Virus record (IMG/VR): IMGVR_UViG_3300023202_000163 | Span: 1-64,000 of that record | Length of the DNA: 64,000 nucleotides | DNA from: a virus | Reading direction: 5' to 3' (one strand) | In this document: one piece after another, positions 1 to 64,000 of the stretch | Layout: every line of letters starts with the position of its first letter | Numbering within the stretch: position 1 is the first letter of the stretch | Notes under the pieces: model-generated | What the model saw: only the letters and a program-made list of their open reading frames with translations | What the model was told of the DNA's origin: nothing | The model's database searches: none | Made by a program: the position numbers and the translations under genes

Positions 1-273
1 GGGGTTAACGGCCCCCTACCGTGAGGTAAGTGACGGCAACAGAGACGAGTCATAAAAATTAGGTTCTCCAGGAGCGAGGGGGGATTAAACAGCGGCAGAA
101 ACAGCGGCCTAATTTGTATGGGTGAAACGGGCGACAGCGCAGGTGCAGCAATCGGAAGCAGAGGGCAATGATATGTGCCAAGGAGTCCTCGGGTGCCGAG
201 CAAAGAACTTGTTGGTAACAGCAAGTCAAGATAAATGATTGTCTATAACAGAATCCCGCTTATAGCCCTTCTC
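1..273 (+). ncRNA. rnpB: RNase P RNA (5' part outside window)
   Basis: RNase P landmarks in the correct order: GGGGTTAACGGCCCC (P8), GTGA-capped P9, GCAACAGAGA, GGGTGAAACGG, GCAGCAA, GTAA-capped P18 (ACTTGTTG-GTAA-CAGCAAGT), AGATAAATGAT and ACAGAATCCCGCTTA (P4 3' strand). Confidence 0.9.
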
Positions 274-280
274 CATACAT

Positions 281-355
281 CCGGGTGTAGCTCAGAGGCA
301 GAGCGCGCGCTTTGGGAGCGTGAGGTCGGGATTTCGATATTCCCCACCCGGACCA
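281..355 (+). tRNA. tRNA-Pro(TGG)
   Basis: Acceptor CCGGGTG/CACCCGG, A73, CCA; anticodon arm CGCGC-TTTGGGA-GCGTG; T arm GGGAT-TTCGATA-TTCCC has a T-T mismatch at 53:61. Confidence 0.93.
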
Positions 356-442
356 TGATAGGGGTTCCAGAACAGAAATTCTGGACGTAAGTTGCCGCAA
401 GGTTAGCCCCTTATAGAAACAAACTGTAGATAAAGGATTTTT

Positions 443-991
443 ATGCATGTAAGCATACACGGACATTTTAGAAGTGGAACTCATTACTTGCGACATGTAG
501 TAAGTGCTAACTTTTCTGTTATAATGCGTAACGATAGGCATCACGCCTTACCGGGACGATTTTTGACAGACGGACGAAAAGCACTCTATATCCGTAGAGA
601 CTTTGAAGATGTGGCTAAATCTATATGGGCTATGAAGGAACGTTTCGGGGCGGGGGCAGAGACTTTTGAAGAGTTCAAGGATATTCCTTGGCGCGAGCAA
701 TTTCGTGAATTTGATCCTTCGTTGTTGGAATTGGGTTCTTACTATAAGCGCCACAAGGCAGCCGTTAAGACAGATCGTTCACTTAGTAAGGAATCTCTTT
801 CTCCGAGAGAGTATCATGCCATGCACGTAGCCTCGTGGGAGAGTTGCCAATACGATAATGTATTAATAGTAGACTATGAAGCTATGGTATCTAGTTTTGA
901 AGAGGAAATGCGTAAAATTGCGGCATTACTGGAGTCTAATATATCGGAGTTTAAGAATATTCCTCGAACTGGGGTATGGAAAGTAAATTAG
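443..991 (+). CDS. Sulfotransferase-domain protein
   Basis: 5'-PSB-like motif GHFRSGTHYL, 3'-PB-like YIRRDFEDVAKS, and VDYEAM...MRKIAALL as in PAPS-dependent sulfotransferases. Confidence 0.75.
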   Translation: MHVSIHGHFRSGTHYLRHVVSANFSVIMRNDRHHALPGRFLTDGRKALYIRRDFEDVAKSIWAMKERFGAGAETFEEFKDIPWREQFREFDPSLLELGSYYKRHKAAVKTDRSLSKESLSPREYHAMHVASWESCQYDNVLIVDYEAMVSSFEEEMRKIAALLESNISEFKNIPRTGVWKVN

Positions 992-992
992 C

Positions 993-1069
993 GGGCCCCT
1001 AGCTCAATAGGTTAGAGCGACGGTCTCTTAAACCGTAGGTTCTGGGTTCGATTCCCAGGGGGCTCACCA
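993..1069 (+). tRNA. tRNA-Lys(CTT)
   Basis: Acceptor GGGCCCC/GGGGCTC, ACCA end; anticodon arm ACGGT-CTCTTAA-ACCGT; TTCGA T loop. Confidence 0.96.
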
Positions 1070-1125
1070 CTAGTTTAGGATGTTTGTAGGAGTTAGAGTA
1101 TTATAAGATAAACTTTTAAGCATGT

Positions 1126-1201
1126 TGCTGGATAGCTCAATCGGTAGAGCACTGGTCTCTGAAACCAGGGGTTCTGGGTTCGAATCCCAGTCCGGCAACC
1201 A
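1126..1201 (+). tRNA. tRNA-Gln(CTG)
   Basis: Acceptor TGCTGGA/TCCGGCA (T1:A72), ACCA end; anticodon arm CTGGT-CTCTGAA-ACCAG. Confidence 0.95.
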
Positions 1202-1207
1202 TAATGA

Positions 1208-1281
1208 TTGGGCGTAGTGTAGGGGTAACACTGGTGCTTTGGGAGCATCCATCGGGAGTTCGAATCTCCCCGCCCGAACCA
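1208..1281 (+). tRNA. tRNA-Pro(TGG), second divergent copy
   Basis: Acceptor TTGGGCG/CGCCCGA, ACCA end; anticodon arm GGTGC-TTTGGGA-GCATC; T arm GGGAG-TTCGAAT-CTCCC. Confidence 0.9.
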
Positions 1282-1285
1282 GTTT

Positions 1286-1372
1286 GGACAGGTAGCAAAA
1301 TGGCTGAATGCGCCGGGCTTTTAACCCGGAGGAGAAATCCCGTTGTGGGTTCGAGTCCCACCCTGTTCACCA
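1286..1372 (+). tRNA. tRNA-Lys(TTT) with long variable arm
   Basis: Acceptor GGACAGG/CCTGTTC, ACCA end; anticodon arm CCGGG-CTTTTAA-CCCGG; variable arm GGA-GAAA-TCC; 3-bp D stem. Confidence 0.88.
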
Positions 1373-1379
1373 AATTTTA

Positions 1380-1469
1380 GGAGGAGTGGCAGATAGGAAT
1401 CGCGCACGTTTGCTAAACGTAGGCCGGGATTAAAATCCCGAGTGGGATCGTTACCCACCTCCTCCGCCA
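1380..1469 (+). tRNA. tRNA-Ser(GCT)
   Basis: Acceptor GGAGGAG/CTCCTCC, G73, CCA; anticodon loop TTGCTAA; long variable arm; T loop ATCGTTA. Confidence 0.92.
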
Positions 1470-1476
1470 TATACAC

Positions 1477-1562
1477 GGAAGGTACCGTACAGGGTACAAA
1501 CTGGTTTCGAACACCAGGGCACAGGTAAAACTGTGGGGGATCGTTACCTCTACCTTCCGCCA
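1477..1562 (+). tRNA. 8/4-type tRNA-Ser(CGA)
   Basis: 8-bp acceptor GGAAGGTA/TACCTTCC, G73, CCA; D arm GTAC-AGG-GTAC; anticodon arm CTGGT-TTCGAAC-ACCAG; long variable arm; 4-bp T stem GGGG-ATCGTTA-CCTC. Confidence 0.88.
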
Positions 1563-1575
1563 CGACAGGAGAAAT

Positions 1576-1661
1576 AGAGGGTACCGTGCAGGGCACAAAC
1601 TGGGTTTGAACCCCAGGGCACAGCGAGAGTTGTGGGGGATCGTTACCTCTACCCTCTGCCA
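1576..1661 (+). tRNA. 8/4-type tRNA-Ser(TGA)
   Basis: 8-bp acceptor AGAGGGTA/TACCCTCT, G73, CCA; D arm GTGC-AGG-GCAC; anticodon arm CTGGG-TTTGAAC-CCCAG; 4-bp T stem. Confidence 0.88.
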
Positions 1662-1667
1662 GTTTTT

Positions 1668-1744
1668 TGGGGAGTAGCTCAGTTGGTTAGAGCGGTTGAC
1701 TTTGAATCAACAGGTCCTGGGTTCGAGTCCCAGCTTCCCACCCA
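1668..1744 (+). tRNA. tRNA-Gln(TTG)
   Basis: Acceptor TGGGGAG/CTTCCCA, C73, CCA; anticodon arm GTTGA-CTTTGAA-TCAAC. Confidence 0.93.
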
Positions 1745-1751
1745 AAGTAAA

Positions 1752-1839
1752 GGAAGATTGCCGGAGAGGCCAAACGGGCTCGCTTGGAAAGCGATGCGGG
1801 GTAAAACCCACAGAGGTTCGAATCCTCTATCTTCCGCCA
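1752..1839 (+). tRNA. tRNA-Ser(GGA)
   Basis: Canonical 7/5 class II tRNA: GGAAGAT/ATCTTCC, G73, CCA; anticodon loop TTGGAAA. Confidence 0.96.
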
Positions 1840-1848
1840 CTTTACACG

Positions 1849-1933
1849 GGAAAGTACCGCGCAAGGCGCAAACGGGTTTCGAACATCCGGGGAGATTTAA
1901 AATCTCGGGGAGCGTTACCTCTACTTTCCGCCA
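1849..1933 (+). tRNA. 8/4-type tRNA-Ser(CGA), second copy
   Basis: 8-bp acceptor GGAAAGTA/TACTTTCC, G73, CCA; D arm GCGC-AAG-GCGC; anticodon arm CGGGT-TTCGAAC-ATCCG; T loop AGCGTTA. Confidence 0.85.
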
Positions 1934-1947
1934 TTTAGAAGCTAGAC

Positions 1948-1975
1948 TAAAGTTTGGTTGCGTACTAGCCGAATA
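1948..1975 (+). promoter_or_regulatory. sigma28/FliA-like promoter
   Basis: TAAAGTTT-N12-GCCGAATA against the consensus TAAAGTTT-N11-GCCGATAA; lies upstream of an AGGAG RBS and the ATG at 1999. Confidence 0.5.
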
Positions 1976-1998
1976 GACATAAATGAGAAGGAGCAAAT

Positions 1999-2088
1999 AT
2001 GTTAATCCGAGTCGCTAGCGATATTCATCCAGAGTTTGGAATGGATGATTACAATTTTATATTTCCGCCACAGGATTCAATAATCTAA
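1999..2088 (+). pseudogene. Truncated duplicate of the metallophosphoesterase 5' end (29 aa)
   Basis: MLIRVASDIHPEFGMDDYNFIFPP vs MLIRLASDIHLEFGMDDYNFILPP at 2432; ends at TAA 2086-2088. Confidence 0.85.
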
Positions 2089-2099
2089 AAAGAGGTTTT

Positions 2100-2279
2100 A
2101 TGTTGTTAATACTACGTGCTCTTCTGGCTCTTCTTACCCTATGTGGTTTCTGGATCGGAGGAGCCCAACTTGGAATACTGTTACTCGGTCCCGACAACGA
2201 TCTTATTATTCTATTTGGAAGTATAGGAATGTTCGTTGGTATAGCGGCGGCCCTTGAGATTCTCACGCCTAATGTCTAG
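2100..2279 (+). CDS. Small membrane protein (59 aa, two hydrophobic segments)
   Basis: GAGG RBS; MLLILRALLALLTLCGFWIGGAQLGILLLGPDNDLIILFGSIGMFVGIAAALEILTPNV; below the ORF-track cutoff; stop codon overlaps tRNA-Trp. Confidence 0.6.
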   Translation: MLLILRALLALLTLCGFWIGGAQLGILLLGPDNDLIILFGSIGMFVGIAAALEILTPNV

Positions 2280-2355
2280 GGGTATAGCTCAGTCTGGCCA
2301 GAGCAGCGGTCTCCAAAACCGCGTGTCGTGGGTTCGAATCCTACTGCCCCTGCCA
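2278..2355 (+). tRNA. tRNA-Trp(CCA)
   Basis: Acceptor AGGGGTA/TGCCCCT, GCCA end; anticodon arm GCGGT-CTCCAAA-ACCGC. Confidence 0.97.
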
Positions 2356-2431
2356 GATAATAATAACTTAAGAGATAGAGCAAGTAACGAACCTTCTAAA
2401 TTCCCTACCCGGGCCATATATAGGTAAAAAC

Positions 2432-3208
2432 ATGTTAATTAGACTCGCGAGCGATATTCATCTAGAGTTTGGGATGGATGACTATAATTTTATACTTCCG
2501 CCTCTTCCGGAAGATCCTGAAACAGTACTAATTCTGGCTGGAGATATACATACAGGAACTTCAGCCACTGACGAATTTTTACCTTTCATGTCGTCTCGTT
2601 TTGCTCATGTTTTTTACGTTCTAGGAAATCATGAGTTTTACGGTTTTGATTTTAATACTGTAGCTGAAGATATTCGTTATAAAATAAATGATATTGCAAA
2701 CGTTACTCTACTGGACGATGACTATTTTATCCATAATGGAGTTCGTTTTGTTGGTTCCACTTTGTGGACAGATGTTAAAAAAAGAGATCCTCTGTCTATA
2801 ATGTTGGTTAGAAAAAGTATGAACGATTATAGAGCCATCAAAAAGGCAGGTTCTAGGTTGTCTGTGTATGATACAATTGATAAACATGAAGAGTCTGTAA
2901 AGTATTTGAAAAACACTTTGAATACTCCTTTTGATGGTCCTACTGTTGTTGTAACGCACCATGGACCAAGTTATCAGAGTGCTCATTATATGTACCGTGG
3001 AAATAAAGCGGAACAGCTAAATGTAGCTTACTATTCTGATCTAGAATACTTGATGCACGAGTATAATATCTCTTATTGGTTTCACGGACACACACATTCG
3101 ACCATGAGTTACGAAATAAACGGGTGCAAAGTTCGGATGAATCCTCGTGGATACGGAGAAGATCCTGAAAATCCTGACTACGACCCCATTTTTAGGGTAG
3201 AGGTTTAG
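2432..3208 (+). CDS. Calcineurin-like metallophosphoesterase
   Basis: Motifs SDIH, AGDI, GNHE, THH and HGHTH. Confidence 0.92.
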   Translation: MLIRLASDIHLEFGMDDYNFILPPLPEDPETVLILAGDIHTGTSATDEFLPFMSSRFAHVFYVLGNHEFYGFDFNTVAEDIRYKINDIANVTLLDDDYFIHNGVRFVGSTLWTDVKKRDPLSIMLVRKSMNDYRAIKKAGSRLSVYDTIDKHEESVKYLKNTLNTPFDGPTVVVTHHGPSYQSAHYMYRGNKAEQLNVAYYSDLEYLMHEYNISYWFHGHTHSTMSYEINGCKVRMNPRGYGEDPENPDYDPIFRVEV

Positions 3209-3212
3209 CTAT

Positions 3213-3620
3213 ATGTTTAAAGTTAAGAATCAATACGGTATTGAAGAAGAGGTTGAAGATTTTTGGGAGCTTTTTGAAGTATTGTTCCCTGAAAGCTGTC
3301 AAAAAGGTCTATTGAGAGATAGGCCATATGATGGACAGAATCATACGAATCACGGAAAAAGAGGTAAAACAGAAATAAAGGACATAACTTTCAGAGACCT
3401 GCACGATTGCTTTATCAGAGCCTGCTGCTTAGCTTCTGGGGAAGATAAGTGGTATGAAGAGGCCCCTAAAGGGGAAAAGGCTATGCTGGCTGAGAATGAT
3501 CTGTATAAACTCCCGTGGGAAAATATGGATATTGTTGCGGTTGCTCAGAATCTAAGTTGCGAAGTTGAAAAGATTATGGGAATTTATCCTAATATTGATG
3601 ATAACGAGGAATCGGATTAG
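3213..3620 (+). CDS. Hypothetical protein
   Basis: 135-aa ORF packed tightly between the phosphoesterase and rtcB. Confidence 0.7.
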   Translation: MFKVKNQYGIEEEVEDFWELFEVLFPESCQKGLLRDRPYDGQNHTNHGKRGKTEIKDITFRDLHDCFIRACCLASGEDKWYEEAPKGEKAMLAENDLYKLPWENMDIVAVAQNLSCEVEKIMGIYPNIDDNEESD

Positions 3621-4853
3621 ATGAGTGATTATGATGTATATAAAAGCAGTAATGTCCCTATTAAGGCCTGGACAAGAGGTGTACCTGTAGAGGGTGCGGC
3701 TGTTGAACAGCTTAAAAATATAGCTTCATTGCCTTTTATACACAAACACGTAGCAGCCCTGCCGGACCTTCACCTAGGTAAAGGTGCAACTGTTGGGTCT
3801 GTTATACCTACTAAAGGAGCCATTATTCCTGCTGCTGTTGGGGTGGATTTATCGTGCGGCATGGTGGCTGTTCGCACAAGTATGTCTTCCAAAGACCTTC
3901 CGGATAGTCTTAGATCCTGGCGAACTGCGATCGAAGAGGCTGTACCTCACGGGGCGGTTAAGGGGGCATCTCACGATAAGGGCGGTTTCTTTTCAGAAGA
4001 TCTTCCAGAAATAAATCGTGAAGTGTGGGCACATAAATTAGAAGGTAAATATAAAGAAATTAACGAAAAGCATGGCAAGATTTTTCACAAAAAAGCACCT
4101 TTCCAGCTTGGAACTTTGGGGAGTGGTAATCACTTTATTGAGATCTGCTTAGATGAGAATGATCGTGTCTGGCTTATGCTACATTCTGGAAGTAGGGGTC
4201 CTGGTAACCTTATAGGACAATACTTTATAGAGCTAGCAAAAGAGGATATGAGAACCTATTTTATAAATTTACCAGATAAAGACCTTGCTTACTTCCCTGA
4301 GGGAACAAAGTATTTTGAAGACTATATTGAAGCCATAGATTGGGCCGGAGAGTTTGCCAAATATAATAGGGAACTTATGGTTTCTAGTGTATTTTCTGCT
4401 TTAAAGAAAGTAGAAGGAATACCTAAAGAAAAACTTATGGCCCAAGATATTGCAATAAATTGTCACCATAATTTTGTACAGAGAGAAAATCACTTTAAAG
4501 AAAATGTATGGGTTACAAGAAAAGGAGCTGTTTGTGCTAGAAAAGGTATGCTTGGCATAATCCCGGGCTCCATGGGGGCAAAGTCCTTCATTGTAGAAGG
4601 AAAAGGAAATCCTGAGAGCTTTGATTCCTGTAGCCACGGAGCAGGGCGCACTATGAGCAGGTCATTAGCAAAACAAGTTTTTACTTTAGACGATCATGTT
4701 AAAGCCACATCTGGAGTGGAGTGTCGAAAAGACGAAAGTGTTTTGGATGAGACTCCTGGAGCCTATAAGGACATAGATAAAGTAATGGCAGCACAATCTT
4801 CTTTGGTTGATGTAAAACATGTACTAAAACAGATTTTGTGTGTTAAGGGTTGA
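3621..4853 (+). CDS. rtcB: RtcB RNA ligase
   Basis: PDLHLGKG, VGVDLSCG, GTLGSGNHF, LHSGSRG, HHNFV, PGSMG, SHGAGR, DETPGAYKDI. Confidence 0.97.
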   Translation: MSDYDVYKSSNVPIKAWTRGVPVEGAAVEQLKNIASLPFIHKHVAALPDLHLGKGATVGSVIPTKGAIIPAAVGVDLSCGMVAVRTSMSSKDLPDSLRSWRTAIEEAVPHGAVKGASHDKGGFFSEDLPEINREVWAHKLEGKYKEINEKHGKIFHKKAPFQLGTLGSGNHFIEICLDENDRVWLMLHSGSRGPGNLIGQYFIELAKEDMRTYFINLPDKDLAYFPEGTKYFEDYIEAIDWAGEFAKYNRELMVSSVFSALKKVEGIPKEKLMAQDIAINCHHNFVQRENHFKENVWVTRKGAVCARKGMLGIIPGSMGAKSFIVEGKGNPESFDSCSHGAGRTMSRSLAKQVFTLDDHVKATSGVECRKDESVLDETPGAYKDIDKVMAAQSSLVDVKHVLKQILCVKG

Positions 4854-4872
4854 TAATAAATTGTTTTAATTA

Positions 4873-4914
4873 ATAACCCAAACATTGGGTTATATAACCT
4901 AATGTTTGGGTTAT
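4873..4914. repeat. 42-bp nested palindrome
   Basis: ATAACCCAAACATTGGGTTAT|ATAACCTAATGTTTGGGTTAT; one mismatch overall and each half is itself an 8-5-8 inverted repeat. Confidence 0.9.
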
Positions 4915-4993
4915 ACATGACATAAGTGGAACAACTACACTAAAGAAGCTACGTTGTAGAAAATCTGCAACATAATTTTATGGAGATAAATAA

Positions 4994-5398
4994 ATGAAGG
5001 TCAAGTTTTTTGTTTTGTTTGGTTTGTTTTTTATTTTAACTTTCCCAGCATTTGCTGTGGACCCCGAGTGTGTAGATGTTACGCAAGCTGGTACTATTGA
5101 TTTTTCTGACGGTAACGGAGCTATCTGTACTTCAGCTACAGATGGAAATGGCGACCCCCTTTCAGAATCAAAAGTACTAACCTGTACGGTTACGTTTGTA
5201 GACAATGCTGGAAATGTTATTGGGACTGAAGAAGTTGTTGGTGGCCCTGGGGAATTTTTTACATTTAATACCCCTCGCGATGGTGTTGGCACTGCTTCTG
5301 CTGTTTGTGTAATGGATGAGCTTACCTCAGAAACAGCTTCGATAACAGCTATATTCCCAGCGGATGTAGCCCCAGCCCAGCCGGTTATTTTGCCTTAG
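4994..5398 (+). CDS. Secreted Cys-containing protein
   Basis: Signal peptide MKVKFF...PAFA; GGAG RBS; four Cys in the mature part. Confidence 0.75.
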   Translation: MKVKFFVLFGLFFILTFPAFAVDPECVDVTQAGTIDFSDGNGAICTSATDGNGDPLSESKVLTCTVTFVDNAGNVIGTEEVVGGPGEFFTFNTPRDGVGTASAVCVMDELTSETASITAIFPADVAPAQPVILP

Positions 5399-5405
5399 GG
5401 TCTAT

Positions 5406-5744
5406 TTGATGAGAAATTTAATAATATTTCTGGTTTTCCTAGTAGGGTGCTCCGGAGGGTCTGTTCCTCCGGAGTCTCCTGCTCCTATAAGCTTAAATTT
5501 ATATCAACCTGTTTCTGAATGCCCGGCAGAGATAGAGTATCGTTGGATTAGTGCAAGCGGGGAGCAAAGAAGCTTTTTTTCCGGAGAGGGTGGGTTTTGT
5601 GCCTTACTTTCGGAAAAAGTTACAGGAAGCCCTGTAGAGGCTCGTTGTGTACTGCGAGACAGTGGTGGAACTGTCTTACAAAGTGGGCGGTGGGTGGCCG
5701 CTAGGCAAACTAATTTAGAGGAGTTTAGGGATTTATGCCCCTAA
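5406..5744 (+). CDS. Putative lipoprotein
   Basis: Hydrophobic leader with lipobox LVGC. Confidence 0.7.
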
Positions 5745-5751
5745 ACGTAAT

Positions 5752-6144
5752 ATGACTATAGTTTTTACAAACGGCTGTTTTGATTTGCTGCATGTAGGCC
5801 ATGTGCGCTATTTAGACATGGCCAAGAAATTGGGAGATTATTTGATTGTGGGTTTAAATTCTGACGCGAGCTTTTTACGCTGTAAAAAGAGAGCGCCTAT
5901 AAATCCAGATAGGTTTAGAGCAGAAATGCTATCCGCTCTGAAGAGTGTAGATGAAGTAATAATATTTGAAGAAGATACTCCTTACAATTTGATAAAAAAG
6001 CTAACCCCAAATATATTGGTAAAGGGTGGGGATTACAAGGTTAATGATATTGTAGGTAACGAGCTGGTCGATTTTACCGTAGTCATAAGTAGCGGAATTA
6101 GTCTTCACACGTCTGATATTTTAAATAAAATTAAAGCAACATAG
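5752..6144 (+). CDS. HldE/RfaE domain II-like (heptose-1-phosphate adenylyltransferase), stand-alone
   Basis: [30 protein letters not shown]-like RAPIN, FEEDTP, LVKGGDY. Confidence 0.85.
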
Positions 6145-6154
6145 GAATATATAA

Positions 6155-7903
6155 ATGTTTAAAAATATACTAAAACTAACCTTCTTTACAATTGTACTCA
6201 TGTCATGTTCTGGCTTTAAGTGCAACCCTGCTGAAGAATGGAATCAGGTTTTTAATAGAAACTCTTTTGTGGCGGATTCTCGGGGTTGGGTTTCTGGAGA
6301 TGCTGCTCGGTTTACGAAACTCCCTAACGGTAAATTTTTATGGGCATTCGGAGACTCCAAGGTCACTAAAATAGACGTATCGTCTAATCAAGTTATAATA
6401 CAAAACCCCCGTAGTAGGGATGGTGTTTTTGGCACTATTTTAGCTATACAGGAAAGTTCACCTATTAATTCCAGTAATATTAGATTTTTTGCGAGATTTC
6501 TTGAAACTAACGCTGTACGAGATATTACTTCCGGCTTACCTTCTCTATTTTCCCAAGATGGCGGTTCCTCCAGTTTTTTTAACGAAGCTATACTAAATAT
6601 TCCAGATATTACTCCAAATACTTCTCCGGTATTCTGGCCGCATGGATTAGCTTGCATAGATTGTGAACATAACCCACAAGTAGTACTAATGCTAAAAGAG
6701 ACTGTTTTCTGCAACCCCCAGAATAGTATATATGATTGTCGGCCCTTTTGCGTACTGTCCAATATAGACGGAAGTACAGACTCTTCAACTACCTGCACCA
6801 ATGGATTAGCTTCTTTAAGAAATGTAATTGTAAAAATATTAAATCCAAATGATGATATAAAAAATTGGCAATTTCAATCGGTGATTGTTGAACCTGTTGC
6901 TACGACCGCCTGGGGCGTTGATTTTATGGAACGGTATGGTTGGGTATATGTGTACGGAACCCAGGAGAGGCCGGGAGGGGGAGTATTCGATATGATAGTT
7001 TCCCGAACTCTTAAAGAAAACGTAATGAACCCGAATGAGTGGGAGGTCCTGACGGAAAATGGGTGGGTCAAAAAATTAGAGAACCCGACACCAAAAATAG
7101 TAGCTACCGATGTATCTACAATGTTTAGTGTGGACTCTATCGTAAGTAATAATAGAGAAAATTTCTTACTGGTACACGACAGGCCTCTTAAAACCCATTT
7201 AACTTTTGTAAGACCAAGTAATAGTCAAATAAGTTGGGAAGACACAAACGAAAAAACTCCTAGAGTTGATAAATTTTCAGCGGATCTAACATTACAAAGT
7301 TCTGTGGAGTCTGCTATAGCTGCTGGAAACTGTTCACCATTTTTAGATATTATAACAGCAAAAACCTGTGTCCCAAGTTACCATGCATCTGTCTATAAAG
7401 AATTATCAGTTCCCCAAGGCGATCAGGATATTTTATTTCCAAGTGTAAAAACCCTTCTTTTTGGTTTTATAGTACCCAGAGGACCGGCTGATGGAAGTAA
7501 TAGTGCCGATTACGATAAACCAAGATTTGGTACTATTGATATAGCTAAAGTTAAACCTTGGTGTATCATCTCACATGAAAAATGTTGGAGAGGCGTAAAT
7601 CACGTATTCCCAGCCCTAGAGTTAACTGATAGTGAGATAACGTCAATAAACTTCAATGTAGTAGACAGCGATTCTTTTGTACTGGAATCGTTTTCTGATC
7701 TCTCTACATATAATTTAAGGGGCTTTGTTGATTTTGCAGAAGAAGTTGATATAGTTTGTGAATTTGATGAAAACACAGAAAGTAGTTTTTGTTTCGTAAA
7801 TAACTTAGAAGATAATAATGTATTTACACTACAACTTAGCTCAGTAGCACCTTTAACGATTATCACATTTAGAGCTAGTTATGACGGCAACGCGGGGATT
7901 TAA
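6155..7903 (+). CDS. Exported lipoprotein with probable beta-propeller (DUF4185/DUF5005-like) domain
   Basis: Lipobox LMSC; SGDAA...LPNGKFLWAFGDS, FWP and GWVYVYGT motifs recalled from that family. Confidence 0.55.
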   Translation: MFKNILKLTFFTIVLMSCSGFKCNPAEEWNQVFNRNSFVADSRGWVSGDAARFTKLPNGKFLWAFGDSKVTKIDVSSNQVIIQNPRSRDGVFGTILAIQESSPINSSNIRFFARFLETNAVRDITSGLPSLFSQDGGSSSFFNEAILNIPDITPNTSPVFWPHGLACIDCEHNPQVVLMLKETVFCNPQNSIYDCRPFCVLSNIDGSTDSSTTCTNGLASLRNVIVKILNPNDDIKNWQFQSVIVEPVATTAWGVDFMERYGWVYVYGTQERPGGGVFDMIVSRTLKENVMNPNEWEVLTENGWVKKLENPTPKIVATDVSTMFSVDSIVSNNRENFLLVHDRPLKTHLTFVRPSNSQISWEDTNEKTPRVDKFSADLTLQSSVESAIAAGNCSPFLDIITAKTCVPSYHASVYKELSVPQGDQDILFPSVKTLLFGFIVPRGPADGSNSADYDKPRFGTIDIAKVKPWCIISHEKCWRGVNHVFPALELTDSEITSINFNVVDSDSFVLESFSDLSTYNLRGFVDFAEEVDIVCEFDENTESSFCFVNNLEDNNVFTLQLSSVAPLTIITFRASYDGNAGI

Positions 7904-8481
7904 ATTATAGAGTTTATCTCTATTAAACAGGAATGAGTTCTTCGCATCCAGCCTTTTAGGAAAACTGACATTTTAGGTTTCCTTACAACTAGATTTGCTA
8001 ATAAATCAACTCTTCTAAGAACTATATTTTGTGCTATTTTTAGATTATCTTTTTGTTCACGCACTTTACTCAAAGTAGCTGGTCCTATGAGGCCGTCTGC
8101 TTTTGCCCCCACTTCTCTTTGTAGCGCCCTGGAGGACACACTCAAACCAGAATTTACTGCGTAGTCCATAACTGCTAGGGCTATGGTAGCTGGCAACTGA
8201 TCCCCCTTGATTTTATCCCAGTACTCCTTTTTATAGATTTTTTTGGCCCCTTCTTCTGTTAAATTTCTTATATCTACATCAGGATGGGATCTTTGAGCAA
8301 TACCAAAATTAGTAAGACCTCCAGGATCCGCTTCGTGATCTACTAGACCTCCTTCCCACTGTAAAACAAATTTCATAACTTTGTCAAACTTTTCCATTTC
8401 GATGTCCTTTATTTTTTCAATTAAGATATCTTCTTTTTTTCGCAAAAATATAGACAAGACTTTGTTCAGAAAAAGTCGCAT
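7900..8481 (-). CDS. GH108 family lysozyme (endolysin) with peptidoglycan-binding domain
   Basis: EGGLVDHEADPGGLTNFGI, DYAVNSG, DGLIGPATL, FLKGWMRR; the true start may be the internal MEKFD. Confidence 0.93.
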   Translation of the reverse strand: MRLFLNKVLSIFLRKKEDILIEKIKDIEMEKFDKVMKFVLQWEGGLVDHEADPGGLTNFGIAQRSHPDVDIRNLTEEGAKKIYKKEYWDKIKGDQLPATIALAVMDYAVNSGLSVSSRALQREVGAKADGLIGPATLSKVREQKDNLKIAQNIVLRRVDLLANLVVRKPKMSVFLKGWMRRTHSCLIEINSII

Positions 8482-8482
8482 C

Positions 8483-11400
8483 TTATCTAGGTTCTTGTGT
8501 GTATTCTATGGTAAGACCAGAACGGCCCACCATATCCATAACTTGTTGCCACAAATCAACAGAATTACCCTTTTCAGATCCTTTATCAAGGGCCTCTAAT
8601 TTGGGCCCGATGCTCAAAAGCCAATCTGGAGGACCGTCCACTACAACCGCCCCGTAATCCTCAAAGCGTTGGCTTCTGAGCGCTTGTATGGCCGGGGAAA
8701 CTTCTGTGAAAAGTGGGGACATCATTACTATTTTTTCTCCTGGAGCCCCATTAGGATTTACAGCTATAGCTAATTTTTGATTAGGTATTAATTGTTGGTT
8801 TTGTTTCTGTAAAATACCGTCATCACCCTTTATAGGATCTGGCGCTACTTTTCTTTCATTTCTGTGCTTAGTGTTAGGCCCTACGGCGGGTTTTCCGGAT
8901 TGACCCCAATCTGGGTTGTGGTCATGGGGAAATATAGTACCGATTCTTCTATAGTCTTCCATAGTTCGAGAAGCGCTAGCTTTATAGATATTTTCTTTAG
9001 GTGGTTTTATAGACATGAATCCTGGTTTTTTACCTGTCCGGTCCATATCCCAGTGTTCTCTGCTTTTATCATCACCATTAGGACTCCCCTTTCCTGTTTT
9101 GTTCCTTGTCATAGGCACTTCTGGATTAGGGTCTTGACCTCCTCTGCCAAAATCTGGAGAACCTTCTATAGATTCAAGTTCTGGGGCTATTTTTGGGTTC
9201 TTGGCTTTATTTGGTATGGAGTCCAAATTATGTCTTGGTTTTTTACTGTAAAATTTAGGATCTTTTCTTAAATTTTCTACAGCAGTGTCTTTATCTTCTT
9301 TGAATTCATCAAGAGCCAATTTTAACTCATGCTGGTCTACGTGAGAATCCAAATTTGATTTAAACATATTTCTTCCCGGTTCTGGGTAATTAACTACAGG
9401 CAAAAATCCAGTAGGTTTAGGCTCCCCTTGGGGTCTTACCATAGGTGCCCTGTCTAGGCCCCCACCTCCTGGATATCTTGTAAATTTTCCAGGTGAGCTT
9501 GACTCTCTGGATTCTTCAGCTTTCATGGGGGATAGATGAGGATCTTTCCCATGAACATCTAATACTTGGGGTATAGGTAGCTCCACTGCTAAAAAGCCTG
9601 CACCCTTATCCGCAGGGTAGTGTGTAGCAGGTAATTGGTCTGCTCCGGGAAATTCGTCCCGATGTTCTGGGCCAATATCTGCCGAAACAACAGGCTCATC
9701 CCACGTAAATAAATCCACAGAAGATGTACTTTCTTTTTTCAAACCATGCAAATCATAGTCTCCAGGGATACCGTCTTCTGGCGTAACCGATTGCCATTGG
9801 GGGTGATCTTTGGGTATAGGGGGAGGCCCAGAATGTTCCTGCTCCGGAGGTACAAATGGAAGAGATCCACTAAATCCATCTCTGCTACCTCTTCCCCGAG
9901 ATGGTCGCTCAGACCACTTTGTTCCCGAATTAAACCACCTAGGTTGAAATTTTAAAGATCTTTCGTGCTGTCTTTGAGGTTCGGCCTCGACTTTAGCATG
10001 GTGAGTAAGCGGACGTGCTGGTCCGAGACCTGGATGGTGTGCTTTTTCTCCTTCTGGGTCTTTCCATGCCCAGTCAAAGTGGCTTCTCCACAGGATATGG
10101 TCACTTTGATCTTCGTCAGGGTGTGTACGAAATTCACTGGGACCCTGACTACTCTTTGTGATACCCTTTTTTCGGGCGTCTCGATAGTTTCCGTCATAGC
10201 AGGTCTCTCCGGGTCTAATATGGCTATCACCACATTTATTTTTATCTTCGTTTGTCATATCTTTTCTACTCTCTAGAAAACGAGTTGCTAATTCTATAAT
10301 TTTATCCGCATCTTTTATCCCTGTTTCGTCTTCAATAGCACGAGTTAACTCTAAAAATTTACCCATCTGCGGCCCAGGTTTCATACCGCGCGCAATCAAA
10401 TCTTTTCCTGTAACAGCATCCGTAAGCTTGCTTTGTCCAGGTTCTATAAAATTTGTTACATACTCTTTATATTCTTCTAGGAATTTATCAGCTCTACTAG
10501 TATCTCGCCTTACAGCTTTTTCTGTAGTTCTTCCCAAAGTATCTGCTTTTGAGACGGCAGCCAATAGCTCCGGACTTACTTTTGCAGCATCTAAAACCCT
10601 ATTTAATCTTCTATAGCCTTTTCGGCCCGCTCTCTCTGGCATAAGTTGGGGGCGTAAGTGCGTGGCTACTAATGTGGCAACTTGTTTCGTTAGGTCATTT
10701 GGCGCTTTCATTCTTTTCATAAAAGTTACAGTGGGCTCATAACCGCCTTCTTCGTGCCCGAGTGCTCTAATCTTTCCGCCTTCTTCTACTTGTGTATTTT
10801 CCGGTTTTCCAAAATCATGAGATAATGCACCGAACATTAGCGGCATGTCAAATTCAGGATCTCCTGTTCTTTGTTTTGCCGCTTCATCAATTACCATTAA
10901 AGTGTGAACGTACACGTCACCTTCAGGATGGTGGTCAGGGTCTTGCGGAACCCCCTGTAGTTTTTCTATTTCGGGAAAATATCTTAAAAGATTAGACTGT
11001 CTAAGAACTTCTAAACCTTTTGACGGTTTTTTACCCTTTAAAAGCATTTTAGAAAATTCAGGAAATATTCTTTCTCCTGGTAATTGTTCAAGTGGTTGGG
11101 CAGCTATTAATTCTAAAGTTTTAGGCTCTACCTCAAAATCGAAACGGGCAGCAAATTGGGCTGCTCGCAAGGCGCGCAAAGGGTCTTCTCCGAAAGTATT
11201 TGGATCCGCTGCTCTTAGGATTCCGTTTCTTAAATCAGACATTCCTCCTAACGGGTCTATTATTTCCCCAGTCAGGGGGTCTTTACTCATAGCATTTATG
11301 GTTAAATCTCTTCTTCTTGCCGCCTCTTCTAGTGTCATGTTAGGGTCGGGTACTACATCAAAACCTTTATGTCCCTCTCCTTTTTTCTTTTCCCTCCTAG

Positions 11401-11662
11401 GGAGAGCTATATCCCAATCCAACTCATTTATATGTAAAACTCCAAATTGCTGTCCTACTTCCTTAACATTTCCGAAATTAGTTAAAATTTCTTTTAATTT
11501 ATCCGGCTGAAGACCAAAAACTTCAAAATCAAAATCTTTTTGCGGTAGGCCTAGTAATTCATCGCGTACTATTCCACCGACTAGATACACCTTTCCCCCG
11601 TATTTTTCTACCATTCTGGCAAAGGCTTGAACCATTGCATTATTTGCAATTGTTAAATTCAT
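8483..11662 (-). CDS. cca: CCA-adding enzyme with HD phosphatase domain, fused to a ~600-aa low-complexity C-terminal extension
   Basis: VGGIVRD..DFD, flexible loop ALPRREKKKGEGHKGF, RRDLTINA, EDPLR, HPEGDVYVHT, HDFGK, GHE and ADTLGR in aa 1-465; the remainder is Pro/Gly/charged-rich. Confidence 0.92.
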   Translation of the reverse strand: MNLTIANNAMVQAFARMVEKYGGKVYLVGGIVRDELLGLPQKDFDFEVFGLQPDKLKEILTNFGNVKEVGQQFGVLHINELDWDIALPRREKKKGEGHKGFDVVPDPNMTLEEAARRRDLTINAMSKDPLTGEIIDPLGGMSDLRNGILRAADPNTFGEDPLRALRAAQFAARFDFEVEPKTLELIAAQPLEQLPGERIFPEFSKMLLKGKKPSKGLEVLRQSNLLRYFPEIEKLQGVPQDPDHHPEGDVYVHTLMVIDEAAKQRTGDPEFDMPLMFGALSHDFGKPENTQVEEGGKIRALGHEEGGYEPTVTFMKRMKAPNDLTKQVATLVATHLRPQLMPERAGRKGYRRLNRVLDAAKVSPELLAAVSKADTLGRTTEKAVRRDTSRADKFLEEYKEYVTNFIEPGQSKLTDAVTGKDLIARGMKPGPQMGKFLELTRAIEDETGIKDADKIIELATRFLESRKDMTNEDKNKCGDSHIRPGETCYDGNYRDARKKGITKSSQGPSEFRTHPDEDQSDHILWRSHFDWAWKDPEGEKAHHPGLGPARPLTHHAKVEAEPQRQHERSLKFQPRWFNSGTKWSERPSRGRGSRDGFSGSLPFVPPEQEHSGPPPIPKDHPQWQSVTPEDGIPGDYDLHGLKKESTSSVDLFTWDEPVVSADIGPEHRDEFPGADQLPATHYPADKGAGFLAVELPIPQVLDVHGKDPHLSPMKAEESRESSSPGKFTRYPGGGGLDRAPMVRPQGEPKPTGFLPVVNYPEPGRNMFKSNLDSHVDQHELKLALDEFKEDKDTAVENLRKDPKFYSKKPRHNLDSIPNKAKNPKIAPELESIEGSPDFGRGGQDPNPEVPMTRNKTGKGSPNGDDKSREHWDMDRTGKKPGFMSIKPPKENIYKASASRTMEDYRRIGTIFPHDHNPDWGQSGKPAVGPNTKHRNERKVAPDPIKGDDGILQKQNQQLIPNQKLAIAVNPNGAPGEKIVMMSPLFTEVSPAIQALRSQRFEDYGAVVVDGPPDWLLSIGPKLEALDKGSEKGNSVDLWQQVMDMVGRSGLTIEYTQEPR

Positions 11663-13422
11663 CGTGGTCTCTTTAGAAAAACTGTTCTTATAAATTCTGA
11701 ATCAATGTGATTCTGTACTTGGGCACTTGCTCCTAGTTGTATACTAGAAGCCGATAAGGTTGTCAAGCCTACAGGAAGTGTGGTTGTAGTGTCCTCTAGT
11801 AAAATTTCTCCATCTACTGAAATTCTAAGCAAGGGGGCAGACGTTCTCCATTCTGCTACAATTTCGTGTATTTTTCCAGATACCCAATTGGTCGGAGTGC
11901 TTGTAGTTGCCGTAGCTGTAGTAGTTTCATCAGATACATTTAGAGTTAAAGTTCCGTTCGCGTTTACTTTAAACGAAATGCCTTTATTTAAAGTTATAGG
12001 GTCCCTTGTGTCAAATATATATTTGTCTTCAAAAGGAGCCCCATCAAAGCCTACGGCTACATTAAATACAGCAGCTCCTTCTTCTACAGAGAAAGGGGTT
12101 TCTGGTATATAGCTTAAGTTATCTGATACTCTTATTTGTTCCGTTAATACCTGACTTGTTGCAAACTGTGTGTTGGTTACGCTAGGTAAGGCTGTTAAAA
12201 CAGTTATAAAATCCGCTTGTTCGATCGAACCTATTTCTAGACGCCATGTAAATTTTTCTGCACTCAGAGGGTGCTGAGAGGGTTGCGATTGTATACTAAA
12301 AGGCCTTAAGGGTCTAGCGTTGAATAAATCATCTGGATTTAGAATTTTAGTAATGGACGGAAGTTGTCTATCTGCAAAATCAAAGAAATTAAAAACCAAT
12401 TTAGCTTTAGTGATATCGGATTCTGGGGAATTTTTTTCCATTCCTGCAAGTAAAGACAAAGCAATTGGCTTTGTAGCATCGAATGGTACAGGAGACGCTA
12501 AGCCTATACTTGCTTCTGTAAAAGGAGAAATACCTGGAGGGCTTGCTCCATTTAATTTTAATGCCCACACCTTTGCGTCAAAACCTTCACCCTGTAACTT
12601 CAATAAAGAGCTATTTACTATTTTTATTCCGGGAGAATCCATAGTATATTTGGCGGGAAAATTTTTACATATAGAATTATTAAGTTCTGTATCTATGTAG
12701 GTGTTATTAGGAAGTAGTTGTATTGATCCCTGCTCTGAAAACGTGGAGGCTCCCAATTCCCACCCAGGCGTATCTATATTCTGAAAAACTAATACTCCCA
12801 GGCGAGGCAATAGTCTACCGCCGCCTCCTAGATAAATTAGCTGGCCGTCAAGAAAATCTGCTGATTTTTTTTCTGCAAGCTCTTCAAATTTTATATCCAC
12901 GATAGCCCTGTTTGATGCCTCTTCCTTGATAACTACGGTTTGATTTTCCCCTAATTCTATTGGGTTATGGGGAGAGATGTTTTGGAAAGGCTCGTCTCTT
13001 TCCTTTTCGGGGTCGAGATGCCAAGATCTGTTCACAGCATTCCCTATTACAGAATTTTGTGGGGAATCACTGAATGTCCCTGCGTCGGCTAAAACCATAG
13101 TTGCTGACGTTACTTCGCCTTGGCCTTCCAGCTCTAAAGTAGCTCTCGCTTCTAGATTAGTGTTCACCGCAGGATTTACAAAAAATATATTAAAAAAACC
13201 ATCTTTGTTGGCATGGCTTTTGTCGAAGTCTACCTGCTCTAATGGAATTTGTTGCAGCCCTACTGCTGGCGTGTTAAATACGTTAAATAGTCGGACTTTT
13301 CCATTTACGACAACTTCTGGATGAAAATTTGGGTCGCATTCATCAGTAATAAATAGTTGAACTCTAATTACATTAGAGTCTACATTATAATGGGCCGCTA
13401 TTTTAGCATTTTTTGTTGTCAC
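11659..13422 (-). CDS. Putative virion protein with C-terminal LamG/ConA-like domain
   Basis: Beta-rich; C-terminal WVSGKIHEIVAEW...LRISVDGE...IQLG pattern. Confidence 0.55.
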   Translation of the reverse strand: MTTKNAKIAAHYNVDSNVIRVQLFITDECDPNFHPEVVVNGKVRLFNVFNTPAVGLQQIPLEQVDFDKSHANKDGFFNIFFVNPAVNTNLEARATLELEGQGEVTSATMVLADAGTFSDSPQNSVIGNAVNRSWHLDPEKERDEPFQNISPHNPIELGENQTVVIKEEASNRAIVDIKFEELAEKKSADFLDGQLIYLGGGGRLLPRLGVLVFQNIDTPGWELGASTFSEQGSIQLLPNNTYIDTELNNSICKNFPAKYTMDSPGIKIVNSSLLKLQGEGFDAKVWALKLNGASPPGISPFTEASIGLASPVPFDATKPIALSLLAGMEKNSPESDITKAKLVFNFFDFADRQLPSITKILNPDDLFNARPLRPFSIQSQPSQHPLSAEKFTWRLEIGSIEQADFITVLTALPSVTNTQFATSQVLTEQIRVSDNLSYIPETPFSVEEGAAVFNVAVGFDGAPFEDKYIFDTRDPITLNKGISFKVNANGTLTLNVSDETTTATATTSTPTNWVSGKIHEIVAEWRTSAPLLRISVDGEILLEDTTTTLPVGLTTLSASSIQLGASAQVQNHIDSEFIRTVFLKRPR

Positions 13423-13435
13423 GGAACCTCTGAAT

Positions 13436-13475
13436 AAAAAAGCCAGACAGAAGAGATTCCCCTGACTGGCTTTTT
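13436..13475. terminator. Intrinsic (possibly bidirectional) terminator
   Basis: AAAAAAGCCAG-ACAG...CCTG-ACTGGCTTTTT hairpin with A and T tracts on both sides. Confidence 0.7.
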
Positions 13476-13521
13476 AAATTTAAAGAAAGTTATTCCCTGT
13501 TGTAGCGATTAACACTTTTTC

Positions 13522-13737
13522 TTAATTATCGGAATTATTTTCTTTTTTTACGCCGTCTTGGTTAGGCAGAAGAGAAGAAGCTCCGAGTGTAAGAAGTTTT
13601 CCGCCGATATCAATGATTTTAACAATGACGGTATCATCCTTAGTTCCCGGAATAACTCTTTTCAAAACTTCTAGTACAGCAACCACTGCTGCCCAGATCA
13701 TACCTACCACATCGTAATTATTGGCAAGCCATTCCAT
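13522..13737 (-). CDS. Small membrane protein, holin-like
   Basis: 71 aa, N-terminal hydrophobic helix, PGTKDD motif, charged C-terminus, AAGGAG RBS. Confidence 0.55.
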   Translation of the reverse strand: MEWLANNYDVVGMIWAAVVAVLEVLKRVIPGTKDDTVIVKIIDIGGKLLTLGASSLLPNQDGVKKENNSDN

Positions 13738-13878
13738 TATTTTCTCCTTTTTGCGGTTACCGCACTTTTAAAGTGGGGTTTTAAATCCTTGTGGATCTTT
13801 TACATAAATAAGACTACTTTCAAGAAATTTTAGGCCATTTTCTAGCCAGTTCTGGGGTGGGGATTTTGTGCAGAGTTT

Positions 13879-14079
13879 TTAGTATTTTCTCTGCTCTGGA
13901 TCCAATAATTCCTTTTGTTTTTGCGTTTGTCTTGTCAACTTTTCTCTGTTTTCAGGTTCAGGGAGATCTCTGGTCCATCTCCAAATTGTTTGCCTAAGTG
14001 TACCAGTGTTTTGTATGATTTCTTTAACAGAAATTCCTTGAGACCATAATTTTCTAACTTCTTCTTTCCTTGATAACAT
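13879..14079 (-). CDS. Small helix-turn-helix protein
   Basis: GISVKEIIQNTGTLRQTIWRW HTH pattern. Confidence 0.6.
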   Translation of the reverse strand: MLSRKEEVRKLWSQGISVKEIIQNTGTLRQTIWRWTRDLPEPENREKLTRQTQKQKELLDPEQRKY

Positions 14080-14172
14080 ATTATACCTCTACAGGTCTTT
14101 AGTGTATTTCTTTAATATATTAAATAAACTAAATTGTGTCAGCAACTAAAGCTATAAGTACTTGATTTTACT

Positions 14173-17055
14173 CTATAAAATACCTATCGAGGATAAAGTT
14201 TGAATAATATCTCCCGACTGAAAGCTTTGAAGAGGAAAAGTAAATCTGTGTAAGGCTCTGAAGCCAAGGGGTTTTCCACTAAATACACCCACTGAACTAG
14301 TAGCTCGTATGAACGCTACCTTGGCAGGCGTTACAGCATTATCCAGATAATCTCGGAACCTATTTATAGCTTCAGCAAGCATAGGAGCGTGGTCATAATC
14401 GAGTGTTACTGTTTGACCAGAATTATGAACAATTATTCCACCTGCCGTAAATCCGTGGTCTAATAATTTAGGCCCCCCTTCCAGAGAGATATCCACAACA
14501 TTAACTTCTCCGTATGTTTCTATACTTTTTACTGGCATCCATAAAATATTGTGATTTAGGAGAAAATTTACTTTATTCGAAAAGTCTGGATCTGTGTCCT
14601 CAAAGTATTCTTCAGCGCTTTCCCACCATTTTCGTAGACGGGCCTTGGTAACATGTTTCGAATACCAGTCTCCCCCAGAACGGTGCCATGATATTTTAGC
14701 TCGCTTTCTCTCACCTGTGCGCGTTACGTACCATCCTTTGTTACTGGATACTGTTTTGGTTTTTTCTCTAATTGTTTCAATAACAGGAAAAGGAATTATT
14801 TCTCTTTTGGTATAAAATCTATTTGTTTTTAATATTTCTCCGTTTTTGTGAAGAAATCCAATTTTATTTATATATTTAGATAAACTAGTGCCTCTTATAG
14901 TCACCCGGTCACGTCCGTTATCGCGAGATACTATTCCAAATCGCAAAAGCACTGCTTGAAGTTGATTTCTCCACTTCTCTGAATAGCTTGTAAAAATTAT
15001 CTCATTTTTACCTATGCACCCGTCACCATCAAAATGAGCTTTAAGGTATTCCCCAACTGTTTCAAGTGGGGCTTGTAGTATGCACCAAGGTATTTCTTTT
15101 TCTTTTGATTTATAATAGCCCAAGCCTACGGAAGCAAGGAATCGTCTAAGTGTTGCTCCGTGGGCCAGGAGATATCGCATTCTCGTAGAATCCCCACCGA
15201 AGCCTGTATCATAGTCTTTAGAGCTTTCTTTTATTTTTAATTCCCTTCCAGGAAATACATGTTCAAAATCTTTTTTATACTGCTCAAGCATTTTGGCCCC
15301 AACTTCTGTGTCTTTATAGCAGCCGAATAAAATTTCACTATTTGACGAGTGTGCTCCCTCAGAAGTTAAGTATCCAAGTACCCTTGCTAGTTCTGGGGTC
15401 AGTCTATTAGGATACGTCCATTCTTTAGAATTTCTAGAAGAAGGTGTATCTAAATAACTAACATCTTCAAAGTTTATTTCCCAGTATTTATCATCTTCAG
15501 GTGTTGTGTCCAAGGCTATTAAATCACCTATTTCCATATCTCTTAAGGGTTTCCACACACAATCTAGAGATTTTTCATTTAGTGTTAAAAATCCGTGATT
15601 TTTTGTTGCTTTTATGATGTAACCCAGATTAGTTTTTACAGAAAACACCTCAGATTTGTTTTGTTCAATAAATTTAGTTACAGACTTAGATTGACCTAAA
15701 GAATTAACTTGATACTTTATGGTTTGTTTTTCGTTTTCCTCTACTAGTCCATAGGGTTTTAAAATATCCTCAAATTTAGACAAATCCCAAACCCAATGAC
15801 TTGAATTTTGTTCGTCTCTGTTTCTTACTGCTGATAATTTAAATCTAGAGAATAGCTTTCCAAGTTGTTCTGCGCTGAGATCAAAATCAAATTTTTCTAG
15901 TATCTCTGAACAACGAAGATTTTCTTTATTTTCTTTTATCGCATTAAAAATATTTTTTACATCTTCAGTTAATAATTTTTCGCTTGCTAGATATGAAGAT
16001 TTAATTCCTTTCATGTCTTTTATTTTGACTAAACCTCTATTTGTATGAACTAAAGAGTTCTCTTCCAAACAAAAAGCAAAGCCCAAGTCAACTTCGGTCA
16101 AATACTGTGCATTTAGGCCATACCAAGCAGCGCCTAATAATATGAATGAAGTAAATTGTGAGTTTCCTGCGAAAGACATTTGCCAAGATGTAATGGGATG
16201 CGCTAGGTTTATAATATCTAAGCCTCTATCTAAATACTCTATAAGATCAGAATCTTCGTAAGCCTGAACCCTACCGCGCTGTTTCTGAAATTTATCTATT
16301 AACTGTCTTAATTGTACAGTCATATTTAAAATTTGGCCGTCTACTGTGCGTATCAGCGTAAATTGCTTTTCCTCAGCAGCGGCTATATTTTGTCTAATAG
16401 TCCAAAGGGCAATGTATTGGCAATTTGGTGCCTTCAGAGCGCCCTCTGGAATGTCATAAAAATATATAAAGCTGTCTCCATTAGGAACTTCTTGTATTTG
16501 GCCGTTCGATAAGGTTACTTCTGTAGTAGTGCCCTGTGGTCCTATGGGCACGTAGCCGTTTTTACTGGCCGTATTTCCAAGTATTACCTGTAGCTTCAAA
16601 GAACCAAAATTATCTAGGTCTATTCGTTCCGTACACCTAATCATTGCTCGAAATTCACACCCCGCTAGTGATATATGACATTGGCTTCTATCTTCTGTCG
16701 CTGTTACTACTACATCCTGCACATCAAATTCGTGCGTAATTTCAGCTTGTTCGTTTACATTGGTGACGATAAACGCTGTGAATTGGTAGCGATTATTTGG
16801 GTTAGATAAGGTTGCATCGCTAGGTACGGTCCAGTTTGTAGAGTATTCTCCAACACCCCCGTCTGATTGCAGAACACCAGACTGAACAGTCACTCCGTTA
16901 GGGTCTTTTATTTCGTAAGAGGGATATCTAAGAGGGTCTTTAGGAATAAGAGGAATAGTTTTAGATCCATCTGTAAAAAAACCTATTCTGAATGTTTGAC
17001 TAGTTCCTCGTGTAAGGAGCCTAGGTATGTCGTCGGATTCTGTTAAAAACGCCAC
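14173..17055 (-). CDS. Putative head-tail adaptor (neck) protein containing one intein
   Basis: Exteins of 328 and 82 aa; YEDSDLIEYLDRGLDIIN...F/SGQTVTLD resembles jumbo-phage neck proteins (from memory). Confidence 0.6.
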   Translation of the reverse strand: MAFLTESDDIPRLLTRGTSQTFRIGFFTDGSKTIPLIPKDPLRYPSYEIKDPNGVTVQSGVLQSDGGVGEYSTNWTVPSDATLSNPNNRYQFTAFIVTNVNEQAEITHEFDVQDVVVTATEDRSQCHISLAGCEFRAMIRCTERIDLDNFGSLKLQVILGNTASKNGYVPIGPQGTTTEVTLSNGQIQEVPNGDSFIYFYDIPEGALKAPNCQYIALWTIRQNIAAAEEKQFTLIRTVDGQILNMTVQLRQLIDKFQKQRGRVQAYEDSDLIEYLDRGLDIINLAHPITSWQMSFAGNSQFTSFILLGAAWYGLNAQYLTEVDLGFAFCLEENSLVHTNRGLVKIKDMKGIKSSYLASEKLLTEDVKNIFNAIKENKENLRCSEILEKFDFDLSAEQLGKLFSRFKLSAVRNRDEQNSSHWVWDLSKFEDILKPYGLVEENEKQTIKYQVNSLGQSKSVTKFIEQNKSEVFSVKTNLGYIIKATKNHGFLTLNEKSLDCVWKPLRDMEIGDLIALDTTPEDDKYWEINFEDVSYLDTPSSRNSKEWTYPNRLTPELARVLGYLTSEGAHSSNSEILFGCYKDTEVGAKMLEQYKKDFEHVFPGRELKIKESSKDYDTGFGGDSTRMRYLLAHGATLRRFLASVGLGYYKSKEKEIPWCILQAPLETVGEYLKAHFDGDGCIGKNEIIFTSYSEKWRNQLQAVLLRFGIVSRDNGRDRVTIRGTSLSKYINKIGFLHKNGEILKTNRFYTKREIIPFPVIETIREKTKTVSSNKGWYVTRTGERKRAKISWHRSGGDWYSKHVTKARLRKWWESAEEYFEDTDPDFSNKVNFLLNHNILWMPVKSIETYGEVNVVDISLEGGPKLLDHGFTAGGIIVHNSGQTVTLDYDHAPMLAEAINRFRDYLDNAVTPAKVAFIRATSSVGVFSGKPLGFRALHRFTFPLQSFQSGDIIQTLSSIGIL
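14422..16071 (-). mobile_element. Intein (550 aa) with LAGLIDADG endonuclease
   Basis: F/CLEENSLV, block B ATKNH, LGYLTSEG and HFDGDG, IVHN/S. Confidence 0.95.
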
Positions 17056-17730
17056 TTATAACTCCTTGGGGACTGAACGTGAAGCAAGGTATGTACTCTC
17101 TGGAATAAAAACTATTCCAATTTTATTGTGGTCAGTAAATACCCTGTGTCTTAATTTATCTTTATTTTTTATTGCCACAGAAACATCGTTTTTCATAGAA
17201 TTTAAAAGTCTATCGGAAAAGCCCTGAAATATCCCACCTCTAAAATCTACATCGTGGGGGAAATCTTCTGCTTGTACAGTTATAGTGATAGTATCCCCCC
17301 ATGCATCTACGTCTCCGTATTTGCCTTTTAATTTATTTAAATTAGTTTTAATAGCCAATCCTTCCAATTCGAAATAAGGCAATAAACTAAACGCCATAAA
17401 CTTTTTTACTACTTCCGCTGCATAGTTTATGGATGGCATAGGATATACATTTAATTCACAAGCGGGTATTTTATGTCTTGTTATAGTAAAACCTATATCT
17501 TGGTTACCGCGTTCATCTAATTTATAAACGATTGCTACCCATAAATCAGTTTTCATACTTACAAGATTTTTTAGATCTTGCATATGGATGTAAAACGCAG
17601 AACACAGCACATAGTCCATATCCACGCCTTGGTCTGATTCGTAGGAAACATTCATAGGAACTCTGGCCTCAGACATAAGTGTATGGGCCAGAGTAATTCC
17701 TATGCGTTGTACCACATGAGCGGCATCCAT
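17056..17730 (-). CDS. Hypothetical virion-module protein
   Basis: 224-aa ORF contiguous with its neighbours. Confidence 0.7.
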   Translation of the reverse strand: MDAAHVVQRIGITLAHTLMSEARVPMNVSYESDQGVDMDYVLCSAFYIHMQDLKNLVSMKTDLWVAIVYKLDERGNQDIGFTITRHKIPACELNVYPMPSINYAAEVVKKFMAFSLLPYFELEGLAIKTNLNKLKGKYGDVDAWGDTITITVQAEDFPHDVDFRGGIFQGFSDRLLNSMKNDVSVAIKNKDKLRHRVFTDHNKIGIVFIPESTYLASRSVPKEL

Positions 17731-17748
17731 AAACCCAGTCTCCTAGGG

Positions 17749-18870
17749 TTAAGGATTGTTACGAATTAAATCAGATAGCAGGTCTGGATGAAGCACCACA
17801 GCTACAGGGTTTGTATCGTTTATGGAATTTAGAATTCTAACAACACCAAACTGGAAAGTCCCGTATCGGATATTCGTTAGGCGATCTATTGAGGCTGCAT
17901 CAAGCTCCACCAGCTCGCTACCTGTGGGGGAAACCGAAGCACTGCCCAGAGTGGCTCCGGTAGCTCCCTCTACGGCGAAGCCTAGCACAGTATTTTCTTC
18001 GGTAACGTCTATTGTACCTCCAAGATCTTGGGAGCGTAGTACAACCTGAGATCCTTTTTGGGCTAAGGCCTGTCTTTTAGCTTTGTCTTGGATTATTTGA
18101 GAGTTACCTACAAGCAGGGCCCTGTCCGTTGACAACACACCGCCTACAAATTCTAATGTAGCTCCACCTAACCCGTCTACGTTAACTCCGAGATCCTCGT
18201 CTGTAGCAAAATCAAAACTTTCTCCTGTTACCCCCACTAGCATAGCTTCAGATCTTACATCAATGAGGTCTGGTAGATTAAGATTTACACCGTGTACCTC
18301 TCCTGTAGCACCTCCTCCTCCGATTCTATCATTGTTCAGTGCTCGAACATCAAAATTCTGAGTCTCTGCTACAATTTCTTGAGTAATATCGCGAACAGCA
18401 AAAAGACTTCCATCTGCCCTCAGTTTCGCGGCTCGTCCTACTAGTCCTCGACCTGCATTTTTCGTCTGTTGTGAATTGTTTACCCCAGCAACAAAGTCGA
18501 TAAGATCGAAAGGTTCTTTGGCGAAACCGTTTACATCTATATCTGTATACTTTCTACTAGGGGGAGTGGAGAATGCAGCTTCAGCCCCTGCGTAGTTTGC
18601 AATTAAGCTCGAATATCTTGCGTAACTTATTAATTTAGCTACTGGATTGGAAGTTGTTATACCGATGTTAGATACCTTAGTGGAATTACCTCCACCTGTT
18701 CTTCTTCTTTTTATGTCTACGCCAGCACCATTAGCTAGAGAAGCGAAGGGTTCTCTATTTTCTTGGATATCTTTGAGAATTTTTGGCAAACGAGATTTTC
18801 CGTTTGCGTAGCCTTCGTAAATTTCTTCATAAGTAAGGTCTGTTCTAGCGTTTAAAGTCTTGAATCCCAT
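17749..18870 (-). CDS. Putative structural protein
   Basis: 373 aa, Gly/Ala/Val-rich, located in the neck operon. Confidence 0.6.
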   Translation of the reverse strand: MGFKTLNARTDLTYEEIYEGYANGKSRLPKILKDIQENREPFASLANGAGVDIKRRRTGGGNSTKVSNIGITTSNPVAKLISYARYSSLIANYAGAEAAFSTPPSRKYTDIDVNGFAKEPFDLIDFVAGVNNSQQTKNAGRGLVGRAAKLRADGSLFAVRDITQEIVAETQNFDVRALNNDRIGGGGATGEVHGVNLNLPDLIDVRSEAMLVGVTGESFDFATDEDLGVNVDGLGGATLEFVGGVLSTDRALLVGNSQIIQDKAKRQALAQKGSQVVLRSQDLGGTIDVTEENTVLGFAVEGATGATLGSASVSPTGSELVELDAASIDRLTNIRYGTFQFGVVRILNSINDTNPVAVVLHPDLLSDLIRNNP

Positions 18871-19002
18871 TTTTTCCCCCAGAACGCATCTGGACCATCG
18901 CCAGCAGCGTCGTTCTGAATTTAAACTAAAAATATACAGATAATTTCTGTATTAATTTTAATTTTTCCCATTAATTGGGTATGCTAATATATAAGACATA
19001 CA

Positions 19003-21246
19003 TTAACTTCCACCGATTGGCACCCTAACATAGGGCTCAAAGGTCTGAACCAGCCTTAAACTAACGTCGTGGCTTGTTAATATATCCAAAGGCCTATTAG
19101 GGCTAGAGTCTACCACTTTCCATAATTCTTGGTCCCTGCATCTAAATACAAAATCTTCAACTCCTACTTTCTGAACAGTGCTGTCAAAATAGGCAGTAAT
19201 AGTTTGAAAACTATCATAAATTCCGAATTCGGCTAGAGTGATACTTTCTCTATCTCTGGGTATGTCTACTCTTACTTTCAAATCTTCTATAAGCTTGGCC
19301 CTCATAAAAAAATGTGATAATATAGGATTAGCGTCACTTAATGTCCTTCTATTAAACTCTATTCTAATTGTTAATTTTTGGTAACTTATTCTAGAATTTA
19401 AAGAATCGTAAGTAATAGGCACAAAATCAATTTCTGAGGGAGTTTTCACAAAAGCCCTAATGCTGTTGTTTTGGGTAAGGCTGGTAGTTCTAGTAATTAA
19501 ATTAAAAGTGTCTACAATTCCTGTAGATTGGCGTATTTCTATATCTGTGTCTATAAATCCATAAGTAGCGTTATTTTCTAGGCCTAGTAGAACGGGTCTG
19601 GTTTGTAGTTCGAATAGTGGCCTAACATTCAATGTTCGTAGACCTGGGTGAGTTACATCTATTGTGTGGTCTACTGTGCCAAATTTTGTGTATCCGCCCA
19701 CTATTCCTGTTCCGTGACAATTGTGAGTAACAATTCCGTTCACTACGTATGTATGGTCCCCCTCTACTTCTAAATTATATACAGGACCGCAGTAGTCTAC
19801 AAAACCTACATCTTTGATTCTAGTTAGGACTTCCTTATTTTTGAAGAACCATCCATTTTTTCTGTTTTTATGTTTTAATGTGTCTTCGGCCCAACTAATA
19901 CAATATGCTAATTTTCTTTTGTTTCCTTTAGGAGTCAACTTATTAGAAATCTGTTGACGAACCAATGGTTGCTCCCCAAGTCTATGTAATATTTCCGCTA
20001 ATTGCAAAGCAAGTATTTCTGATGTTTGTGTTATTTCATTACTACTTTTTGAACCATCCCCGTCAAATACTCCCAATAATATGTGTCTTAATTTTTTAAC
20101 AGGAAGACGCATTAATTCTTCTGGGATTTTTTTTATGTGACAATATTTACCCAACCAATCTGGAAACCATTGGGCTAGCGTGGTGCTTCTTACGCAGACA
20201 TCTATTCCATTGTCTGAAGACTTTTTTATTACAGGATTATATCCATGTTTAGAGAAAAAATTTATTAAGCGTTGTTGAAATTCTTTTTCTTTTCTATGTA
20301 GAGAGAAAAATATTTCCCGATTTCCTGCACTACCTTCTGCCAAGTACATTCCCAACATCCACAAGAAATCAACACTCATCCCAAATTGATTAGGTCCAAA
20401 TCTTTCTTTACTATATTCAGTTTGTTTAGTGTATTTTACAGGTATAGAAATTTCTTTTAGATCTTCTTCTTTTAAGGGCCATTTAGCCGTAAGCCAATCT
20501 TTTTCTTCTAGTTCCTTGGCTTCTTTCCAAATTAGCTCATGACCTAATTTTATGTTTTCTATTTTATATTTGTTTACAGCCTCTATAGCTTCTTCTCTTG
20601 TGTCGAAAGTACCAATAGCTTTTCGATTTTTTCCGTAAATTTGCGCACGAGCATGCCATCTACCGCTTTTTATTTGATGAACGTCTAAATTTCTTGAATT
20701 TCCGTCCCCCATATTTATATACTTATCACATTTGGGGCCGCACCCAGTACTTACCTTACGTTGACCACGCATGACCAAAAAAGGATGATCTGGTGTTGTA
20801 AAAATAGGTTTAGTTGAGACATGAGAGTATATTTTAATTAGTTCTCCCGTATAGGATGTTTTAAAGGTATTTGTAACTTTGTGAAATTTACCGTCAGAGG
20901 ATAAAACATTATCTCCAATTTTTATATTTTCTATCGGTATATATCCATTTTCTGCTCGTACTAAAGTTCCAGGTATGAAACAAATTTGACATTGGCCGTC
21001 AGGGGAGGACTCTACTAAAAAACAGGAGCATCTTCTTCCGTTGGTTTTTCTTTGAAAAAATAGAGTATCTACGCGATCTACAGAAAGGGCATCTCTCGCC
21101 CGGGATTGTATTCTAGGAACTAAATCCCGCAGGGCAATTTCGTGAGGAAAGTCTTCTTTGTGTTGAGTCTTATCAAAAACCCAATTATCTCGGTTTACCT
21201 GCTTAGAGGCTGTTCCTCTAACATTGTTTGCTTTTCTCAGAGACAC
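19003..21246 (-). CDS. Putative head-closure/neck protein with Zn finger, containing one intein
   Basis: Spliced sequence reads RCSC...CQI|CHGTGIVGGY, a motif recalled from large-phage neck proteins. Confidence 0.65.
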   Translation of the reverse strand: MSLRKANNVRGTASKQVNRDNWVFDKTQHKEDFPHEIALRDLVPRIQSRARDALSVDRVDTLFFQRKTNGRRCSCFLVESSPDGQCQICFIPGTLVRAENGYIPIENIKIGDNVLSSDGKFHKVTNTFKTSYTGELIKIYSHVSTKPIFTTPDHPFLVMRGQRKVSTGCGPKCDKYINMGDGNSRNLDVHQIKSGRWHARAQIYGKNRKAIGTFDTREEAIEAVNKYKIENIKLGHELIWKEAKELEEKDWLTAKWPLKEEDLKEISIPVKYTKQTEYSKERFGPNQFGMSVDFLWMLGMYLAEGSAGNREIFFSLHRKEKEFQQRLINFFSKHGYNPVIKKSSDNGIDVCVRSTTLAQWFPDWLGKYCHIKKIPEELMRLPVKKLRHILLGVFDGDGSKSSNEITQTSEILALQLAEILHRLGEQPLVRQQISNKLTPKGNKRKLAYCISWAEDTLKHKNRKNGWFFKNKEVLTRIKDVGFVDYCGPVYNLEVEGDHTYVVNGIVTHNCHGTGIVGGYTKFGTVDHTIDVTHPGLRTLNVRPLFELQTRPVLLGLENNATYGFIDTDIEIRQSTGIVDTFNLITRTTSLTQNNSIRAFVKTPSEIDFVPITYDSLNSRISYQKLTIRIEFNRRTLSDANPILSHFFMRAKLIEDLKVRVDIPRDRESITLAEFGIYDSFQTITAYFDSTVQKVGVEDFVFRCRDQELWKVVDSSPNRPLDILTSHDVSLRLVQTFEPYVRVPIGGS
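19720..20982 (-). mobile_element. Intein (421 aa) with LAGLIDADG endonuclease and AP2-like insert
   Basis: I/CFIPGTLV, TPDHPF, LGMYLAEG, VFDGDG, VYNLEV, VTHN/C. Confidence 0.95.
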
Positions 21247-21320
21247 AGTAACCCCTATATTTCTTTTCTCTATAAATATATATAAGTATATACATTATCT
21301 TTATCCTATGGAGGTGTAGT

Positions 21321-21716
21321 TTGCCTAAAAATGCTACATATTTTGAAAACGAAGATGATGAACCTAGAAATAAGGACCATAGTCCTACACCTAACGAGTG
21401 GTTTGGTTCGGATAGAAAAAAATTTCGTAAAAAATCTTCTTCTCCTACTTTCTCTACAGAAATGAGAGAGTACGATAGAAGCTCCGACTGGCGGGATTGG
21501 TTTCAGGGACATAAAAGAGAACCTTTGTGGAATCCTCTCCTGCCGTCTGAAAAAAAGAACGAAGCTATAAAGTTTAGAGATGAAAAGAATGATTCCAGAG
21601 GTCTAATATTTGTTCTGGAAAACGCAGCGGAGTTGTTCGAAGAGGCCGGGCATATAGATTTAGCTGCTGAATGTGAAAGAATATGCGAAAAAATTTACGA
21701 AGAAGAGAAATCATGA
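21321..21716 (+). CDS. Hypothetical protein
   Basis: GGAGG RBS, TTG start, 131 aa. Confidence 0.65.
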   Translation: MPKNATYFENEDDEPRNKDHSPTPNEWFGSDRKKFRKKSSSPTFSTEMREYDRSSDWRDWFQGHKREPLWNPLLPSEKKNEAIKFRDEKNDSRGLIFVLENAAELFEEAGHIDLAAECERICEKIYEEEKS

Positions 21717-22057
21717 ATAAATTTATATTTACTTTATTAATTTTTTTATTTTCTTGCGCTAGTTATAACCCTGAAGCCATAGAGGCACTTTCGTCTAAGC
21801 AAAAAAGTTTATCTAATATAAACAAGGAACTTTGTCAAGACTTTTATGAAGGAGCGGAGGCCTTTAAGTCAGGGCCCGAGAAAGCTTGGCCCTTTTTAGG
21901 AAGAGCTAGAGAAATAGATGATATGTATGTAATTATGAAAAAACAAGGAGCAGCTTGTTTTGAAGTCGAATCTAGGGATCTAAGTAGTGAATTGGAAAAT
22001 CGTGCCTTGGAGGCTTTTAAGCTTACGTGGGAAGAAGCGTTAAGGATAGTGCAATGA
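21713..22057 (+). CDS. Putative lipoprotein
   Basis: ATGA-coupled start; MNKFIFTLLIFLFSC lipobox. Confidence 0.7.
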   Translation: MNKFIFTLLIFLFSCASYNPEAIEALSSKQKSLSNINKELCQDFYEGAEAFKSGPEKAWPFLGRAREIDDMYVIMKKQGAACFEVESRDLSSELENRALEAFKLTWEEALRIVQ

Positions 22058-22557
22058 AATTTATAAACTGGCTTTTAGAAATAATAAAAACCTTAATAGC
22101 TTACTTTTCTGTGAAGAATAGAAGTAAAGATGAAATTGTGTCAGATTTTACTGAATTCCTGGGAAACAAAACTGTAGGCTTAGATGGGGTGGAAAAAGCT
22201 TTAGCGGATGCAGGTATAGAGTTAGGGAGTGCTGTGTTAGGAGAAGCGCTAGGTTTTGCTAAAAAACACAAAACTTCTTTATTTTCTATGACTAAGGAAG
22301 AAATGAGTTTTGTTTGGGGCAAAATATTTAAAAGAGAAGGAAATTTTGACGAAGCTATCTATAAAGATTTGTTAAAATCTCTAGATGACGAGGCGTTAGT
22401 GGCAGAAATTGAAGCTAATGCTGCGGACGCAAATAAAATTAAAATAAGGGTTCAAGATAAGAAAGAAATGTTAAAGGATCTAAAGGAAAATCTCTCTACT
22501 TTAGCAAGATTTGCTTTGGCGAAAGCCATTAGTGTTGCGTCTCACGGAATTCTTTAA
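22054..22557 (+). CDS. Hypothetical helical protein
   Basis: ATGA-coupled to the lipoprotein gene; amphipathic N-terminus and coiled-coil-like C-terminus. Confidence 0.65.
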   Translation: MKFINWLLEIIKTLIAYFSVKNRSKDEIVSDFTEFLGNKTVGLDGVEKALADAGIELGSAVLGEALGFAKKHKTSLFSMTKEEMSFVWGKIFKREGNFDEAIYKDLLKSLDDEALVAEIEANAADANKIKIRVQDKKEMLKDLKENLSTLARFALAKAISVASHGIL

Positions 22558-23081
22558 TTATTTTTTGGTGCCTTTCCTGCGTGCGGGTATTTTCTTAGTC
22601 TTCTAACTCTTTTTAATATCTTACCTTTTTGATCCAATTCATTCTCTAGACAATAAACAGCCAAAGCTGTTGCGTCAGCTTCGTGTACTGATAAATGAGG
22701 AAAATGACTTTTCATGCTGTCTACAGCTCCGTATCTAGAGTTTATATAATTTTTCCACTGAGCACTTGTTACTAAATGCGTAGGCACTCCTTTAGACGCA
22801 TTTATAGTAGTTATAACCCCCAACATGATATTGATATATTCCCCGACAGCCCCTTGCTGAACTCCGGGTCTTGCCATAAATCTTTCGGCGATCACGCAGT
22901 CTGGATCTATTTTTGTTAAAAAATTAAAATAATTTTTTCTAAATGCTTCAGATTCCTTATTAAAATCATCCCACTTTAGAGATTTAATTGGCTCTATATA
23001 ACAAGTTTCCAGTATTTTGGCGTCCTCCATAACGGCGGCGGCAAAATTATTTTTACCTGGATCAAGTGCAATAATTTTCAT
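22554..23081 (-). CDS. RuvC-like Holliday junction resolvase
   Basis: IIALDPG, VIAERF, AQWK, HEADA acidic motifs. Confidence 0.8.
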   Translation of the reverse strand: MKIIALDPGKNNFAAAVMEDAKILETCYIEPIKSLKWDDFNKESEAFRKNYFNFLTKIDPDCVIAERFMARPGVQQGAVGEYINIMLGVITTINASKGVPTHLVTSAQWKNYINSRYGAVDSMKSHFPHLSVHEADATALAVYCLENELDQKGKILKRVRRLRKYPHAGKAPKNN

Positions 23082-23137
23082 GTGAGTCCGATACACTAAA
23101 GTTTAACGTAAGCTTTCATTTAAAGATAAGAGGAAGT

Positions 23138-23734
23138 ATGTCAAAAAAATCAAACAATTCCGATATATTAGACCTTTTGCACAGAACTTCGAACATGACG
23201 CCCTCTGAGGTACAAAAAACTATAGATAGTTTAGCGGACATGGGAATAGAGCCCCTGGACGAGACTTTAACACGCCCCGGAATAACTTGCCCATTTACTG
23301 ATACACAGCTTGTAGTACCCTGCTCTATGGAGAAATGTTCCTTTTATATAAAAAATGTGTGGTCTAAAAACTGTCTTTTACAGTATATGGACAATCAGAA
23401 CGCAGATTCGCTTTCTGTCGAAGAAATTGCATTTTTATACGAAACTAATACAAAAACTGTGGAAAACTCTATAAAAAATTCTATGGAACATCTAAAGGAA
23501 GGGTCAGAGGAATCCTTGGGGATCTCAGGAGATTTTGTAAAAAAAGAAAAAATAACATTTAAAATTAATACATCTTTTAAAGAGACAGAAATTAATTCCC
23601 ATGCCTTATCTCCTCCTTTTATAGAAAACTTAAATAGTCGGCTAATTAGAATAATTCCAGACGAAGAGGTTGTAAAGCACCCCGCAGCTCGATTCTTAGC
23701 GGCTTTGGATGTAATTATATCGGAACTTGAGTAA
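23138..23734 (+). CDS. Hypothetical protein (Cys cluster, HTH-like segment)
   Basis: CPF..PC..C..NC followed by LSVEEIAFL. Confidence 0.65.
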   Translation: MSKKSNNSDILDLLHRTSNMTPSEVQKTIDSLADMGIEPLDETLTRPGITCPFTDTQLVVPCSMEKCSFYIKNVWSKNCLLQYMDNQNADSLSVEEIAFLYETNTKTVENSIKNSMEHLKEGSEESLGISGDFVKKEKITFKINTSFKETEINSHALSPPFIENLNSRLIRIIPDEEVVKHPAARFLAALDVIISELE

Positions 23735-23790
23735 AATTTAGGTATTATATACATATAGGACTAACGCTATCCGCGCGGGAGAAATATACT

Positions 23791-24594
23791 ATGAGTTCAA
23801 TTCCAGAATCTAGCCAAAGCCGAGAACATCGCATGTTAGCAAGACTGCGAGGTAAGATGCAAAGTAAAGTAGGCCACCGTGCTGATCTATACCTTGGAGA
23901 CTACAGAGCTATAAATAACGCAACGGCTCAGTTACTTATAGGCTACGACAGCCGTTTTGGATCCCCCTCAGGAAACGACCTTTCCGAGTTTATGGTTAAA
24001 AGCTTCTCCGGGCAGGTGGTTCCACAAATGGCTACAGCAAAAGTTCACAAAGATATAGAAGCTGTCTCTATCGTAGCAGAACTGTACAGACCGACTAGAA
24101 GACTCGAAGATTCCAGATCTATGGTCACCATAGCCTCTACTTTGTACGTAGATAGCGATATGGGGGAAACCTGGGAAGTAATGGGCGATGAAGATACAAA
24201 ATATTTAGCTCGTGTAATGAAAGACGATATTTCTGCTATCTTACAAGAAAGAAGAAATAGAATGCAATCTCAATTTTCTGGAAAAGTTACACTGGCTAAT
24301 GCTCTATCCGCAGGTATAAATCAAGTAGATCAAGGTGCGTTGGTTCGTTTTTACTGGAATGGTAATATTCTTCAAGGAGAAGTAACTCAGGTCCAAGAGC
24401 ATGGCGTTAAAATTAATGCTGACGATGGGGGTTCTTTTACCGTACCTAGAGAATCTGTTACTGAGGTTTTGCGTTACGGGGATAAAACCGAAAGTAATTT
24501 AAAAAATACCCTAAGCCAATATTTTGCAGATGCCTACGGATTTGAAGATTACGGCCAACAAATTGCGAGAGATTTAAACGGAAAGTTTAGATAA
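23791..24594 (+). CDS. Hypothetical virion-module protein
   Basis: 267 aa, GGAG RBS. Confidence 0.7.
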   Translation: MSSIPESSQSREHRMLARLRGKMQSKVGHRADLYLGDYRAINNATAQLLIGYDSRFGSPSGNDLSEFMVKSFSGQVVPQMATAKVHKDIEAVSIVAELYRPTRRLEDSRSMVTIASTLYVDSDMGETWEVMGDEDTKYLARVMKDDISAILQERRNRMQSQFSGKVTLANALSAGINQVDQGALVRFYWNGNILQGEVTQVQEHGVKINADDGGSFTVPRESVTEVLRYGDKTESNLKNTLSQYFADAYGFEDYGQQIARDLNGKFR

Positions 24595-24617
24595 AACTAC
24601 GTTGGGAAGTATTAAAC

Positions 24618-25133
24618 ATGCCCAAACGTGCTTTACCAAAACCCCCAAGGATACCAAAAACAGATCCGATTGAGAGACCTCCACAGTTAAATGCGCCGGA
24701 CGAAGTGTCCCGGCCTAAGCCCTTAGATAGGGCGGAACTTCGTCTGTCCAGAAGGCCTAAAAGAGACGACTCTCTTCGTGGTCAGCCTGGAGGTCCTTTC
24801 ATCTCTCCTTATATGCACAAACAAAGACAAGACCCCTCTCGACAAAATCGAGAGGATAGTGAACAGTTTCGCGAATTGCAGGAACTAAATAAACAAAAAA
24901 AAGAAATCGATGATAAAATAAACGAAATAAGAAATAGAGATACTCGGATAAACCCTTATAATGTGAACAAACATGTTTCAGAGACTGTCAACTCTATTAT
25001 AGCAGATTTGCGGAATATGGAGCAAGCTCCATGGAGTGGAAATCTAGACGGTTTTTACGAATATTCTCCTTTACATAGTTTATTTAAAAATCAATTTAGC
25101 ATATCTGAAGAAGAAAATGAAGAAGAAAAATAA
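24618..25133 (+). CDS. Hypothetical Pro/Arg-rich protein
   Basis: 171-aa ORF in operon. Confidence 0.65.
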   Translation: MPKRALPKPPRIPKTDPIERPPQLNAPDEVSRPKPLDRAELRLSRRPKRDDSLRGQPGGPFISPYMHKQRQDPSRQNREDSEQFRELQELNKQKKEIDDKINEIRNRDTRINPYNVNKHVSETVNSIIADLRNMEQAPWSGNLDGFYEYSPLHSLFKNQFSISEEENEEEK

Positions 25134-25158
25134 AGTGGATGTACAGACAAGGAAATAG

Positions 25159-25506
25159 ATGAGCTATTTTTTAACTATAGATGATTTAAATTCAGGACGT
25201 AAAGTACTATTGGGGGGAAGGATCGTTACTCCTATAGGCATGTACGGAGATATGGTAAAAATAGCAGAAGATGGGAAATGGCACCCTCATTTATCGCTGA
25301 AACCATTGACTGAAGAACAGTTCCATGAAGCAGAACTCGAAAAGATGTCCGAGGCTGTTTCTGGCCTTCCTATAGTAAAGGCAAAAGCAAAAGGCAGAGG
25401 GTTTGAGTTTATATTGGAAGACAATACTCGTGTAGGGTTAATGTATTCTACCGAACAGGGTATAGAGTTATTTGTCTATGACTCAGAAGGTAAAAGGATT
25501 ATATAA
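25159..25506 (+). CDS. Hypothetical protein
   Basis: 115-aa ORF with AAGGA RBS. Confidence 0.65.
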   Translation: MSYFLTIDDLNSGRKVLLGGRIVTPIGMYGDMVKIAEDGKWHPHLSLKPLTEEQFHEAELEKMSEAVSGLPIVKAKAKGRGFEFILEDNTRVGLMYSTEQGIELFVYDSEGKRII

Positions 25507-26150
25507 TGCCAGTCCCCAAGAAAATGCATAAAAAGAAAAAAAGTATAGACGAGGCTTCTGAAGCCCTATTAAAAGAACTATCCTCTAACGGGGATTACGC
25601 AGAAGAAAGAGAAGAAAAGAAAGACGATCCTTTTGTTGATGAAGAAGGGGATTTACTGGTAGTGCCTACTATGGAGAGTCTTTCTGAATTGGTAGAGCAT
25701 GAGGGGTCCGCTAATAACGTTCCTGTAGTGGAGATACTTAGAAGAAACTTAAGAGTAACTCTACGTGCTATAGAGATGGCGGAACTCGCTTATCATATAA
25801 CCCCCAAGCAAGGAACGGCAACTGCCCTCACGCAAATGCAAAATATGGCAAAAGAATTGATGAAATCGATGGAAGATCATCAAGATCCGGAAGCTTTTGC
25901 AAATGAACTTTGTGAGACTATATTAAAACCCATGTGCATGACTTTCGTTAAAACGTTAACCACAGAAATTGATAGAAAAAGAGCATCTCTAATGTCTATA
26001 ATAGATGCTGAACGGGCGGGAGTTGTGCGTCATGAGTTATCTGACCTTCTACAGGGAACTTCTAAGGGCTTAGATGAAGGTTATGAAGATGCCAGAAGAC
26101 GGTTATATGAGATTCTTTCTGGAAAGCGAGATAAAAAAGGCAAGAAATAA
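25506..26150 (+). CDS. Helical protein, candidate terminase small subunit
   Basis: Position immediately upstream of and abutting terL; no motif evidence. Confidence 0.4.
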   Translation: MPVPKKMHKKKKSIDEASEALLKELSSNGDYAEEREEKKDDPFVDEEGDLLVVPTMESLSELVEHEGSANNVPVVEILRRNLRVTLRAIEMAELAYHITPKQGTATALTQMQNMAKELMKSMEDHQDPEAFANELCETILKPMCMTFVKTLTTEIDRKRASLMSIIDAERAGVVRHELSDLLQGTSKGLDEGYEDARRRLYEILSGKRDKKGKK

Positions 26151-29100
26151 ATGGCAGAGGAATGGTCTCCATCAAGCCTAATAAGCAAAGCATTAGCTTC
26201 CGATATGGACCCTGGTGTTTTTTCTGTTCTAAACGAAGACGATATACCCAAAGCCAAAAATTTTGCTGAATTTTGTCTAGGGAAAAAATTTCTCAATGTT
26301 GTACCCTACCCGAGACAGTTACAAATTGGTTTAGGTTTGTTCGAGGACCATTGTCCTTCTTGTACTAATCCTGATTGGGTACACGGAGAAGAGAAAACCT
26401 TAGATCTATTCGATCAGCCCATTTCAGAGATACTAGATAACGTTCAGTTTCTAGAATTCGGTAAATGCCCTAAATGTGGCTCTAATAGGAATGACTTTGT
26501 AAAAAAAGGTTACTTTCATAACCCAACGGAGTTAGCGGCCTGTTGCGGGCAGAGGTGTGTGACCGGGGAAACACTCGTCTTAACGGATAGGGGATTGGCA
26601 AGGATAGACGAATTTGTTAATAAAGCCCTGCCGAAACTTTCTGATCGCTCTGGTAATTTGCAAGAAACTACTAAATTTTTTAATGTTGCTCCCGAATATA
26701 CCTATAGGGTTAATTTTTCTAATGGTACTTATATTGAAGGGACAAAAGATCATCCAATACTAACTAATAGAGGTTTTGTAAAACTTTCTGATATTAAACA
26801 AGGAGACGAGATACCTATTAGTTTTGGTCAAAATATCTGGGGAAACAAAATAGCTTCTTATGACGACATTCATATCACCTTTGAAAAAGAATTTGAAGAA
26901 TGGAGAATGAAAACTAATTTTTGGAAAGTTAAAAACCACGATATTCCTAGAGGAAAACTTTCTCTAGAAGATGCTATGTTTTTAGGTTATTGGGTTTCTG
27001 AAGGAAGTGCTGGAGCTGTCATAACTAATAAAAACCCTAAAATACGAGACTTATGCATCAAAGTTTTAAATAGTTGGTTCTCTACGGATTTATACTATCA
27101 TAATTTGTCTTTTGGTTTGCGCACAGAGAAAGCAAAATTATGGATGAGCACGTTATTAGGTTACGCCTCAACGGGAACAAGTGTAGATAAAAAAATTCCA
27201 GCAGTAATTAAACAAGCTCCTAGAGAATATGTAATTGCTTTTTTATCTGCGTTATATGATGGAGACGGGAACGTCGGTAAATCTATTGACTATGACACTA
27301 TTTCTCCTACTTTGGCTATGGAAATCTTTTCTTTATTATCCAACCTTGGAATACCCTCAAAGATATATACTTCTTATAAATCCGCCACTAATGGAACAAA
27401 TAACCAGATACCGGTTCTCTCCTATAGAGTTGTAATAGAAGGACCTGCTGTACAGAAATTTCAAGAAATTATTGGTTTCAACATAGATTATAAAATAGAG
27501 AAAACAAAAAAACTAATAGAGGCTCATAATAATAAAAAGCTAAATATGCCTTATTGGTATGAAAAAGCCCCCTTTTCAAAGAAGCTTGAATTTATAAAGT
27601 TGGTTAAAAAAATTCAGAAATGTTTGCATGAAAATGTTCAACCTTTATCCCATAAAGCAAGAGTTTTTGGACTTCGGAGTGCATTGGGTAGGAAAGGTGT
27701 TGATCTATTTAAAAGGATGAAGGCGGAAAATGTAGCTTTGTCTAAAACTAAGATAAAAGATATATTGTATCCTCTATTGCGTTATAAATATGCATTTACT
27801 GAAGATATTATTAAAGAAATTGAGGATTTCTTGGCATACGCCGAATCTAATGACGCTTATGCGACAGTAAAGTCTATAGTAAAAAGTGACAGCCAAAAAC
27901 CCACTTATGATTTCCATGTTCCTGGAAAACATGAATTCTGGAGTAACGGAGTAACTTCTCACAATAGCGGAAAAAGCGCCGTAACCGCTATGATCGCTGC
28001 TTATGTGTTACATCGCTACTTGTCTATACCCGATCCTATTAATTACCTTAGTTTGCTTTCCTCATCTCAACTTTATATGAGTATGACTGCTATTTCCGCT
28101 GGTCAGGCGGAGGCCTCTTTATGGGCCCCTTTTCGAGAATATGTAGACGCAGCACCCTGGTTTAAAGATTATCATCAATTGTTGCAAGATGCAGGAGAAA
28201 GATTAGGGACAGAACTTTTACATAGACCTAGAACGTTTTTGGTCTATAAACATAAAAGAATTGTTTGCATGTACGAAGCGCCCAACAAAAGACGCCTCCG
28301 TGGTAAGACTAGAATTTTTTGTGTATCTGGAGATACGCAAGTAACAACTAATTTAGGTAGTTTCAGAATAGAAGATTTATTTGCTCCTGTTCAATCTAAC
28401 TTGGATCGTATCGATAAAGTAAAAGATTTAACAGTAGCCTCTCCCGCTGGTTTCGAGAAAGCTACACATTTACTCCAGTATAAAAATGTTCCTGGAGTAA
28501 AAATAGAAGGCGAAGATGGAACACAGCTAACAGGAACACCTGTACATCCTGTTTATATCTACAACCCTATAAATGGTTTTGAGATGAAAAAACTAGGAGA
28601 TATAAGGCCAGACTTAGATTATCTTGTATTACAGCCCCCAAAATACGATGCGTTCCCTACCGAAATACCTTTATTTAATTATAAATATAACCGAAACAGA
28701 GGAGGCGGGGAAAGGTCTCCGGCCCAGTTAGACGTTATGGATAGTAGAACGCATTCTATCTTCCCTTCCATGCTAACAACAGAATTAGCAGAGCTTATGG
28801 GTTTTTTGTGGGCGGAGGGCTCCCTTACAAAAAATTACAGAAAAAATAGAAAATGTTATACATATAGATTGAGATTTACGTCCAGTGATGTGTATTGCAT
28901 TGAAAGATATAAAAAATTATTCCTTTCTTGCTTCGGTGTGGAACCTAAATTCGCTAAAGCTGCTGGAGAATCTTGGAATTTAGATAATCAAAGTGCCTCT
29001 ATATGTCAATTTATGAATTATCTAGGGTACGAATATGAAGGTTGTCGTGTCAAAGATGTCCCCTGGCCCATACGAAAAGCCCCTAAAGAGATGGCTGTAG

Positions 29101-30983
29101 CCTTCTTACGAAGCTTTTTTGATGGGGATGGTATGGCGACCGCTACACAAGTAAGTTGCGACCTAAGTGCCCCTAAACTAGCAGAAGGGATTAAATTACT
29201 TCTATTCAACTTAGGAATTTTGTCTAGAATTTGCAGATACACAAGAAAAGGAAAAAATTACTACAAAGTAAGCATGTATGGTAAAAATAGAATGCTCTTC
29301 TTTGAAAAAATAGGTTTTGGTCTAGAAAGAAAACATAAATTTTCTGAGATAATTACATCTGAATATTCTTCTAAAAACGAGATGTTACCTATCGATGTAA
29401 CTAATTTAAGTAATAGTATAGAAAATAAAAACAAACGTATATGGAAAACTTGGAAAAATGAAAAAATAGAATTACCGGCAGGGTGTCTGGTAGAAATGCA
29501 TACATTAATGAGAGCTGTTGATGATAGATTTGATGAGCCTGAAAAAAGAATGAAAACAGTTAACCCCAGAAAATTATCCTCTGATTTTATGAAAAATTTA
29601 AAATGTATTGATGAAAAATTATATGATATTTTGGAGAAAGCCAGGGATGGTTTGTATTTTTCTAAAGTTAAATCTAAAAAAGACGTTGGTAATATTAACG
29701 TATACGATTTTACTATTCAACCCTCTCATTTATTTATGGCTAACGGGTTGGTCAATGGAAATTCAAGCGTCGATGAATTGGGCTGGCTAGAGGCAGACGC
29801 TTCCAAACAATCTGTTACTTTGTCCGCAGACGAAATTTCTGCTGCTTTGGATAATTCTCTCCGTACTGTAAGAAGTGCTGCACAATTAAAAAGAAAACAA
29901 GGTCTTTATAATTCTGTAGATGCTTACGCATGTAATATATCAAGTCCTTCAGAAAAAGACGATAAAATGATGCGCAATGTACGAGCTGCCCGCACTAATA
30001 GAAATATATACGCTTGTCATTATCCTACGTGGGAAGCCAATCCGACAATTACAAGGGAGAGTTTACAATCAGAATTTGACAAAAGTAGGATGGTAGCCGA
30101 GAGAGATTTTGGGGCTGTTCCTCCTCTGGCCAACGATCCTTTTATCGATAATCCAAACTGTATAGATTTAATGATAGATCCAAAACATGCTCATAATTTG
30201 ATACAGGTTAAAATAAATTACCACACAGACGACTTCGGTAATAAAACTAAATACGCTTCCGTTAATATTCCTCAAATAGACAAGAGAAAACCTAGAATGT
30301 TATTAGTAGACGCGGGAGAAAAAAGAAATCATTTCGCTGTAATGCTTATGACGTGGGATTCTCAAAGAAACCGACCAAGAGTAGATTACGTTTTCGATGT
30401 ATCGCCAGAAGAGGGCATTCCCATAAATTTTGCCTTGATGTGGGAGCACTGTTTTCAGCCTCTTATTAGGGGATTACTAATAAAGCACATGTTTTCCGAT
30501 ACTTGGAACTCCACTGACCTAGTACAGAATTTAAGACAAGCTAAAGTTATGTCCGAGCAGTATTCTCTAAAATTTCAAGATTTTGTGGAAATAGCCTCCA
30601 GACTTTCTTCTGGCGAGCTTATATTACCCAAACCAGAGCTTCCTGTGGAGGATCTTAGACTTACGTATGAAAACCCAATAGAATTTGTCCAAGGAAAACC
30701 TATATTAACATTAATTCTACAGATGTTAACCGTAAGGCAAGTAGGTAGAAGAATTACTAAACCTATTAATGGAGAGGATGATATGTTTAGGGCGTTGTGT
30801 CTGGGAATGTATCATATAGTCCAGCCTCAATATAAAAAATTGTACGCTGTTGATGCAGCCGGAGGCGCGGGAGGAAATCTTGGGGTTATTTTATCAAAGA
30901 GCGCAGGATCTGCTGGGTTAGATGGTAGAAAAACTACCCCAGGGGCTAGAATTGCTACAAAAAGAGGCTACAGGGCCAGATAG
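26151..30983 (+). CDS. terL: Terminase large subunit with two inteins (659 aa after splicing)
   Basis: Adenine-binding PYPRQ; Walker A GQR|SGKS; Walker B IF|SSVDE; ISSP coupling motif; nuclease LVDAG and EDD. Confidence 0.92.
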   Translation: MAEEWSPSSLISKALASDMDPGVFSVLNEDDIPKAKNFAEFCLGKKFLNVVPYPRQLQIGLGLFEDHCPSCTNPDWVHGEEKTLDLFDQPISEILDNVQFLEFGKCPKCGSNRNDFVKKGYFHNPTELAACCGQRCVTGETLVLTDRGLARIDEFVNKALPKLSDRSGNLQETTKFFNVAPEYTYRVNFSNGTYIEGTKDHPILTNRGFVKLSDIKQGDEIPISFGQNIWGNKIASYDDIHITFEKEFEEWRMKTNFWKVKNHDIPRGKLSLEDAMFLGYWVSEGSAGAVITNKNPKIRDLCIKVLNSWFSTDLYYHNLSFGLRTEKAKLWMSTLLGYASTGTSVDKKIPAVIKQAPREYVIAFLSALYDGDGNVGKSIDYDTISPTLAMEIFSLLSNLGIPSKIYTSYKSATNGTNNQIPVLSYRVVIEGPAVQKFQEIIGFNIDYKIEKTKKLIEAHNNKKLNMPYWYEKAPFSKKLEFIKLVKKIQKCLHENVQPLSHKARVFGLRSALGRKGVDLFKRMKAENVALSKTKIKDILYPLLRYKYAFTEDIIKEIEDFLAYAESNDAYATVKSIVKSDSQKPTYDFHVPGKHEFWSNGVTSHNSGKSAVTAMIAAYVLHRYLSIPDPINYLSLLSSSQLYMSMTAISAGQAEASLWAPFREYVDAAPWFKDYHQLLQDAGERLGTELLHRPRTFLVYKHKRIVCMYEAPNKRRLRGKTRIFCVSGDTQVTTNLGSFRIEDLFAPVQSNLDRIDKVKDLTVASPAGFEKATHLLQYKNVPGVKIEGEDGTQLTGTPVHPVYIYNPINGFEMKKLGDIRPDLDYLVLQPPKYDAFPTEIPLFNYKYNRNRGGGERSPAQLDVMDSRTHSIFPSMLTTELAELMGFLWAEGSLTKNYRKNRKCYTYRLRFTSSDVYCIERYKKLFLSCFGVEPKFAKAAGESWNLDNQSASICQFMNYLGYEYEGCRVKDVPWPIRKAPKEMAVAFLRSFFDGDGMATATQVSCDLSAPKLAEGIKLLLFNLGILSRICRYTRKGKNYYKVSMYGKNRMLFFEKIGFGLERKHKFSEIITSEYSSKNEMLPIDVTNLSNSIENKNKRIWKTWKNEKIELPAGCLVEMHTLMRAVDDRFDEPEKRMKTVNPRKLSSDFMKNLKCIDEKLYDILEKARDGLYFSKVKSKKDVGNINVYDFTIQPSHLFMANGLVNGNSSVDELGWLEADASKQSVTLSADEISAALDNSLRTVRSAAQLKRKQGLYNSVDAYACNISSPSEKDDKMMRNVRAARTNRNIYACHYPTWEANPTITRESLQSEFDKSRMVAERDFGAVPPLANDPFIDNPNCIDLMIDPKHAHNLIQVKINYHTDDFGNKTKYASVNIPQIDKRKPRMLLVDAGEKRNHFAVMLMTWDSQRNRPRVDYVFDVSPEEGIPINFALMWEHCFQPLIRGLLIKHMFSDTWNSTDLVQNLRQAKVMSEQYSLKFQDFVEIASRLSSGELILPKPELPVEDLRLTYENPIEFVQGKPILTLILQMLTVRQVGRRITKPINGEDDMFRALCLGMYHIVQPQYKKLYAVDAAGGAGGNLGVILSKSAGSAGLDGRKTTPGARIATKRGYRAR
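26556..27965 (+). mobile_element. Intein TerL-1 (470 aa), LAGLIDADG
   Basis: R/CVTGETLV, TKDHP, LGYWVSEG, LYDGDG, TSHN/S; inserted in Walker A. Confidence 0.96.
28320..29762 (+). mobile_element. Intein TerL-2 (481 aa), LAGLIDADG, ends in Gly-Asn
   Basis: F/CVSGDTQV, TPVHP, MGFLWAEG, FFDGDG, VNGN/S; inserted in Walker B. Confidence 0.94.
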
Positions 30984-30992
30984 GGGATAATT

Positions 30993-31301
30993 ATGAGCAC
31001 GATTTTAGCAAAAGTAGTGGAAAGACTAAAGCTATCTGAGGAGATGTCTAGAAAACTTCGAACAACTTCAGAAATTGCTGAAGCTGATACAGAAGAAAAA
31101 ATAATGGCTGTATTGGCCGGAATCAAGGAAGGTGAGCAATTTTCAGTAAGAGCAAAACAATTTTTACAAAAACCTGTAGAATACCCACAAAGAGTAGATG
31201 AGTGCCCTATTTGTTATGCTCATATGCACCCCGTGACTTTGGCCTCTGATAGAGAAGCTTATTTCTGTCCTGTACATAATGTATGTATGCCAGCCCAATA
31301 G
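30993..31301 (+). CDS. Small Zn-ribbon protein
   Basis: CPIC...CPVH..C; lies between terL and portal. Confidence 0.7.
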   Translation: MSTILAKVVERLKLSEEMSRKLRTTSEIAEADTEEKIMAVLAGIKEGEQFSVRAKQFLQKPVEYPQRVDECPICYAHMHPVTLASDREAYFCPVHNVCMPAQ

Positions 31302-31327
31302 TATAAAGGGTCTAAAGAAAGTATTAA

Positions 31328-34300
31328 ATGAAGTTTAATTTTGAAAATTCGCATCATTCTAGAAAAAGTGCCTACGGCAGAAGAGATTCTAGGGAAGGTC
31401 TGGGGAAAGTTGTACAGGCCAATATAGGTGGGTCTCGCGGCACCGGCGGTACCGGTGGTGGCGGGGGTGGTGGCTTTCCTGGGAGTGGTTCAGGAAATAA
31501 TTTGACCTCAGGGGGACAATATGATGTCACTAGGTATAACCCTGTACATGACCATCTAGAAATAGGATCATTAATTGAAGACTGGATGCCCCGAGACGCC
31601 TCAGGGCTTCATCAGATGTGGAGATTAATATATTTAAGAGATGCTATTGTAGGGCCTTCTATAGACCTATACAGCAATCTTCCGTACAGCGAATACAGAC
31701 TAACAGGTATAGATGATCCGGAAATACTTCGCGTATACCAAGATACGATGGAGCGATTGGACATTTCTACAATGATGCCTGAATTAGTTAAAGAGTTCCT
31801 AACTATAGGAAAATTTTGTTCCTCTTTAATTTTTGATAGTAAGCAAGGATCGTTTATTGATTGGACCCACCACGATCCGGACTTTCTTAGGATAGAGCCT
31901 ATTCCAGTTAGGGGTTTTGATCCTAAAGTTGATTTGGTGGCATCGCCCGCTTTAAAGAATTTTATTCATTCTATGGATGATAGAGATTTAGCCGTAAAGG
32001 AGCAGTTACCTGAAGAGTATTTGAGAGAACTAGAAAAGCAAGGTACGTACAAATTAAATCCGTTAAGCACTTTGTTCGTACCGAGAAGAGCGTCTCCTTA
32101 TGATTTTGTAGGTTGTGTTACTGGTGACACTTTATTGTCCACGGATAAGGGCTTTATCCGTATTTCTGAAATCCCTAATATTTATCCTTCTCGTGGAGAT
32201 GGCAAACTGGAAGCGGTTTCAATACAGGTTCCCGCTATTGCTGGGCAGGATACGGCTACGCACTGGGTAGACAAAGGAGAGCAGCCCACTAAAGGGCTTA
32301 TTACAGAGCATGGATATAGACTTACAGGGACATTGGACCACCCCGTGCTAACCCTAGACACCAGAACTTGTCAATCCTGTTGGGTTCCGTTGTCTGAAAT
32401 TAGTGAGGGCTCTATTATTGCTTTGAATAAGAAAGAAATTTGGCCGGATATAGACGTTGTGTTTGAGAGTACTCCTGTACAGCCTTCAGCAAATAACGCC
32501 AAAATTCACGTAATCCCACAGACTATGACACAGGAGCTTGCTTTAATTTTAGGTTATCTAACTTCCGAAGGTTATGTGAGAGAGGATAAAATCTCTTTTT
32601 CTAATTCAAACCCAGAAGTGCTTGAGGATTTCTTGTCTGCTTTCAGGTTATGTTTTCCTACATATGAGCCTTGTGTGGGCAAACCCAGAGAAAATGGACT
32701 AAAAGAAATAACGATAGCAAGCGTGCATATAACGCGCTTTTTGCATAGTCTTGGACTAGCTCCAGTTAGGGCACACCAGAAGGAAATTCCCTGGTCCGTT
32801 CTACAATCCACTAAGAATAGTATGGCAGCTTATCTGTCTGGACTATTTGAAGGAGATGGGACAACACGAGCAGACGAATGCGGTCTTACGTCTAAATCTG
32901 AAGAACTTATTAGACAAACTCAAGTAGTTCTGTTGAACTTTGGTATACTGTGCAGTATTTCTTCTCCTTTGGAAGGAGTGTGGTTCTTGCGCATGAGCGG
33001 CTCACAGTACGACCTGTTTCACAAGAAAATAGGCTTTAGAAGCTCCGCCAAAACGCACGAGTCTACACGCCGTGGTAGACGACCTAAAGGATTTAATAAA
33101 CTTCCAGGTCTAGAGGCTTATGTAAGGAAATTGGTAAAAGACAGGAGAGTGTCTGTTGGTACTTATATAAACGATGAAGGTAATACAGTAAAAGCTTCTG
33201 TAAAAACTAAAACATATGGTTGGTTTAATACTCGCTCTAACGTGTATAGAGGAATTTCTTGGCTTCGTTCTATTTCGGTATCTGAAGCCAACAAAGTACA
33301 GAATTTTGTTGACCAAACTTTGCACTGGGAAATGGTTTCCGAAACCTCGGACGAAGGCACACAGCGTGTTTATGATTTAGTTGTGCCCAATTCTCACGCT
33401 TTTACGTCAAACGGTATTGTTAGTCATAACACAAGTTTTCTTACAAGGATTGTCTCCTTCTGGGCCCTAGAAAAATCTCTAATCGAAAGCACGGTTACCA
33501 ACGCCAGAAGACGTACTCGCTCTATACTTCACGTAAACGCAGGTTTAGAAAATTTGTGGGAACCAACAGAAGAAGAGCTAGAAGCTATTTCTGGACTATT
33601 TATTCAAGCGGACGAGGATCCGGTTGGGGCTGTTGTTACCACCCGCACAGGGGTTGAGACAAGTGAAATACGAGGAGGAGGAGATTTCTGGAAACTTTCA
33701 GATGAGTGGGCATTTTTGACTGAAGGTAAAATGAGAGCACTTGGTATTTCAGATGCGTTCCTTTGTCTGTCAGGAGATACGTATATTCCTACGGTTGACA
33801 GAGGTATTGTAAAGATTAGAGATTTCTTAGATAAAACTAGAATTAAAAATTTCAAAGAATCTATACCTGTAGACGCTAGAAATATCACTGTAAGCTCACA
33901 ATACGGTCTTGGCCATGTAGATTCTTGGGTTTACAGCGGAAAGAAAAAAGTATACAAGTTAACTACGGATTTTGGTTATGGTCTTAGTGCAACCAAAGAG
34001 CACCGTTTTCCAGTTCTTCGTGATGGGGGCGTTACATGGGAGCCTTTGGAAAATATTCAAAAGAATGACCATGTGATAATACCCACCAACAAATGTGTTA
34101 GAAATACTCCGCTATCCTTGGATAGGAAAATAAAAAGGAGCTGCATAGAAAAAATTCCCAACTCCAAGAAGATAAACTTACCGACTGAAATGACCCCTAG
34201 TTTGGCCTTTTTACTAGGGGGCGTGGTTTCCGAAGGTGTTATTTTCGATAAGCATATAAGATTTACCAACAGCTCTCAAAAATTTATTAAAAGCTTTAAT

Positions 34301-36106
34301 GATAAGGTTAAAGAAGTTTTAGGAATAGAGTGCTCTTTTTACACTAAAAAAGCTGTTGGGGACCTGTATATAAACGGCATTAAAACAGTTAGTGGAAAAG
34401 ATTGTGTGGAGGCCAGTATACATAGTGTGAAAGCTGTTGAATTATTTGCTAACTTGGGTGCTAAAAAGAATACAAACGGCTTAGGGCGTAAAAACTCTCA
34501 TGTAAAGAACATCCCTTGGTCTATTATGGAAGCCGATGAGCAATCTCAATTATCGTTTTTAGCCGCGTATCTTGAAGGAGACGGTACTGTTTCTACTAGT
34601 AAAAGAACTATAGCTTTCTATTCATTCTCTGATGAAATTAGGAAACAAATTCAAGTTATGTTAGCAACCCACGGAATTATATCAGTACGGAGAGGAAAAG
34701 CCGTTTCTGTGCATGGTCCATTTGCTATTCGTCTTATGACTATGTTGAGGCCATATCTTTTAGACAAAAACAAAGAGTTTAAAGCATTAAAGCTTCATCA
34801 CAATAGATTTGGAATACCCTCTAAACAATTTATTGAAAAACTTGAAAAAAGAATCGTGAAAGTAACTAATAGGGGTGTTCATTTCTTAGACGATGAAGGG
34901 GGAGATATTTTTATTAAAAATTGGGTGGCTTCACTGCCACCAGAAATTTTGAACTATGAGAAGTATACAGAAGGGGAATATACAGATTGGCTTAATATGG
35001 TGAGAAAGGTTGATAAAACTGTCTATGGAACCTTAATAAATCTTTTTGAACAAGAATACTTCTTTGACACTGTTAGTTCGGTGGAGTACGACAGAGAAAT
35101 AGATACTTATGACTTAATGATGAATTCGAATTATGATCGCTCTTTTGTGGCTTCTGGAATTTTGACACATAATAGTGGAGATGCAAGTTACAATAACATG
35201 GAAACCGCCCTGTCGGTATTTATGGAAACTCTCAGAACGCTGAGAACATATATGGATCGTCGTATTTTTTACGAGAAGATTTTTGCTACCCTGGCTAGGG
35301 TACACGGTTTCACGAAAAAAGACGCAAAAAGCAGAGGACCGAATAATCTTCGAAGAACGATGAATTATAAGAAGGCTTTAAGTATTCCAAAAGAAGATCT
35401 TCTTATGCCTAAAATTGTCTGGGATAAAAAACTTCAGCCCGAAGGTGATATGAACTTTATGGAAATGCTTCGAACGGCGGATGAGGCTGGAGTACCTGTT
35501 ACTATGAAACAATGGGCCTCAGGAGCTGGATTAAATCTTGAAGAAATGATGGAAGATTTGAACGAAGACGCGCAATATAGAAAAAAAATTGCTGAATGGA
35601 GAAAACAGTTTACTGGCGATCAAGCAATGGAGCAAGAAGTATTATCTGGAGAAGGGCTACGTTCAATTCCTATATGGGACGAAAAAAATAACTTTGTTGC
35701 TCTGTCTTCTACAGAAGCTATAGATATTTTAGAGCATTTCATGGAAAATAGAAGAAACATGCTAAAGCTGACAAGTGCTGACGAGACGATGCGTACTATT
35801 AGCGCCATGGTTGACGGGCACGCTCTGAAAACTGAATTAATGGCATATCTATTAAGAAGGCTTGGAGTAAAAACTGATCTTCCTATAGAAGAAAGAGCAG
35901 TGGACGCAATAGGGGAACATCTTCTTAAGATAGGAAAATCTTCCGAGTCCTCTAAAGTTAAAAAAGCAGTACATGCGGAGTTTCAGACTTTAGCTCGCGT
36001 TATGTCTAAAGATATACCTAAGGAAAGAAAACTAGCCTTGTTGGAGGGGATGTCAAACCGTCAAGATATGTCTCCATTCACACCGAAAGCCGTTACTGGA
36101 GTATAG
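31328..36106 (+). CDS. Portal protein with two inteins (683 aa after splicing)
   Basis: Downstream of terL; IDLYSNLP, YDFVG|TSFL and LGISDAFL|SGDASY patterns of large-phage portals. Confidence 0.85.
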   Translation: MKFNFENSHHSRKSAYGRRDSREGLGKVVQANIGGSRGTGGTGGGGGGGFPGSGSGNNLTSGGQYDVTRYNPVHDHLEIGSLIEDWMPRDASGLHQMWRLIYLRDAIVGPSIDLYSNLPYSEYRLTGIDDPEILRVYQDTMERLDISTMMPELVKEFLTIGKFCSSLIFDSKQGSFIDWTHHDPDFLRIEPIPVRGFDPKVDLVASPALKNFIHSMDDRDLAVKEQLPEEYLRELEKQGTYKLNPLSTLFVPRRASPYDFVGCVTGDTLLSTDKGFIRISEIPNIYPSRGDGKLEAVSIQVPAIAGQDTATHWVDKGEQPTKGLITEHGYRLTGTLDHPVLTLDTRTCQSCWVPLSEISEGSIIALNKKEIWPDIDVVFESTPVQPSANNAKIHVIPQTMTQELALILGYLTSEGYVREDKISFSNSNPEVLEDFLSAFRLCFPTYEPCVGKPRENGLKEITIASVHITRFLHSLGLAPVRAHQKEIPWSVLQSTKNSMAAYLSGLFEGDGTTRADECGLTSKSEELIRQTQVVLLNFGILCSISSPLEGVWFLRMSGSQYDLFHKKIGFRSSAKTHESTRRGRRPKGFNKLPGLEAYVRKLVKDRRVSVGTYINDEGNTVKASVKTKTYGWFNTRSNVYRGISWLRSISVSEANKVQNFVDQTLHWEMVSETSDEGTQRVYDLVVPNSHAFTSNGIVSHNTSFLTRIVSFWALEKSLIESTVTNARRRTRSILHVNAGLENLWEPTEEELEAISGLFIQADEDPVGAVVTTRTGVETSEIRGGGDFWKLSDEWAFLTEGKMRALGISDAFLCLSGDTYIPTVDRGIVKIRDFLDKTRIKNFKESIPVDARNITVSSQYGLGHVDSWVYSGKKKVYKLTTDFGYGLSATKEHRFPVLRDGGVTWEPLENIQKNDHVIIPTNKCVRNTPLSLDRKIKRSCIEKIPNSKKINLPTEMTPSLAFLLGGVVSEGVIFDKHIRFTNSSQKFIKSFNDKVKEVLGIECSFYTKKAVGDLYINGIKTVSGKDCVEASIHSVKAVELFANLGAKKNTNGLGRKNSHVKNIPWSIMEADEQSQLSFLAAYLEGDGTVSTSKRTIAFYSFSDEIRKQIQVMLATHGIISVRRGKAVSVHGPFAIRLMTMLRPYLLDKNKEFKALKLHHNRFGIPSKQFIEKLEKRIVKVTNRGVHFLDDEGGDIFIKNWVASLPPEILNYEKYTEGEYTDWLNMVRKVDKTVYGTLINLFEQEYFFDTVSSVEYDREIDTYDLMMNSNYDRSFVASGILTHNSGDASYNNMETALSVFMETLRTLRTYMDRRIFYEKIFATLARVHGFTKKDAKSRGPNNLRRTMNYKKALSIPKEDLLMPKIVWDKKLQPEGDMNFMEMLRTADEAGVPVTMKQWASGAGLNLEEMMEDLNEDAQYRKKIAEWRKQFTGDQAMEQEVLSGEGLRSIPIWDEKNNFVALSSTEAIDILEHFMENRRNMLKLTSADETMRTISAMVDGHALKTELMAYLLRRLGVKTDLPIEERAVDAIGEHLLKIGKSSESSKVKKAVHAEFQTLARVMSKDIPKERKLALLEGMSNRQDMSPFTPKAVTGV
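32114..33430 (+). mobile_element. Intein Portal-1 (439 aa), LAGLIDADG
   Basis: G/CVTGDTLL, TLDHP, LGYLTSEG, LFEGDG, VSHN/T. Confidence 0.96.
33764..35173 (+). mobile_element. Intein Portal-2 (470 aa), LAGLIDADG
   Basis: L/CLSGDTYI, TKEHRF, LGGVVSEG, YLEGDG, LTHN/S. Confidence 0.96.
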
Positions 36107-36109
36107 ATA

Positions 36110-37087
36110 GTGGAACCTAAAAAATATCAATTTAAAAATATAGCACCAGAATTAAGCGTTAAGATGTTTGAAGATCATGCCCTATTGTATGAATCTTACG
36201 TTGAGCGCTTAAACAGCACTATGGAGAAACTTTCTAACCCTTACGACCCAGAATTAATCAGATCGGCAGCTACTTCTGGGGGCCCATTCCGCGGGATGCA
36301 TGAGGACAGAACATATTTAACCAACGCTGTTTTATTGCACGAATTGTTTTTTGAAAACGTTATACTACCTCCTGATAGCCCGCCTATGACTGTAGGTCCT
36401 ATGTTTTCTTCCTTGCTTCAGGAATATTATCCTAATTTAAAAGCTTCTGACTTTTGGTCCCATATAGTGAAACCTATTGCCAAAGCAGCAAGAGGTTGGT
36501 GTATAGTAGGCTGGGATACTATTCAAGCCAAATTAACGGTTTGCATGATAGACGATCATAATACTAATATAATTATAGGGTGCTATCCATTATTGGTAAT
36601 TGATGTCTGGGAACACGCTTACACACAGCAATATGGAATTGATATAGGAACCTATTTAGACCATCTTTATCGAAGCGTAAATTGGAGCGTAGTGGAACAC
36701 AGAGTTGCTACGGTACATAGTGCTTCCGAAATGATGCGAACGGCTGTGCCTGAGGAAGCTGAGGATTATATCAGGGATATGCAGAAGCAACACAGAGAAG
36801 ATTCTGAATTTGGCTTCCCTGATGAAAATTATTTTGAAAGTGGAGAACTGCCGCAAGGAGGAGGGCTGGATACTAGGCAAGAAGAGGCTATTAAACAAAA
36901 CCCCAGAGTACATAGTTCTGTAACCACCGCAGATTTGGAAGCTGCTTACGATAAAATTAAATTATTAAGTAAGGTAAGTTTTTCTCAAACTTTTGAAGAT
37001 TTATTTGACTCTGAGGTGAGAGGAAAAGATAAAGATTTTAGAGAAAAATTATGGTCTATGTTAAGAGAAGAACAGGAAGATAAATAA
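36110..37087 (+). CDS. Fe/Mn superoxide dismutase domain with acidic C-terminal extension
   Basis: DHALLYESYV, LHELFFEN, GWCIVG, DVWEHAY, VNWSVVEHR. Confidence 0.85.
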   Translation: MEPKKYQFKNIAPELSVKMFEDHALLYESYVERLNSTMEKLSNPYDPELIRSAATSGGPFRGMHEDRTYLTNAVLLHELFFENVILPPDSPPMTVGPMFSSLLQEYYPNLKASDFWSHIVKPIAKAARGWCIVGWDTIQAKLTVCMIDDHNTNIIIGCYPLLVIDVWEHAYTQQYGIDIGTYLDHLYRSVNWSVVEHRVATVHSASEMMRTAVPEEAEDYIRDMQKQHREDSEFGFPDENYFESGELPQGGGLDTRQEEAIKQNPRVHSSVTTADLEAAYDKIKLLSKVSFSQTFEDLFDSEVRGKDKDFREKLWSMLREEQEDK

Positions 37088-37089
37088 AG

Positions 37090-38025
37090 ATGAGCATCCA
37101 AAAAATTACACAGTTAGCGGGGCAAGCCATAGCCCTAGGATTTTCTGAAGAAATTATCAAATTAAACGAAGTTTTGGCGTTTGATATGAGATTCAATCTT
37201 AGACATCCTAAAATCGCAGCTATTTATATGCTAGAAACTCCTATAAACGGATGCCATTTTGAGGTAGTGAAAAGAGACGGAAATAGATATCACGTTGGCG
37301 GGGACATAGCTGCTAAAATTCTAGGCGAAGAAAAGGCATATATGTCTACGCTAGAAAATATAGCAAATCAAGCTAAGGAGCAGGCTGGCCTTATAAAACA
37401 ATTTTGCAGAAAATGTAGTTTATTTGATAAACTTTATCCCGAAGAGGCGCACGAACAAGCCATAAAAGAACGAGCCAAAGCTATGGAGGAGGAATATTTA
37501 AACGAAGCTGGAGGTATAATGGCAAGGCTTTCTAAAGCCGATACTATTCTTCCAAAAGCTCCCGTTCCCAATAAACCAAAAATAAATATTGCTCCCGAAG
37601 TAGCAGAAAGACTTCAAGCAAAGATTAGAGCGCACTGTGAAATACAATTTGCGGTTGCTCAGGCCCATATTCCTCATTGGATCGATTTCTTAATAAGCAA
37701 AGAAAAACAAGTTTTGGGGTCTAAAGAGTATTTTAAAGATTCGGACCCCACAGGGGTTTTGAGGTTGGAAGCTAGTGGTGGGAAAATAACTTTAACAAGA
37801 GAAGAAGAAATTATTGGGGAGTGGGATAATTATCAAGAGGCTAAAAATTTTCTAAGCCTTGGTCTGAATGCCCTCCCTAATGCCGTTCTTCCCGCGACAA
37901 AAACTTCCTACAAAAGAATTGTAGAGTCTATTTCTGCTGACGAAAATACATTAAAAAATGCTATAAGTGCGCAATTATCGAAAAATAATTGCTCCTCTGA
38001 GCTTTGGAATTATTTAAACGCATAA
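37090..38025 (+). CDS. Hypothetical head-module protein
   Basis: 311-aa ORF in operon. Confidence 0.7.
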   Translation: MSIQKITQLAGQAIALGFSEEIIKLNEVLAFDMRFNLRHPKIAAIYMLETPINGCHFEVVKRDGNRYHVGGDIAAKILGEEKAYMSTLENIANQAKEQAGLIKQFCRKCSLFDKLYPEEAHEQAIKERAKAMEEEYLNEAGGIMARLSKADTILPKAPVPNKPKINIAPEVAERLQAKIRAHCEIQFAVAQAHIPHWIDFLISKEKQVLGSKEYFKDSDPTGVLRLEASGGKITLTREEEIIGEWDNYQEAKNFLSLGLNALPNAVLPATKTSYKRIVESISADENTLKNAISAQLSKNNCSSELWNYLNA

Positions 38026-38077
38026 TTTACAGGCGAAGCTCTTATATCTACTGTAGTACATACTGCGGGAGATAAAA

Positions 38078-38821
38078 GTGTCTAATGAGCCCCATATAGT
38101 GTTAGGTGAGGTAGTGTCTGCTACTTCCACGGTAGAAGCATACAAAAAAAATTATAAATATGAGAAAAGTAACGGAATTACCGCCAGCGTTTTGGAGGGT
38201 AAAAATACTTCCGCTTCCGGATCTTTTAAAAGAGATATTGATGTTTCTTGGTTAGCAGCCGCTGCCGATACTTATCATATAAGCGCGGATATAAATGATT
38301 ACGTTATTGTTGACATACCTTCTGTTACAATAGATATACCTAATAGAAATCTACAAGCATTTCCTTACGAAGAAGTATCATACTTCGATAATATGCAAGG
38401 AAGTCTAGTTTACCAGACTTTTGTTGGCAGGCCTACGCATATAGACCACCAAAATTCCAACCCCGTGGAGGCCAAAGGTGTACATTTCGATGCCGCCTTG
38501 CAGTATGTCCCTAAATACAATGTTTGGAAAATACGAACGCTTGCGGGCTTTGATAGAACCAAAGATCATAAACTTGTGGCTGACATATTAAGTGGGCGCA
38601 GCAATGGTTATTCTATGGGAGCACTTGTCCAAAATTTCGTCTGTTCTAACTGCGGGAAAGTAGAAACTGTGAAAAACCCATGTAGATGTATGGCAATGGG
38701 AAAGGGTTCTATAATCGATGGAAGACTAGTTTACCAGCTTTGTGCTGGCGTGCAATATTTTGAACAATCTTCTGTATCCGATCCAGCAGATCCCACAGCT
38801 ATTTCAGACTCTGTGCGGTAA
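38078..38821 (+). CDS. Putative prohead (maturation) protease
   Basis: PNRN..AF, GRPTHIDH, KG...DA, YSMG followed by CSNCG, FEQSSVSDPAD; position between portal and scaffold. Confidence 0.78.
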   Translation: MSNEPHIVLGEVVSATSTVEAYKKNYKYEKSNGITASVLEGKNTSASGSFKRDIDVSWLAAAADTYHISADINDYVIVDIPSVTIDIPNRNLQAFPYEEVSYFDNMQGSLVYQTFVGRPTHIDHQNSNPVEAKGVHFDAALQYVPKYNVWKIRTLAGFDRTKDHKLVADILSGRSNGYSMGALVQNFVCSNCGKVETVKNPCRCMAMGKGSIIDGRLVYQLCAGVQYFEQSSVSDPADPTAISDSVR

Positions 38822-38840
38822 TTACAGGAAATTTAACCTA

Positions 38841-40028
38841 ATGTCATATAATCCTGAAAAAATAGAGGCTGGAAAAGGACCTACCAGAACACAAGGGCCT
38901 GGAAAGGCTAGTGACACTGTTAGAACTATGCGGAAAGTTAGCCGCGAACAAAATATGGGAGGTCCATCAGGAGGCCCTCAGGGCACAAAAAAAGGGAAAA
39001 AGGGCTATACACGAAAACAAAAACATAAGGGGCAAGATACCGCGCAGAGCGGAGAGCTTACAGAAGTGGATGAGACTTTTAGGCATATGAATTTTCCCCT
39101 TGCCCAAAACTGGGATGATTACGCTGAAGCAAGGCCTTGTGGCGAAGGAGAAGATCCTAGAATTGGGCACTGTAATCCCAATACTTCTCCTCCTAGTGAG
39201 CCTGAAGAAATTATGCTGGAAGATGAATATGTACCTGAAGAAATTATGCTGGAAGATGAATATGTACCTGATGATAAATTAATAAATTTGATAGAAAGCC
39301 CCAGCGAATGGAAGCAACCTTCACCCAGAGATAGAGGGAGAGATGACATGAGTTTTTACGATAGAACCACATTACATGGTAATAAAATTTCCGCCAATTG
39401 GGGAAGTCTCGTAGAATCTCGTCCTTGTGGGGACCAAGAAAAGTATCCAGAAAAGTGCGGAGAAGACTCTGATGGATCTTCTAATTATCCAGCTATAAAA
39501 GCCCCCAAAGCTCCCTCTTATCCGCAGCAAACCGGTAGACCTCCTCGACCTCTTAACGATTACGATAGGCAATGGCACGATGTTGCTTATTACTTAGGCG
39601 ATACAGATTCGTATTCAGAACTAAAAGAGAGGGCTGAGGATTTAGGCCTGCACGGAACAGACACCGAAGAACTTGTAGATTATTTGGTTGACGAACAAAT
39701 GCCAGTTTATGAAGCTTTAGAAATTTTACAAGATCATTATCAAGAAAAATGGGAAAAAGAAAATCCTGATCCATATAAAGGAACAGCCATGTTTAGAATA
39801 GCAGCAGATCTTAGTTGGTCTACTCATAAACCAGAAACTTTTGAAGATACAGGAGAGGATGGTTCCTTTCCCGCCTGGGGACTTAAATCTATCATAGACA
39901 GAGGCGTAAAGCCTCACGAGAAGCCCAAGGGTGATAAGAATATAAATCCGGATACGCAAACACAAAGGAGAAAGATTTCTAAGAAAAGTTTTAAATCTTA
40001 TTCAATGTTTGAAGATTTTAATGAGTAA
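38841..40028 (+). CDS. Low-complexity modular protein, probable internal head protein
   Basis: ATG at 38841 preferred over the ORF-track start; contains an ArfA-like basic motif, two RPCG-x8/9-C repeats and a tandem PEEIMLEDEYV. Confidence 0.65.
   Translation: MSYNPEKIEAGKGPTRTQGPGKASDTVRTMRKVSREQNMGGPSGGPQGTKKGKKGYTRKQKHKGQDTAQSGELTEVDETFRHMNFPLAQNWDDYAEARPCGEGEDPRIGHCNPNTSPPSEPEEIMLEDEYVPEEIMLEDEYVPDDKLINLIESPSEWKQPSPRDRGRDDMSFYDRTTLHGNKISANWGSLVESRPCGDQEKYPEKCGEDSDGSSNYPAIKAPKAPSYPQQTGRPPRPLNDYDRQWHDVAYYLGDTDSYSELKERAEDLGLHGTDTEELVDYLVDEQMPVYEALEILQDHYQEKWEKENPDPYKGTAMFRIAADLSWSTHKPETFEDTGEDGSFPAWGLKSIIDRGVKPHEKPKGDKNINPDTQTQRRKISKKSFKSYSMFEDFNE
39201..39271 (+). repeat. 33-bp perfect in-frame tandem duplication
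   Basis: CCTGAAGAAATTATGCTGGAAGATGAATATGTA twice, then CCTGA. Confidence 0.95.
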
Positions 40029-40032
40029 TAAT

Positions 40033-40059
40033 TAAAGTTTCGTTTTAATTTACCGATAA
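40033..40059 (+). promoter_or_regulatory. sigma28/FliA-like promoter
   Basis: TAAAGTTT-N11-ACCGATAA, one mismatch to TAAAGTTT-N11-GCCGATAA; upstream of the GIY-YIG gene. Confidence 0.6.
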
Positions 40060-40094
40060 GTAAATATATTTTAATTTGGGGATTTGAGGATTTA

Positions 40095-40742
40095 ATGATG
40101 AATGATAAAAAACCTTATGGAATTATTTACGTTTTAACAAGTCCGAGTGGGAAGCAATATGTTGGGCAGACTGTGCAGTCTGTGGAAAAAAGACTACTGT
40201 CTCACAAATCAGAAGCTAAAAAAAGTAGATCTGAACATTTACCTTTATACAGAGCAATAAAAAAATATGGAATAAATGCATTCACTTATGAAACTATAGA
40301 TAAAGCGTATAGTAGAGAAGAGTTGGATTTCTTAGAAAAACACCATATTTCTACATTAGGTACGCAAGAAACTGGATTAAACGTAGATGCGGGAGGCAGA
40401 GGCCGAAGCGGATTTAAACTAAATGATAAACAGACAGAGGCATTATATATATCAAACAGTAAACCAAAAACAAAAGAGCATAAAGCTAATATATCTAGGT
40501 CACACAAAGGAATGAAAAAACCTTGGGTTTGTACTCGAAATAAACAAGGATTAAGCAAAGAAACAAGACAAAAAATTAGTGAAACTCTTAAACAGTTTAA
40601 TTCTAAAAGAAAAGAAAATGAAATATTTCCACATGGTGAACCTCGTGGATATTGGCGCGGGTGTAAATGTGTTATGTGTAAAAAGGCGGCAGCCTCTTAT
40701 GCTTTGAACAATAAAAAGAATAGGAAAAGAAGAAATGGATGA
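40095..40742 (+). CDS. Free-standing GIY-YIG homing endonuclease with NUMOD3-like repeats
   Basis: GIIYVLT..GKQYVGQT..R...H, LEKHHI, GLN; EHKANIS and ETRQKIS motifs. Confidence 0.9.
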   Translation: MMNDKKPYGIIYVLTSPSGKQYVGQTVQSVEKRLLSHKSEAKKSRSEHLPLYRAIKKYGINAFTYETIDKAYSREELDFLEKHHISTLGTQETGLNVDAGGRGRSGFKLNDKQTEALYISNSKPKTKEHKANISRSHKGMKKPWVCTRNKQGLSKETRQKISETLKQFNSKRKENEIFPHGEPRGYWRGCKCVMCKKAAASYALNNKKNRKRRNG

Positions 40743-41239
40743 ACGATCAAAAAAATTAGCTGGTGGTCTTAAGTGGAGTGTTTTAGGATACGGACATGGC
40801 GGGCAGCACTACAACCCCCACGTCTCAAAACCCGTTGCTTTGGAACCTATCGGCGAAGAAGGCGGCTATCATTGACCCCGCGGGGTCAATGATAGCTTCT
40901 TAAAGGTTTTTAGTTTATTATTTCGGTCCGCCCCCCGATTACGGGGGCTCATACGGTCTCTATAGCGATGGGGACACTACCATATCTTGCCCAATGGCGC
41001 AAGAAGTGTACAGCCCTATGAACGGCAAGCCCATGAAATACGTGGGACCTACTTCTGTTGAGGACGTTAAAAAAGCCTTATCTGGCTCTAAATTTTCGAA
41101 ATTGTTACATTCTTGCCCAGAATGCTCCCATTCCTATGTTACTTCATCTGACTATGTTAAGGCACTTTCTTGCCCTGCTTGCGGCACAGCAAACGAGTAC
41201 GGATCCGCCTTAATGAGGGGGAGAAAAAGCAGAGCATAG
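40735..41239 (+). other. Split Zn-finger gene (40735-40875 and 40904-41239 in different frames)
   Basis: 5' part has an RBS and ATG and stops at TGA inside a palindrome; the 3' frame is open from 40904 and encodes CPEC...CPAC, with no obvious RBS before ATG 40994. Confidence 0.55.
40865..40896. repeat. Perfect 32-bp palindrome
   Basis: GCTATCATTGACCCCG|CGGGGTCAATGATAGC. Confidence 0.97.
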
Positions 41240-41424
41240 CAAAAGTATTTTAGCTATTATATTTACTTAGCAGTCTAACCCACCTGCAAAGTTTCAGGCT
41301 CAGGTGTGGGTCCATAAAAGTCTTATTGTGCCTGAAAGGCAAAGTTTAAAAAGTATTATATTACAGTAATAATTACTGTGCAATCCTGAGCCCATAGAAA
41401 TAGTTCAATAAGGACAAAAAAACA

Positions 41425-43719
41425 ATGGATCTAAACAAAGTACGAAAAGCTCTAGGACATGATGTTAAAGCAGGGACCCCCGGAGAACTTGACCCCGCTG
41501 TCGGGCCCGGTGGCGGAACCCATAACACCGATATAGAAATTGCCGACGATGTGGTGAAACTAGTAGACACTAATTCCCCCGACACGAAAGACCTTGAGAC
41601 TCGTGCATACGAAGGAGGAACCGAAGAAGACGGAACTCTTCCTCCTTATGACGGAGAATCTAGTGTTGATGGAATTCCCACTATCCCGGACACACTAGCG
41701 GCTGCCGAAGGTAGCGACGCTGGGGACAAACAAAAAAATAAAGGTGGCGGTGGTCCTTCAGTACAACTGCCCGATACATTGGAGGATGAAGTGGCCGTGG
41801 ATCCTAAAGACCCTCACGCATCTGCCGCAGTTGCACTAACAACTGACGACGTTTCAGATCTTAGAAAAATTATGGCAGAGCCTACTTCTGAGAATATCAA
41901 GAGGGCTGTAGCGGCTCTACAGTGGTTAGACAGAAATCCTCGCCACGCCAAGCGTTCCACAGTGCAGGCCGGCATCGACAATTGGCAGCCTACTTTAGCA
42001 CAGGCTAATGAGACCCAGGCTCGCTATGGTTTCGAATATTTACATACAGAAGCTGCTGCGGAAAAGGGTAATTCTGAAAAAACTAAAAAAGTAATGTCTT
42101 GGCTGAAGAAATATCTAACATCCAAAAAGATTTCTATAGCCCGAGAATTTCTCTCTTCCGAAGAGGCTAAAACCAACAAAGAACTAGCACGACAGATAAG
42201 AGCATGGCTTGTAGAGGCTGTGGATCAGGTTACTGAAAATAAAGAAGATGTAGGACTGGAAGACATCACTCTGTACGGGCCTCAAAATGGAAGCTCTGCT
42301 CATCTACCAGGAAAGGAAGATGGTGGTTTTACAGAGCCTAAAGTTGTGTCTGTTGAGGACGTACCGTTTAAAGACCCCGCCCGACACCCCGCAGAAGCAG
42401 GAGCAGAGGTAGACGAGCAAACAGGTTCTCCTTCCCAGGATCCTGAGGCTGTTGATTCTGACTCTTTCAAAGCAAAAAATCACGATCGAGCCAAAGAAAC
42501 TCATACACCGACTGCTGGCAAGAAAGCCCATGCTATGGGTATGGGTATGGACATGGGGCATGCTATGCCGGAAGAAGTAACAGAACCTCCTGTTCCTGGC
42601 ATGCCCGGACCGATGGGTGCTCCCGAAGAGGCTCCGCTTCCTCAGATGCCGGGCATGGATCCTGGTATGGACCATGGTTTAGGACTAGAGCCACAAGAAG
42701 GCCTACCCCCAGTCCTTCCTGAAGAAGGCGACCCTGCTGCGGCTATGGGCCCAATGGGTGGTCACGGCGGAGGTGCTCCTATGGCTCCGGCCGCTGGACC
42801 GGACGCAGATCACAATATGGGAGATATGGGCCAATCCCTAGAGGAATGGCTACAGGAGGAGCTTATGGAACCCGGTCACCAGGACCCTGCTGAGTCCGCT
42901 CATGTAGAAATGCTTTCTAACTTTGATGAAATTGGCCCTGTTACTTCTGATGATGTTGTAATGGCCCTTTACGGTGAGGATCAGGAGAATCCACACTGGA
43001 ATATCGACATCAAGGGAAGACCAGTGGCTCGCGTTGAGCTGTCAGATCAGCCCAAGCCTGAGGAAGTAAGAAGTACATTCCTAAGTGCTCCTTACGCTGA
43101 GAATATCGCCCAAGCCATGGCAAAGGTAGGTGTTTCTGAGGTTCTTGAAGCTATCAATGCTAAGCCCTATGCTGCTAAAGTAGAAGTAGGTGCCTTGGCG
43201 GATAAAATCCGAGCTAAGGTGGCTGCGGAACACGAAGCTAAGTACGCAAAAGCAGTAGGGGAACTTAGAGAAAGATTCTTGACTGCTGCTAAAATTGCCC
43301 TATCTGGTTATAACTCTAATTTCTTCAGAGGTGAAGATCATCAACTCAAAGCTGCTCTTTGGAGCGAGCTGAAGAGACTCGGTGTTCGTGATGCTGCTGG
43401 AGTTATAGAAGCTTCTTTTGAGGAAGGAGCAGTACCGTTCTTTGAGGCGGTACTCTCCAAGGCTGAAGAACTGATGGATCTGCCTACGGAGGCTCGCGAA
43501 GCCATTGCTAGAGCTATCCCTCAGAGTAATGCCCTTGTGGCGGCAAGTGCCGACTCCGGGGAAGAATTGCCCGAGCACGAGACTCTCGCCTCTGTTCTGG
43601 AATCGGGGAATGTACCTTTTACAGCTCCTAGAGCTGACAATCAGGTAATTTCTTCTCGATCCGAGTTCCGAGACGGTCTACGAGCCCGGGTTCGTCTATC
43701 AACGTATCGGTCTAGCTAA
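41425..43719 (+). CDS. Prohead scaffolding/core protein
   Basis: Acidic, Pro/Gly/Met-rich N-terminal part and helical C-terminal part; precedes the decoration and capsid genes. Confidence 0.75.
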   Translation: MDLNKVRKALGHDVKAGTPGELDPAVGPGGGTHNTDIEIADDVVKLVDTNSPDTKDLETRAYEGGTEEDGTLPPYDGESSVDGIPTIPDTLAAAEGSDAGDKQKNKGGGGPSVQLPDTLEDEVAVDPKDPHASAAVALTTDDVSDLRKIMAEPTSENIKRAVAALQWLDRNPRHAKRSTVQAGIDNWQPTLAQANETQARYGFEYLHTEAAAEKGNSEKTKKVMSWLKKYLTSKKISIAREFLSSEEAKTNKELARQIRAWLVEAVDQVTENKEDVGLEDITLYGPQNGSSAHLPGKEDGGFTEPKVVSVEDVPFKDPARHPAEAGAEVDEQTGSPSQDPEAVDSDSFKAKNHDRAKETHTPTAGKKAHAMGMGMDMGHAMPEEVTEPPVPGMPGPMGAPEEAPLPQMPGMDPGMDHGLGLEPQEGLPPVLPEEGDPAAAMGPMGGHGGGAPMAPAAGPDADHNMGDMGQSLEEWLQEELMEPGHQDPAESAHVEMLSNFDEIGPVTSDDVVMALYGEDQENPHWNIDIKGRPVARVELSDQPKPEEVRSTFLSAPYAENIAQAMAKVGVSEVLEAINAKPYAAKVEVGALADKIRAKVAAEHEAKYAKAVGELRERFLTAAKIALSGYNSNFFRGEDHQLKAALWSELKRLGVRDAAGVIEASFEEGAVPFFEAVLSKAEELMDLPTEAREAIARAIPQSNALVAASADSGEELPEHETLASVLESGNVPFTAPRADNQVISSRSEFRDGLRARVRLSTYRSS

Positions 43720-43775
43720 TTATACTTATAGTTATAATTAAAAGTTAGCCACAAGAAAAGGAAAAGGAATACAAT

Positions 43776-44495
43776 ATGTCCTACGATCTTAAACGAAGTC
43801 ATTTCTCTATAATTCTAGAGAAAGAAGTTCTTCCTGGTGAGGTTCTTACCGAGGAAGGTGTCCTATTAACTGCTTCTCTAGACCCTGCTACAGGCACTGA
43901 GAAGGTGGCAGCCACCGCCGGTTTAGCTACTGACGTTGTTGCTGGTTTTGCTATCCGCGATAACGCGGACAATGCTACAACCTCAGAAGTAGAGGAACTG
44001 ACTGTTCCTTCTGCTCCGAATCCTCTTGTCGTGCAGCTTAGCAACAATAACCTTGTTGCTACCCAGGTTAGAGTAGTTGCTGAAACCACAGGCGCTTTGA
44101 CTGAGGGTAACCCTGCTAACGCAGGTGAGTTCTCCGCTAACGATGCTACTGGTGTCCTAACCTTCAATGCTGCTGAAGCTGGTCAGGCTATTACGGTAAC
44201 TTACCGCTATAACCTAACTGTAGCAGAAGCAAGACTGAAGTTCTTCCAGAGAAACATCAACAACGAGGCAAGCGCTCTGTTTGGTCAGGTAGGCGTTGGC
44301 CATGGTCACGGTGAAATCTTCACAGACCAGTTTGATGCTTCTGTGGATTGGGCAAGTGCTGCTACTATTAACTCTGGAGCAGGTGGTCAGGTAACATCTG
44401 GTGGAACAGGCGTGGAACTAGACGCTCGTGTTATCAGTGTGCCTAATGTTAACAACCCACTCTTGGGTATCGCATTCGATCTTGGTGGGAACTAA
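43776..44495 (+). CDS. Head decoration/cement protein
   Basis: Beta-rich, Ala/Gly/Thr-rich, directly upstream of the capsid gene, highly biased codons. Confidence 0.7.
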   Translation: MSYDLKRSHFSIILEKEVLPGEVLTEEGVLLTASLDPATGTEKVAATAGLATDVVAGFAIRDNADNATTSEVEELTVPSAPNPLVVQLSNNNLVATQVRVVAETTGALTEGNPANAGEFSANDATGVLTFNAAEAGQAITVTYRYNLTVAEARLKFFQRNINNEASALFGQVGVGHGHGEIFTDQFDASVDWASAATINSGAGGQVTSGGTGVELDARVISVPNVNNPLLGIAFDLGGN

Positions 44496-44517
44496 CACCA
44501 ATATTGAGTAACATTAC

Positions 44518-44543
44518 CCCAGGGGTAGGAAACTACCCCTGGG
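44518..44543 (+). terminator. Strong GAAA-tetraloop hairpin (terminator or mRNA stabiliser)
   Basis: CCCAGGGGTAG-GAAA-CTACCCCTGGG followed by only a weak T tract. Confidence 0.6.
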
Positions 44544-44674
44544 TATTTAAAAACCTAGGGAGAGCAACTAGGCTGACTTATCAAGGATTATCTCGTAGCG
44601 TGACAAGTTACGAAAACGCTCATGGTGCAAACAGTAATTATTAACTCTTAGCTTTAATAGAGGAGAAAAAACAA

Positions 44675-45811
44675 ATGGCTAAGAATCCTTATTTAGCACG
44701 TCCGGCTTATGTCGGTCGTAATGGGGACGCCCTAACCGACGGCGGCGCTCGGGCTGGTCGGCGTAATCCGCGTTCCGGCACCATGATTCAGTCTTCTACT
44801 GAGTCACTAGTTGCAGGTAACGGTGAATTAAATGCCGGCTCTAAGCGTGAGCTTATGCAGGCAATTGCGTCTCTACAGAACATGGTACAGGCTGGCGATG
44901 TACGCAGAGCCACCCCACAGGAGCAGTACGGTGATATCGTACAGGCTCGTAGAGAACTTGTAGAAGCAGCTTACGCTGATAAAAACGGCGAGGGTTGGCA
45001 AGTTCTAGGTGAAGTAATCGGTGAAGAAATCTGGGAAACCTTAGGACGTGAAGGTTTCGCTCGGAAGACCCTTCTTATCAAGCCTCTGGGCAAAGGTGAG
45101 ACTGGTCGTCTGCGCGTTCGACGTAAGGATGTTATCTCGTTCTTCGTAACGAGTGACCCTAACGTGATTGCGTCTCAGGTTCGCCAGTTCTACATCTACC
45201 CACCCGAGTTCTATCTGATTGCGCACATCACGCTTGAGGACAAAGAAATCGAGCAGGCTTCCGGAGACCTTCTGGACGACAAGTACCAGGACGGACTTGA
45301 GCAGATCATGGTTCGTGAGGACAACGTATGGCGTAATCTAATTAACGCTGCTGCGGGTGCTTCTAACGACTTGTTCCTGTTCAACACCTTTACACCGACT
45401 GTGTTCTCTACCATGAGAACGCAGATTGCTCGGTGGGGTATTCCGGTAACCGGTGCAATCATTGCATTCGATCTCTGGGACGACATCATTGCTGACACCG
45501 AGTTCAGCACTTGGTTCGACCCGGTATCCAAGCACGAGCTTGTTCTTGAAGGCTCTCTTGGTAACATCCTTGGTGTTAACCTCATCACGGACGCTTTCCG
45601 ACACGATACCTTGCAGGTTCTACAGCCCGGCGAAGTTTACTTCGTAGGTGCTCCGCAGACCCTTGGTGGTATCACTCAGCGGAAAGAGCTAGCTACCGAG
45701 TCCATCAACAAGTACAATCAGGGTAAACCTGAGCGTGGTTGGTTCATGGAAACCATCGAGGGCATGTCAATTGTGAACTCAAGAGCTGTCACAAGGGGCA
45801 ATAGAGTCTAA
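44675..45811 (+). CDS. Major capsid protein
   Basis: Strong RBS GAGGAG, strongest codon bias in the window, followed by a terminator; NGELNA, PPEF, GDLLD, IMVRED.W, DPVSKHEL..G.LG and RGW motifs recalled from PaBG/Yoloswag/JA11-like capsids. Confidence 0.88.
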   Translation: MAKNPYLARPAYVGRNGDALTDGGARAGRRNPRSGTMIQSSTESLVAGNGELNAGSKRELMQAIASLQNMVQAGDVRRATPQEQYGDIVQARRELVEAAYADKNGEGWQVLGEVIGEEIWETLGREGFARKTLLIKPLGKGETGRLRVRRKDVISFFVTSDPNVIASQVRQFYIYPPEFYLIAHITLEDKEIEQASGDLLDDKYQDGLEQIMVREDNVWRNLINAAAGASNDLFLFNTFTPTVFSTMRTQIARWGIPVTGAIIAFDLWDDIIADTEFSTWFDPVSKHELVLEGSLGNILGVNLITDAFRHDTLQVLQPGEVYFVGAPQTLGGITQRKELATESINKYNQGKPERGWFMETIEGMSIVNSRAVTRGNRV

Positions 45812-45901
45812 GCAATTTCAATGACTTAAAGCTATATTTGCTTATTATGGTAAAAATAGTTACGAGTTTAGTTGCACATAGACAAATAAAGACCTAAGTG
45901 G

Positions 45902-45937
45902 GGCCGGGATAGGAAACTATCCCGGCCTTATCTTTTT
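45902..45937 (+). terminator. Rho-independent terminator after the capsid gene
   Basis: GGCCGGGATAG-GAAA-CTATCCCGGCC-TTATCTTTTT. Confidence 0.85.
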
Positions 45938-45970
45938 AAGGCGGAAAATAAAGAAATTTGCTTTTAAGGG

Positions 45971-45998
45971 TTGCATCTATCGTAATCTGTGCTATAAT
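45971..45998 (+). promoter_or_regulatory. sigma70-type promoter
   Basis: TTGCAT-N16-TATAAT with extended TG; AGGAG RBS before 46038. Confidence 0.7.
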
Positions 45999-46037
45999 AT
46001 CTTAGAAATATTGTTAATTTTGACTTAGGAGTTATAT

Positions 46038-47138
46038 ATGGCTAAAGCAGATCGTGGACATGCTGATAAATTCAAAGAAATTGATGGAGAATTAAATAAA
46101 ATATGCCCTACTTGTGAAAGTAGAAATAGAGATCCATGGCATCCTCTTACAGGAGCTTATTATGGGGTGAGGAAACACGCATCAACTGGTTTTCAATCCA
46201 GATGTAAAAAATGTTTCTACGAAGATCGGAAAGTTAAAAGATCTACCCAATCCGTGAGTCAGCTAGAAAAGCCTCTAAAGAAAACCTGTAAGAACTGTCC
46301 TAAATGTAAGCAATGGAAACCCCATGCCGAGTTTTATAAAAACAAAAATAAAGCAGATGATCTATCTTCTGAGTGTAAAGAATGCAATAAAAAAGCTGTT
46401 GCTGCTAACACCAAAAAGAAGAGACAAGCCAAAATATTAGAGCTTTCTAAACAATCCCCTAAGACCACAAAGTTTTGTCCTGATTGCGGCGAAGAAAGAC
46501 CGTTTTCGGAATTCGGAAAACGTTCAGACAGAAAAGACGGATTTAAGCCCTATTGTAAGAAACACACGAACGAGAGACAAAAACAATATTATCACGAAAA
46601 CCCAGAATTTGCTGATAAAAATAGAGCTGCTTCTCGAAAATGGGCTAAGGACAATCCAGAAAAGCACAACGCTAAAACTAAACGGTGGTACCACGAGAAC
46701 GAAGATAATATCGCTAAGAGAAACAAAATATCTCTTGAATGGCACTCTCAAAACAAAGAAAGAGTTAGAACTAGGCAGAGAGTATACGAAAAAGAAAGAT
46801 ACAATTCAGACCCTAACTACAAACTTAGAAAGCTCCTGCGCAGTCGAATTTATAACATTTTTCGGTCCGCAGCTAGAACAGGCGACAAAGCAGGCTCTCA
46901 CGTAAAAGATCTAGGATGTTCTATCGAGGAGCTTATTTCTTACATAGAAGCCAAATTTGCCCCTGGAATGTCTTGGGACAATCATGGAACTGTCTGGGAA
47001 TTGGATCACATTGAGCCGTTGGCTTCGTTTGATCTAACAGACAGAGACCAATTTTTGGAGGCATGCTGCTACACTAATTTGCAGCCTCTTACTATCGAAG
47101 AGCATTTAGAAAAAACCAGTAAAGAAGTTGGCAGATAA
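46038..47138 (+). CDS. HNH endonuclease with repeated CxxC zinc-binding modules
   Basis: Three CxxC...CK.C/H repeats; WELDHIEPLASFDL...YTNLQPL..EEH. Confidence 0.85.
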   Translation: MAKADRGHADKFKEIDGELNKICPTCESRNRDPWHPLTGAYYGVRKHASTGFQSRCKKCFYEDRKVKRSTQSVSQLEKPLKKTCKNCPKCKQWKPHAEFYKNKNKADDLSSECKECNKKAVAANTKKKRQAKILELSKQSPKTTKFCPDCGEERPFSEFGKRSDRKDGFKPYCKKHTNERQKQYYHENPEFADKNRAASRKWAKDNPEKHNAKTKRWYHENEDNIAKRNKISLEWHSQNKERVRTRQRVYEKERYNSDPNYKLRKLLRSRIYNIFRSAARTGDKAGSHVKDLGCSIEELISYIEAKFAPGMSWDNHGTVWELDHIEPLASFDLTDRDQFLEACCYTNLQPLTIEEHLEKTSKEVGR

Positions 47139-47381
47139 TCTTTAGAATCTCTTATTTCTTATTTAGAAGTTGACCGCAAAAATGAATAAAATAGGGAAAT
47201 AATTATATTAAATCTCTAATCTCTATTAGAGACATGTCGTTAAAAACCTACAACCATTATTTACAAATGGTCACAAATATAAACCCGAATAACCAATATT
47301 TGTGCATTTGTTAGAAATATGGTACAATTAGATATACTAATCTCTTATGTATAGACTAAGAGATTTGAATAGGAGAAAAAT

Positions 47382-47708
47382 ATGACCCGGGCACGTAGAC
47401 TTCTTACTCTGGCTTACAGAGCCAATCAGAGAGGCGAAACAGAAATTGCTTCAAGAATTGCTACTATGGCATTCGCCCAAGAAGATGCTGCTTCTTTGTT
47501 CGAAGAAATTAACTCCGAAACAGAAATAGCAGACGAGTCAGTCAGTACGGTACGAAAAGCGGAAGCTTTGCTACGAACAGCAGAAGCCTCCACGGATGGA
47601 GATGTTCTTACTGCTGAAGGTAAAAGAAGTATCTTAGCTATTGCAGAAAAAGCACATAAAGCAGGATTTCCTAAAGTTGCGAAATCTTTAGTTCGTGTAG
47701 CCTATTAA
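47382..47708 (+). CDS. Hypothetical small virion protein
   Basis: AGGAG RBS, Ala-rich, 108 aa. Confidence 0.7.
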   Translation: MTRARRLLTLAYRANQRGETEIASRIATMAFAQEDAASLFEEINSETEIADESVSTVRKAEALLRTAEASTDGDVLTAEGKRSILAIAEKAHKAGFPKVAKSLVRVAY

Positions 47709-47793
47709 TTTATATTAAAGGAAAGACGAAATAAGAAAAGGCAGCCTTATCCTGTTATAAGGTGCTTTAGAATAAGAGTAAAGGACGATATAA

Positions 47794-48981
<1,188 letters not shown>

Positions 48982-49084
48982 TAGAGTATAAACAGAACCA
49001 ATGCTTATGTTTATTATAGTGAATGCGAGCCCTGCCGCTTGATAGCAGAGGCGCATTAGAATATAACGCTCAATGCGAGACTAG

Positions 49085-54942
<5,858 letters not shown>

Positions 54943-54948
54943 GAGATA

Positions 54949-55854
54949 GTGAGTAATAATCTGATTTATATTCCATCTTCCTTTATTTCTTTGCCGGAAA
55001 ATCAGGTTTCGTTGCTGATAAATGAAGACAGAACTTTAGAGACTTTCACAGGCAGTCAGGGAAACCCCACACCTGGAGAAGGTAAGCACAATTTAAATAC
55101 TGCGGTAGGCGGAGAACAAAACCTTGGTTTTGGTGACGGGTCTACTCTAAGTATGTGGTTAAAATCTACATTTGCGGGCCCTAGCGCCCCAGAAAGATGG
55201 TCATTTACCTTAGAATCCGTTTTTTCCATGATTATCGATAATTCTACTAAGGTTACAGAGATTAATTATGGCTCATTAGTGCGAGATACACAATTTTTCG
55301 CTGATTTTTTTGAAAGCCAAAATTTGAGTAATTATCCTTTCAGTACTAGTGGCGTTTGGTCTCACGTTGTAATACAAACCCCAATTTTTCCAGATAATAA
55401 CATAAGAGTATGGTCTAATGGTACAGAGCTTACGCCGAATTCTATTTCCTTTTTTGGCAATGCTGGAATTTCTTTCGCCCCACGCGCTGTTGTGCTAGGA
55501 AACACCGGACCTTTTGCACCTGGTTTTGGTCCGACCAATCAACCTTTCCGAGGAAATTTAGGGCACATTGCGATGTGGAATGTACAATTAGACCAAACAA
55601 ATATAAATGAAATATTTAACCCTTCGGTTGGAAAACCATTCGATTTAGATTTGAACAGTAATTCTGGTGGTTATAATCAGTCAGCGAACTTAGTCCAATA
55701 TTGGAAGCCCGGAGCCATTAACAATATAAATCAATTTGGGGATTCTTTTAAAACCGGAGGACATAACCTACAGAATGGCTCTGACTTCAATGGATTAACC
55801 GCTTGGACCGTACAGATCCCATTAGTAAATCGTGTAGCTGACGTGCCTGTATAA
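54949..55854 (+). CDS. LamG/ConA-like domain virion protein
   Basis: TLSMWLK, WSHVVI, VWSNG, FRGNLGHIAMWNVQL, LVQYW. Confidence 0.75.
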   Translation: MSNNLIYIPSSFISLPENQVSLLINEDRTLETFTGSQGNPTPGEGKHNLNTAVGGEQNLGFGDGSTLSMWLKSTFAGPSAPERWSFTLESVFSMIIDNSTKVTEINYGSLVRDTQFFADFFESQNLSNYPFSTSGVWSHVVIQTPIFPDNNIRVWSNGTELTPNSISFFGNAGISFAPRAVVLGNTGPFAPGFGPTNQPFRGNLGHIAMWNVQLDQTNINEIFNPSVGKPFDLDLNSNSGGYNQSANLVQYWKPGAINNINQFGDSFKTGGHNLQNGSDFNGLTAWTVQIPLVNRVADVPV

Positions 55855-56259
55855 TTGCTAATACAAATTAAAGGACTCCGTAGCCCTATAGTATTATTTA
55901 ATATAGGAAGAACAAAATTAAATAAAGAGTTTAATAATTTAATGGAACCAACTAAGCGATACATAGTAGTTGTACTGGAGCCTGTAAAAAAAACCAGGAC
56001 GAGCGAAGTTGTCGGTAATTTAGGGCAAGCTTTAAGAACTGCTGATATTTATCCAACAAGGCCCAGCGTAATATTTAGCGGCCCTACTAAAATGTTGGTA
56101 CACGCAAAAGAAGCTTTGACCATACCTAAACAAAAATGGTTAAACACAAAAACATTTTTAGCACATTGTTACGCTATCGCTGCACTATTTGGGTTTAAGG
56201 TAGAAGTTATACAAAATGCAACAACATGGGACGTAAACAAAGCTAAGGAAATTGTATAA
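55855..56259 (+). CDS. Hypothetical protein (true start probably the internal MEPTK)
   Basis: ORF fills the gap and is coupled to the next gene. Confidence 0.55.
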
Positions 56260-58487
56260 TGGCACAAAACCCAGAAGATGCATTCGATACAGAAGAGGGG
56301 GCTTTAGGGGGTGGAGGCAGCGGCGGAAGCAGCCCAACAGCCTCTACTTCAGGACCTACTCCGCACAGAACACCAGTTTCTGACTTAACAGCACTTCAAG
56401 CAATATCCGATGGCAGAACAGGAGAAGTAGTTCTTGTTATCTCCAACAATACACTATATTCTCTGAACACCGATTTAACTTCTGCTCCTACAGGCTCTGT
56501 GCCAAGCCAAAGTGGTGGCTTTTGGGTTCCTGTCGGTACTGTCGGACCTACAGGTCCCCCAGGACCTCCGGGCGCGCCCACAGGAGAGACAGGAGAACGA
56601 GGACCTACTGGACCACAAGGAGTAGGTTTAGTTGGTCCTACCGGAGTTACTGGAGATGTTGGCCCCACGGGACCTAGAGGTTTCCGCGGCTTAGCAGGCT
56701 CAACGGGAAATTCCGGCACTACAGGACCTACTGGAGTATCGGTTACTGGGCCCACAGGATCTACTGGCTCTACGGGAGTTACAGGGACTACTGGAAATCC
56801 TGGACCTATGGGCCCTCCCGGACAAATAGGAAACACTGGGGCAGGAGAGACAGGAGCCACGGGACCTACAGGTTCTCAAGGACTTCAAGGCTCTACCGGT
56901 TTTACAGGCCCCCCAGGACCTCCTGGAGCAACAAACGGAAGCACAGGCCCGACCGGCCCCACAGGTCCTACGGGCTCTACTGGCCCTACCGGCCCGACCG
57001 GTCTACAGGGAGTTACAGGAGAAAAAGGCGCTACTGACGGCGCAACCGGAGCTACCGGCCCTACTGGAAATGATGGAAACACTGGACCCCAGGGTCCGGT
57101 AGGCTCTATTGGACCTACCGGAGAGACAGGAGCCAAAGGAGAGACAGGACCTATAGGCCCTCAAGGAAATACCGGAGAGGCTCCTCCTAATATTGTTTTA
57201 ACGGACGGATCTACTCCTATTTTAAGCACACAAGAAATACAGGACGGTATAGGTATAGGCACCTCTATTGTGTCCTCTAATCAAGCTATCAATTCCTTAA
57301 AAACCTCTACATCTTCCTTAGCAATTTTTAGAACCTCTAATCCAGGTTCCAATTCTGTCTTAGAATTGCGTTCTCAAGACGGCTCTGAAATATTTAGATT
57401 TTCAAAAAACAGTACTAAATGGAGTCTTAGAAACGACGAAACTGATAATTTTAGAATTGATAATCCCGGGGGATCAGCAATTTTTCAAATAGAGCCAGGA
57501 ATTACGCAAAAAGCTATACATATAGATTCCACAGGAGAAGTAGGCATAGGTACTTCCAACCCAGTCACAAAACTGGATGTAAACGGTGGAATCACTTCCA
57601 GAGGAAATTTAGTAGTTCAGAATAATTCTGGTGCTCCCGAAACAACATCCACAATAAAAATTGATAGCGGTTTAAGTAATGTACAAAATTCCGATTTAGC
57701 TTTGTCTGATAGAGGTACAAATAATTGGACTCTACGAAAAAATGTATTTAACGATTTTGTGCTAGTAGATAACGTAAATGGGCTATTCCCCTTAGTTGTG
57801 GTGAAGGGTGCAGCTACAAATACAATTAGAGTTGCCGCCAACAGTACTGTTGGTATAGGTACAGACACTCCTACAGCAAAATTAGAAGTCATCGGATCCT
57901 TTAAAGCGACGAGTGCAGAAATTGGTGGAAATTTAAGTTCTTCTGGATTTTTTGCAACCAACATAACAGCTCTAAATATTTTAACTTTAACTGCCGGAAC
58001 TATTAGTGACGGAGCGTCGAAAAATATAAATATATTTGAATCTGTAGTACCTTCAGGAGCTGTGCTGCCTTTTGCTAGTAATACAGTGCCTAATGGTTGG
58101 ATTCTTTGTGATGGACAAGCAATTAGTAGAGCAGGGTTTTCGGGGTTATTTTCCGCAATTGGAACAACCTACGGTGCAGGGGATGGAATTACTACATTTA
58201 ACGTACCTGATTTAAGATCCAGAGTACCTGTTGGTAAATTAACGGGCGATTCTGATTTTAATGCACTTAATGACCAAGGAGGAGAGAAGACACATACTCT
58301 TACTGAGCAGGAAATGCCTTCTCACACCCACGATATTCAAACTAATACAAGTAATTTTAATGGTTCTTTCACTCTTACAGGATTTAATGTTCAAGGACCC
58401 AATACCCAAACACTGGCCGCTGGTGGAGACCAGCCGCACAATAATCTTCAACCCTTTATCGTTTTAAATTACATTATAAAAACGTAG
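56259..58487 (+). CDS. Collagen-like fibre protein 4 with phage tail-collar domain
   Basis: Gly-X-Thr tract; PSGAVLPFA...[36 protein letters not shown]; HTH and HNNLQP tip. Confidence 0.92.
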
Positions 58488-58529
58488 ATTATCCTTTATC
58501 AAGAGAGCCAAAAACAGGTAGATGCGTAA

Positions 58530-60380
58530 ATGAGTGAAATAGGACCAACAGGGCCAATAGGGCCTACAGGACCAACGGGTCCGGCAGGGCCGCAAGGGGC
58601 TCCGGGCCCTTCCTTGCCGGGAGCTACAGGCGCTACGGGAGCTACGGGAACTTCGCCCCCTGCCATCCCTGGCCCAAAGGGGGATAAGGGTGGAACAGGG
58701 TCTACCGGACCTACAGGTTCTGCTGGTATACCTGGACCTGCTGGCGCTAAAGGAGATCGCGGTGCTCAGGGCCCTATAGGCGTTAAAGGAAACTCTATAA
58801 CCGGAGCAACCGGACCAACAGGCCCCCCAGGCCCCGCAGGCATAGGCTTGGCTGGAGCAAAGGGTAATACGGGCAACACCGGTTTAACGGGCCCTGTGGG
58901 CACAACAGGAGCTACAGGAAGAACTGGAAATACGGGCCCCACAGGGGCCAAAGGGGCCACAGGAGTAGGCCTAGTGGGGCCCACTGGAGCTACTTCTGGC
59001 TCTACCGGGGCCACAGGAGCCCAAGGCAACACAGGGGCTACAGGAATAGCCGGACCTACTGGTCCTCAAGGAATTCAAGGAAATCAAGGAATCCAGGGAG
59101 AGACAGGACATCAAGGATTATTAGGACCTACTGGTCCGCAGGGGGAGACAGGGCCACAGGGTCCTGCCGGAGGGCCGACCGGACCCACCGGGGAGGGATC
59201 TGCTGGCCCTACCGGACCCACCGGACCCACTGGGGGAATTACTATACATGCTCAACTATCTAACCTTTCTGCCGATGACCACCCTCAATACGTTTTAACC
59301 GATGGAAGCAGAGGCCTTGCTAACAATAACAATGCAGGTTTGCGATTAATAATTGATTCTGGATTGACCTCTTCGCAACTATCTGTTATAGACTTTCAAG
59401 ACAGAGGCTCGGATGCTTGGCGTCTTGGGAAGAATAGTGCAAATTCTTTTTTCCTACAAAATACAAATTTAGGGAATACCACTGTAATTATACAGGATGA
59501 AGCTCCTACAAATTCTTTAGTGATACTGGATTCTGGAAATGTAGGGTTAGGTACCGGGTCTCCTGCACAAAAACTCCATGTAATAGGGAGCGCTAGAGTT
59601 CAAGGCGACGAACTTAGAGTAGACAATAATGCAGATAATGACACTACTGTAACCATAGATAGTGGTTCCGCCGCTCCTCAGCATTCTCATTTAGTCTTCT
59701 CTGATAGAAACTTTGCGCAATGGTTCCTATGTAAGCCCCCGGATAATACTTTTTTCTTACAGCACGTACCTGATGGCTCCCCCTTAATTACATTTAGACC
59801 TAATCATACAATAGATCTTAATGCCAATACTGTATTTCAGAAGGCTTCTTCTGATAATATGGATATACATGCGCACGCAGCAAGACATGCTCCCGGTGGG
59901 CAAGACCCTATAGATTTTTCAGGGGCTCAGCAAATAGGGCTAATAGGGCAAAATTCAGTAGAATCGTTAAATATTGCAATAGGTAATAATTGGACAGATT
60001 TAACAGGACCTTCTGTAGGTTTAGGGCAAGATTTAGTTTTTGATTTCTCTTCTCGTAGTGCAAATACAATAATTAAAATAGAATATTTTATGACGTTTGC
60101 AGAAGCGGGGGGTGCGGGAGATACATGGTCAGCCGAGGGGAGACTAGTACGTATTGATTCGTTTGGTACTACCCAAGAAGGTCCTGGAATCTTTGGAACA
60201 GGAGTTTCTAGTAATCAGGGCCCACAAAACATAGAAGGAGTTACTGTTAGTGGTTCTCGTTACGTAATAACTCCTCCTGAACTTGTGACGTTTAGACTAC
60301 AAGCCAGGGAATCTAACACGGAAACCATATGTATCATGACCTCTTTTGTTTTCACAGAACTACGTAACGTATCTCTATAA
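58530..60380 (+). CDS. Collagen-like fibre protein 5
   Basis: Gly-X-Y from the N-terminus; [15 protein letters not shown] and [13 protein letters not shown] trimer-type His motifs. Confidence 0.88.
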
Positions 60381-60405
60381 TATTATATATCCTTAGGAGA
60401 AAAAT

Positions 60406-60948
60406 ATGGCCGTTTCTATAAGAATTCATCCAAACGCTTTTGATGCTGGCGGCCCCTTAGAGGGTTTTGACGTTAGAGCCAATCCTCCATTTGCTAATAC
60501 TTTATCCAGCCCAAGGGTTCCTAGTTTCAATAATCCAGAAGGAAGCCCATTAGCCCCTAAGCCTGGGTTTATTGCAAGCGCCTCTCCCTTGACCCATAGA
60601 ACCAACATAAATGAGGACGGCACTTCAGCACCTGCCGCGCCTTCTGCCACCAGAAACGAAGCGCAAGATGTTCGTGTACATATATCCCCCACAACCGGTT
60701 CTTCTATTCTGCGCGGAAGGCCATTCCAGCCAGGGAACGTGGAATTTGATCTTGCTTATGGAATAGATGTGGGTATAGCCCCCTCTTCAATAGATGAAAA
60801 TTTGTTTGAAACCGCTTTGTTGGACACTGTTGGTAGACAGTTTATGGCAACTCTCCAAGACTTGATTATGCGACAAATAATCGAAGTTAGGGATCAAAAT
60901 GGGGTTGTACTAACTGCTCAGACATTAGCAGACTTTTCTGTAACATAA
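60406..60948 (+). CDS. Hypothetical virion-associated protein
   Basis: AGGAG RBS, 180 aa. Confidence 0.65.
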   Translation: MAVSIRIHPNAFDAGGPLEGFDVRANPPFANTLSSPRVPSFNNPEGSPLAPKPGFIASASPLTHRTNINEDGTSAPAAPSATRNEAQDVRVHISPTTGSSILRGRPFQPGNVEFDLAYGIDVGIAPSSIDENLFETALLDTVGRQFMATLQDLIMRQIIEVRDQNGVVLTAQTLADFSVT

Positions 60949-60966
60949 CTACACTAAAGACTTTGC

Positions 60967-63801
60967 ATGAAAAACATTTGTTTTCTATGCGAAAGTACAG
61001 AATTTTACTCAGCAGTTTCAACTAGTGGTGAGAATACGCCTTATTTAGTTTGTGGTGGCTGTGGGGTATGGGCACAATTTCCTGAAAAATCCTTTAAAAG
61101 AAGTTCAGTCTTACTAGAGGATTCAGAACTATCAGAAAATTATAAATTAATAAACCAAGACTTGGCTGAGAGGCTTGCAGCAAAGCATAAACCCGAAAGC
61201 GTTTTAGACATAGGCCCCAAATCCCTTCATTTCACAGAGTGTTTTAAGGGTTTAGGGATAAATAAAGTTATAAGTATAGATGATTGCGAGACAAAAAAAT
61301 ATAAAATAGAAAAAAACTCTAACAAAATTGTAGGGGATTTTCTAAGCTATAATTTTAATGGACAAAAATTTGATCTTATAACTTTAGTTCATTCTATCGA
61401 GAGATTTAAAAATCCTGTTTCTTTATTTAAAAAAATAAAAAGTATTTTGACAGATAAAGGAGTTGTTTACGTTAGAACTCCATTATCTGAATCGGTAGGT
61501 TTGCCTACTCACCTAAAAAAAGAAAATTATAAGAAAAATTCAATTATTTTTTCAAAAAAATCCTTTAAAGCTTTATGTAAAAAAGAAGGTTTTGTAATTT
61601 TTGATGAATGGGAACAACCTGGTCTTGGCCAAATTGATTGGCAATTGAAAATTGCTGATGATATTAGAGTTTCTTTTGCTGTAATTTCACACAACGAAGA
61701 AAAAATTATAGGTAGAATGCTCGACAGTATCTCCCCCATAGCTTGGGAGGTAGTAGTGTATTTAAATAATTGCAGCGACAACACACCACAAGTTATAAAA
61801 GATTTTAGTAAAAGAACAGGAATTAAAATAAAAATTATAGAAGGGTTTTGGGACAATAACTTCGCCCGCGCTAAAAATGAGGCTATAATGGCCTGTGAGG
61901 GTACACACGTAGCTTGGATGGATTGTGATGATGTGTTATCCCCAGATGCCCCAGAAAAAATTATTAAGCTTTTACAAGAAAAACCCGACCATCCTCAGGA
62001 TTGGAGACTTATATACGGCGGAGACACATTTTTCCATCTAAGGTTATGGAAGAATGAAGCCAGAGACGACGGTAAAGGAAATGTCTATAAACCACATTTT
62101 CACGATAAATGCCATGAATATGTACAATTAGGTGCTTATGGTAGTATGAAGATTAAATGTGACACTATTACGCTAAAACATATTCCCCAGCCAAAAGATG
62201 CGTCTGGCAGAAACATAGAAATACTAACTGAAGCTGAAAAGGTAGGACCTACGCCTTGTCCATATTGCCCAGGAGAATTTGATGGCAAAAGCAGAACTCT
62301 TTTTTATCTTGGTAACGGATTAAGAGAAGCTGGTCGGTATGAAGAAGCATTAAAGAGGTACGATACATATCTAATAAACAATATGGGGTGGCACGACGAG
62401 AGATTCTGGGCTTGGATGTATAAGGGCCAGTGTCATCAAGGGCTAAACCAAAAAGAAGAAGCTTTAAAAGCATATTGCCAAGCCATAGCTACCAATTCTC
62501 ATTGGGCTGAGCCTTACCTCGCTATAGCAAGAATGAAGTATCAAGAGGGTGCAGATACAAAAGAAGTAGCAAAATTCCAGCAAGCTATATCTTGGGCAGT
62601 ACACGCAGCAACAAATCCAATACCAAACACTTTAATGTTTTTGAATATGGGGGCTTATAAAGACCAACCATGGAGGTTAATAAGCTGGTGTTGGGAACAT
62701 CTAGGAGATTTCGAGAAAGCTCTTAATTATGGTATAATAGCAAAAGAAAAAATAGGCGGGGAAGATCAATCTTGGGATGATCGTTTAAATAGGTTGCGTA
62801 CCAGTTTAAATAAAAGTTCGCCCTCTGTCTCCAATGCTTCAAATAAAATAGTTCAAATATGCAGACCCGGCGCATTAGGTGATATTATCATGTCCACGGC
62901 TGCGTGCAAAGGTTTAAAAGAACAGGGTTATTACGTTCGTTATGTATGCCATCCCAGTTCTATAGAAGCAATATCCAATAATCCTTTTGTTGACGAAGTA
63001 ATTACGGTTTCTGATAATAATTATCCTAAAATTGTAGAAGCTACAAAGAATCTTGAAAAACCAGAAAAGTTTATACTTATGCAGTATCCTATGAATGAAG
63101 GCTATCCGGATAAACCTATGCAAAAACATCTATCTCATTATTTTTGCGAGCAAGCCGGGGTACCGCAGACTACTGATTTAAGTTTAGGTCTTACTCAGGA
63201 ACATTTAAATTACGGGGCTGAGAATGGTTTCGGTAAAGTAGTTGTGCACACTACCGCAGGTTGGTCCCCGTTAAAAAATTGGCCTATAAATTGGTACGAA
63301 AAATTAGCCAAAATGATAAAAGAAGAACTAGGCTTGGATGTAATACAGATAGGAGCAGAGAGGGATGTCCCTGTAGGGGGGATTACTAAGCTGGTAACTC
63401 CTTCAATAAAACATGCTGCGGCGGTGCAGAAATTCTGTACTCTTTTTATTGGCGGGGATTCAGTATTTAATCATACCTCTCGCGCAATGAATAAGAGATC
63501 CATTATTATATGGGGGTCTACTCATCCTCTTGGTTCTGGCTACGACCAGAATATAAATTTAGTAAATGGAGAAAAATGGACAAGAGACATGGGAAACGGG
63601 GGACCCACTAAAGAGTGTCAACCGTGCTATAAGGAGTTTAATCACATGTCTGTACACCCCAAACCTCCCTGTCCTAACTTAGTCGCGCATGATATCTCTA
63701 CTCTTCCCAGAGAAGACTACCCAGAAAAGACATTAAATAGCTGTATGTCAAAAAATACTGTAAATCTTGTATGGAAATACACTAAAGAACTTTTATCTTA
63801 G
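60967..63801 (+). CDS. Multidomain glycosylation enzyme: SAM methyltransferase-like + GT2 + TPR + GT9
   Basis: CFLC..CGGC, VLDIG, FDLITLVHSIE; ISHNEE, NFARAKN, WMDCDD; TPR helices; RPGALGDII, FIGGDS..NH, IWGST, CQPC. Confidence 0.88.
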   Translation: MKNICFLCESTEFYSAVSTSGENTPYLVCGGCGVWAQFPEKSFKRSSVLLEDSELSENYKLINQDLAERLAAKHKPESVLDIGPKSLHFTECFKGLGINKVISIDDCETKKYKIEKNSNKIVGDFLSYNFNGQKFDLITLVHSIERFKNPVSLFKKIKSILTDKGVVYVRTPLSESVGLPTHLKKENYKKNSIIFSKKSFKALCKKEGFVIFDEWEQPGLGQIDWQLKIADDIRVSFAVISHNEEKIIGRMLDSISPIAWEVVVYLNNCSDNTPQVIKDFSKRTGIKIKIIEGFWDNNFARAKNEAIMACEGTHVAWMDCDDVLSPDAPEKIIKLLQEKPDHPQDWRLIYGGDTFFHLRLWKNEARDDGKGNVYKPHFHDKCHEYVQLGAYGSMKIKCDTITLKHIPQPKDASGRNIEILTEAEKVGPTPCPYCPGEFDGKSRTLFYLGNGLREAGRYEEALKRYDTYLINNMGWHDERFWAWMYKGQCHQGLNQKEEALKAYCQAIATNSHWAEPYLAIARMKYQEGADTKEVAKFQQAISWAVHAATNPIPNTLMFLNMGAYKDQPWRLISWCWEHLGDFEKALNYGIIAKEKIGGEDQSWDDRLNRLRTSLNKSSPSVSNASNKIVQICRPGALGDIIMSTAACKGLKEQGYYVRYVCHPSSIEAISNNPFVDEVITVSDNNYPKIVEATKNLEKPEKFILMQYPMNEGYPDKPMQKHLSHYFCEQAGVPQTTDLSLGLTQEHLNYGAENGFGKVVVHTTAGWSPLKNWPINWYEKLAKMIKEELGLDVIQIGAERDVPVGGITKLVTPSIKHAAAVQKFCTLFIGGDSVFNHTSRAMNKRSIIIWGSTHPLGSGYDQNINLVNGEKWTRDMGNGGPTKECQPCYKEFNHMSVHPKPPCPNLVAHDISTLPREDYPEKTLNSCMSKNTVNLVWKYTKELLS

Positions 63802-63821
63802 ATTTTAAAGGATTTTAAAGG

Positions 63822-64000
63822 ATGACAGAAGAAATTATGAATATTGAAAGTGTTATATTCGACCCATCAGATAATGCTGAAGAAGATAAAACCATAAATG
63901 GGGTTCCTGCGGGGTATATGAGTCCAAATTATCCAAGAATGATAGACGAGAAAGGGGAACAATCCTCTATTGATTTATCTGTTATCGTTTCCCGTTTCCA
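63822..64000 (+). CDS. Partial ORF, possibly another glycosyltransferase
   Basis: Open to the window end; the terminal DLSVIVSRF resembles a GT2 first strand. Confidence 0.35.
   Translation, partial: MTEEIMNIESVIFDPSDNAEEDKTINGVPAGYMSPNYPRMIDEKGEQSSIDLSVIVSRF

Follow-up and report, generated by a model that had tools for sequence, protein, structure and literature searches.

An RNase P RNA gene beside a tRNA array, RtcB and a CCA-adding enzyme in an uncultivated phage, probably of jumbo size

The first 11.7 kb of the window, the 64,000-nucleotide stretch of IMG/VR record IMGVR_UViG_3300023202_000163 analysed here, carry a class-A RNase P RNA, 12 tRNA genes, a metallophosphoesterase, the RNA ligase RtcB and a CCA-adding enzyme with an HD domain; every item of this inventory, drawn up in a preliminary description of the DNA, is confirmed. 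The kit is of a known kind and the ribozyme is its unusual item. Terminase, capsid (major head) and tail-fibre genes indicate that the contig, about 35% of a roughly 220-kb genome, derives from a genuine phage. The identity and intactness of the parts, their synteny and their distribution across phages are established here. The explanation that we favour, and regard as reasonably probable, is that the source is an uncultivated jumbo phage of about 220 kb, that the region is the downstream part of its tRNA island, and that this island does two separable jobs, tRNA production and tRNA maintenance, which are adjacent by shared descent and do not form one obligatory module. About 40% of the 11.7 kb is filled by genes with no evident link to tRNA, namely a sulfotransferase (443-991), an HldE-domain-II-like nucleotidyltransferase (5752-6144), a DUF4185-like ORF (6155-7903), a GH108 endolysin (7900-8481) and three unknown ORFs, indicating a neighbourhood, not a tight operon. 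No Rnl or PNK gene is present in the window; a PF09414 match was found solely in one relative, G023, elsewhere in its genome.

The RNase P RNA occupies positions 1-278 of the plus strand and is matched by the covariance search with RF00010 that the preliminary description had proposed (87 bits, E 1e-25). Its 5' end is cut off: the alignment spans model positions 74-367, and the 5' 73 model positions are absent because the contig starts there, which corresponds to about 65 missing nucleotides, as judged from full-length homologues. These are the complete RNAs of 277-333 nt of the relatives G023, G028 and G073, about 80% identical to the window copy; that of G073 measures 278 nt. The complete homologues in the clade reach 148-155 bits, and the score of the window copy, lower than the gathering score of 100 bits, is probably explained by its truncation. 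The RF00010 core consists of the P4 catalytic core and the joining regions ACAGAA...GCUUA and AGAUnAAUG; the 3' strand of P4 and J18/2 are both found in the window copy, which also keeps P8, P9, P15 with its GGU loop, P18 and the 3' strand of P1. P13 and P14 are lacking, and P12 has an insert of about 45 nt. The 5' half of the window ribozyme is predicted from the relatives, where the 5' strand of P4, GAGGAAAGUCGGGAC, is found together with a compensating change in P4. In P15, CUCGGGUGCC aligns to CGGGUA of the model; the GGU of this internal loop pairs with the 3' CCA of the substrate. The helices are maintained by compensatory changes among the relatives, with double changes that preserve pairing in 11 of the 51 predicted pairs. 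No match to rnpA (PF00825) was found in the five genomes searched.

RNase P RNA counts as a housekeeping ribozyme of cells and organelles, and a literature search found no published description of a phage copy. The P4 core, J18/2, the P15 GGU loop and P18 are shared with the bacterial class-A RNA (E. coli M1 RNA, rnpB; RF00010), and the chromosomal RNAs of Burkholderiales/Betaproteobacteria have in common with the phage RNA both the junction devoid of P13/P14, GGGUGAAA-CGGGC, and the J11/12 sequence ACAGAGACGAG. Conversely, the phage RNA is encoded by a virus, it is embedded among tRNA genes whereas rnpB stands alone, its P3 is much reduced, its P12 insert is lineage-specific, and it has no partner rnpA gene. 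A ribozyme gene with tRNA genes on both sides is also known from yeast mitochondria, where RPM1 is transcribed between tRNA-fMet and tRNA-Pro; thanks to these flanking genes, the enzymes of tRNA processing, RNase P itself included, can generate the ends of the ribozyme. However, RPM1 is organellar and specifies a highly reduced, AT-rich RNA with a nuclear-encoded protein partner, while the phage case is a virus.

All 12 tRNA genes lie on the plus strand and encode CCA after the discriminator base, as the preliminary description had stated; ARAGORN identifies 11 of them with default settings and the 12th at a relaxed threshold. The array begins with tRNA-Pro(UGG) (281-355), 2 nt past the 3' end of the ribozyme, and continues with tRNA-Lys(CUU) (993-1069), tRNA-Gln(CUG) (1126-1201) and a second tRNA-Pro(UGG) (1208-1281). 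At 1286-1372 there is an 87-nt tRNA with a Lys anticodon, UUU, on a class II body with a long variable arm and A73, which is conserved in G073 and G028 with compensatory changes. It is followed by a tRNA-Ser(GCU) with the unusual T-loop AUCGUUA (1380-1469; 30.5 bits), a non-canonical tRNA-Ser(CGA) with the same odd T-loop (1477-1562), which the Rfam tRNA model does not call at its gathering score, and its paralogue, a non-canonical tRNA-Ser(UGA) (1576-1661). Next are tRNA-Gln(UUG) (1668-1744), a canonical tRNA-Ser(GGA) (1752-1839), the 12th tRNA (1849-1933) and tRNA-Trp(CCA) (2278-2355). The 12th, a Ser(CGA)-like paralogue recognised by relaxed ARAGORN and by eye, has a G at T-loop position 55 and is possibly degenerate. 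Short spacers within the array measure 4-13 nt. The nearly complete relative G073 has an island of at least 33 tRNAs that covers most amino acids, and a tmRNA is also found in the islands of G023 and of another record, G012.

RtcB, the 3'-phosphate/5'-OH RNA ligase, is encoded on the plus strand at 3621-4853 and is intact: PF01139 is covered over positions 1-426 of 426 (415 bits against a cut-off of 27, E 5e-124), and the motifs VGVDLSCG, GSGNHF, LHSGSRG, HHN and CSHGAGR align with T. thermophilus RtcB (2epg), providing the metal-binding Asp, Cys and His residues and the guanylylated His (SxHGAGR). The protein is 71-75% identical among the clade relatives. Its logic is that of Pnkp/Rnl1 of phage T4 against the PrrC anticodon nuclease, where the phage mends tRNA that a suicide nuclease of the host has cut; the chemistry is different, since RtcB joins 3'-P and 5'-OH ends directly, without kinase or phosphatase.

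The calcineurin-like metallophosphoesterase (2432-3208, plus strand; PF00149, E 5e-16; phrog_1649, E 2e-58) is syntenic in the clade and has the general motifs of this superfamily, with all metal-binding positions invariant and the active site intact. Its AF2 model (pLDDT 95) has PptH (6unc) as best fold match (TM 0.75), followed by Rv0805 and GpdQ; Pnkp is absent from the top fold matches, and sequence comparison gave no match in the PDB. Thus the enzyme is modelled as a fold of the PptH/Rv0805 phosphodiesterase type, and its role on RNA is putative: the proposal that it heals RNA ends finds no detectable kinship to characterised RNA 2',3'-cyclic phosphodiesterases or 3'-phosphatases, either by sequence against the PDB or by fold search.

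The predicted class II CCA-adding enzyme (8483-11662, minus strand; 1059 aa; PF01743, E 1e-21; PF12627, E 8e-11) is encoded on the strand opposite to the tRNA, phosphoesterase and RtcB genes, where it is grouped with lysis genes and genes of structural appearance. Head, body and HD phosphohydrolase occupy residues 1 to about 460 and are followed by a tail of about 600 aa, mostly of low complexity with a conserved block of about 120 aa at the end; this tail is always fused to CCA heads and is found nowhere else (17 protein clusters), and the protein is conserved over its full length in the clade. The motifs GGIVRD, DFDFE, RRRDLT and EDPLR of the PolyA_pol head and RNA-binding body are present, and the HD domain is intact (HDIG model, E 5e-4), its H...HD...H...H...D residues (YVHT, SHDFGKP, GHEE, THLRP, KADTLGR) being invariant in four orthologues. 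The best NCBIfam model is that of the multifunctional E. coli Cca (NF008137), with 238 bits over residues 24-381 against an equivalog cut-off of 451 bits; PcnB models reach 116 bits. E. coli Cca shares the motifs GGxVRD, DxD, RRD and [ED]DxxR as well as that of the HD phosphohydrolase, but the phage protein exceeds it 2.5-fold in length and has a tail limited to this phage clade. Since all 12 tRNAs encode CCA, the enzyme is dispensable for making them, in agreement with the preliminary description, and 3'-end repair is its likeliest role.

The three related jumbo phages (G073, G028 and G023; 184-267 kb) have the same order as the window, RNase P RNA, tRNAs, phosphoesterase, RtcB, nucleotidyltransferase, endolysin and CCA enzyme, with protein identities of 47-75%, which indicates that the cluster was inherited and is not accidental; in all three the RNase P RNA is internal. 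The expected co-occurrence of the components therefore stands as synteny among close relatives, whereas outside the clade the parts separate. RF00010 matches 21 further IMG/VR records, 16 above the gathering score and three with terminal repeats. Same-strand tRNA genes are found within 1.5 kb of the RNase P RNA in 19 of the 21, many at a distance of 0-10 nt, while RtcB is present in 4 and a CCA enzyme in 5; conversely, just one of 17 other phage records with RtcB contains RNase P RNA. tRNAs lie within 10 kb at 11 of these 17 RtcB loci, whereas neither the phosphoesterase nor the CCA gene is found within that distance at any of them. The same phosphoesterase family occurs 2-4 kb upstream of an RtcB in three further phage lineages (L229, L266 and L276). 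RNase P RNA also adjoins very large tRNA arrays in phages without any repair gene, and nearly all tRNAs adjacent to ribozymes that retain the GGU loop encode CCA. These counts indicate that the ribozyme goes with tRNA production and not with repair.

Jumbo phages have been described that combine many tRNAs with an RtcB-type ligase, a CCA-adding enzyme and, occasionally, phosphatases of the calcineurin-like or HD type, and these sets have been read as counter-measures to host tRNA attack (Iyer, Anantharaman, Krishnan, Burroughs and Aravind 2021, Viruses 13:63; PMC7824862), so the counter-defence idea for such sets is already published. That survey contains no occurrence of RNase P, whereas here the array includes a ribozyme gene and a conserved tail of about 600 aa extends the CCA enzyme.

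That the RNase P segment is no working phage gene, being either host DNA misassembled at a contig end or a decaying fragment of a captured rnpB, would fit its incomplete state at the extreme edge of the contig and its score under the Rfam gathering value. This account is, however, extremely improbable and already largely refuted: complete homologues occupy the same position deep inside the three related contigs, compensatory changes preserve the helices, terminal repeats are present in three RF00010-positive records, G012 is rated 100% complete, and truncation would account for the low score. The preliminary description had joined all five components in one coordinated counter-defence pathway against host systems that cleave tRNAs or block their 3' ends, with RNase P assigned to the 5' end, RtcB to internal breaks, and the phosphoesterase and the HD-CCA enzyme to the 3' end. 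The intact RtcB, the likely 3'-end repair by the HD-CCA enzyme and the order kept in three relatives speak for it, as do the phosphoesterase genes upstream of RtcB in other lineages and the presence of tRNA-Lys(UUU), which defence nucleases often target (PMC13056530), with an unusual class II body conserved in relatives. Nevertheless, the integrated pathway is distinctly unlikely, because the parts separate outside the clade, five or six unrelated genes interrupt the region, and the phosphoesterase resembles PptH, Rv0805 and GpdQ more than RNA-repair phosphatases. RtcB, moreover, requires the 3'-phosphate that a phosphoesterase would take away. The 5'-end repair arm finds no support, since RNase P RNA tracks tRNA arrays and not repair genes; RNase P matures precursor 5' leaders, and we know of no repair by it of damaged 5' ends of mature tRNAs.

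The opposite view is one of pure supply, in which the island matches phage codon usage and sustains translation after host transcription shut-off, and RtcB and the CCA enzyme serve routine RNA upkeep unrelated to host immunity. An island covering most amino acids, as in G073, is what supply predicts and not what the replacement of a few targeted tRNAs would need; RNase P RNA beside very large arrays lacking repair genes and the tmRNAs in two islands point the same way. Even so, this view is doubtful: to our knowledge RtcB has no role in bacterial tRNA biogenesis, supply has no need of a CCA enzyme where CCA is encoded, codon supply alone hardly explains the odd bodies of tRNA-Lys and tRNA-Ser, and anti-defence roles of phage tRNAs and RNA-repair enzymes are documented (PMC7824862; PMC11555353; PMC13056530).

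In the two-job island that we prefer, production would start from a same-strand tRNA run with the class-A RNase P RNA in its middle, ribozyme and tRNAs being most likely transcribed together; a promoter and terminator scan performed no better than chance, so that co-transcription is inferred. The 3' end of the ribozyme would be freed by an RNase P cut at the 5' end of the tRNA-Pro that lies 2 nt downstream. As no phage rnpA was found, the RNA would bind the RnpA protein of the host, whose compatibility is assumed, and the complex would remove the 5' leaders and short spacers of the array; the P15 GGU loop would suit substrates already bearing CCA, as all tRNAs here do. For maintenance, RtcB would reseal tRNAs cut to 2',3'-cyclic-phosphate/5'-OH ends and the HD-CCA enzyme would clean and rebuild damaged 3' ends, a possible link to host tRNA-cutting defences; the metallophosphoesterase may aid end-healing or may hydrolyse something else entirely.

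A bolder and rather improbable extension is a tRNA life cycle largely independent of the host, in which the phage would make its own ribozyme in fixed proportion to its own tRNAs, the class II tRNA-Lys(UUU) and the odd tRNA-Ser set would evade nucleases, the CCA tail would serve to deliver or position RtcB and the HD-CCA enzyme, and translation would persist after the host has destroyed its tRNAs and RNase P RNA or ceased to produce them. If this were true, the RNase P RNAs of phages would constitute a class of viral ribozyme genes that had so far escaped recognition and that act in infection.

The separation of the parts in other lineages is a warning that gene proximity in one genome is not a pathway. 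RtcB, the tailed HD-CCA enzyme and the uncharacterised phosphoesterase of this clade form a natural set to be confronted with tRNA-cutting defences such as PrrC, PARIS, retron effectors and Schlafens. The recurrence of RNase P RNA in the tRNA arrays of large phages means that some viruses carry a catalyst of tRNA maturation along with the tRNAs, and the system allows asking what holds back tRNA processing in infected cells and whether the islands of phage tRNAs serve for supply, for anti-defence or for both.

The RNase P RNA proposed in the preliminary description is recognized by the Rfam class A covariance model (RF00010) at positions 1-278 of the window on the plus strand, with 87 bits and an E value of 1e-25 over model positions 74-367. 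The match is flagged as 5'-incomplete, position 1 being the start of the contig itself; in three related jumbo phages that share the gene order of the window, G023, G028 and G073 (210, 184 and 267 kb, here called the clade), an RNA about 80% identical to the window copy is found far from contig ends, that of G073 occupying C1:20380-20657, and comparison with these indicates that about 65 nt, comprising P1-P3 and the 5' strand of P4, are absent from the window copy. Since the same RNA is internal in the relatives, contamination by host DNA at the contig end is ruled out. Moreover, 11 of 51 predicted pairs, analysed with the window included, retain pairing through two-sided changes (P8, P9, P15/16, P18), and the RNA is thus considered to be under structural selection. 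The source record (78,116 bp in IMG/VR, CheckV completeness about 35%, the first 64 kb in the window) is that of a genuine tailed phage, as observed from a large terminase of 1610 aa laden with inteins, with endonuclease-like inserts within it (26151-30983), a major head protein (44675-45811) and tail fibre genes. No close phage relative was found in GenBank by blastn using the first 8 kb as query, and a sequence scan for promoters and terminators performed no better than on shuffled sequence.

The ribozyme is real and recurrent in phages. The window RNA and that of the first relative supplied two short motifs with which IMG/VR was scanned, and RF00010 was then run over the entire records; an RNase P RNA was thereby detected in 21 further virus records, 16 of them above the gathering score, with lengths of 236-408 nt, about 17 distinct sequences and terminal repeats in three records. 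Same-strand tRNA genes lie within 1.5 kb of the ribozyme in 19 of the 21, many neighbours being only 0-10 nt away; in the window, 2 nt separate its 3' end from the start of tRNA-Pro. The smallest phage RNAs, all on the minus strand of their extracted loci (L097:1501-1736, L100:1501-1747 and L098:1501-1752), are 236-252 nt long and also miss most of P15-P17; to our knowledge, no bacterial RNase P RNA as small has been described. In L098, none of the 21 tRNAs neighbouring the ribozyme encodes CCA. A blastn search of GenBank phages with four phage RNase P RNAs returned no phage, the only matches being misfiled bacterial contigs.

Loss of P13/P14 could be taken for a phage-specific minimisation; this is ruled out by the finding that the exact junction is common to Burkholderiales-type chromosomal RNAs. 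Indeed, chromosomes in Burkholderiales/Betaproteobacteria metagenome-assembled genomes carry RNase P RNAs with the P13/P14-less junction and a J11/12 sequence identical to that of the phage RNAs (L107:998-1315; L124:3573-3902; L129:2047-2380). These sequence similarities suggest an origin of the phage genes from an RNA of Burkholderiales/Betaproteobacteria type, and a betaproteobacterial host. A scan of bacterial genomes with a 16-mer gave matches mostly by chance. The gene for the protein partner, rnpA (PF00825), was found neither in the genome to which the window belongs nor in four relatives; the partner is presumably the RnpA of the host.

ARAGORN identified 11 tRNAs at default settings and a twelfth, a Ser(CGA)-like paralogue at 1849-1933, at a relaxed threshold. 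All 12 are on the plus strand. In each, the discriminator base is followed by CCA, which the preliminary description had stated to be encoded in all tRNAs; the set corresponds to Pro, Lys, Gln, Ser and Trp. In G073, an array of at least 33 same-strand tRNAs with a central ribozyme extends over about 24 kb. The window set is thus the downstream portion of a near-complete set and gives no ground for claiming enrichment in nuclease targets. A tmRNA is found 5 kb upstream in G023 and adjoining the ribozyme in another virus record, G012; no gene for Pth was found in the clade genomes, and an Rnl-type ligase was found only in G023, elsewhere in the genome. A sulfotransferase gene (182 aa, 443-991), without counterpart in the three relatives, lies within the array between tRNA-Pro and tRNA-Lys.

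Some of these tRNAs are unusual. The tRNA at 1286-1372, whose anticodon (UUU) is that of Lys, has a class II-type body with a long variable arm and A73; it is kept in three phages (L101:3005-3092; in the G028 locus, L102:17571-17658 and 18174-18260 (-), a CUU version being present too), its variable, acceptor and anticodon stems showing compensatory changes, and it might escape tRNA-Lys-specific nucleases. Four Ser tRNAs (1380-1469, 1477-1562, 1576-1661 and 1849-1933) have the T-loop AUCGUUA, with A54/U58 and not T54/A58, and non-standard D-arms; the last copy has G55. Two of the four were missed by the Rfam tRNA model at all thresholds tried, and another required the relaxed ARAGORN threshold. 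Ser tRNAs of this odd type are also found in G073 and G028, and canonical ones in G023. Co-evolution of the ribozyme with the odd 8/4-type tRNA-Ser or with the class II tRNA-Lys is unlikely, because the G023 ribozyme accompanies canonical Ser and Lys tRNAs. A second copy of the N-terminus of the phosphoesterase, whose gene starts at 2432, is encoded by a 29-codon ORF (1999-2088), and a 59-aa hydrophobic ORF and tRNA-Trp separate the two; this arrangement (1999-2355) resembles a scar left by an inserted cassette.

The protein components named in the preliminary description were also confirmed. The metallophosphoesterase (2432-3208) matches PF00149 and phrog_1649, and none of its metal-binding motifs varies among 26 aligned family members. 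A PDB sequence search gave no match; the AlphaFold model (pLDDT 95) is nearest in fold to Mycobacterium tuberculosis PptH, followed by Rv0805 and GpdQ, with no RNA-repair phosphatase among the closest folds. Single-protein scans of IMG/VR with the phosphoesterase or the CCA enzyme gave no match; an alignment-based scan revealed that the phosphoesterase family is abundant in phages (at least 577 loci). Among 78 non-clade loci, RtcB lies 2-4 kb downstream in three, and four or more tRNAs within 10 kb in 15; association of this enzyme with RtcB or tRNA loci is a hint and not a rule. A distinct 2H-superfamily (LigT/Acb1-like) phosphoesterase, which could be an anti-CBASS enzyme or an RNA 2',3'-cyclic phosphodiesterase, is encoded amid late or structural genes of virus record G000 (G000:C1:66814-67386; L306:2814-3386).

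RtcB (3621-4853) matches PF01139 over its full length (E 5e-124) and retains the Cys/His metal ligands and the SxHGAGR histidine. The preceding 135-aa ORF (3213-3620), considered as an archease or other RtcB cofactor, has no family match and is not kept in relatives. G023 RtcB (L103, reverse complement of 7693-9924) contains an in-frame insert of about 1 kb in a 745-aa open frame, probably an intein.

In the CCA enzyme (8483-11662, minus strand, 1059 aa), the head and RNA-binding domains are those of a class II enzyme, and among NCBIfam models it is matched best by the multifunctional CCA/repair protein of E. coli type. No change in the H...HD...H...H...D residues is seen across four orthologues. 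Its tail of about 600 aa (8483-10282, minus strand) is conserved in full length in the clade, with the short motifs CGDSHIRPGExCYDG, PGGGGLDRAPM and HRNER and a C-terminal block of about 120 aa; no known domain was found in it by Pfam or the protein atlas. A delivery module shared with other enzymes is not supported, since each of the 17 homologous protein clusters carries a fused CCA head. In the G028 enzyme (L102, 1505 aa), a Fic motif (HPFEDGNGR) lies in an insert within the tail, and a Lys/Glu-rich stretch is present as well.

All the listed components are thus present, and the idea that they form one counter-defence toolkit is partly supported. The clade members keep one gene order, with 47-75% protein identity: RNase P is followed by tRNAs, phosphoesterase, RtcB and nucleotidyltransferase, and then, on the minus strand, by endolysin, the long CCA enzyme and orf587. 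Other genes share the 11.7 kb: a sulfotransferase, an HldE-domain-II-like nucleotidyltransferase, a DUF4185-like gene, a GH108 endolysin and three unknown ORFs; the sulfotransferase, unknown ORFs and DUF4185-like gene are not kept in the clade. Outside the clade, however, the components separate, which does not bear out a single pathway: RtcB is found in 4 and a PolyA_pol head in 5 of the 21 RNase P-bearing records, and neither in the complete or near-complete genomes G019, G035 and G045. Conversely, among 17 other records gathered via RtcB (37-56% identity), only one has an RNase P RNA, 11 have tRNAs near RtcB, and none has a phosphoesterase, CCA or nucleotidyltransferase gene within 10 kb of it.

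RNase P acts in maturation, and the phage copies of its RNA track tRNA arrays, not repair genes. A ribozyme co-transcribed with its tRNA substrates would scale with them, and RNase P cuts alone would nearly complete the processing of the array, since the spacers are 4-13 nt long and CCA is encoded. As the preliminary description noted, the CCA enzyme is not needed for synthesis of tRNAs that all encode CCA; RtcB and the HD-CCA enzyme would both be dispensable for making them, and are best explained as repairing nuclease damage. This reading agrees with the published view of RNA repair in jumbo phages (PMC7824862) and is consistent with the known defences that target tRNAs (PMC13056530; PMC11555353). 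It is also plausible that the whole island serves counter-defence rather than supply. Repair kits of this kind are already known; what is unusual here is the embedded ribozyme, which is apparently unpublished, literature searches having found no publication on a phage-encoded RNase P RNA, with a poor coverage of subscription journals that leaves this absence unproven. The data fit an island of two juxtaposed functions, in which the ribozyme would serve the production of tRNAs and RtcB with the HD-CCA enzyme their maintenance.

Follow-up and report, generated by a model that had tools for sequence, protein, structure and literature searches.

A putative tRNA 3'-end repair enzyme of large phages fused to a new conserved tail family that possibly anchors or delivers it in the virus particle

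Cellular CCA-adding enzymes and most of those encoded by phages end at about 370 to 510 aa. In the stretch of viral DNA analyzed here (64,000 nucleotides, positions 1 to 64,000 of IMG/VR record IMGVR_UViG_3300023202_000163, which we call the window), an open reading frame on the minus strand (positions 8483 to 11662) encodes an enzyme of this class with an additional 594 residues that have no family assignment. What does this tail do? The initial annotation of the locus described it as disordered and proposed that it directs the enzyme into the prohead, to be injected at the start of infection, or that it drives condensate formation.

To begin with the enzyme, we found that the 1,059-aa protein starts at an ATG and holds a complete class II CCA-adding/HD enzyme in aa 1 to 465, after which the frame runs on into the tail. 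The nucleotidyltransferase head domain (aa 25 to 150; positions 11213 to 11590, minus strand) matched Pfam PF01743 (PolyA_pol; E = 1.3e-21) and carries GGxVRD...DxD (D43 and D45) and RRD (aa 117 to 119). Residues G29-G30, R33-D34, D43, and D45 do not vary among 18 homologues, and neither does motif B, R117-R118-D119. The base-selecting motif D (E/D-D-x-x-R) reads EDPLR at aa 159 to 163, with D160 and R163 invariant in the 18 homologues, and lies just N-terminal of the neck/RNA-binding domain (aa 175 to 233; positions 10964 to 11140, minus strand), which matched PF12627 (PolyA_pol_RNAbd; E = 8e-11). The HD phosphohydrolase domain (aa 251 to 352; positions 10607 to 10912, minus strand) scored 16.4 bits against Pfam HD, for which the cutoff is 22, while homologue P0003 scored 22.6 bits; its His/Asp set (H253, H282-D283, and H303) is invariant in the 18 homologues. 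We also obtained a weak Pfam match to tRNA_NucTran2_2.

Whole-protein comparisons agreed with the domain searches. The tRNA nucleotidyltransferase family phrog_2244 matched residues 24 to 443 (E = 4.5e-88), and NCBIfam NF008137, "multifunctional CCA addition/repair protein," matched at E = 1.1e-70, with 238 bits against a curated cutoff of 451. Foldseek found the head-neck-body fold of solved CCA-adding enzymes (1miv; E = 1.8e-16; target-normalized TM score, 0.70). The protein thus shares with E. coli Cca-type enzymes and stand-alone phage homologues (phrog_2244) the arrangement of head, neck, body, and HD domains and the conserved DxD, RRD, EDxxR, and HD residues. The reading of a complete enzyme continuing in frame into a tail was confirmed by the open reading frame, Pfam, phrog_2244, and fold matches. 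The product looks like an active enzyme with two functions in tRNA 3'-end repair, CCA addition and HD phosphohydrolase.

We looked for a stop codon or frameshift near position 10270, where the tail begins, and found none. An independent Logan contig is an exact copy of the junction stretch, no indels were seen across four runs, and more than 10 independent long contigs from relatives keep a single frame. Coding log-odds were highest in the frame of the gene over its whole length, tail included. Strain polymorphisms in the tail were 27 synonymous and 7 nonsynonymous, and purifying selection acts on the tail. We then surveyed homologues for the fusion. Every related contig of sufficient length carries it unbroken, as a protein of 967 to 1,490 aa, in 17 database proteins and 13 fetched loci (10 metagenome loci and 3 viral-contig loci). 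Tails range from 499 to 1,027 aa, and tail identity across the 17 full-length homologues is 39 to 81%. Enzyme identity and tail identity are correlated among relatives (r = 0.91). The tail-bearing enzymes group in one clade (SH-aLRT, 100); thus, the fusion arose once.

Sequence searches with the tail itself against Pfam, PHROG, and PDB found nothing, as did a search of 50,697 phage records, and the ESM Atlas yielded no usable match. In the viral contigs, a single-sequence pattern scan returned nothing and an alignment-based scan found the relatives. We concluded that the tail defines a new, conserved protein family that is absent from Pfam and PHROG and has about 20 members. Short forms of the protein come nearly all from contigs of less than 2 kb. 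Two short contigs (L085 and L100) have a stop within the tail frame, and two database proteins of 430 aa, from contigs of 1.7 and 3.9 kb, start right after the cysteine loop described below. An 854-aa protein (P0015) was considered as a carrier of a different N-terminal module and rejected; it is the same protein beginning at M206. A co-occurring haplotype matches the tail and the upstream gene at roughly 95 to 99%, with the enzyme stretch replaced or strongly diverged; its 30-nt loose end had no match in viral contigs.

The description of the tail as disordered proved half correct. AlphaFold gave pLDDT values below 50 at residues 466 to 775 and 809 to 958. The extended region (aa 466 to 949; positions 8816 to 10267, minus strand) is a Pro- and Gly-rich polyampholyte of balanced charge in which aromatic residues are scattered; it contains 11.8% Pro, 4.8% His, 31% charged residues, and just 19% hydrophobic residues, and it is predicted to be mostly unfolded. 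However, the description does not cover the many invariant motifs or the last 100 residues, which fold with a pLDDT of 90. The tail has dozens of invariant residues and about ten short invariant motifs, four of them of the GF..P type.

The tail also has a cysteine loop, CGDSHIRxGExC (aa 477 to 488; positions 10199 to 10234, minus strand), followed by DG.Y. The CG-x9-C motif reported earlier at these positions is indeed present and is invariant in 18 homologues. Its proposed likeness to the protein encoded at positions 38742 to 40028 (38841 in the initial annotation) does not go beyond this short stretch; CG-x9-C occurs there once, against an expectation of about 0.009 per 1,000 aa, and the tail and this protein gave no significant alignment (E = 4.9). 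Homologue P0003 shares with it a short cysteine-loop motif (E = 0.026). The protein at 38742 to 40028 follows the head maturation protease (positions 38078 to 38821), and its Pro/Gly/charged composition resembles that of the tail. An assignment of the cysteine loop to the DUF4215 Cys-rich repeat was rejected, at 13.6 bits (E = 0.088) against a Pfam threshold of 27 bits.

The GF motifs, all on the minus strand and conserved in homologues, are RDGF.G..P (GF1; aa 594 to 602; positions 9857 to 9877), K..G[FY][LF]......P (GF2; aa 686 to 696; positions 9575 to 9598), GF[LF]PV.N.P followed by NMFK (GF3; aa 752 to 760; positions 9383 to 9409), and TGKK.G[FY].S...P (GF4; aa 876 to 888; positions 8999 to 9022). 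GF2 resembles GF3 and GF4 in profile-profile comparison (E = 0.003 to 0.005), and an internal-repeat search with hhalign gave weak support for the GF motifs as a set (E = 0.003 to 0.05). Between GF2 and GF3 lies PGGGGLDR (aa 731 to 738; positions 9449 to 9472, minus strand), invariant except for one D-to-E change, and HRNER (aa 933 to 937; positions 8852 to 8866, minus strand) is conserved near the end of the extended region. A GGGLD motif shared with a SOD-like protein (positions 36110 to 37087) was dropped, as its register differs in relatives. No protease cleavage motif was established in the tail-bearing protein.

A helical segment at aa 775 to 808 (positions 9239 to 9340, minus strand) had been compared to DUF5661 of large-phage proteins. 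This comparison was right for the family: in homologue P0007, the same alignment columns match DUF5661 (PF18905) at 35.9 bits against a cutoff of 27, and a profile of the tail family recovers a canonical DUF5661 protein (E = 5e-7). The window copy itself had no Pfam match at E values up to 10 (gathering threshold, 27 bits). We therefore regard it as a degenerate DUF5661; it aligns with the DUF5661 of homologues, but the EH and DHL signature residues are missing, as are eight residues of the module. The module is missing from 5 of 18 relatives and present in two copies in some homologues. A word-indexed search with the segment returned family members only. DUF5661 is a family without known function, and none of the papers in the library searched mentions it or PF18905. 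It occurs in a 2,039-aa protein of virus Rctr197k, with a nearby feature annotated "similar to structural protein," and a protein of the head module of Vibrio phage VPs20 contains a weak match to it (E = 0.07).

The best-conserved part of the tail is an alpha/beta domain at its C terminus (aa 950 to 1059; positions 8486 to 8815, minus strand), predicted by AF2 with a pLDDT of 90.4 and a pTM of 0.82. Foldseek found no match to it in PDB or BFVD at E values up to 0.001, and in a VIA-wide structure search the best Z score was 5.3, inside the background range. The best structural rows were single lobes of 2H phosphoesterases (Z = 5.3 to 3.8). The domain is not a 2H phosphoesterase, since two H-x-T/S motifs are needed and it has no histidines. 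We concluded that this is a small new domain, predicted to be folded, with no confident structural match. Taken together, the invariant motifs at fixed positions and the confidently predicted C-terminal domain suggest that the tail likely engages in specific binding.

Directly upstream of the fusion, a 587-aa gene with a weak LamG/ConA-like C terminus (positions 11659 to 13422, minus strand) shares 4 nt (11659 to 11662) with the beginning of the CCA gene, and downstream an endolysin gene (GH108 and PG_binding_3; positions 7900 to 8481, minus strand) starts 2 nt after its stop codon. The coupling to operon neighbors that had been proposed was thus borne out. We found the LamG-like gene directly upstream in all relatives' loci that are long enough, and the endolysin gene adjoins the fusion in about half of the related loci. 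The order of neck-like genes, a small gene, the LamG-like gene, and the CCA-tail gene is kept in every long locus, with the genes overlapping or abutting. A sigma-70 promoter scan was not above chance, and among the sequencing runs listed as carrying the sequence, none was an RNA run. From the gene order, the CCA-tail gene appears to belong to a late operon with neck-like genes. Late-operon position does not by itself establish packaging. A complex prediction for the 587-aa neighbor with tail residues 860 to 1059 scored 0.03, which gives no answer either way. A full tRNA toolkit is close by, made up of a cytidylyltransferase, a metallophosphoesterase, RtcB, and 11 tRNAs. The functional partners of the enzyme (the tRNA array, RtcB, and the phosphoesterase) are on the opposite strand from the CCA-tail gene.

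Related CCA domains in other phages point indirectly to the virus particle. In loci L012 and L039, a CCA/HD domain 39% identical to that of the window protein is part of a 2,230-aa protein that begins with Phage_Mu_F (E = 4e-12). Locus L034 has one in a 2,597-aa protein with a portal-like stretch (E = 5e-4), and L017 and L058 have them within proteins of at least 4,660 aa. What these precedents share with the window protein is a related enzyme domain and not the tail. Fusion to MuF or portal domains characterizes phage polyvalent proteins, which combine several enzymes and for which packaging and injection have been predicted (Iyer, Burroughs, Anand, de Souza, and Aravind 2017, PMC5512222); CCA enzymes are not mentioned in that paper. 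Like polyvalent proteins, the window protein joins a nucleic-acid enzyme to nonenzymatic modules that include DUF5661, its gene is among late genes, and the inserts vary between relatives (tails of 499 to 1,027 aa). Moreover, its related CCA domains sit in true MuF-anchored and portal-linked examples. In contrast to polyvalent proteins, it has no MuF, portal, or protease anchor, it has the usual nucleotidyltransferase and HD pair in place of a string of different effectors, and its tail forms one conserved, largely unfolded unit that ends in a domain of its own. The tails of relatives also differ in DUF5661 (present, degenerate, or absent) and in extra inserts. Searches of the 1,059-aa protein for a head anchor of these kinds gave no Pfam or PHROG match.

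We then asked how far the data support delivery in the virion. The probable role of the tail is to anchor or deliver the enzyme, possibly inside the virus particle. Delivery of the CCA-adding/HD enzyme in the virion by means of the tail gains indirect support from the MuF-anchored, portal-linked, and giant multidomain relatives and from the occurrence of DUF5661 as a module of such proteins, and we favor it tentatively, at somewhat less than an even chance. The constrained fusion of single origin, the likely specific binding, and the conserved gene order also speak for it; the negative searches for a head anchor and the position of the functional partners on the other strand speak against it. 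According to this model, in a lineage of uncultured, roughly 200- to 270-kb myovirus-like phages, the enzyme was fused once to a delivery or anchoring tail of 500 to 1,000 aa. The protein would be made late, alongside the neck-like, fibre-like, and lysis genes, and its invariant motifs and folded C-terminal domain would bind it to some part of the particle during assembly. Being long and unfolded, the chain may permit storage and then threading out with the DNA, so that a ready-made repair enzyme would enter the next host ahead of any phage translation. Such early delivery would be useful if host defenses damage tRNA 3' ends.

The proposed logic of a ready-made enzyme delivered with DNA is that of the capsid-carried, injected T4 Alt and internal proteins and of the N4 virion RNA polymerase, although neither has any sequence or fold relation to the window protein. 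Known capsid-targeting signals such as that of T4 are short and N-terminal, in contrast to the long C-terminal tail here, and the T4 targeting peptide is removed by the head protease. For the N4 enzyme, a noncatalytic region is needed for encapsidation, at least as that work is cited in PMC5512222.

Alternatively, the tail may stay outside the particle. In the infected cell, its motifs and C-terminal domain would then bring the enzyme to a binding partner, for example a host factor, ribosomes, or the repair set of RtcB and the phosphoesterase, and so raise local repair late in infection, at the peak of translation demand. Recruitment regions typically have multivalent, invariant short motifs along a flexible chain, the full tRNA toolkit is nearby, and our searches of the tail gave no virion anchor. 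We nonetheless consider recruitment in the cytoplasm somewhat unlikely: what is conserved is its coupling to late genes of neck-like and fibre-like type and not to the repair genes on the opposite strand, and related CCA domains are repeatedly part of head-anchored giant proteins.

It is improbable that the two halves have independent functions on one transcript. In that case, the tail would serve in morphogenesis or in an accessory role, for example as a scaffold-like protein or a chaperone of assembly; it would have become fused to the neighboring CCA gene, and proteolysis would release it from the enzyme. The compositional resemblance to the protein at 38742 to 40028, the cysteine-loop motif linking it to P0003, the haplotype that retains the tail with a different enzyme stretch, and the two 430-aa proteins would all fit such an arrangement. 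However, the fusion is kept in every contig of sufficient length, enzyme and tail codiverge, and the junction, including the cysteine loop, is invariant and not linker-like; the short forms derive almost entirely from small contigs, and no cleavage site was established.

Condensate formation, the second proposal of the initial annotation, is not favored, because invariant, positionally fixed motifs suggest specific binding. As a sticker-and-spacer region, the tail would concentrate the enzyme, and perhaps tRNAs, by phase separation, and its polyampholyte, Pro- and Gly-rich, unfolded character with scattered aromatics would suit that role. Condensate-forming regions usually keep composition and not exact motifs; with dozens of invariant positions and a folded terminal domain as its best-conserved part, the tail makes a very improbable condensate driver. 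Finally, that the tail is noncoding, or that an assembly error or a frameshift near 10270 has linked a separate gene to the enzyme, has no support beyond the stops in L085 and L100 and is extremely improbable given the identical independent contig, the intact frames, the mostly synonymous polymorphisms, and the in-frame coding signal.

Returning to delivery in the virion, a more specific version sees the tail as a handle of a kind not described before, made up of the cysteine loop, the multivalent GF..P motifs, and the new terminal domain, by which a ready-made tRNA 3'-end repair enzyme would be loaded into the virion and ejected into the next host. We regard this version as rather unlikely as it stands. 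Other enzyme heads may also fit such a handle; the haplotype with a matching tail and a different enzyme stretch hints at this.

Many bacterial defenses halt phages through tRNA damage. A phage-encoded repair enzyme is no help once translation is blocked, a difficulty that would be overcome if the finished enzyme arrived together with the DNA. Independently of delivery, the organization of the tail family is unusual, with invariant short motifs in a long unfolded chain and a new small domain, and related CCA/HD domains recur in MuF-anchored, portal-linked, and giant phage proteins. If delivery in the virion is correct, the functions of injected phage enzymes would extend from transcription and host modification to tRNA repair.

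The CCA-tail gene (8483-11662, minus strand) is a single open frame of 1,059 codons. The window covers positions 1 to 64,000 of a viral contig of 78 kb whose completeness is estimated at 35%; thus, the phage genome is probably larger than 200 kb. Residues 1 to 465 are predicted to form a class II CCA-adding enzyme that is complete and includes an HD domain. In Pfam, the PolyA_pol head matched at E 1.3e-21, the RNA-binding neck at E 8e-11, and the HD and body domains more weakly; a PHROG tRNA nucleotidyltransferase also matched (E 4.5e-88). The top NCBIfam model was the E. coli-type multifunctional CCA addition/repair protein (E 1.1e-70, under the equivalog cutoff). The AlphaFold model of the enzyme superposes with solved CCA-adding enzymes (Foldseek E 1e-16), and the catalytic DxD, RRD, EDxxR, and HD residues are all present and invariant across relatives. 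Together with the unbroken frame, these data confirm the claim of the initial annotation that a complete CCA/HD enzyme runs in frame into a long tail.

We trained a codon log-odds model on 27 further genes from this contig; its values were positive in the frame of the gene and negative in the other five frames along all 1,059 codons. Among Logan contigs over the gene region (four runs of one study), one was identical and none carried insertions or deletions. A co-occurring strain differed at many sites; the tail differences listed (n = 34) comprised 27 synonymous and 7 nonsynonymous changes. Among 5.8 billion clustered proteins searched, we found 17 of 854 to 1,490 residues with tails 39 to 99% identical, and 16 of these contain PolyA_pol domains. 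When 1.84 billion representatives were scanned exhaustively with HMMER, only 12 tail relatives emerged, one of them full length (1,359 residues) and the remainder no longer than 430 residues; 9 of the 10 short forms looked up sit on contigs of less than 2.1 kb. In 28 metagenome loci and three viral contigs, the frame was uninterrupted for about 980 to 1,490 residues wherever the contig extended far enough upstream. Because the coding signal, strain SNPs, indel-free Logan contigs, and unbroken homologues agree, no stop or frameshift interrupts the gene near position 10270. We concluded that the tail is translated.

In sequencing runs X2 and X3, the more abundant strain is represented by contigs that match the window at roughly 95 to 99% in the tail, up to 10267, and in the upstream gene, from 11621; the stretch between them (10268-11620) is unmatched. 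Its boundaries fall at residues 14 and 465, exactly the enzyme part. One contig appears to bridge 11621 and 10267 by about 750 unmatched letters rather than 1,353, and a second continues from 11621 into unlike sequence. The enzyme part is covered in these runs by window-like contigs of lower depth. In this haplotype, the same tail may be joined to an enzyme head that has been replaced or has diverged strongly.

The tail had been described as disordered, which held only in part. AlphaFold (alignment of 18 rows) gave pLDDT below 50 at residues 466-775 and 809-958, whereas residues 776-808 formed a short helical unit and the terminal domain was folded. The composition of residues 466-949 is high in Pro (11.8%), His (4.8%), and charged residues and low in hydrophobic ones, but despite this, the region is far from featureless. 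In an 18-sequence alignment, dozens of invariant positions cluster in fixed motifs, namely, a Cys loop (CGDSHIRxGExC.DG.Y, residues 477-493), HPGL, AEP.R.H.R, RDGF.G..P, K..G[FY][LF]......P, PGGGGLDR.PM, GF[LF]PV.N.P followed by NMFK, D.D.TGKK.G[FY].S...P, RT.E......FP, and HRNER. Three Gly-Phe motifs resemble one another weakly (profile comparison, E 0.003 to 0.05). Modeled alone (28 rows), the last 110 residues folded with a pLDDT of 90.4 and a pTM of 0.82, in the predicted order beta-beta-alpha-beta-alpha-alpha-alpha-beta. Structure searches with this domain returned no confident neighbor. The best rows were single lobes of 2H phosphoesterases (Z about 5), an identity we rejected because the domain contains no histidine.

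The initial annotation had also likened one tail segment to DUF5661. The helical unit does align with DUF5661, and the homologue P0007 exceeds the Pfam threshold there (35.9 bits), but the window's own copy is degenerate (eight residues are gone, as are the signature His residues) and falls below that threshold. The tail-family profile also detects a canonical stand-alone DUF5661 protein in another phage (locus L059, 6279-6938). The CCA gene of that phage (7644-10073, open frame of 809 codons) is the second gene downstream of it, a second association of DUF5661 with a CCA enzyme. The module is missing in five relatives and doubled in some homologues; tail length ranges from 499 to 1,027 residues because of inserts such as DUF5661 copies.

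Among relatives, identity to the window protein is 70 to 81% in the enzyme, 47 to 81% in the unfolded part, and 55 to 82% in the terminal domain. Pairwise identities of enzyme and tail correlate (r 0.91), and therefore enzyme and tail evolve together as one gene. A quick maximum-likelihood tree was built from 70 phage CCA domains; those with a tail formed one clade on a long branch (SH-aLRT 100), whose closest relatives were ordinary enzymes of 450 to 510 residues, about 40% identical. This single clade argues that the fusion arose once.

The minus-strand order is two intein-bearing genes, two unknown genes, two small genes, a 587-residue gene (11659-13422), the CCA-tail gene, and an endolysin gene. 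The intein-bearing gene at 14173 has a head-tail-connector PHROG match, and the initial annotation took both intein-bearing genes as putative neck genes; the 587-residue protein has a weak LamG/ConA-like end. Three viral contigs of 184 to 267 kb repeat this order. Every metagenome locus that is long enough to span both genes has the 587-residue gene directly before the CCA-tail gene, and the endolysin follows in about half. The adjoining plus-strand block encodes a terminase, a portal, a head maturation protease (38078-38821; phrog_18299, E 3e-57), a Pro/Gly/charged protein, a major head protein 33 to 36% identical to those of cultured jumbo myoviruses (e.g., Vibrio phage GR11A and Burkholderia phage BcepSauron), and collagen-like fibers. 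Thus, "virion operon" is a fair, if unproven, name for a late-looking operon in which neck-like, fiber-like, and lysis genes are mixed.

Several other features of this neighborhood were observed. Inteins with LAGLIDADG or endonuclease parts interrupt two genes of the minus-strand late operon (14173-17055 and 19003-21246), the terminase (26151-30983), and the portal (31328-36106); in three related genomes, both operon genes are intein free (326 to 410 residues). Directly after the portal gene, 36110-37087 (plus strand) encodes a 325-residue protein that combines an Fe/Mn superoxide dismutase C-terminal domain (E 8e-16) with a charged C-terminal extension, which is conserved; the protein occurs in three related genomes. 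At 38078-40028 (plus strand), the protease is followed by the Pro/Gly/charged protein in scaffold position, which has one CG-x9-C and one CG-x8-C Cys loop; the latter is similar to a tail insert of the homologue P0003 (E 0.026). In a 764-residue head-module protein (41425-43719, plus strand), the N-terminal half is long, acidic, and rich in Pro and Gly, making this the third protein of the genome with such a region, and there is a C-terminal ATPase-like match. A tRNA toolkit (281-6144) adjoins the operon on the opposite strand, with 11 tRNA genes (Pro, Lys, Gln, Ser, Trp), a metallophosphoesterase, RtcB, and a small cytidylyltransferase-like gene.

Across 60 other phage CCA loci, the enzyme domain has become part of a very large protein on at least four separate occasions. 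The L012/L039 protein (L012:4167-10856, 2,230 residues) starts with Phage_Mu_F (E 4e-12) and has the architecture MuF-HATPase-...-CCA/HD-ParB-like-HExxH. In L034 (7344-15134, 2,597 residues), a stretch after the CCA domain matches a solved phage portal (E 5e-4). L017/L058 (L017:3324-17303) encode proteins of at least 4,660 residues with a CCA domain, and L016 (7344-9350, 669 residues) has a 219-residue N-terminal extension. Fusion to MuF or a portal is the anchor that defines phage polyvalent proteins, a group predicted to be packaged and injected (Iyer et al., PMC5512222); CCA enzymes go unmentioned there. In the window's tail, a search for known anchors recognized none, and the giant fusions are precedents for the enzyme rather than for this tail.

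Late genes are the only conserved genomic partners of the CCA-tail gene. Because of these partners, the invariant fixed motifs and conserved terminal domain, and the giant-protein precedents for the CCA domain, virion loading is the best single reading, and we tentatively predict virion delivery at somewhat under even chances. Complex prediction with the 587-residue neighbor and tail residues 860-1059 gave no verdict. A tail that tethers the enzyme in the cytoplasm is rather unlikely, and one that is cleaved from the enzyme and functions independently is more doubtful still. Condensate formation, which the initial annotation had offered beside delivery, is very improbable, since the invariant motifs and conserved terminal domain point to the binding of specific partners and not to a bulk property of the chain. 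An artefactual tail is scarcely credible against the in-frame codon signal, the identical Logan contig, the lack of indels, the 27 versus 7 SNPs, and the unbroken homologues.

The original observation is therefore confirmed and its interpretation partly supported; any role of the tail, delivery included, is only proposed. The tail family is previously undescribed, and the CCA-tail protein is a new conserved variant of known phage CCA-adding enzymes, with about 20 members in one phage lineage.
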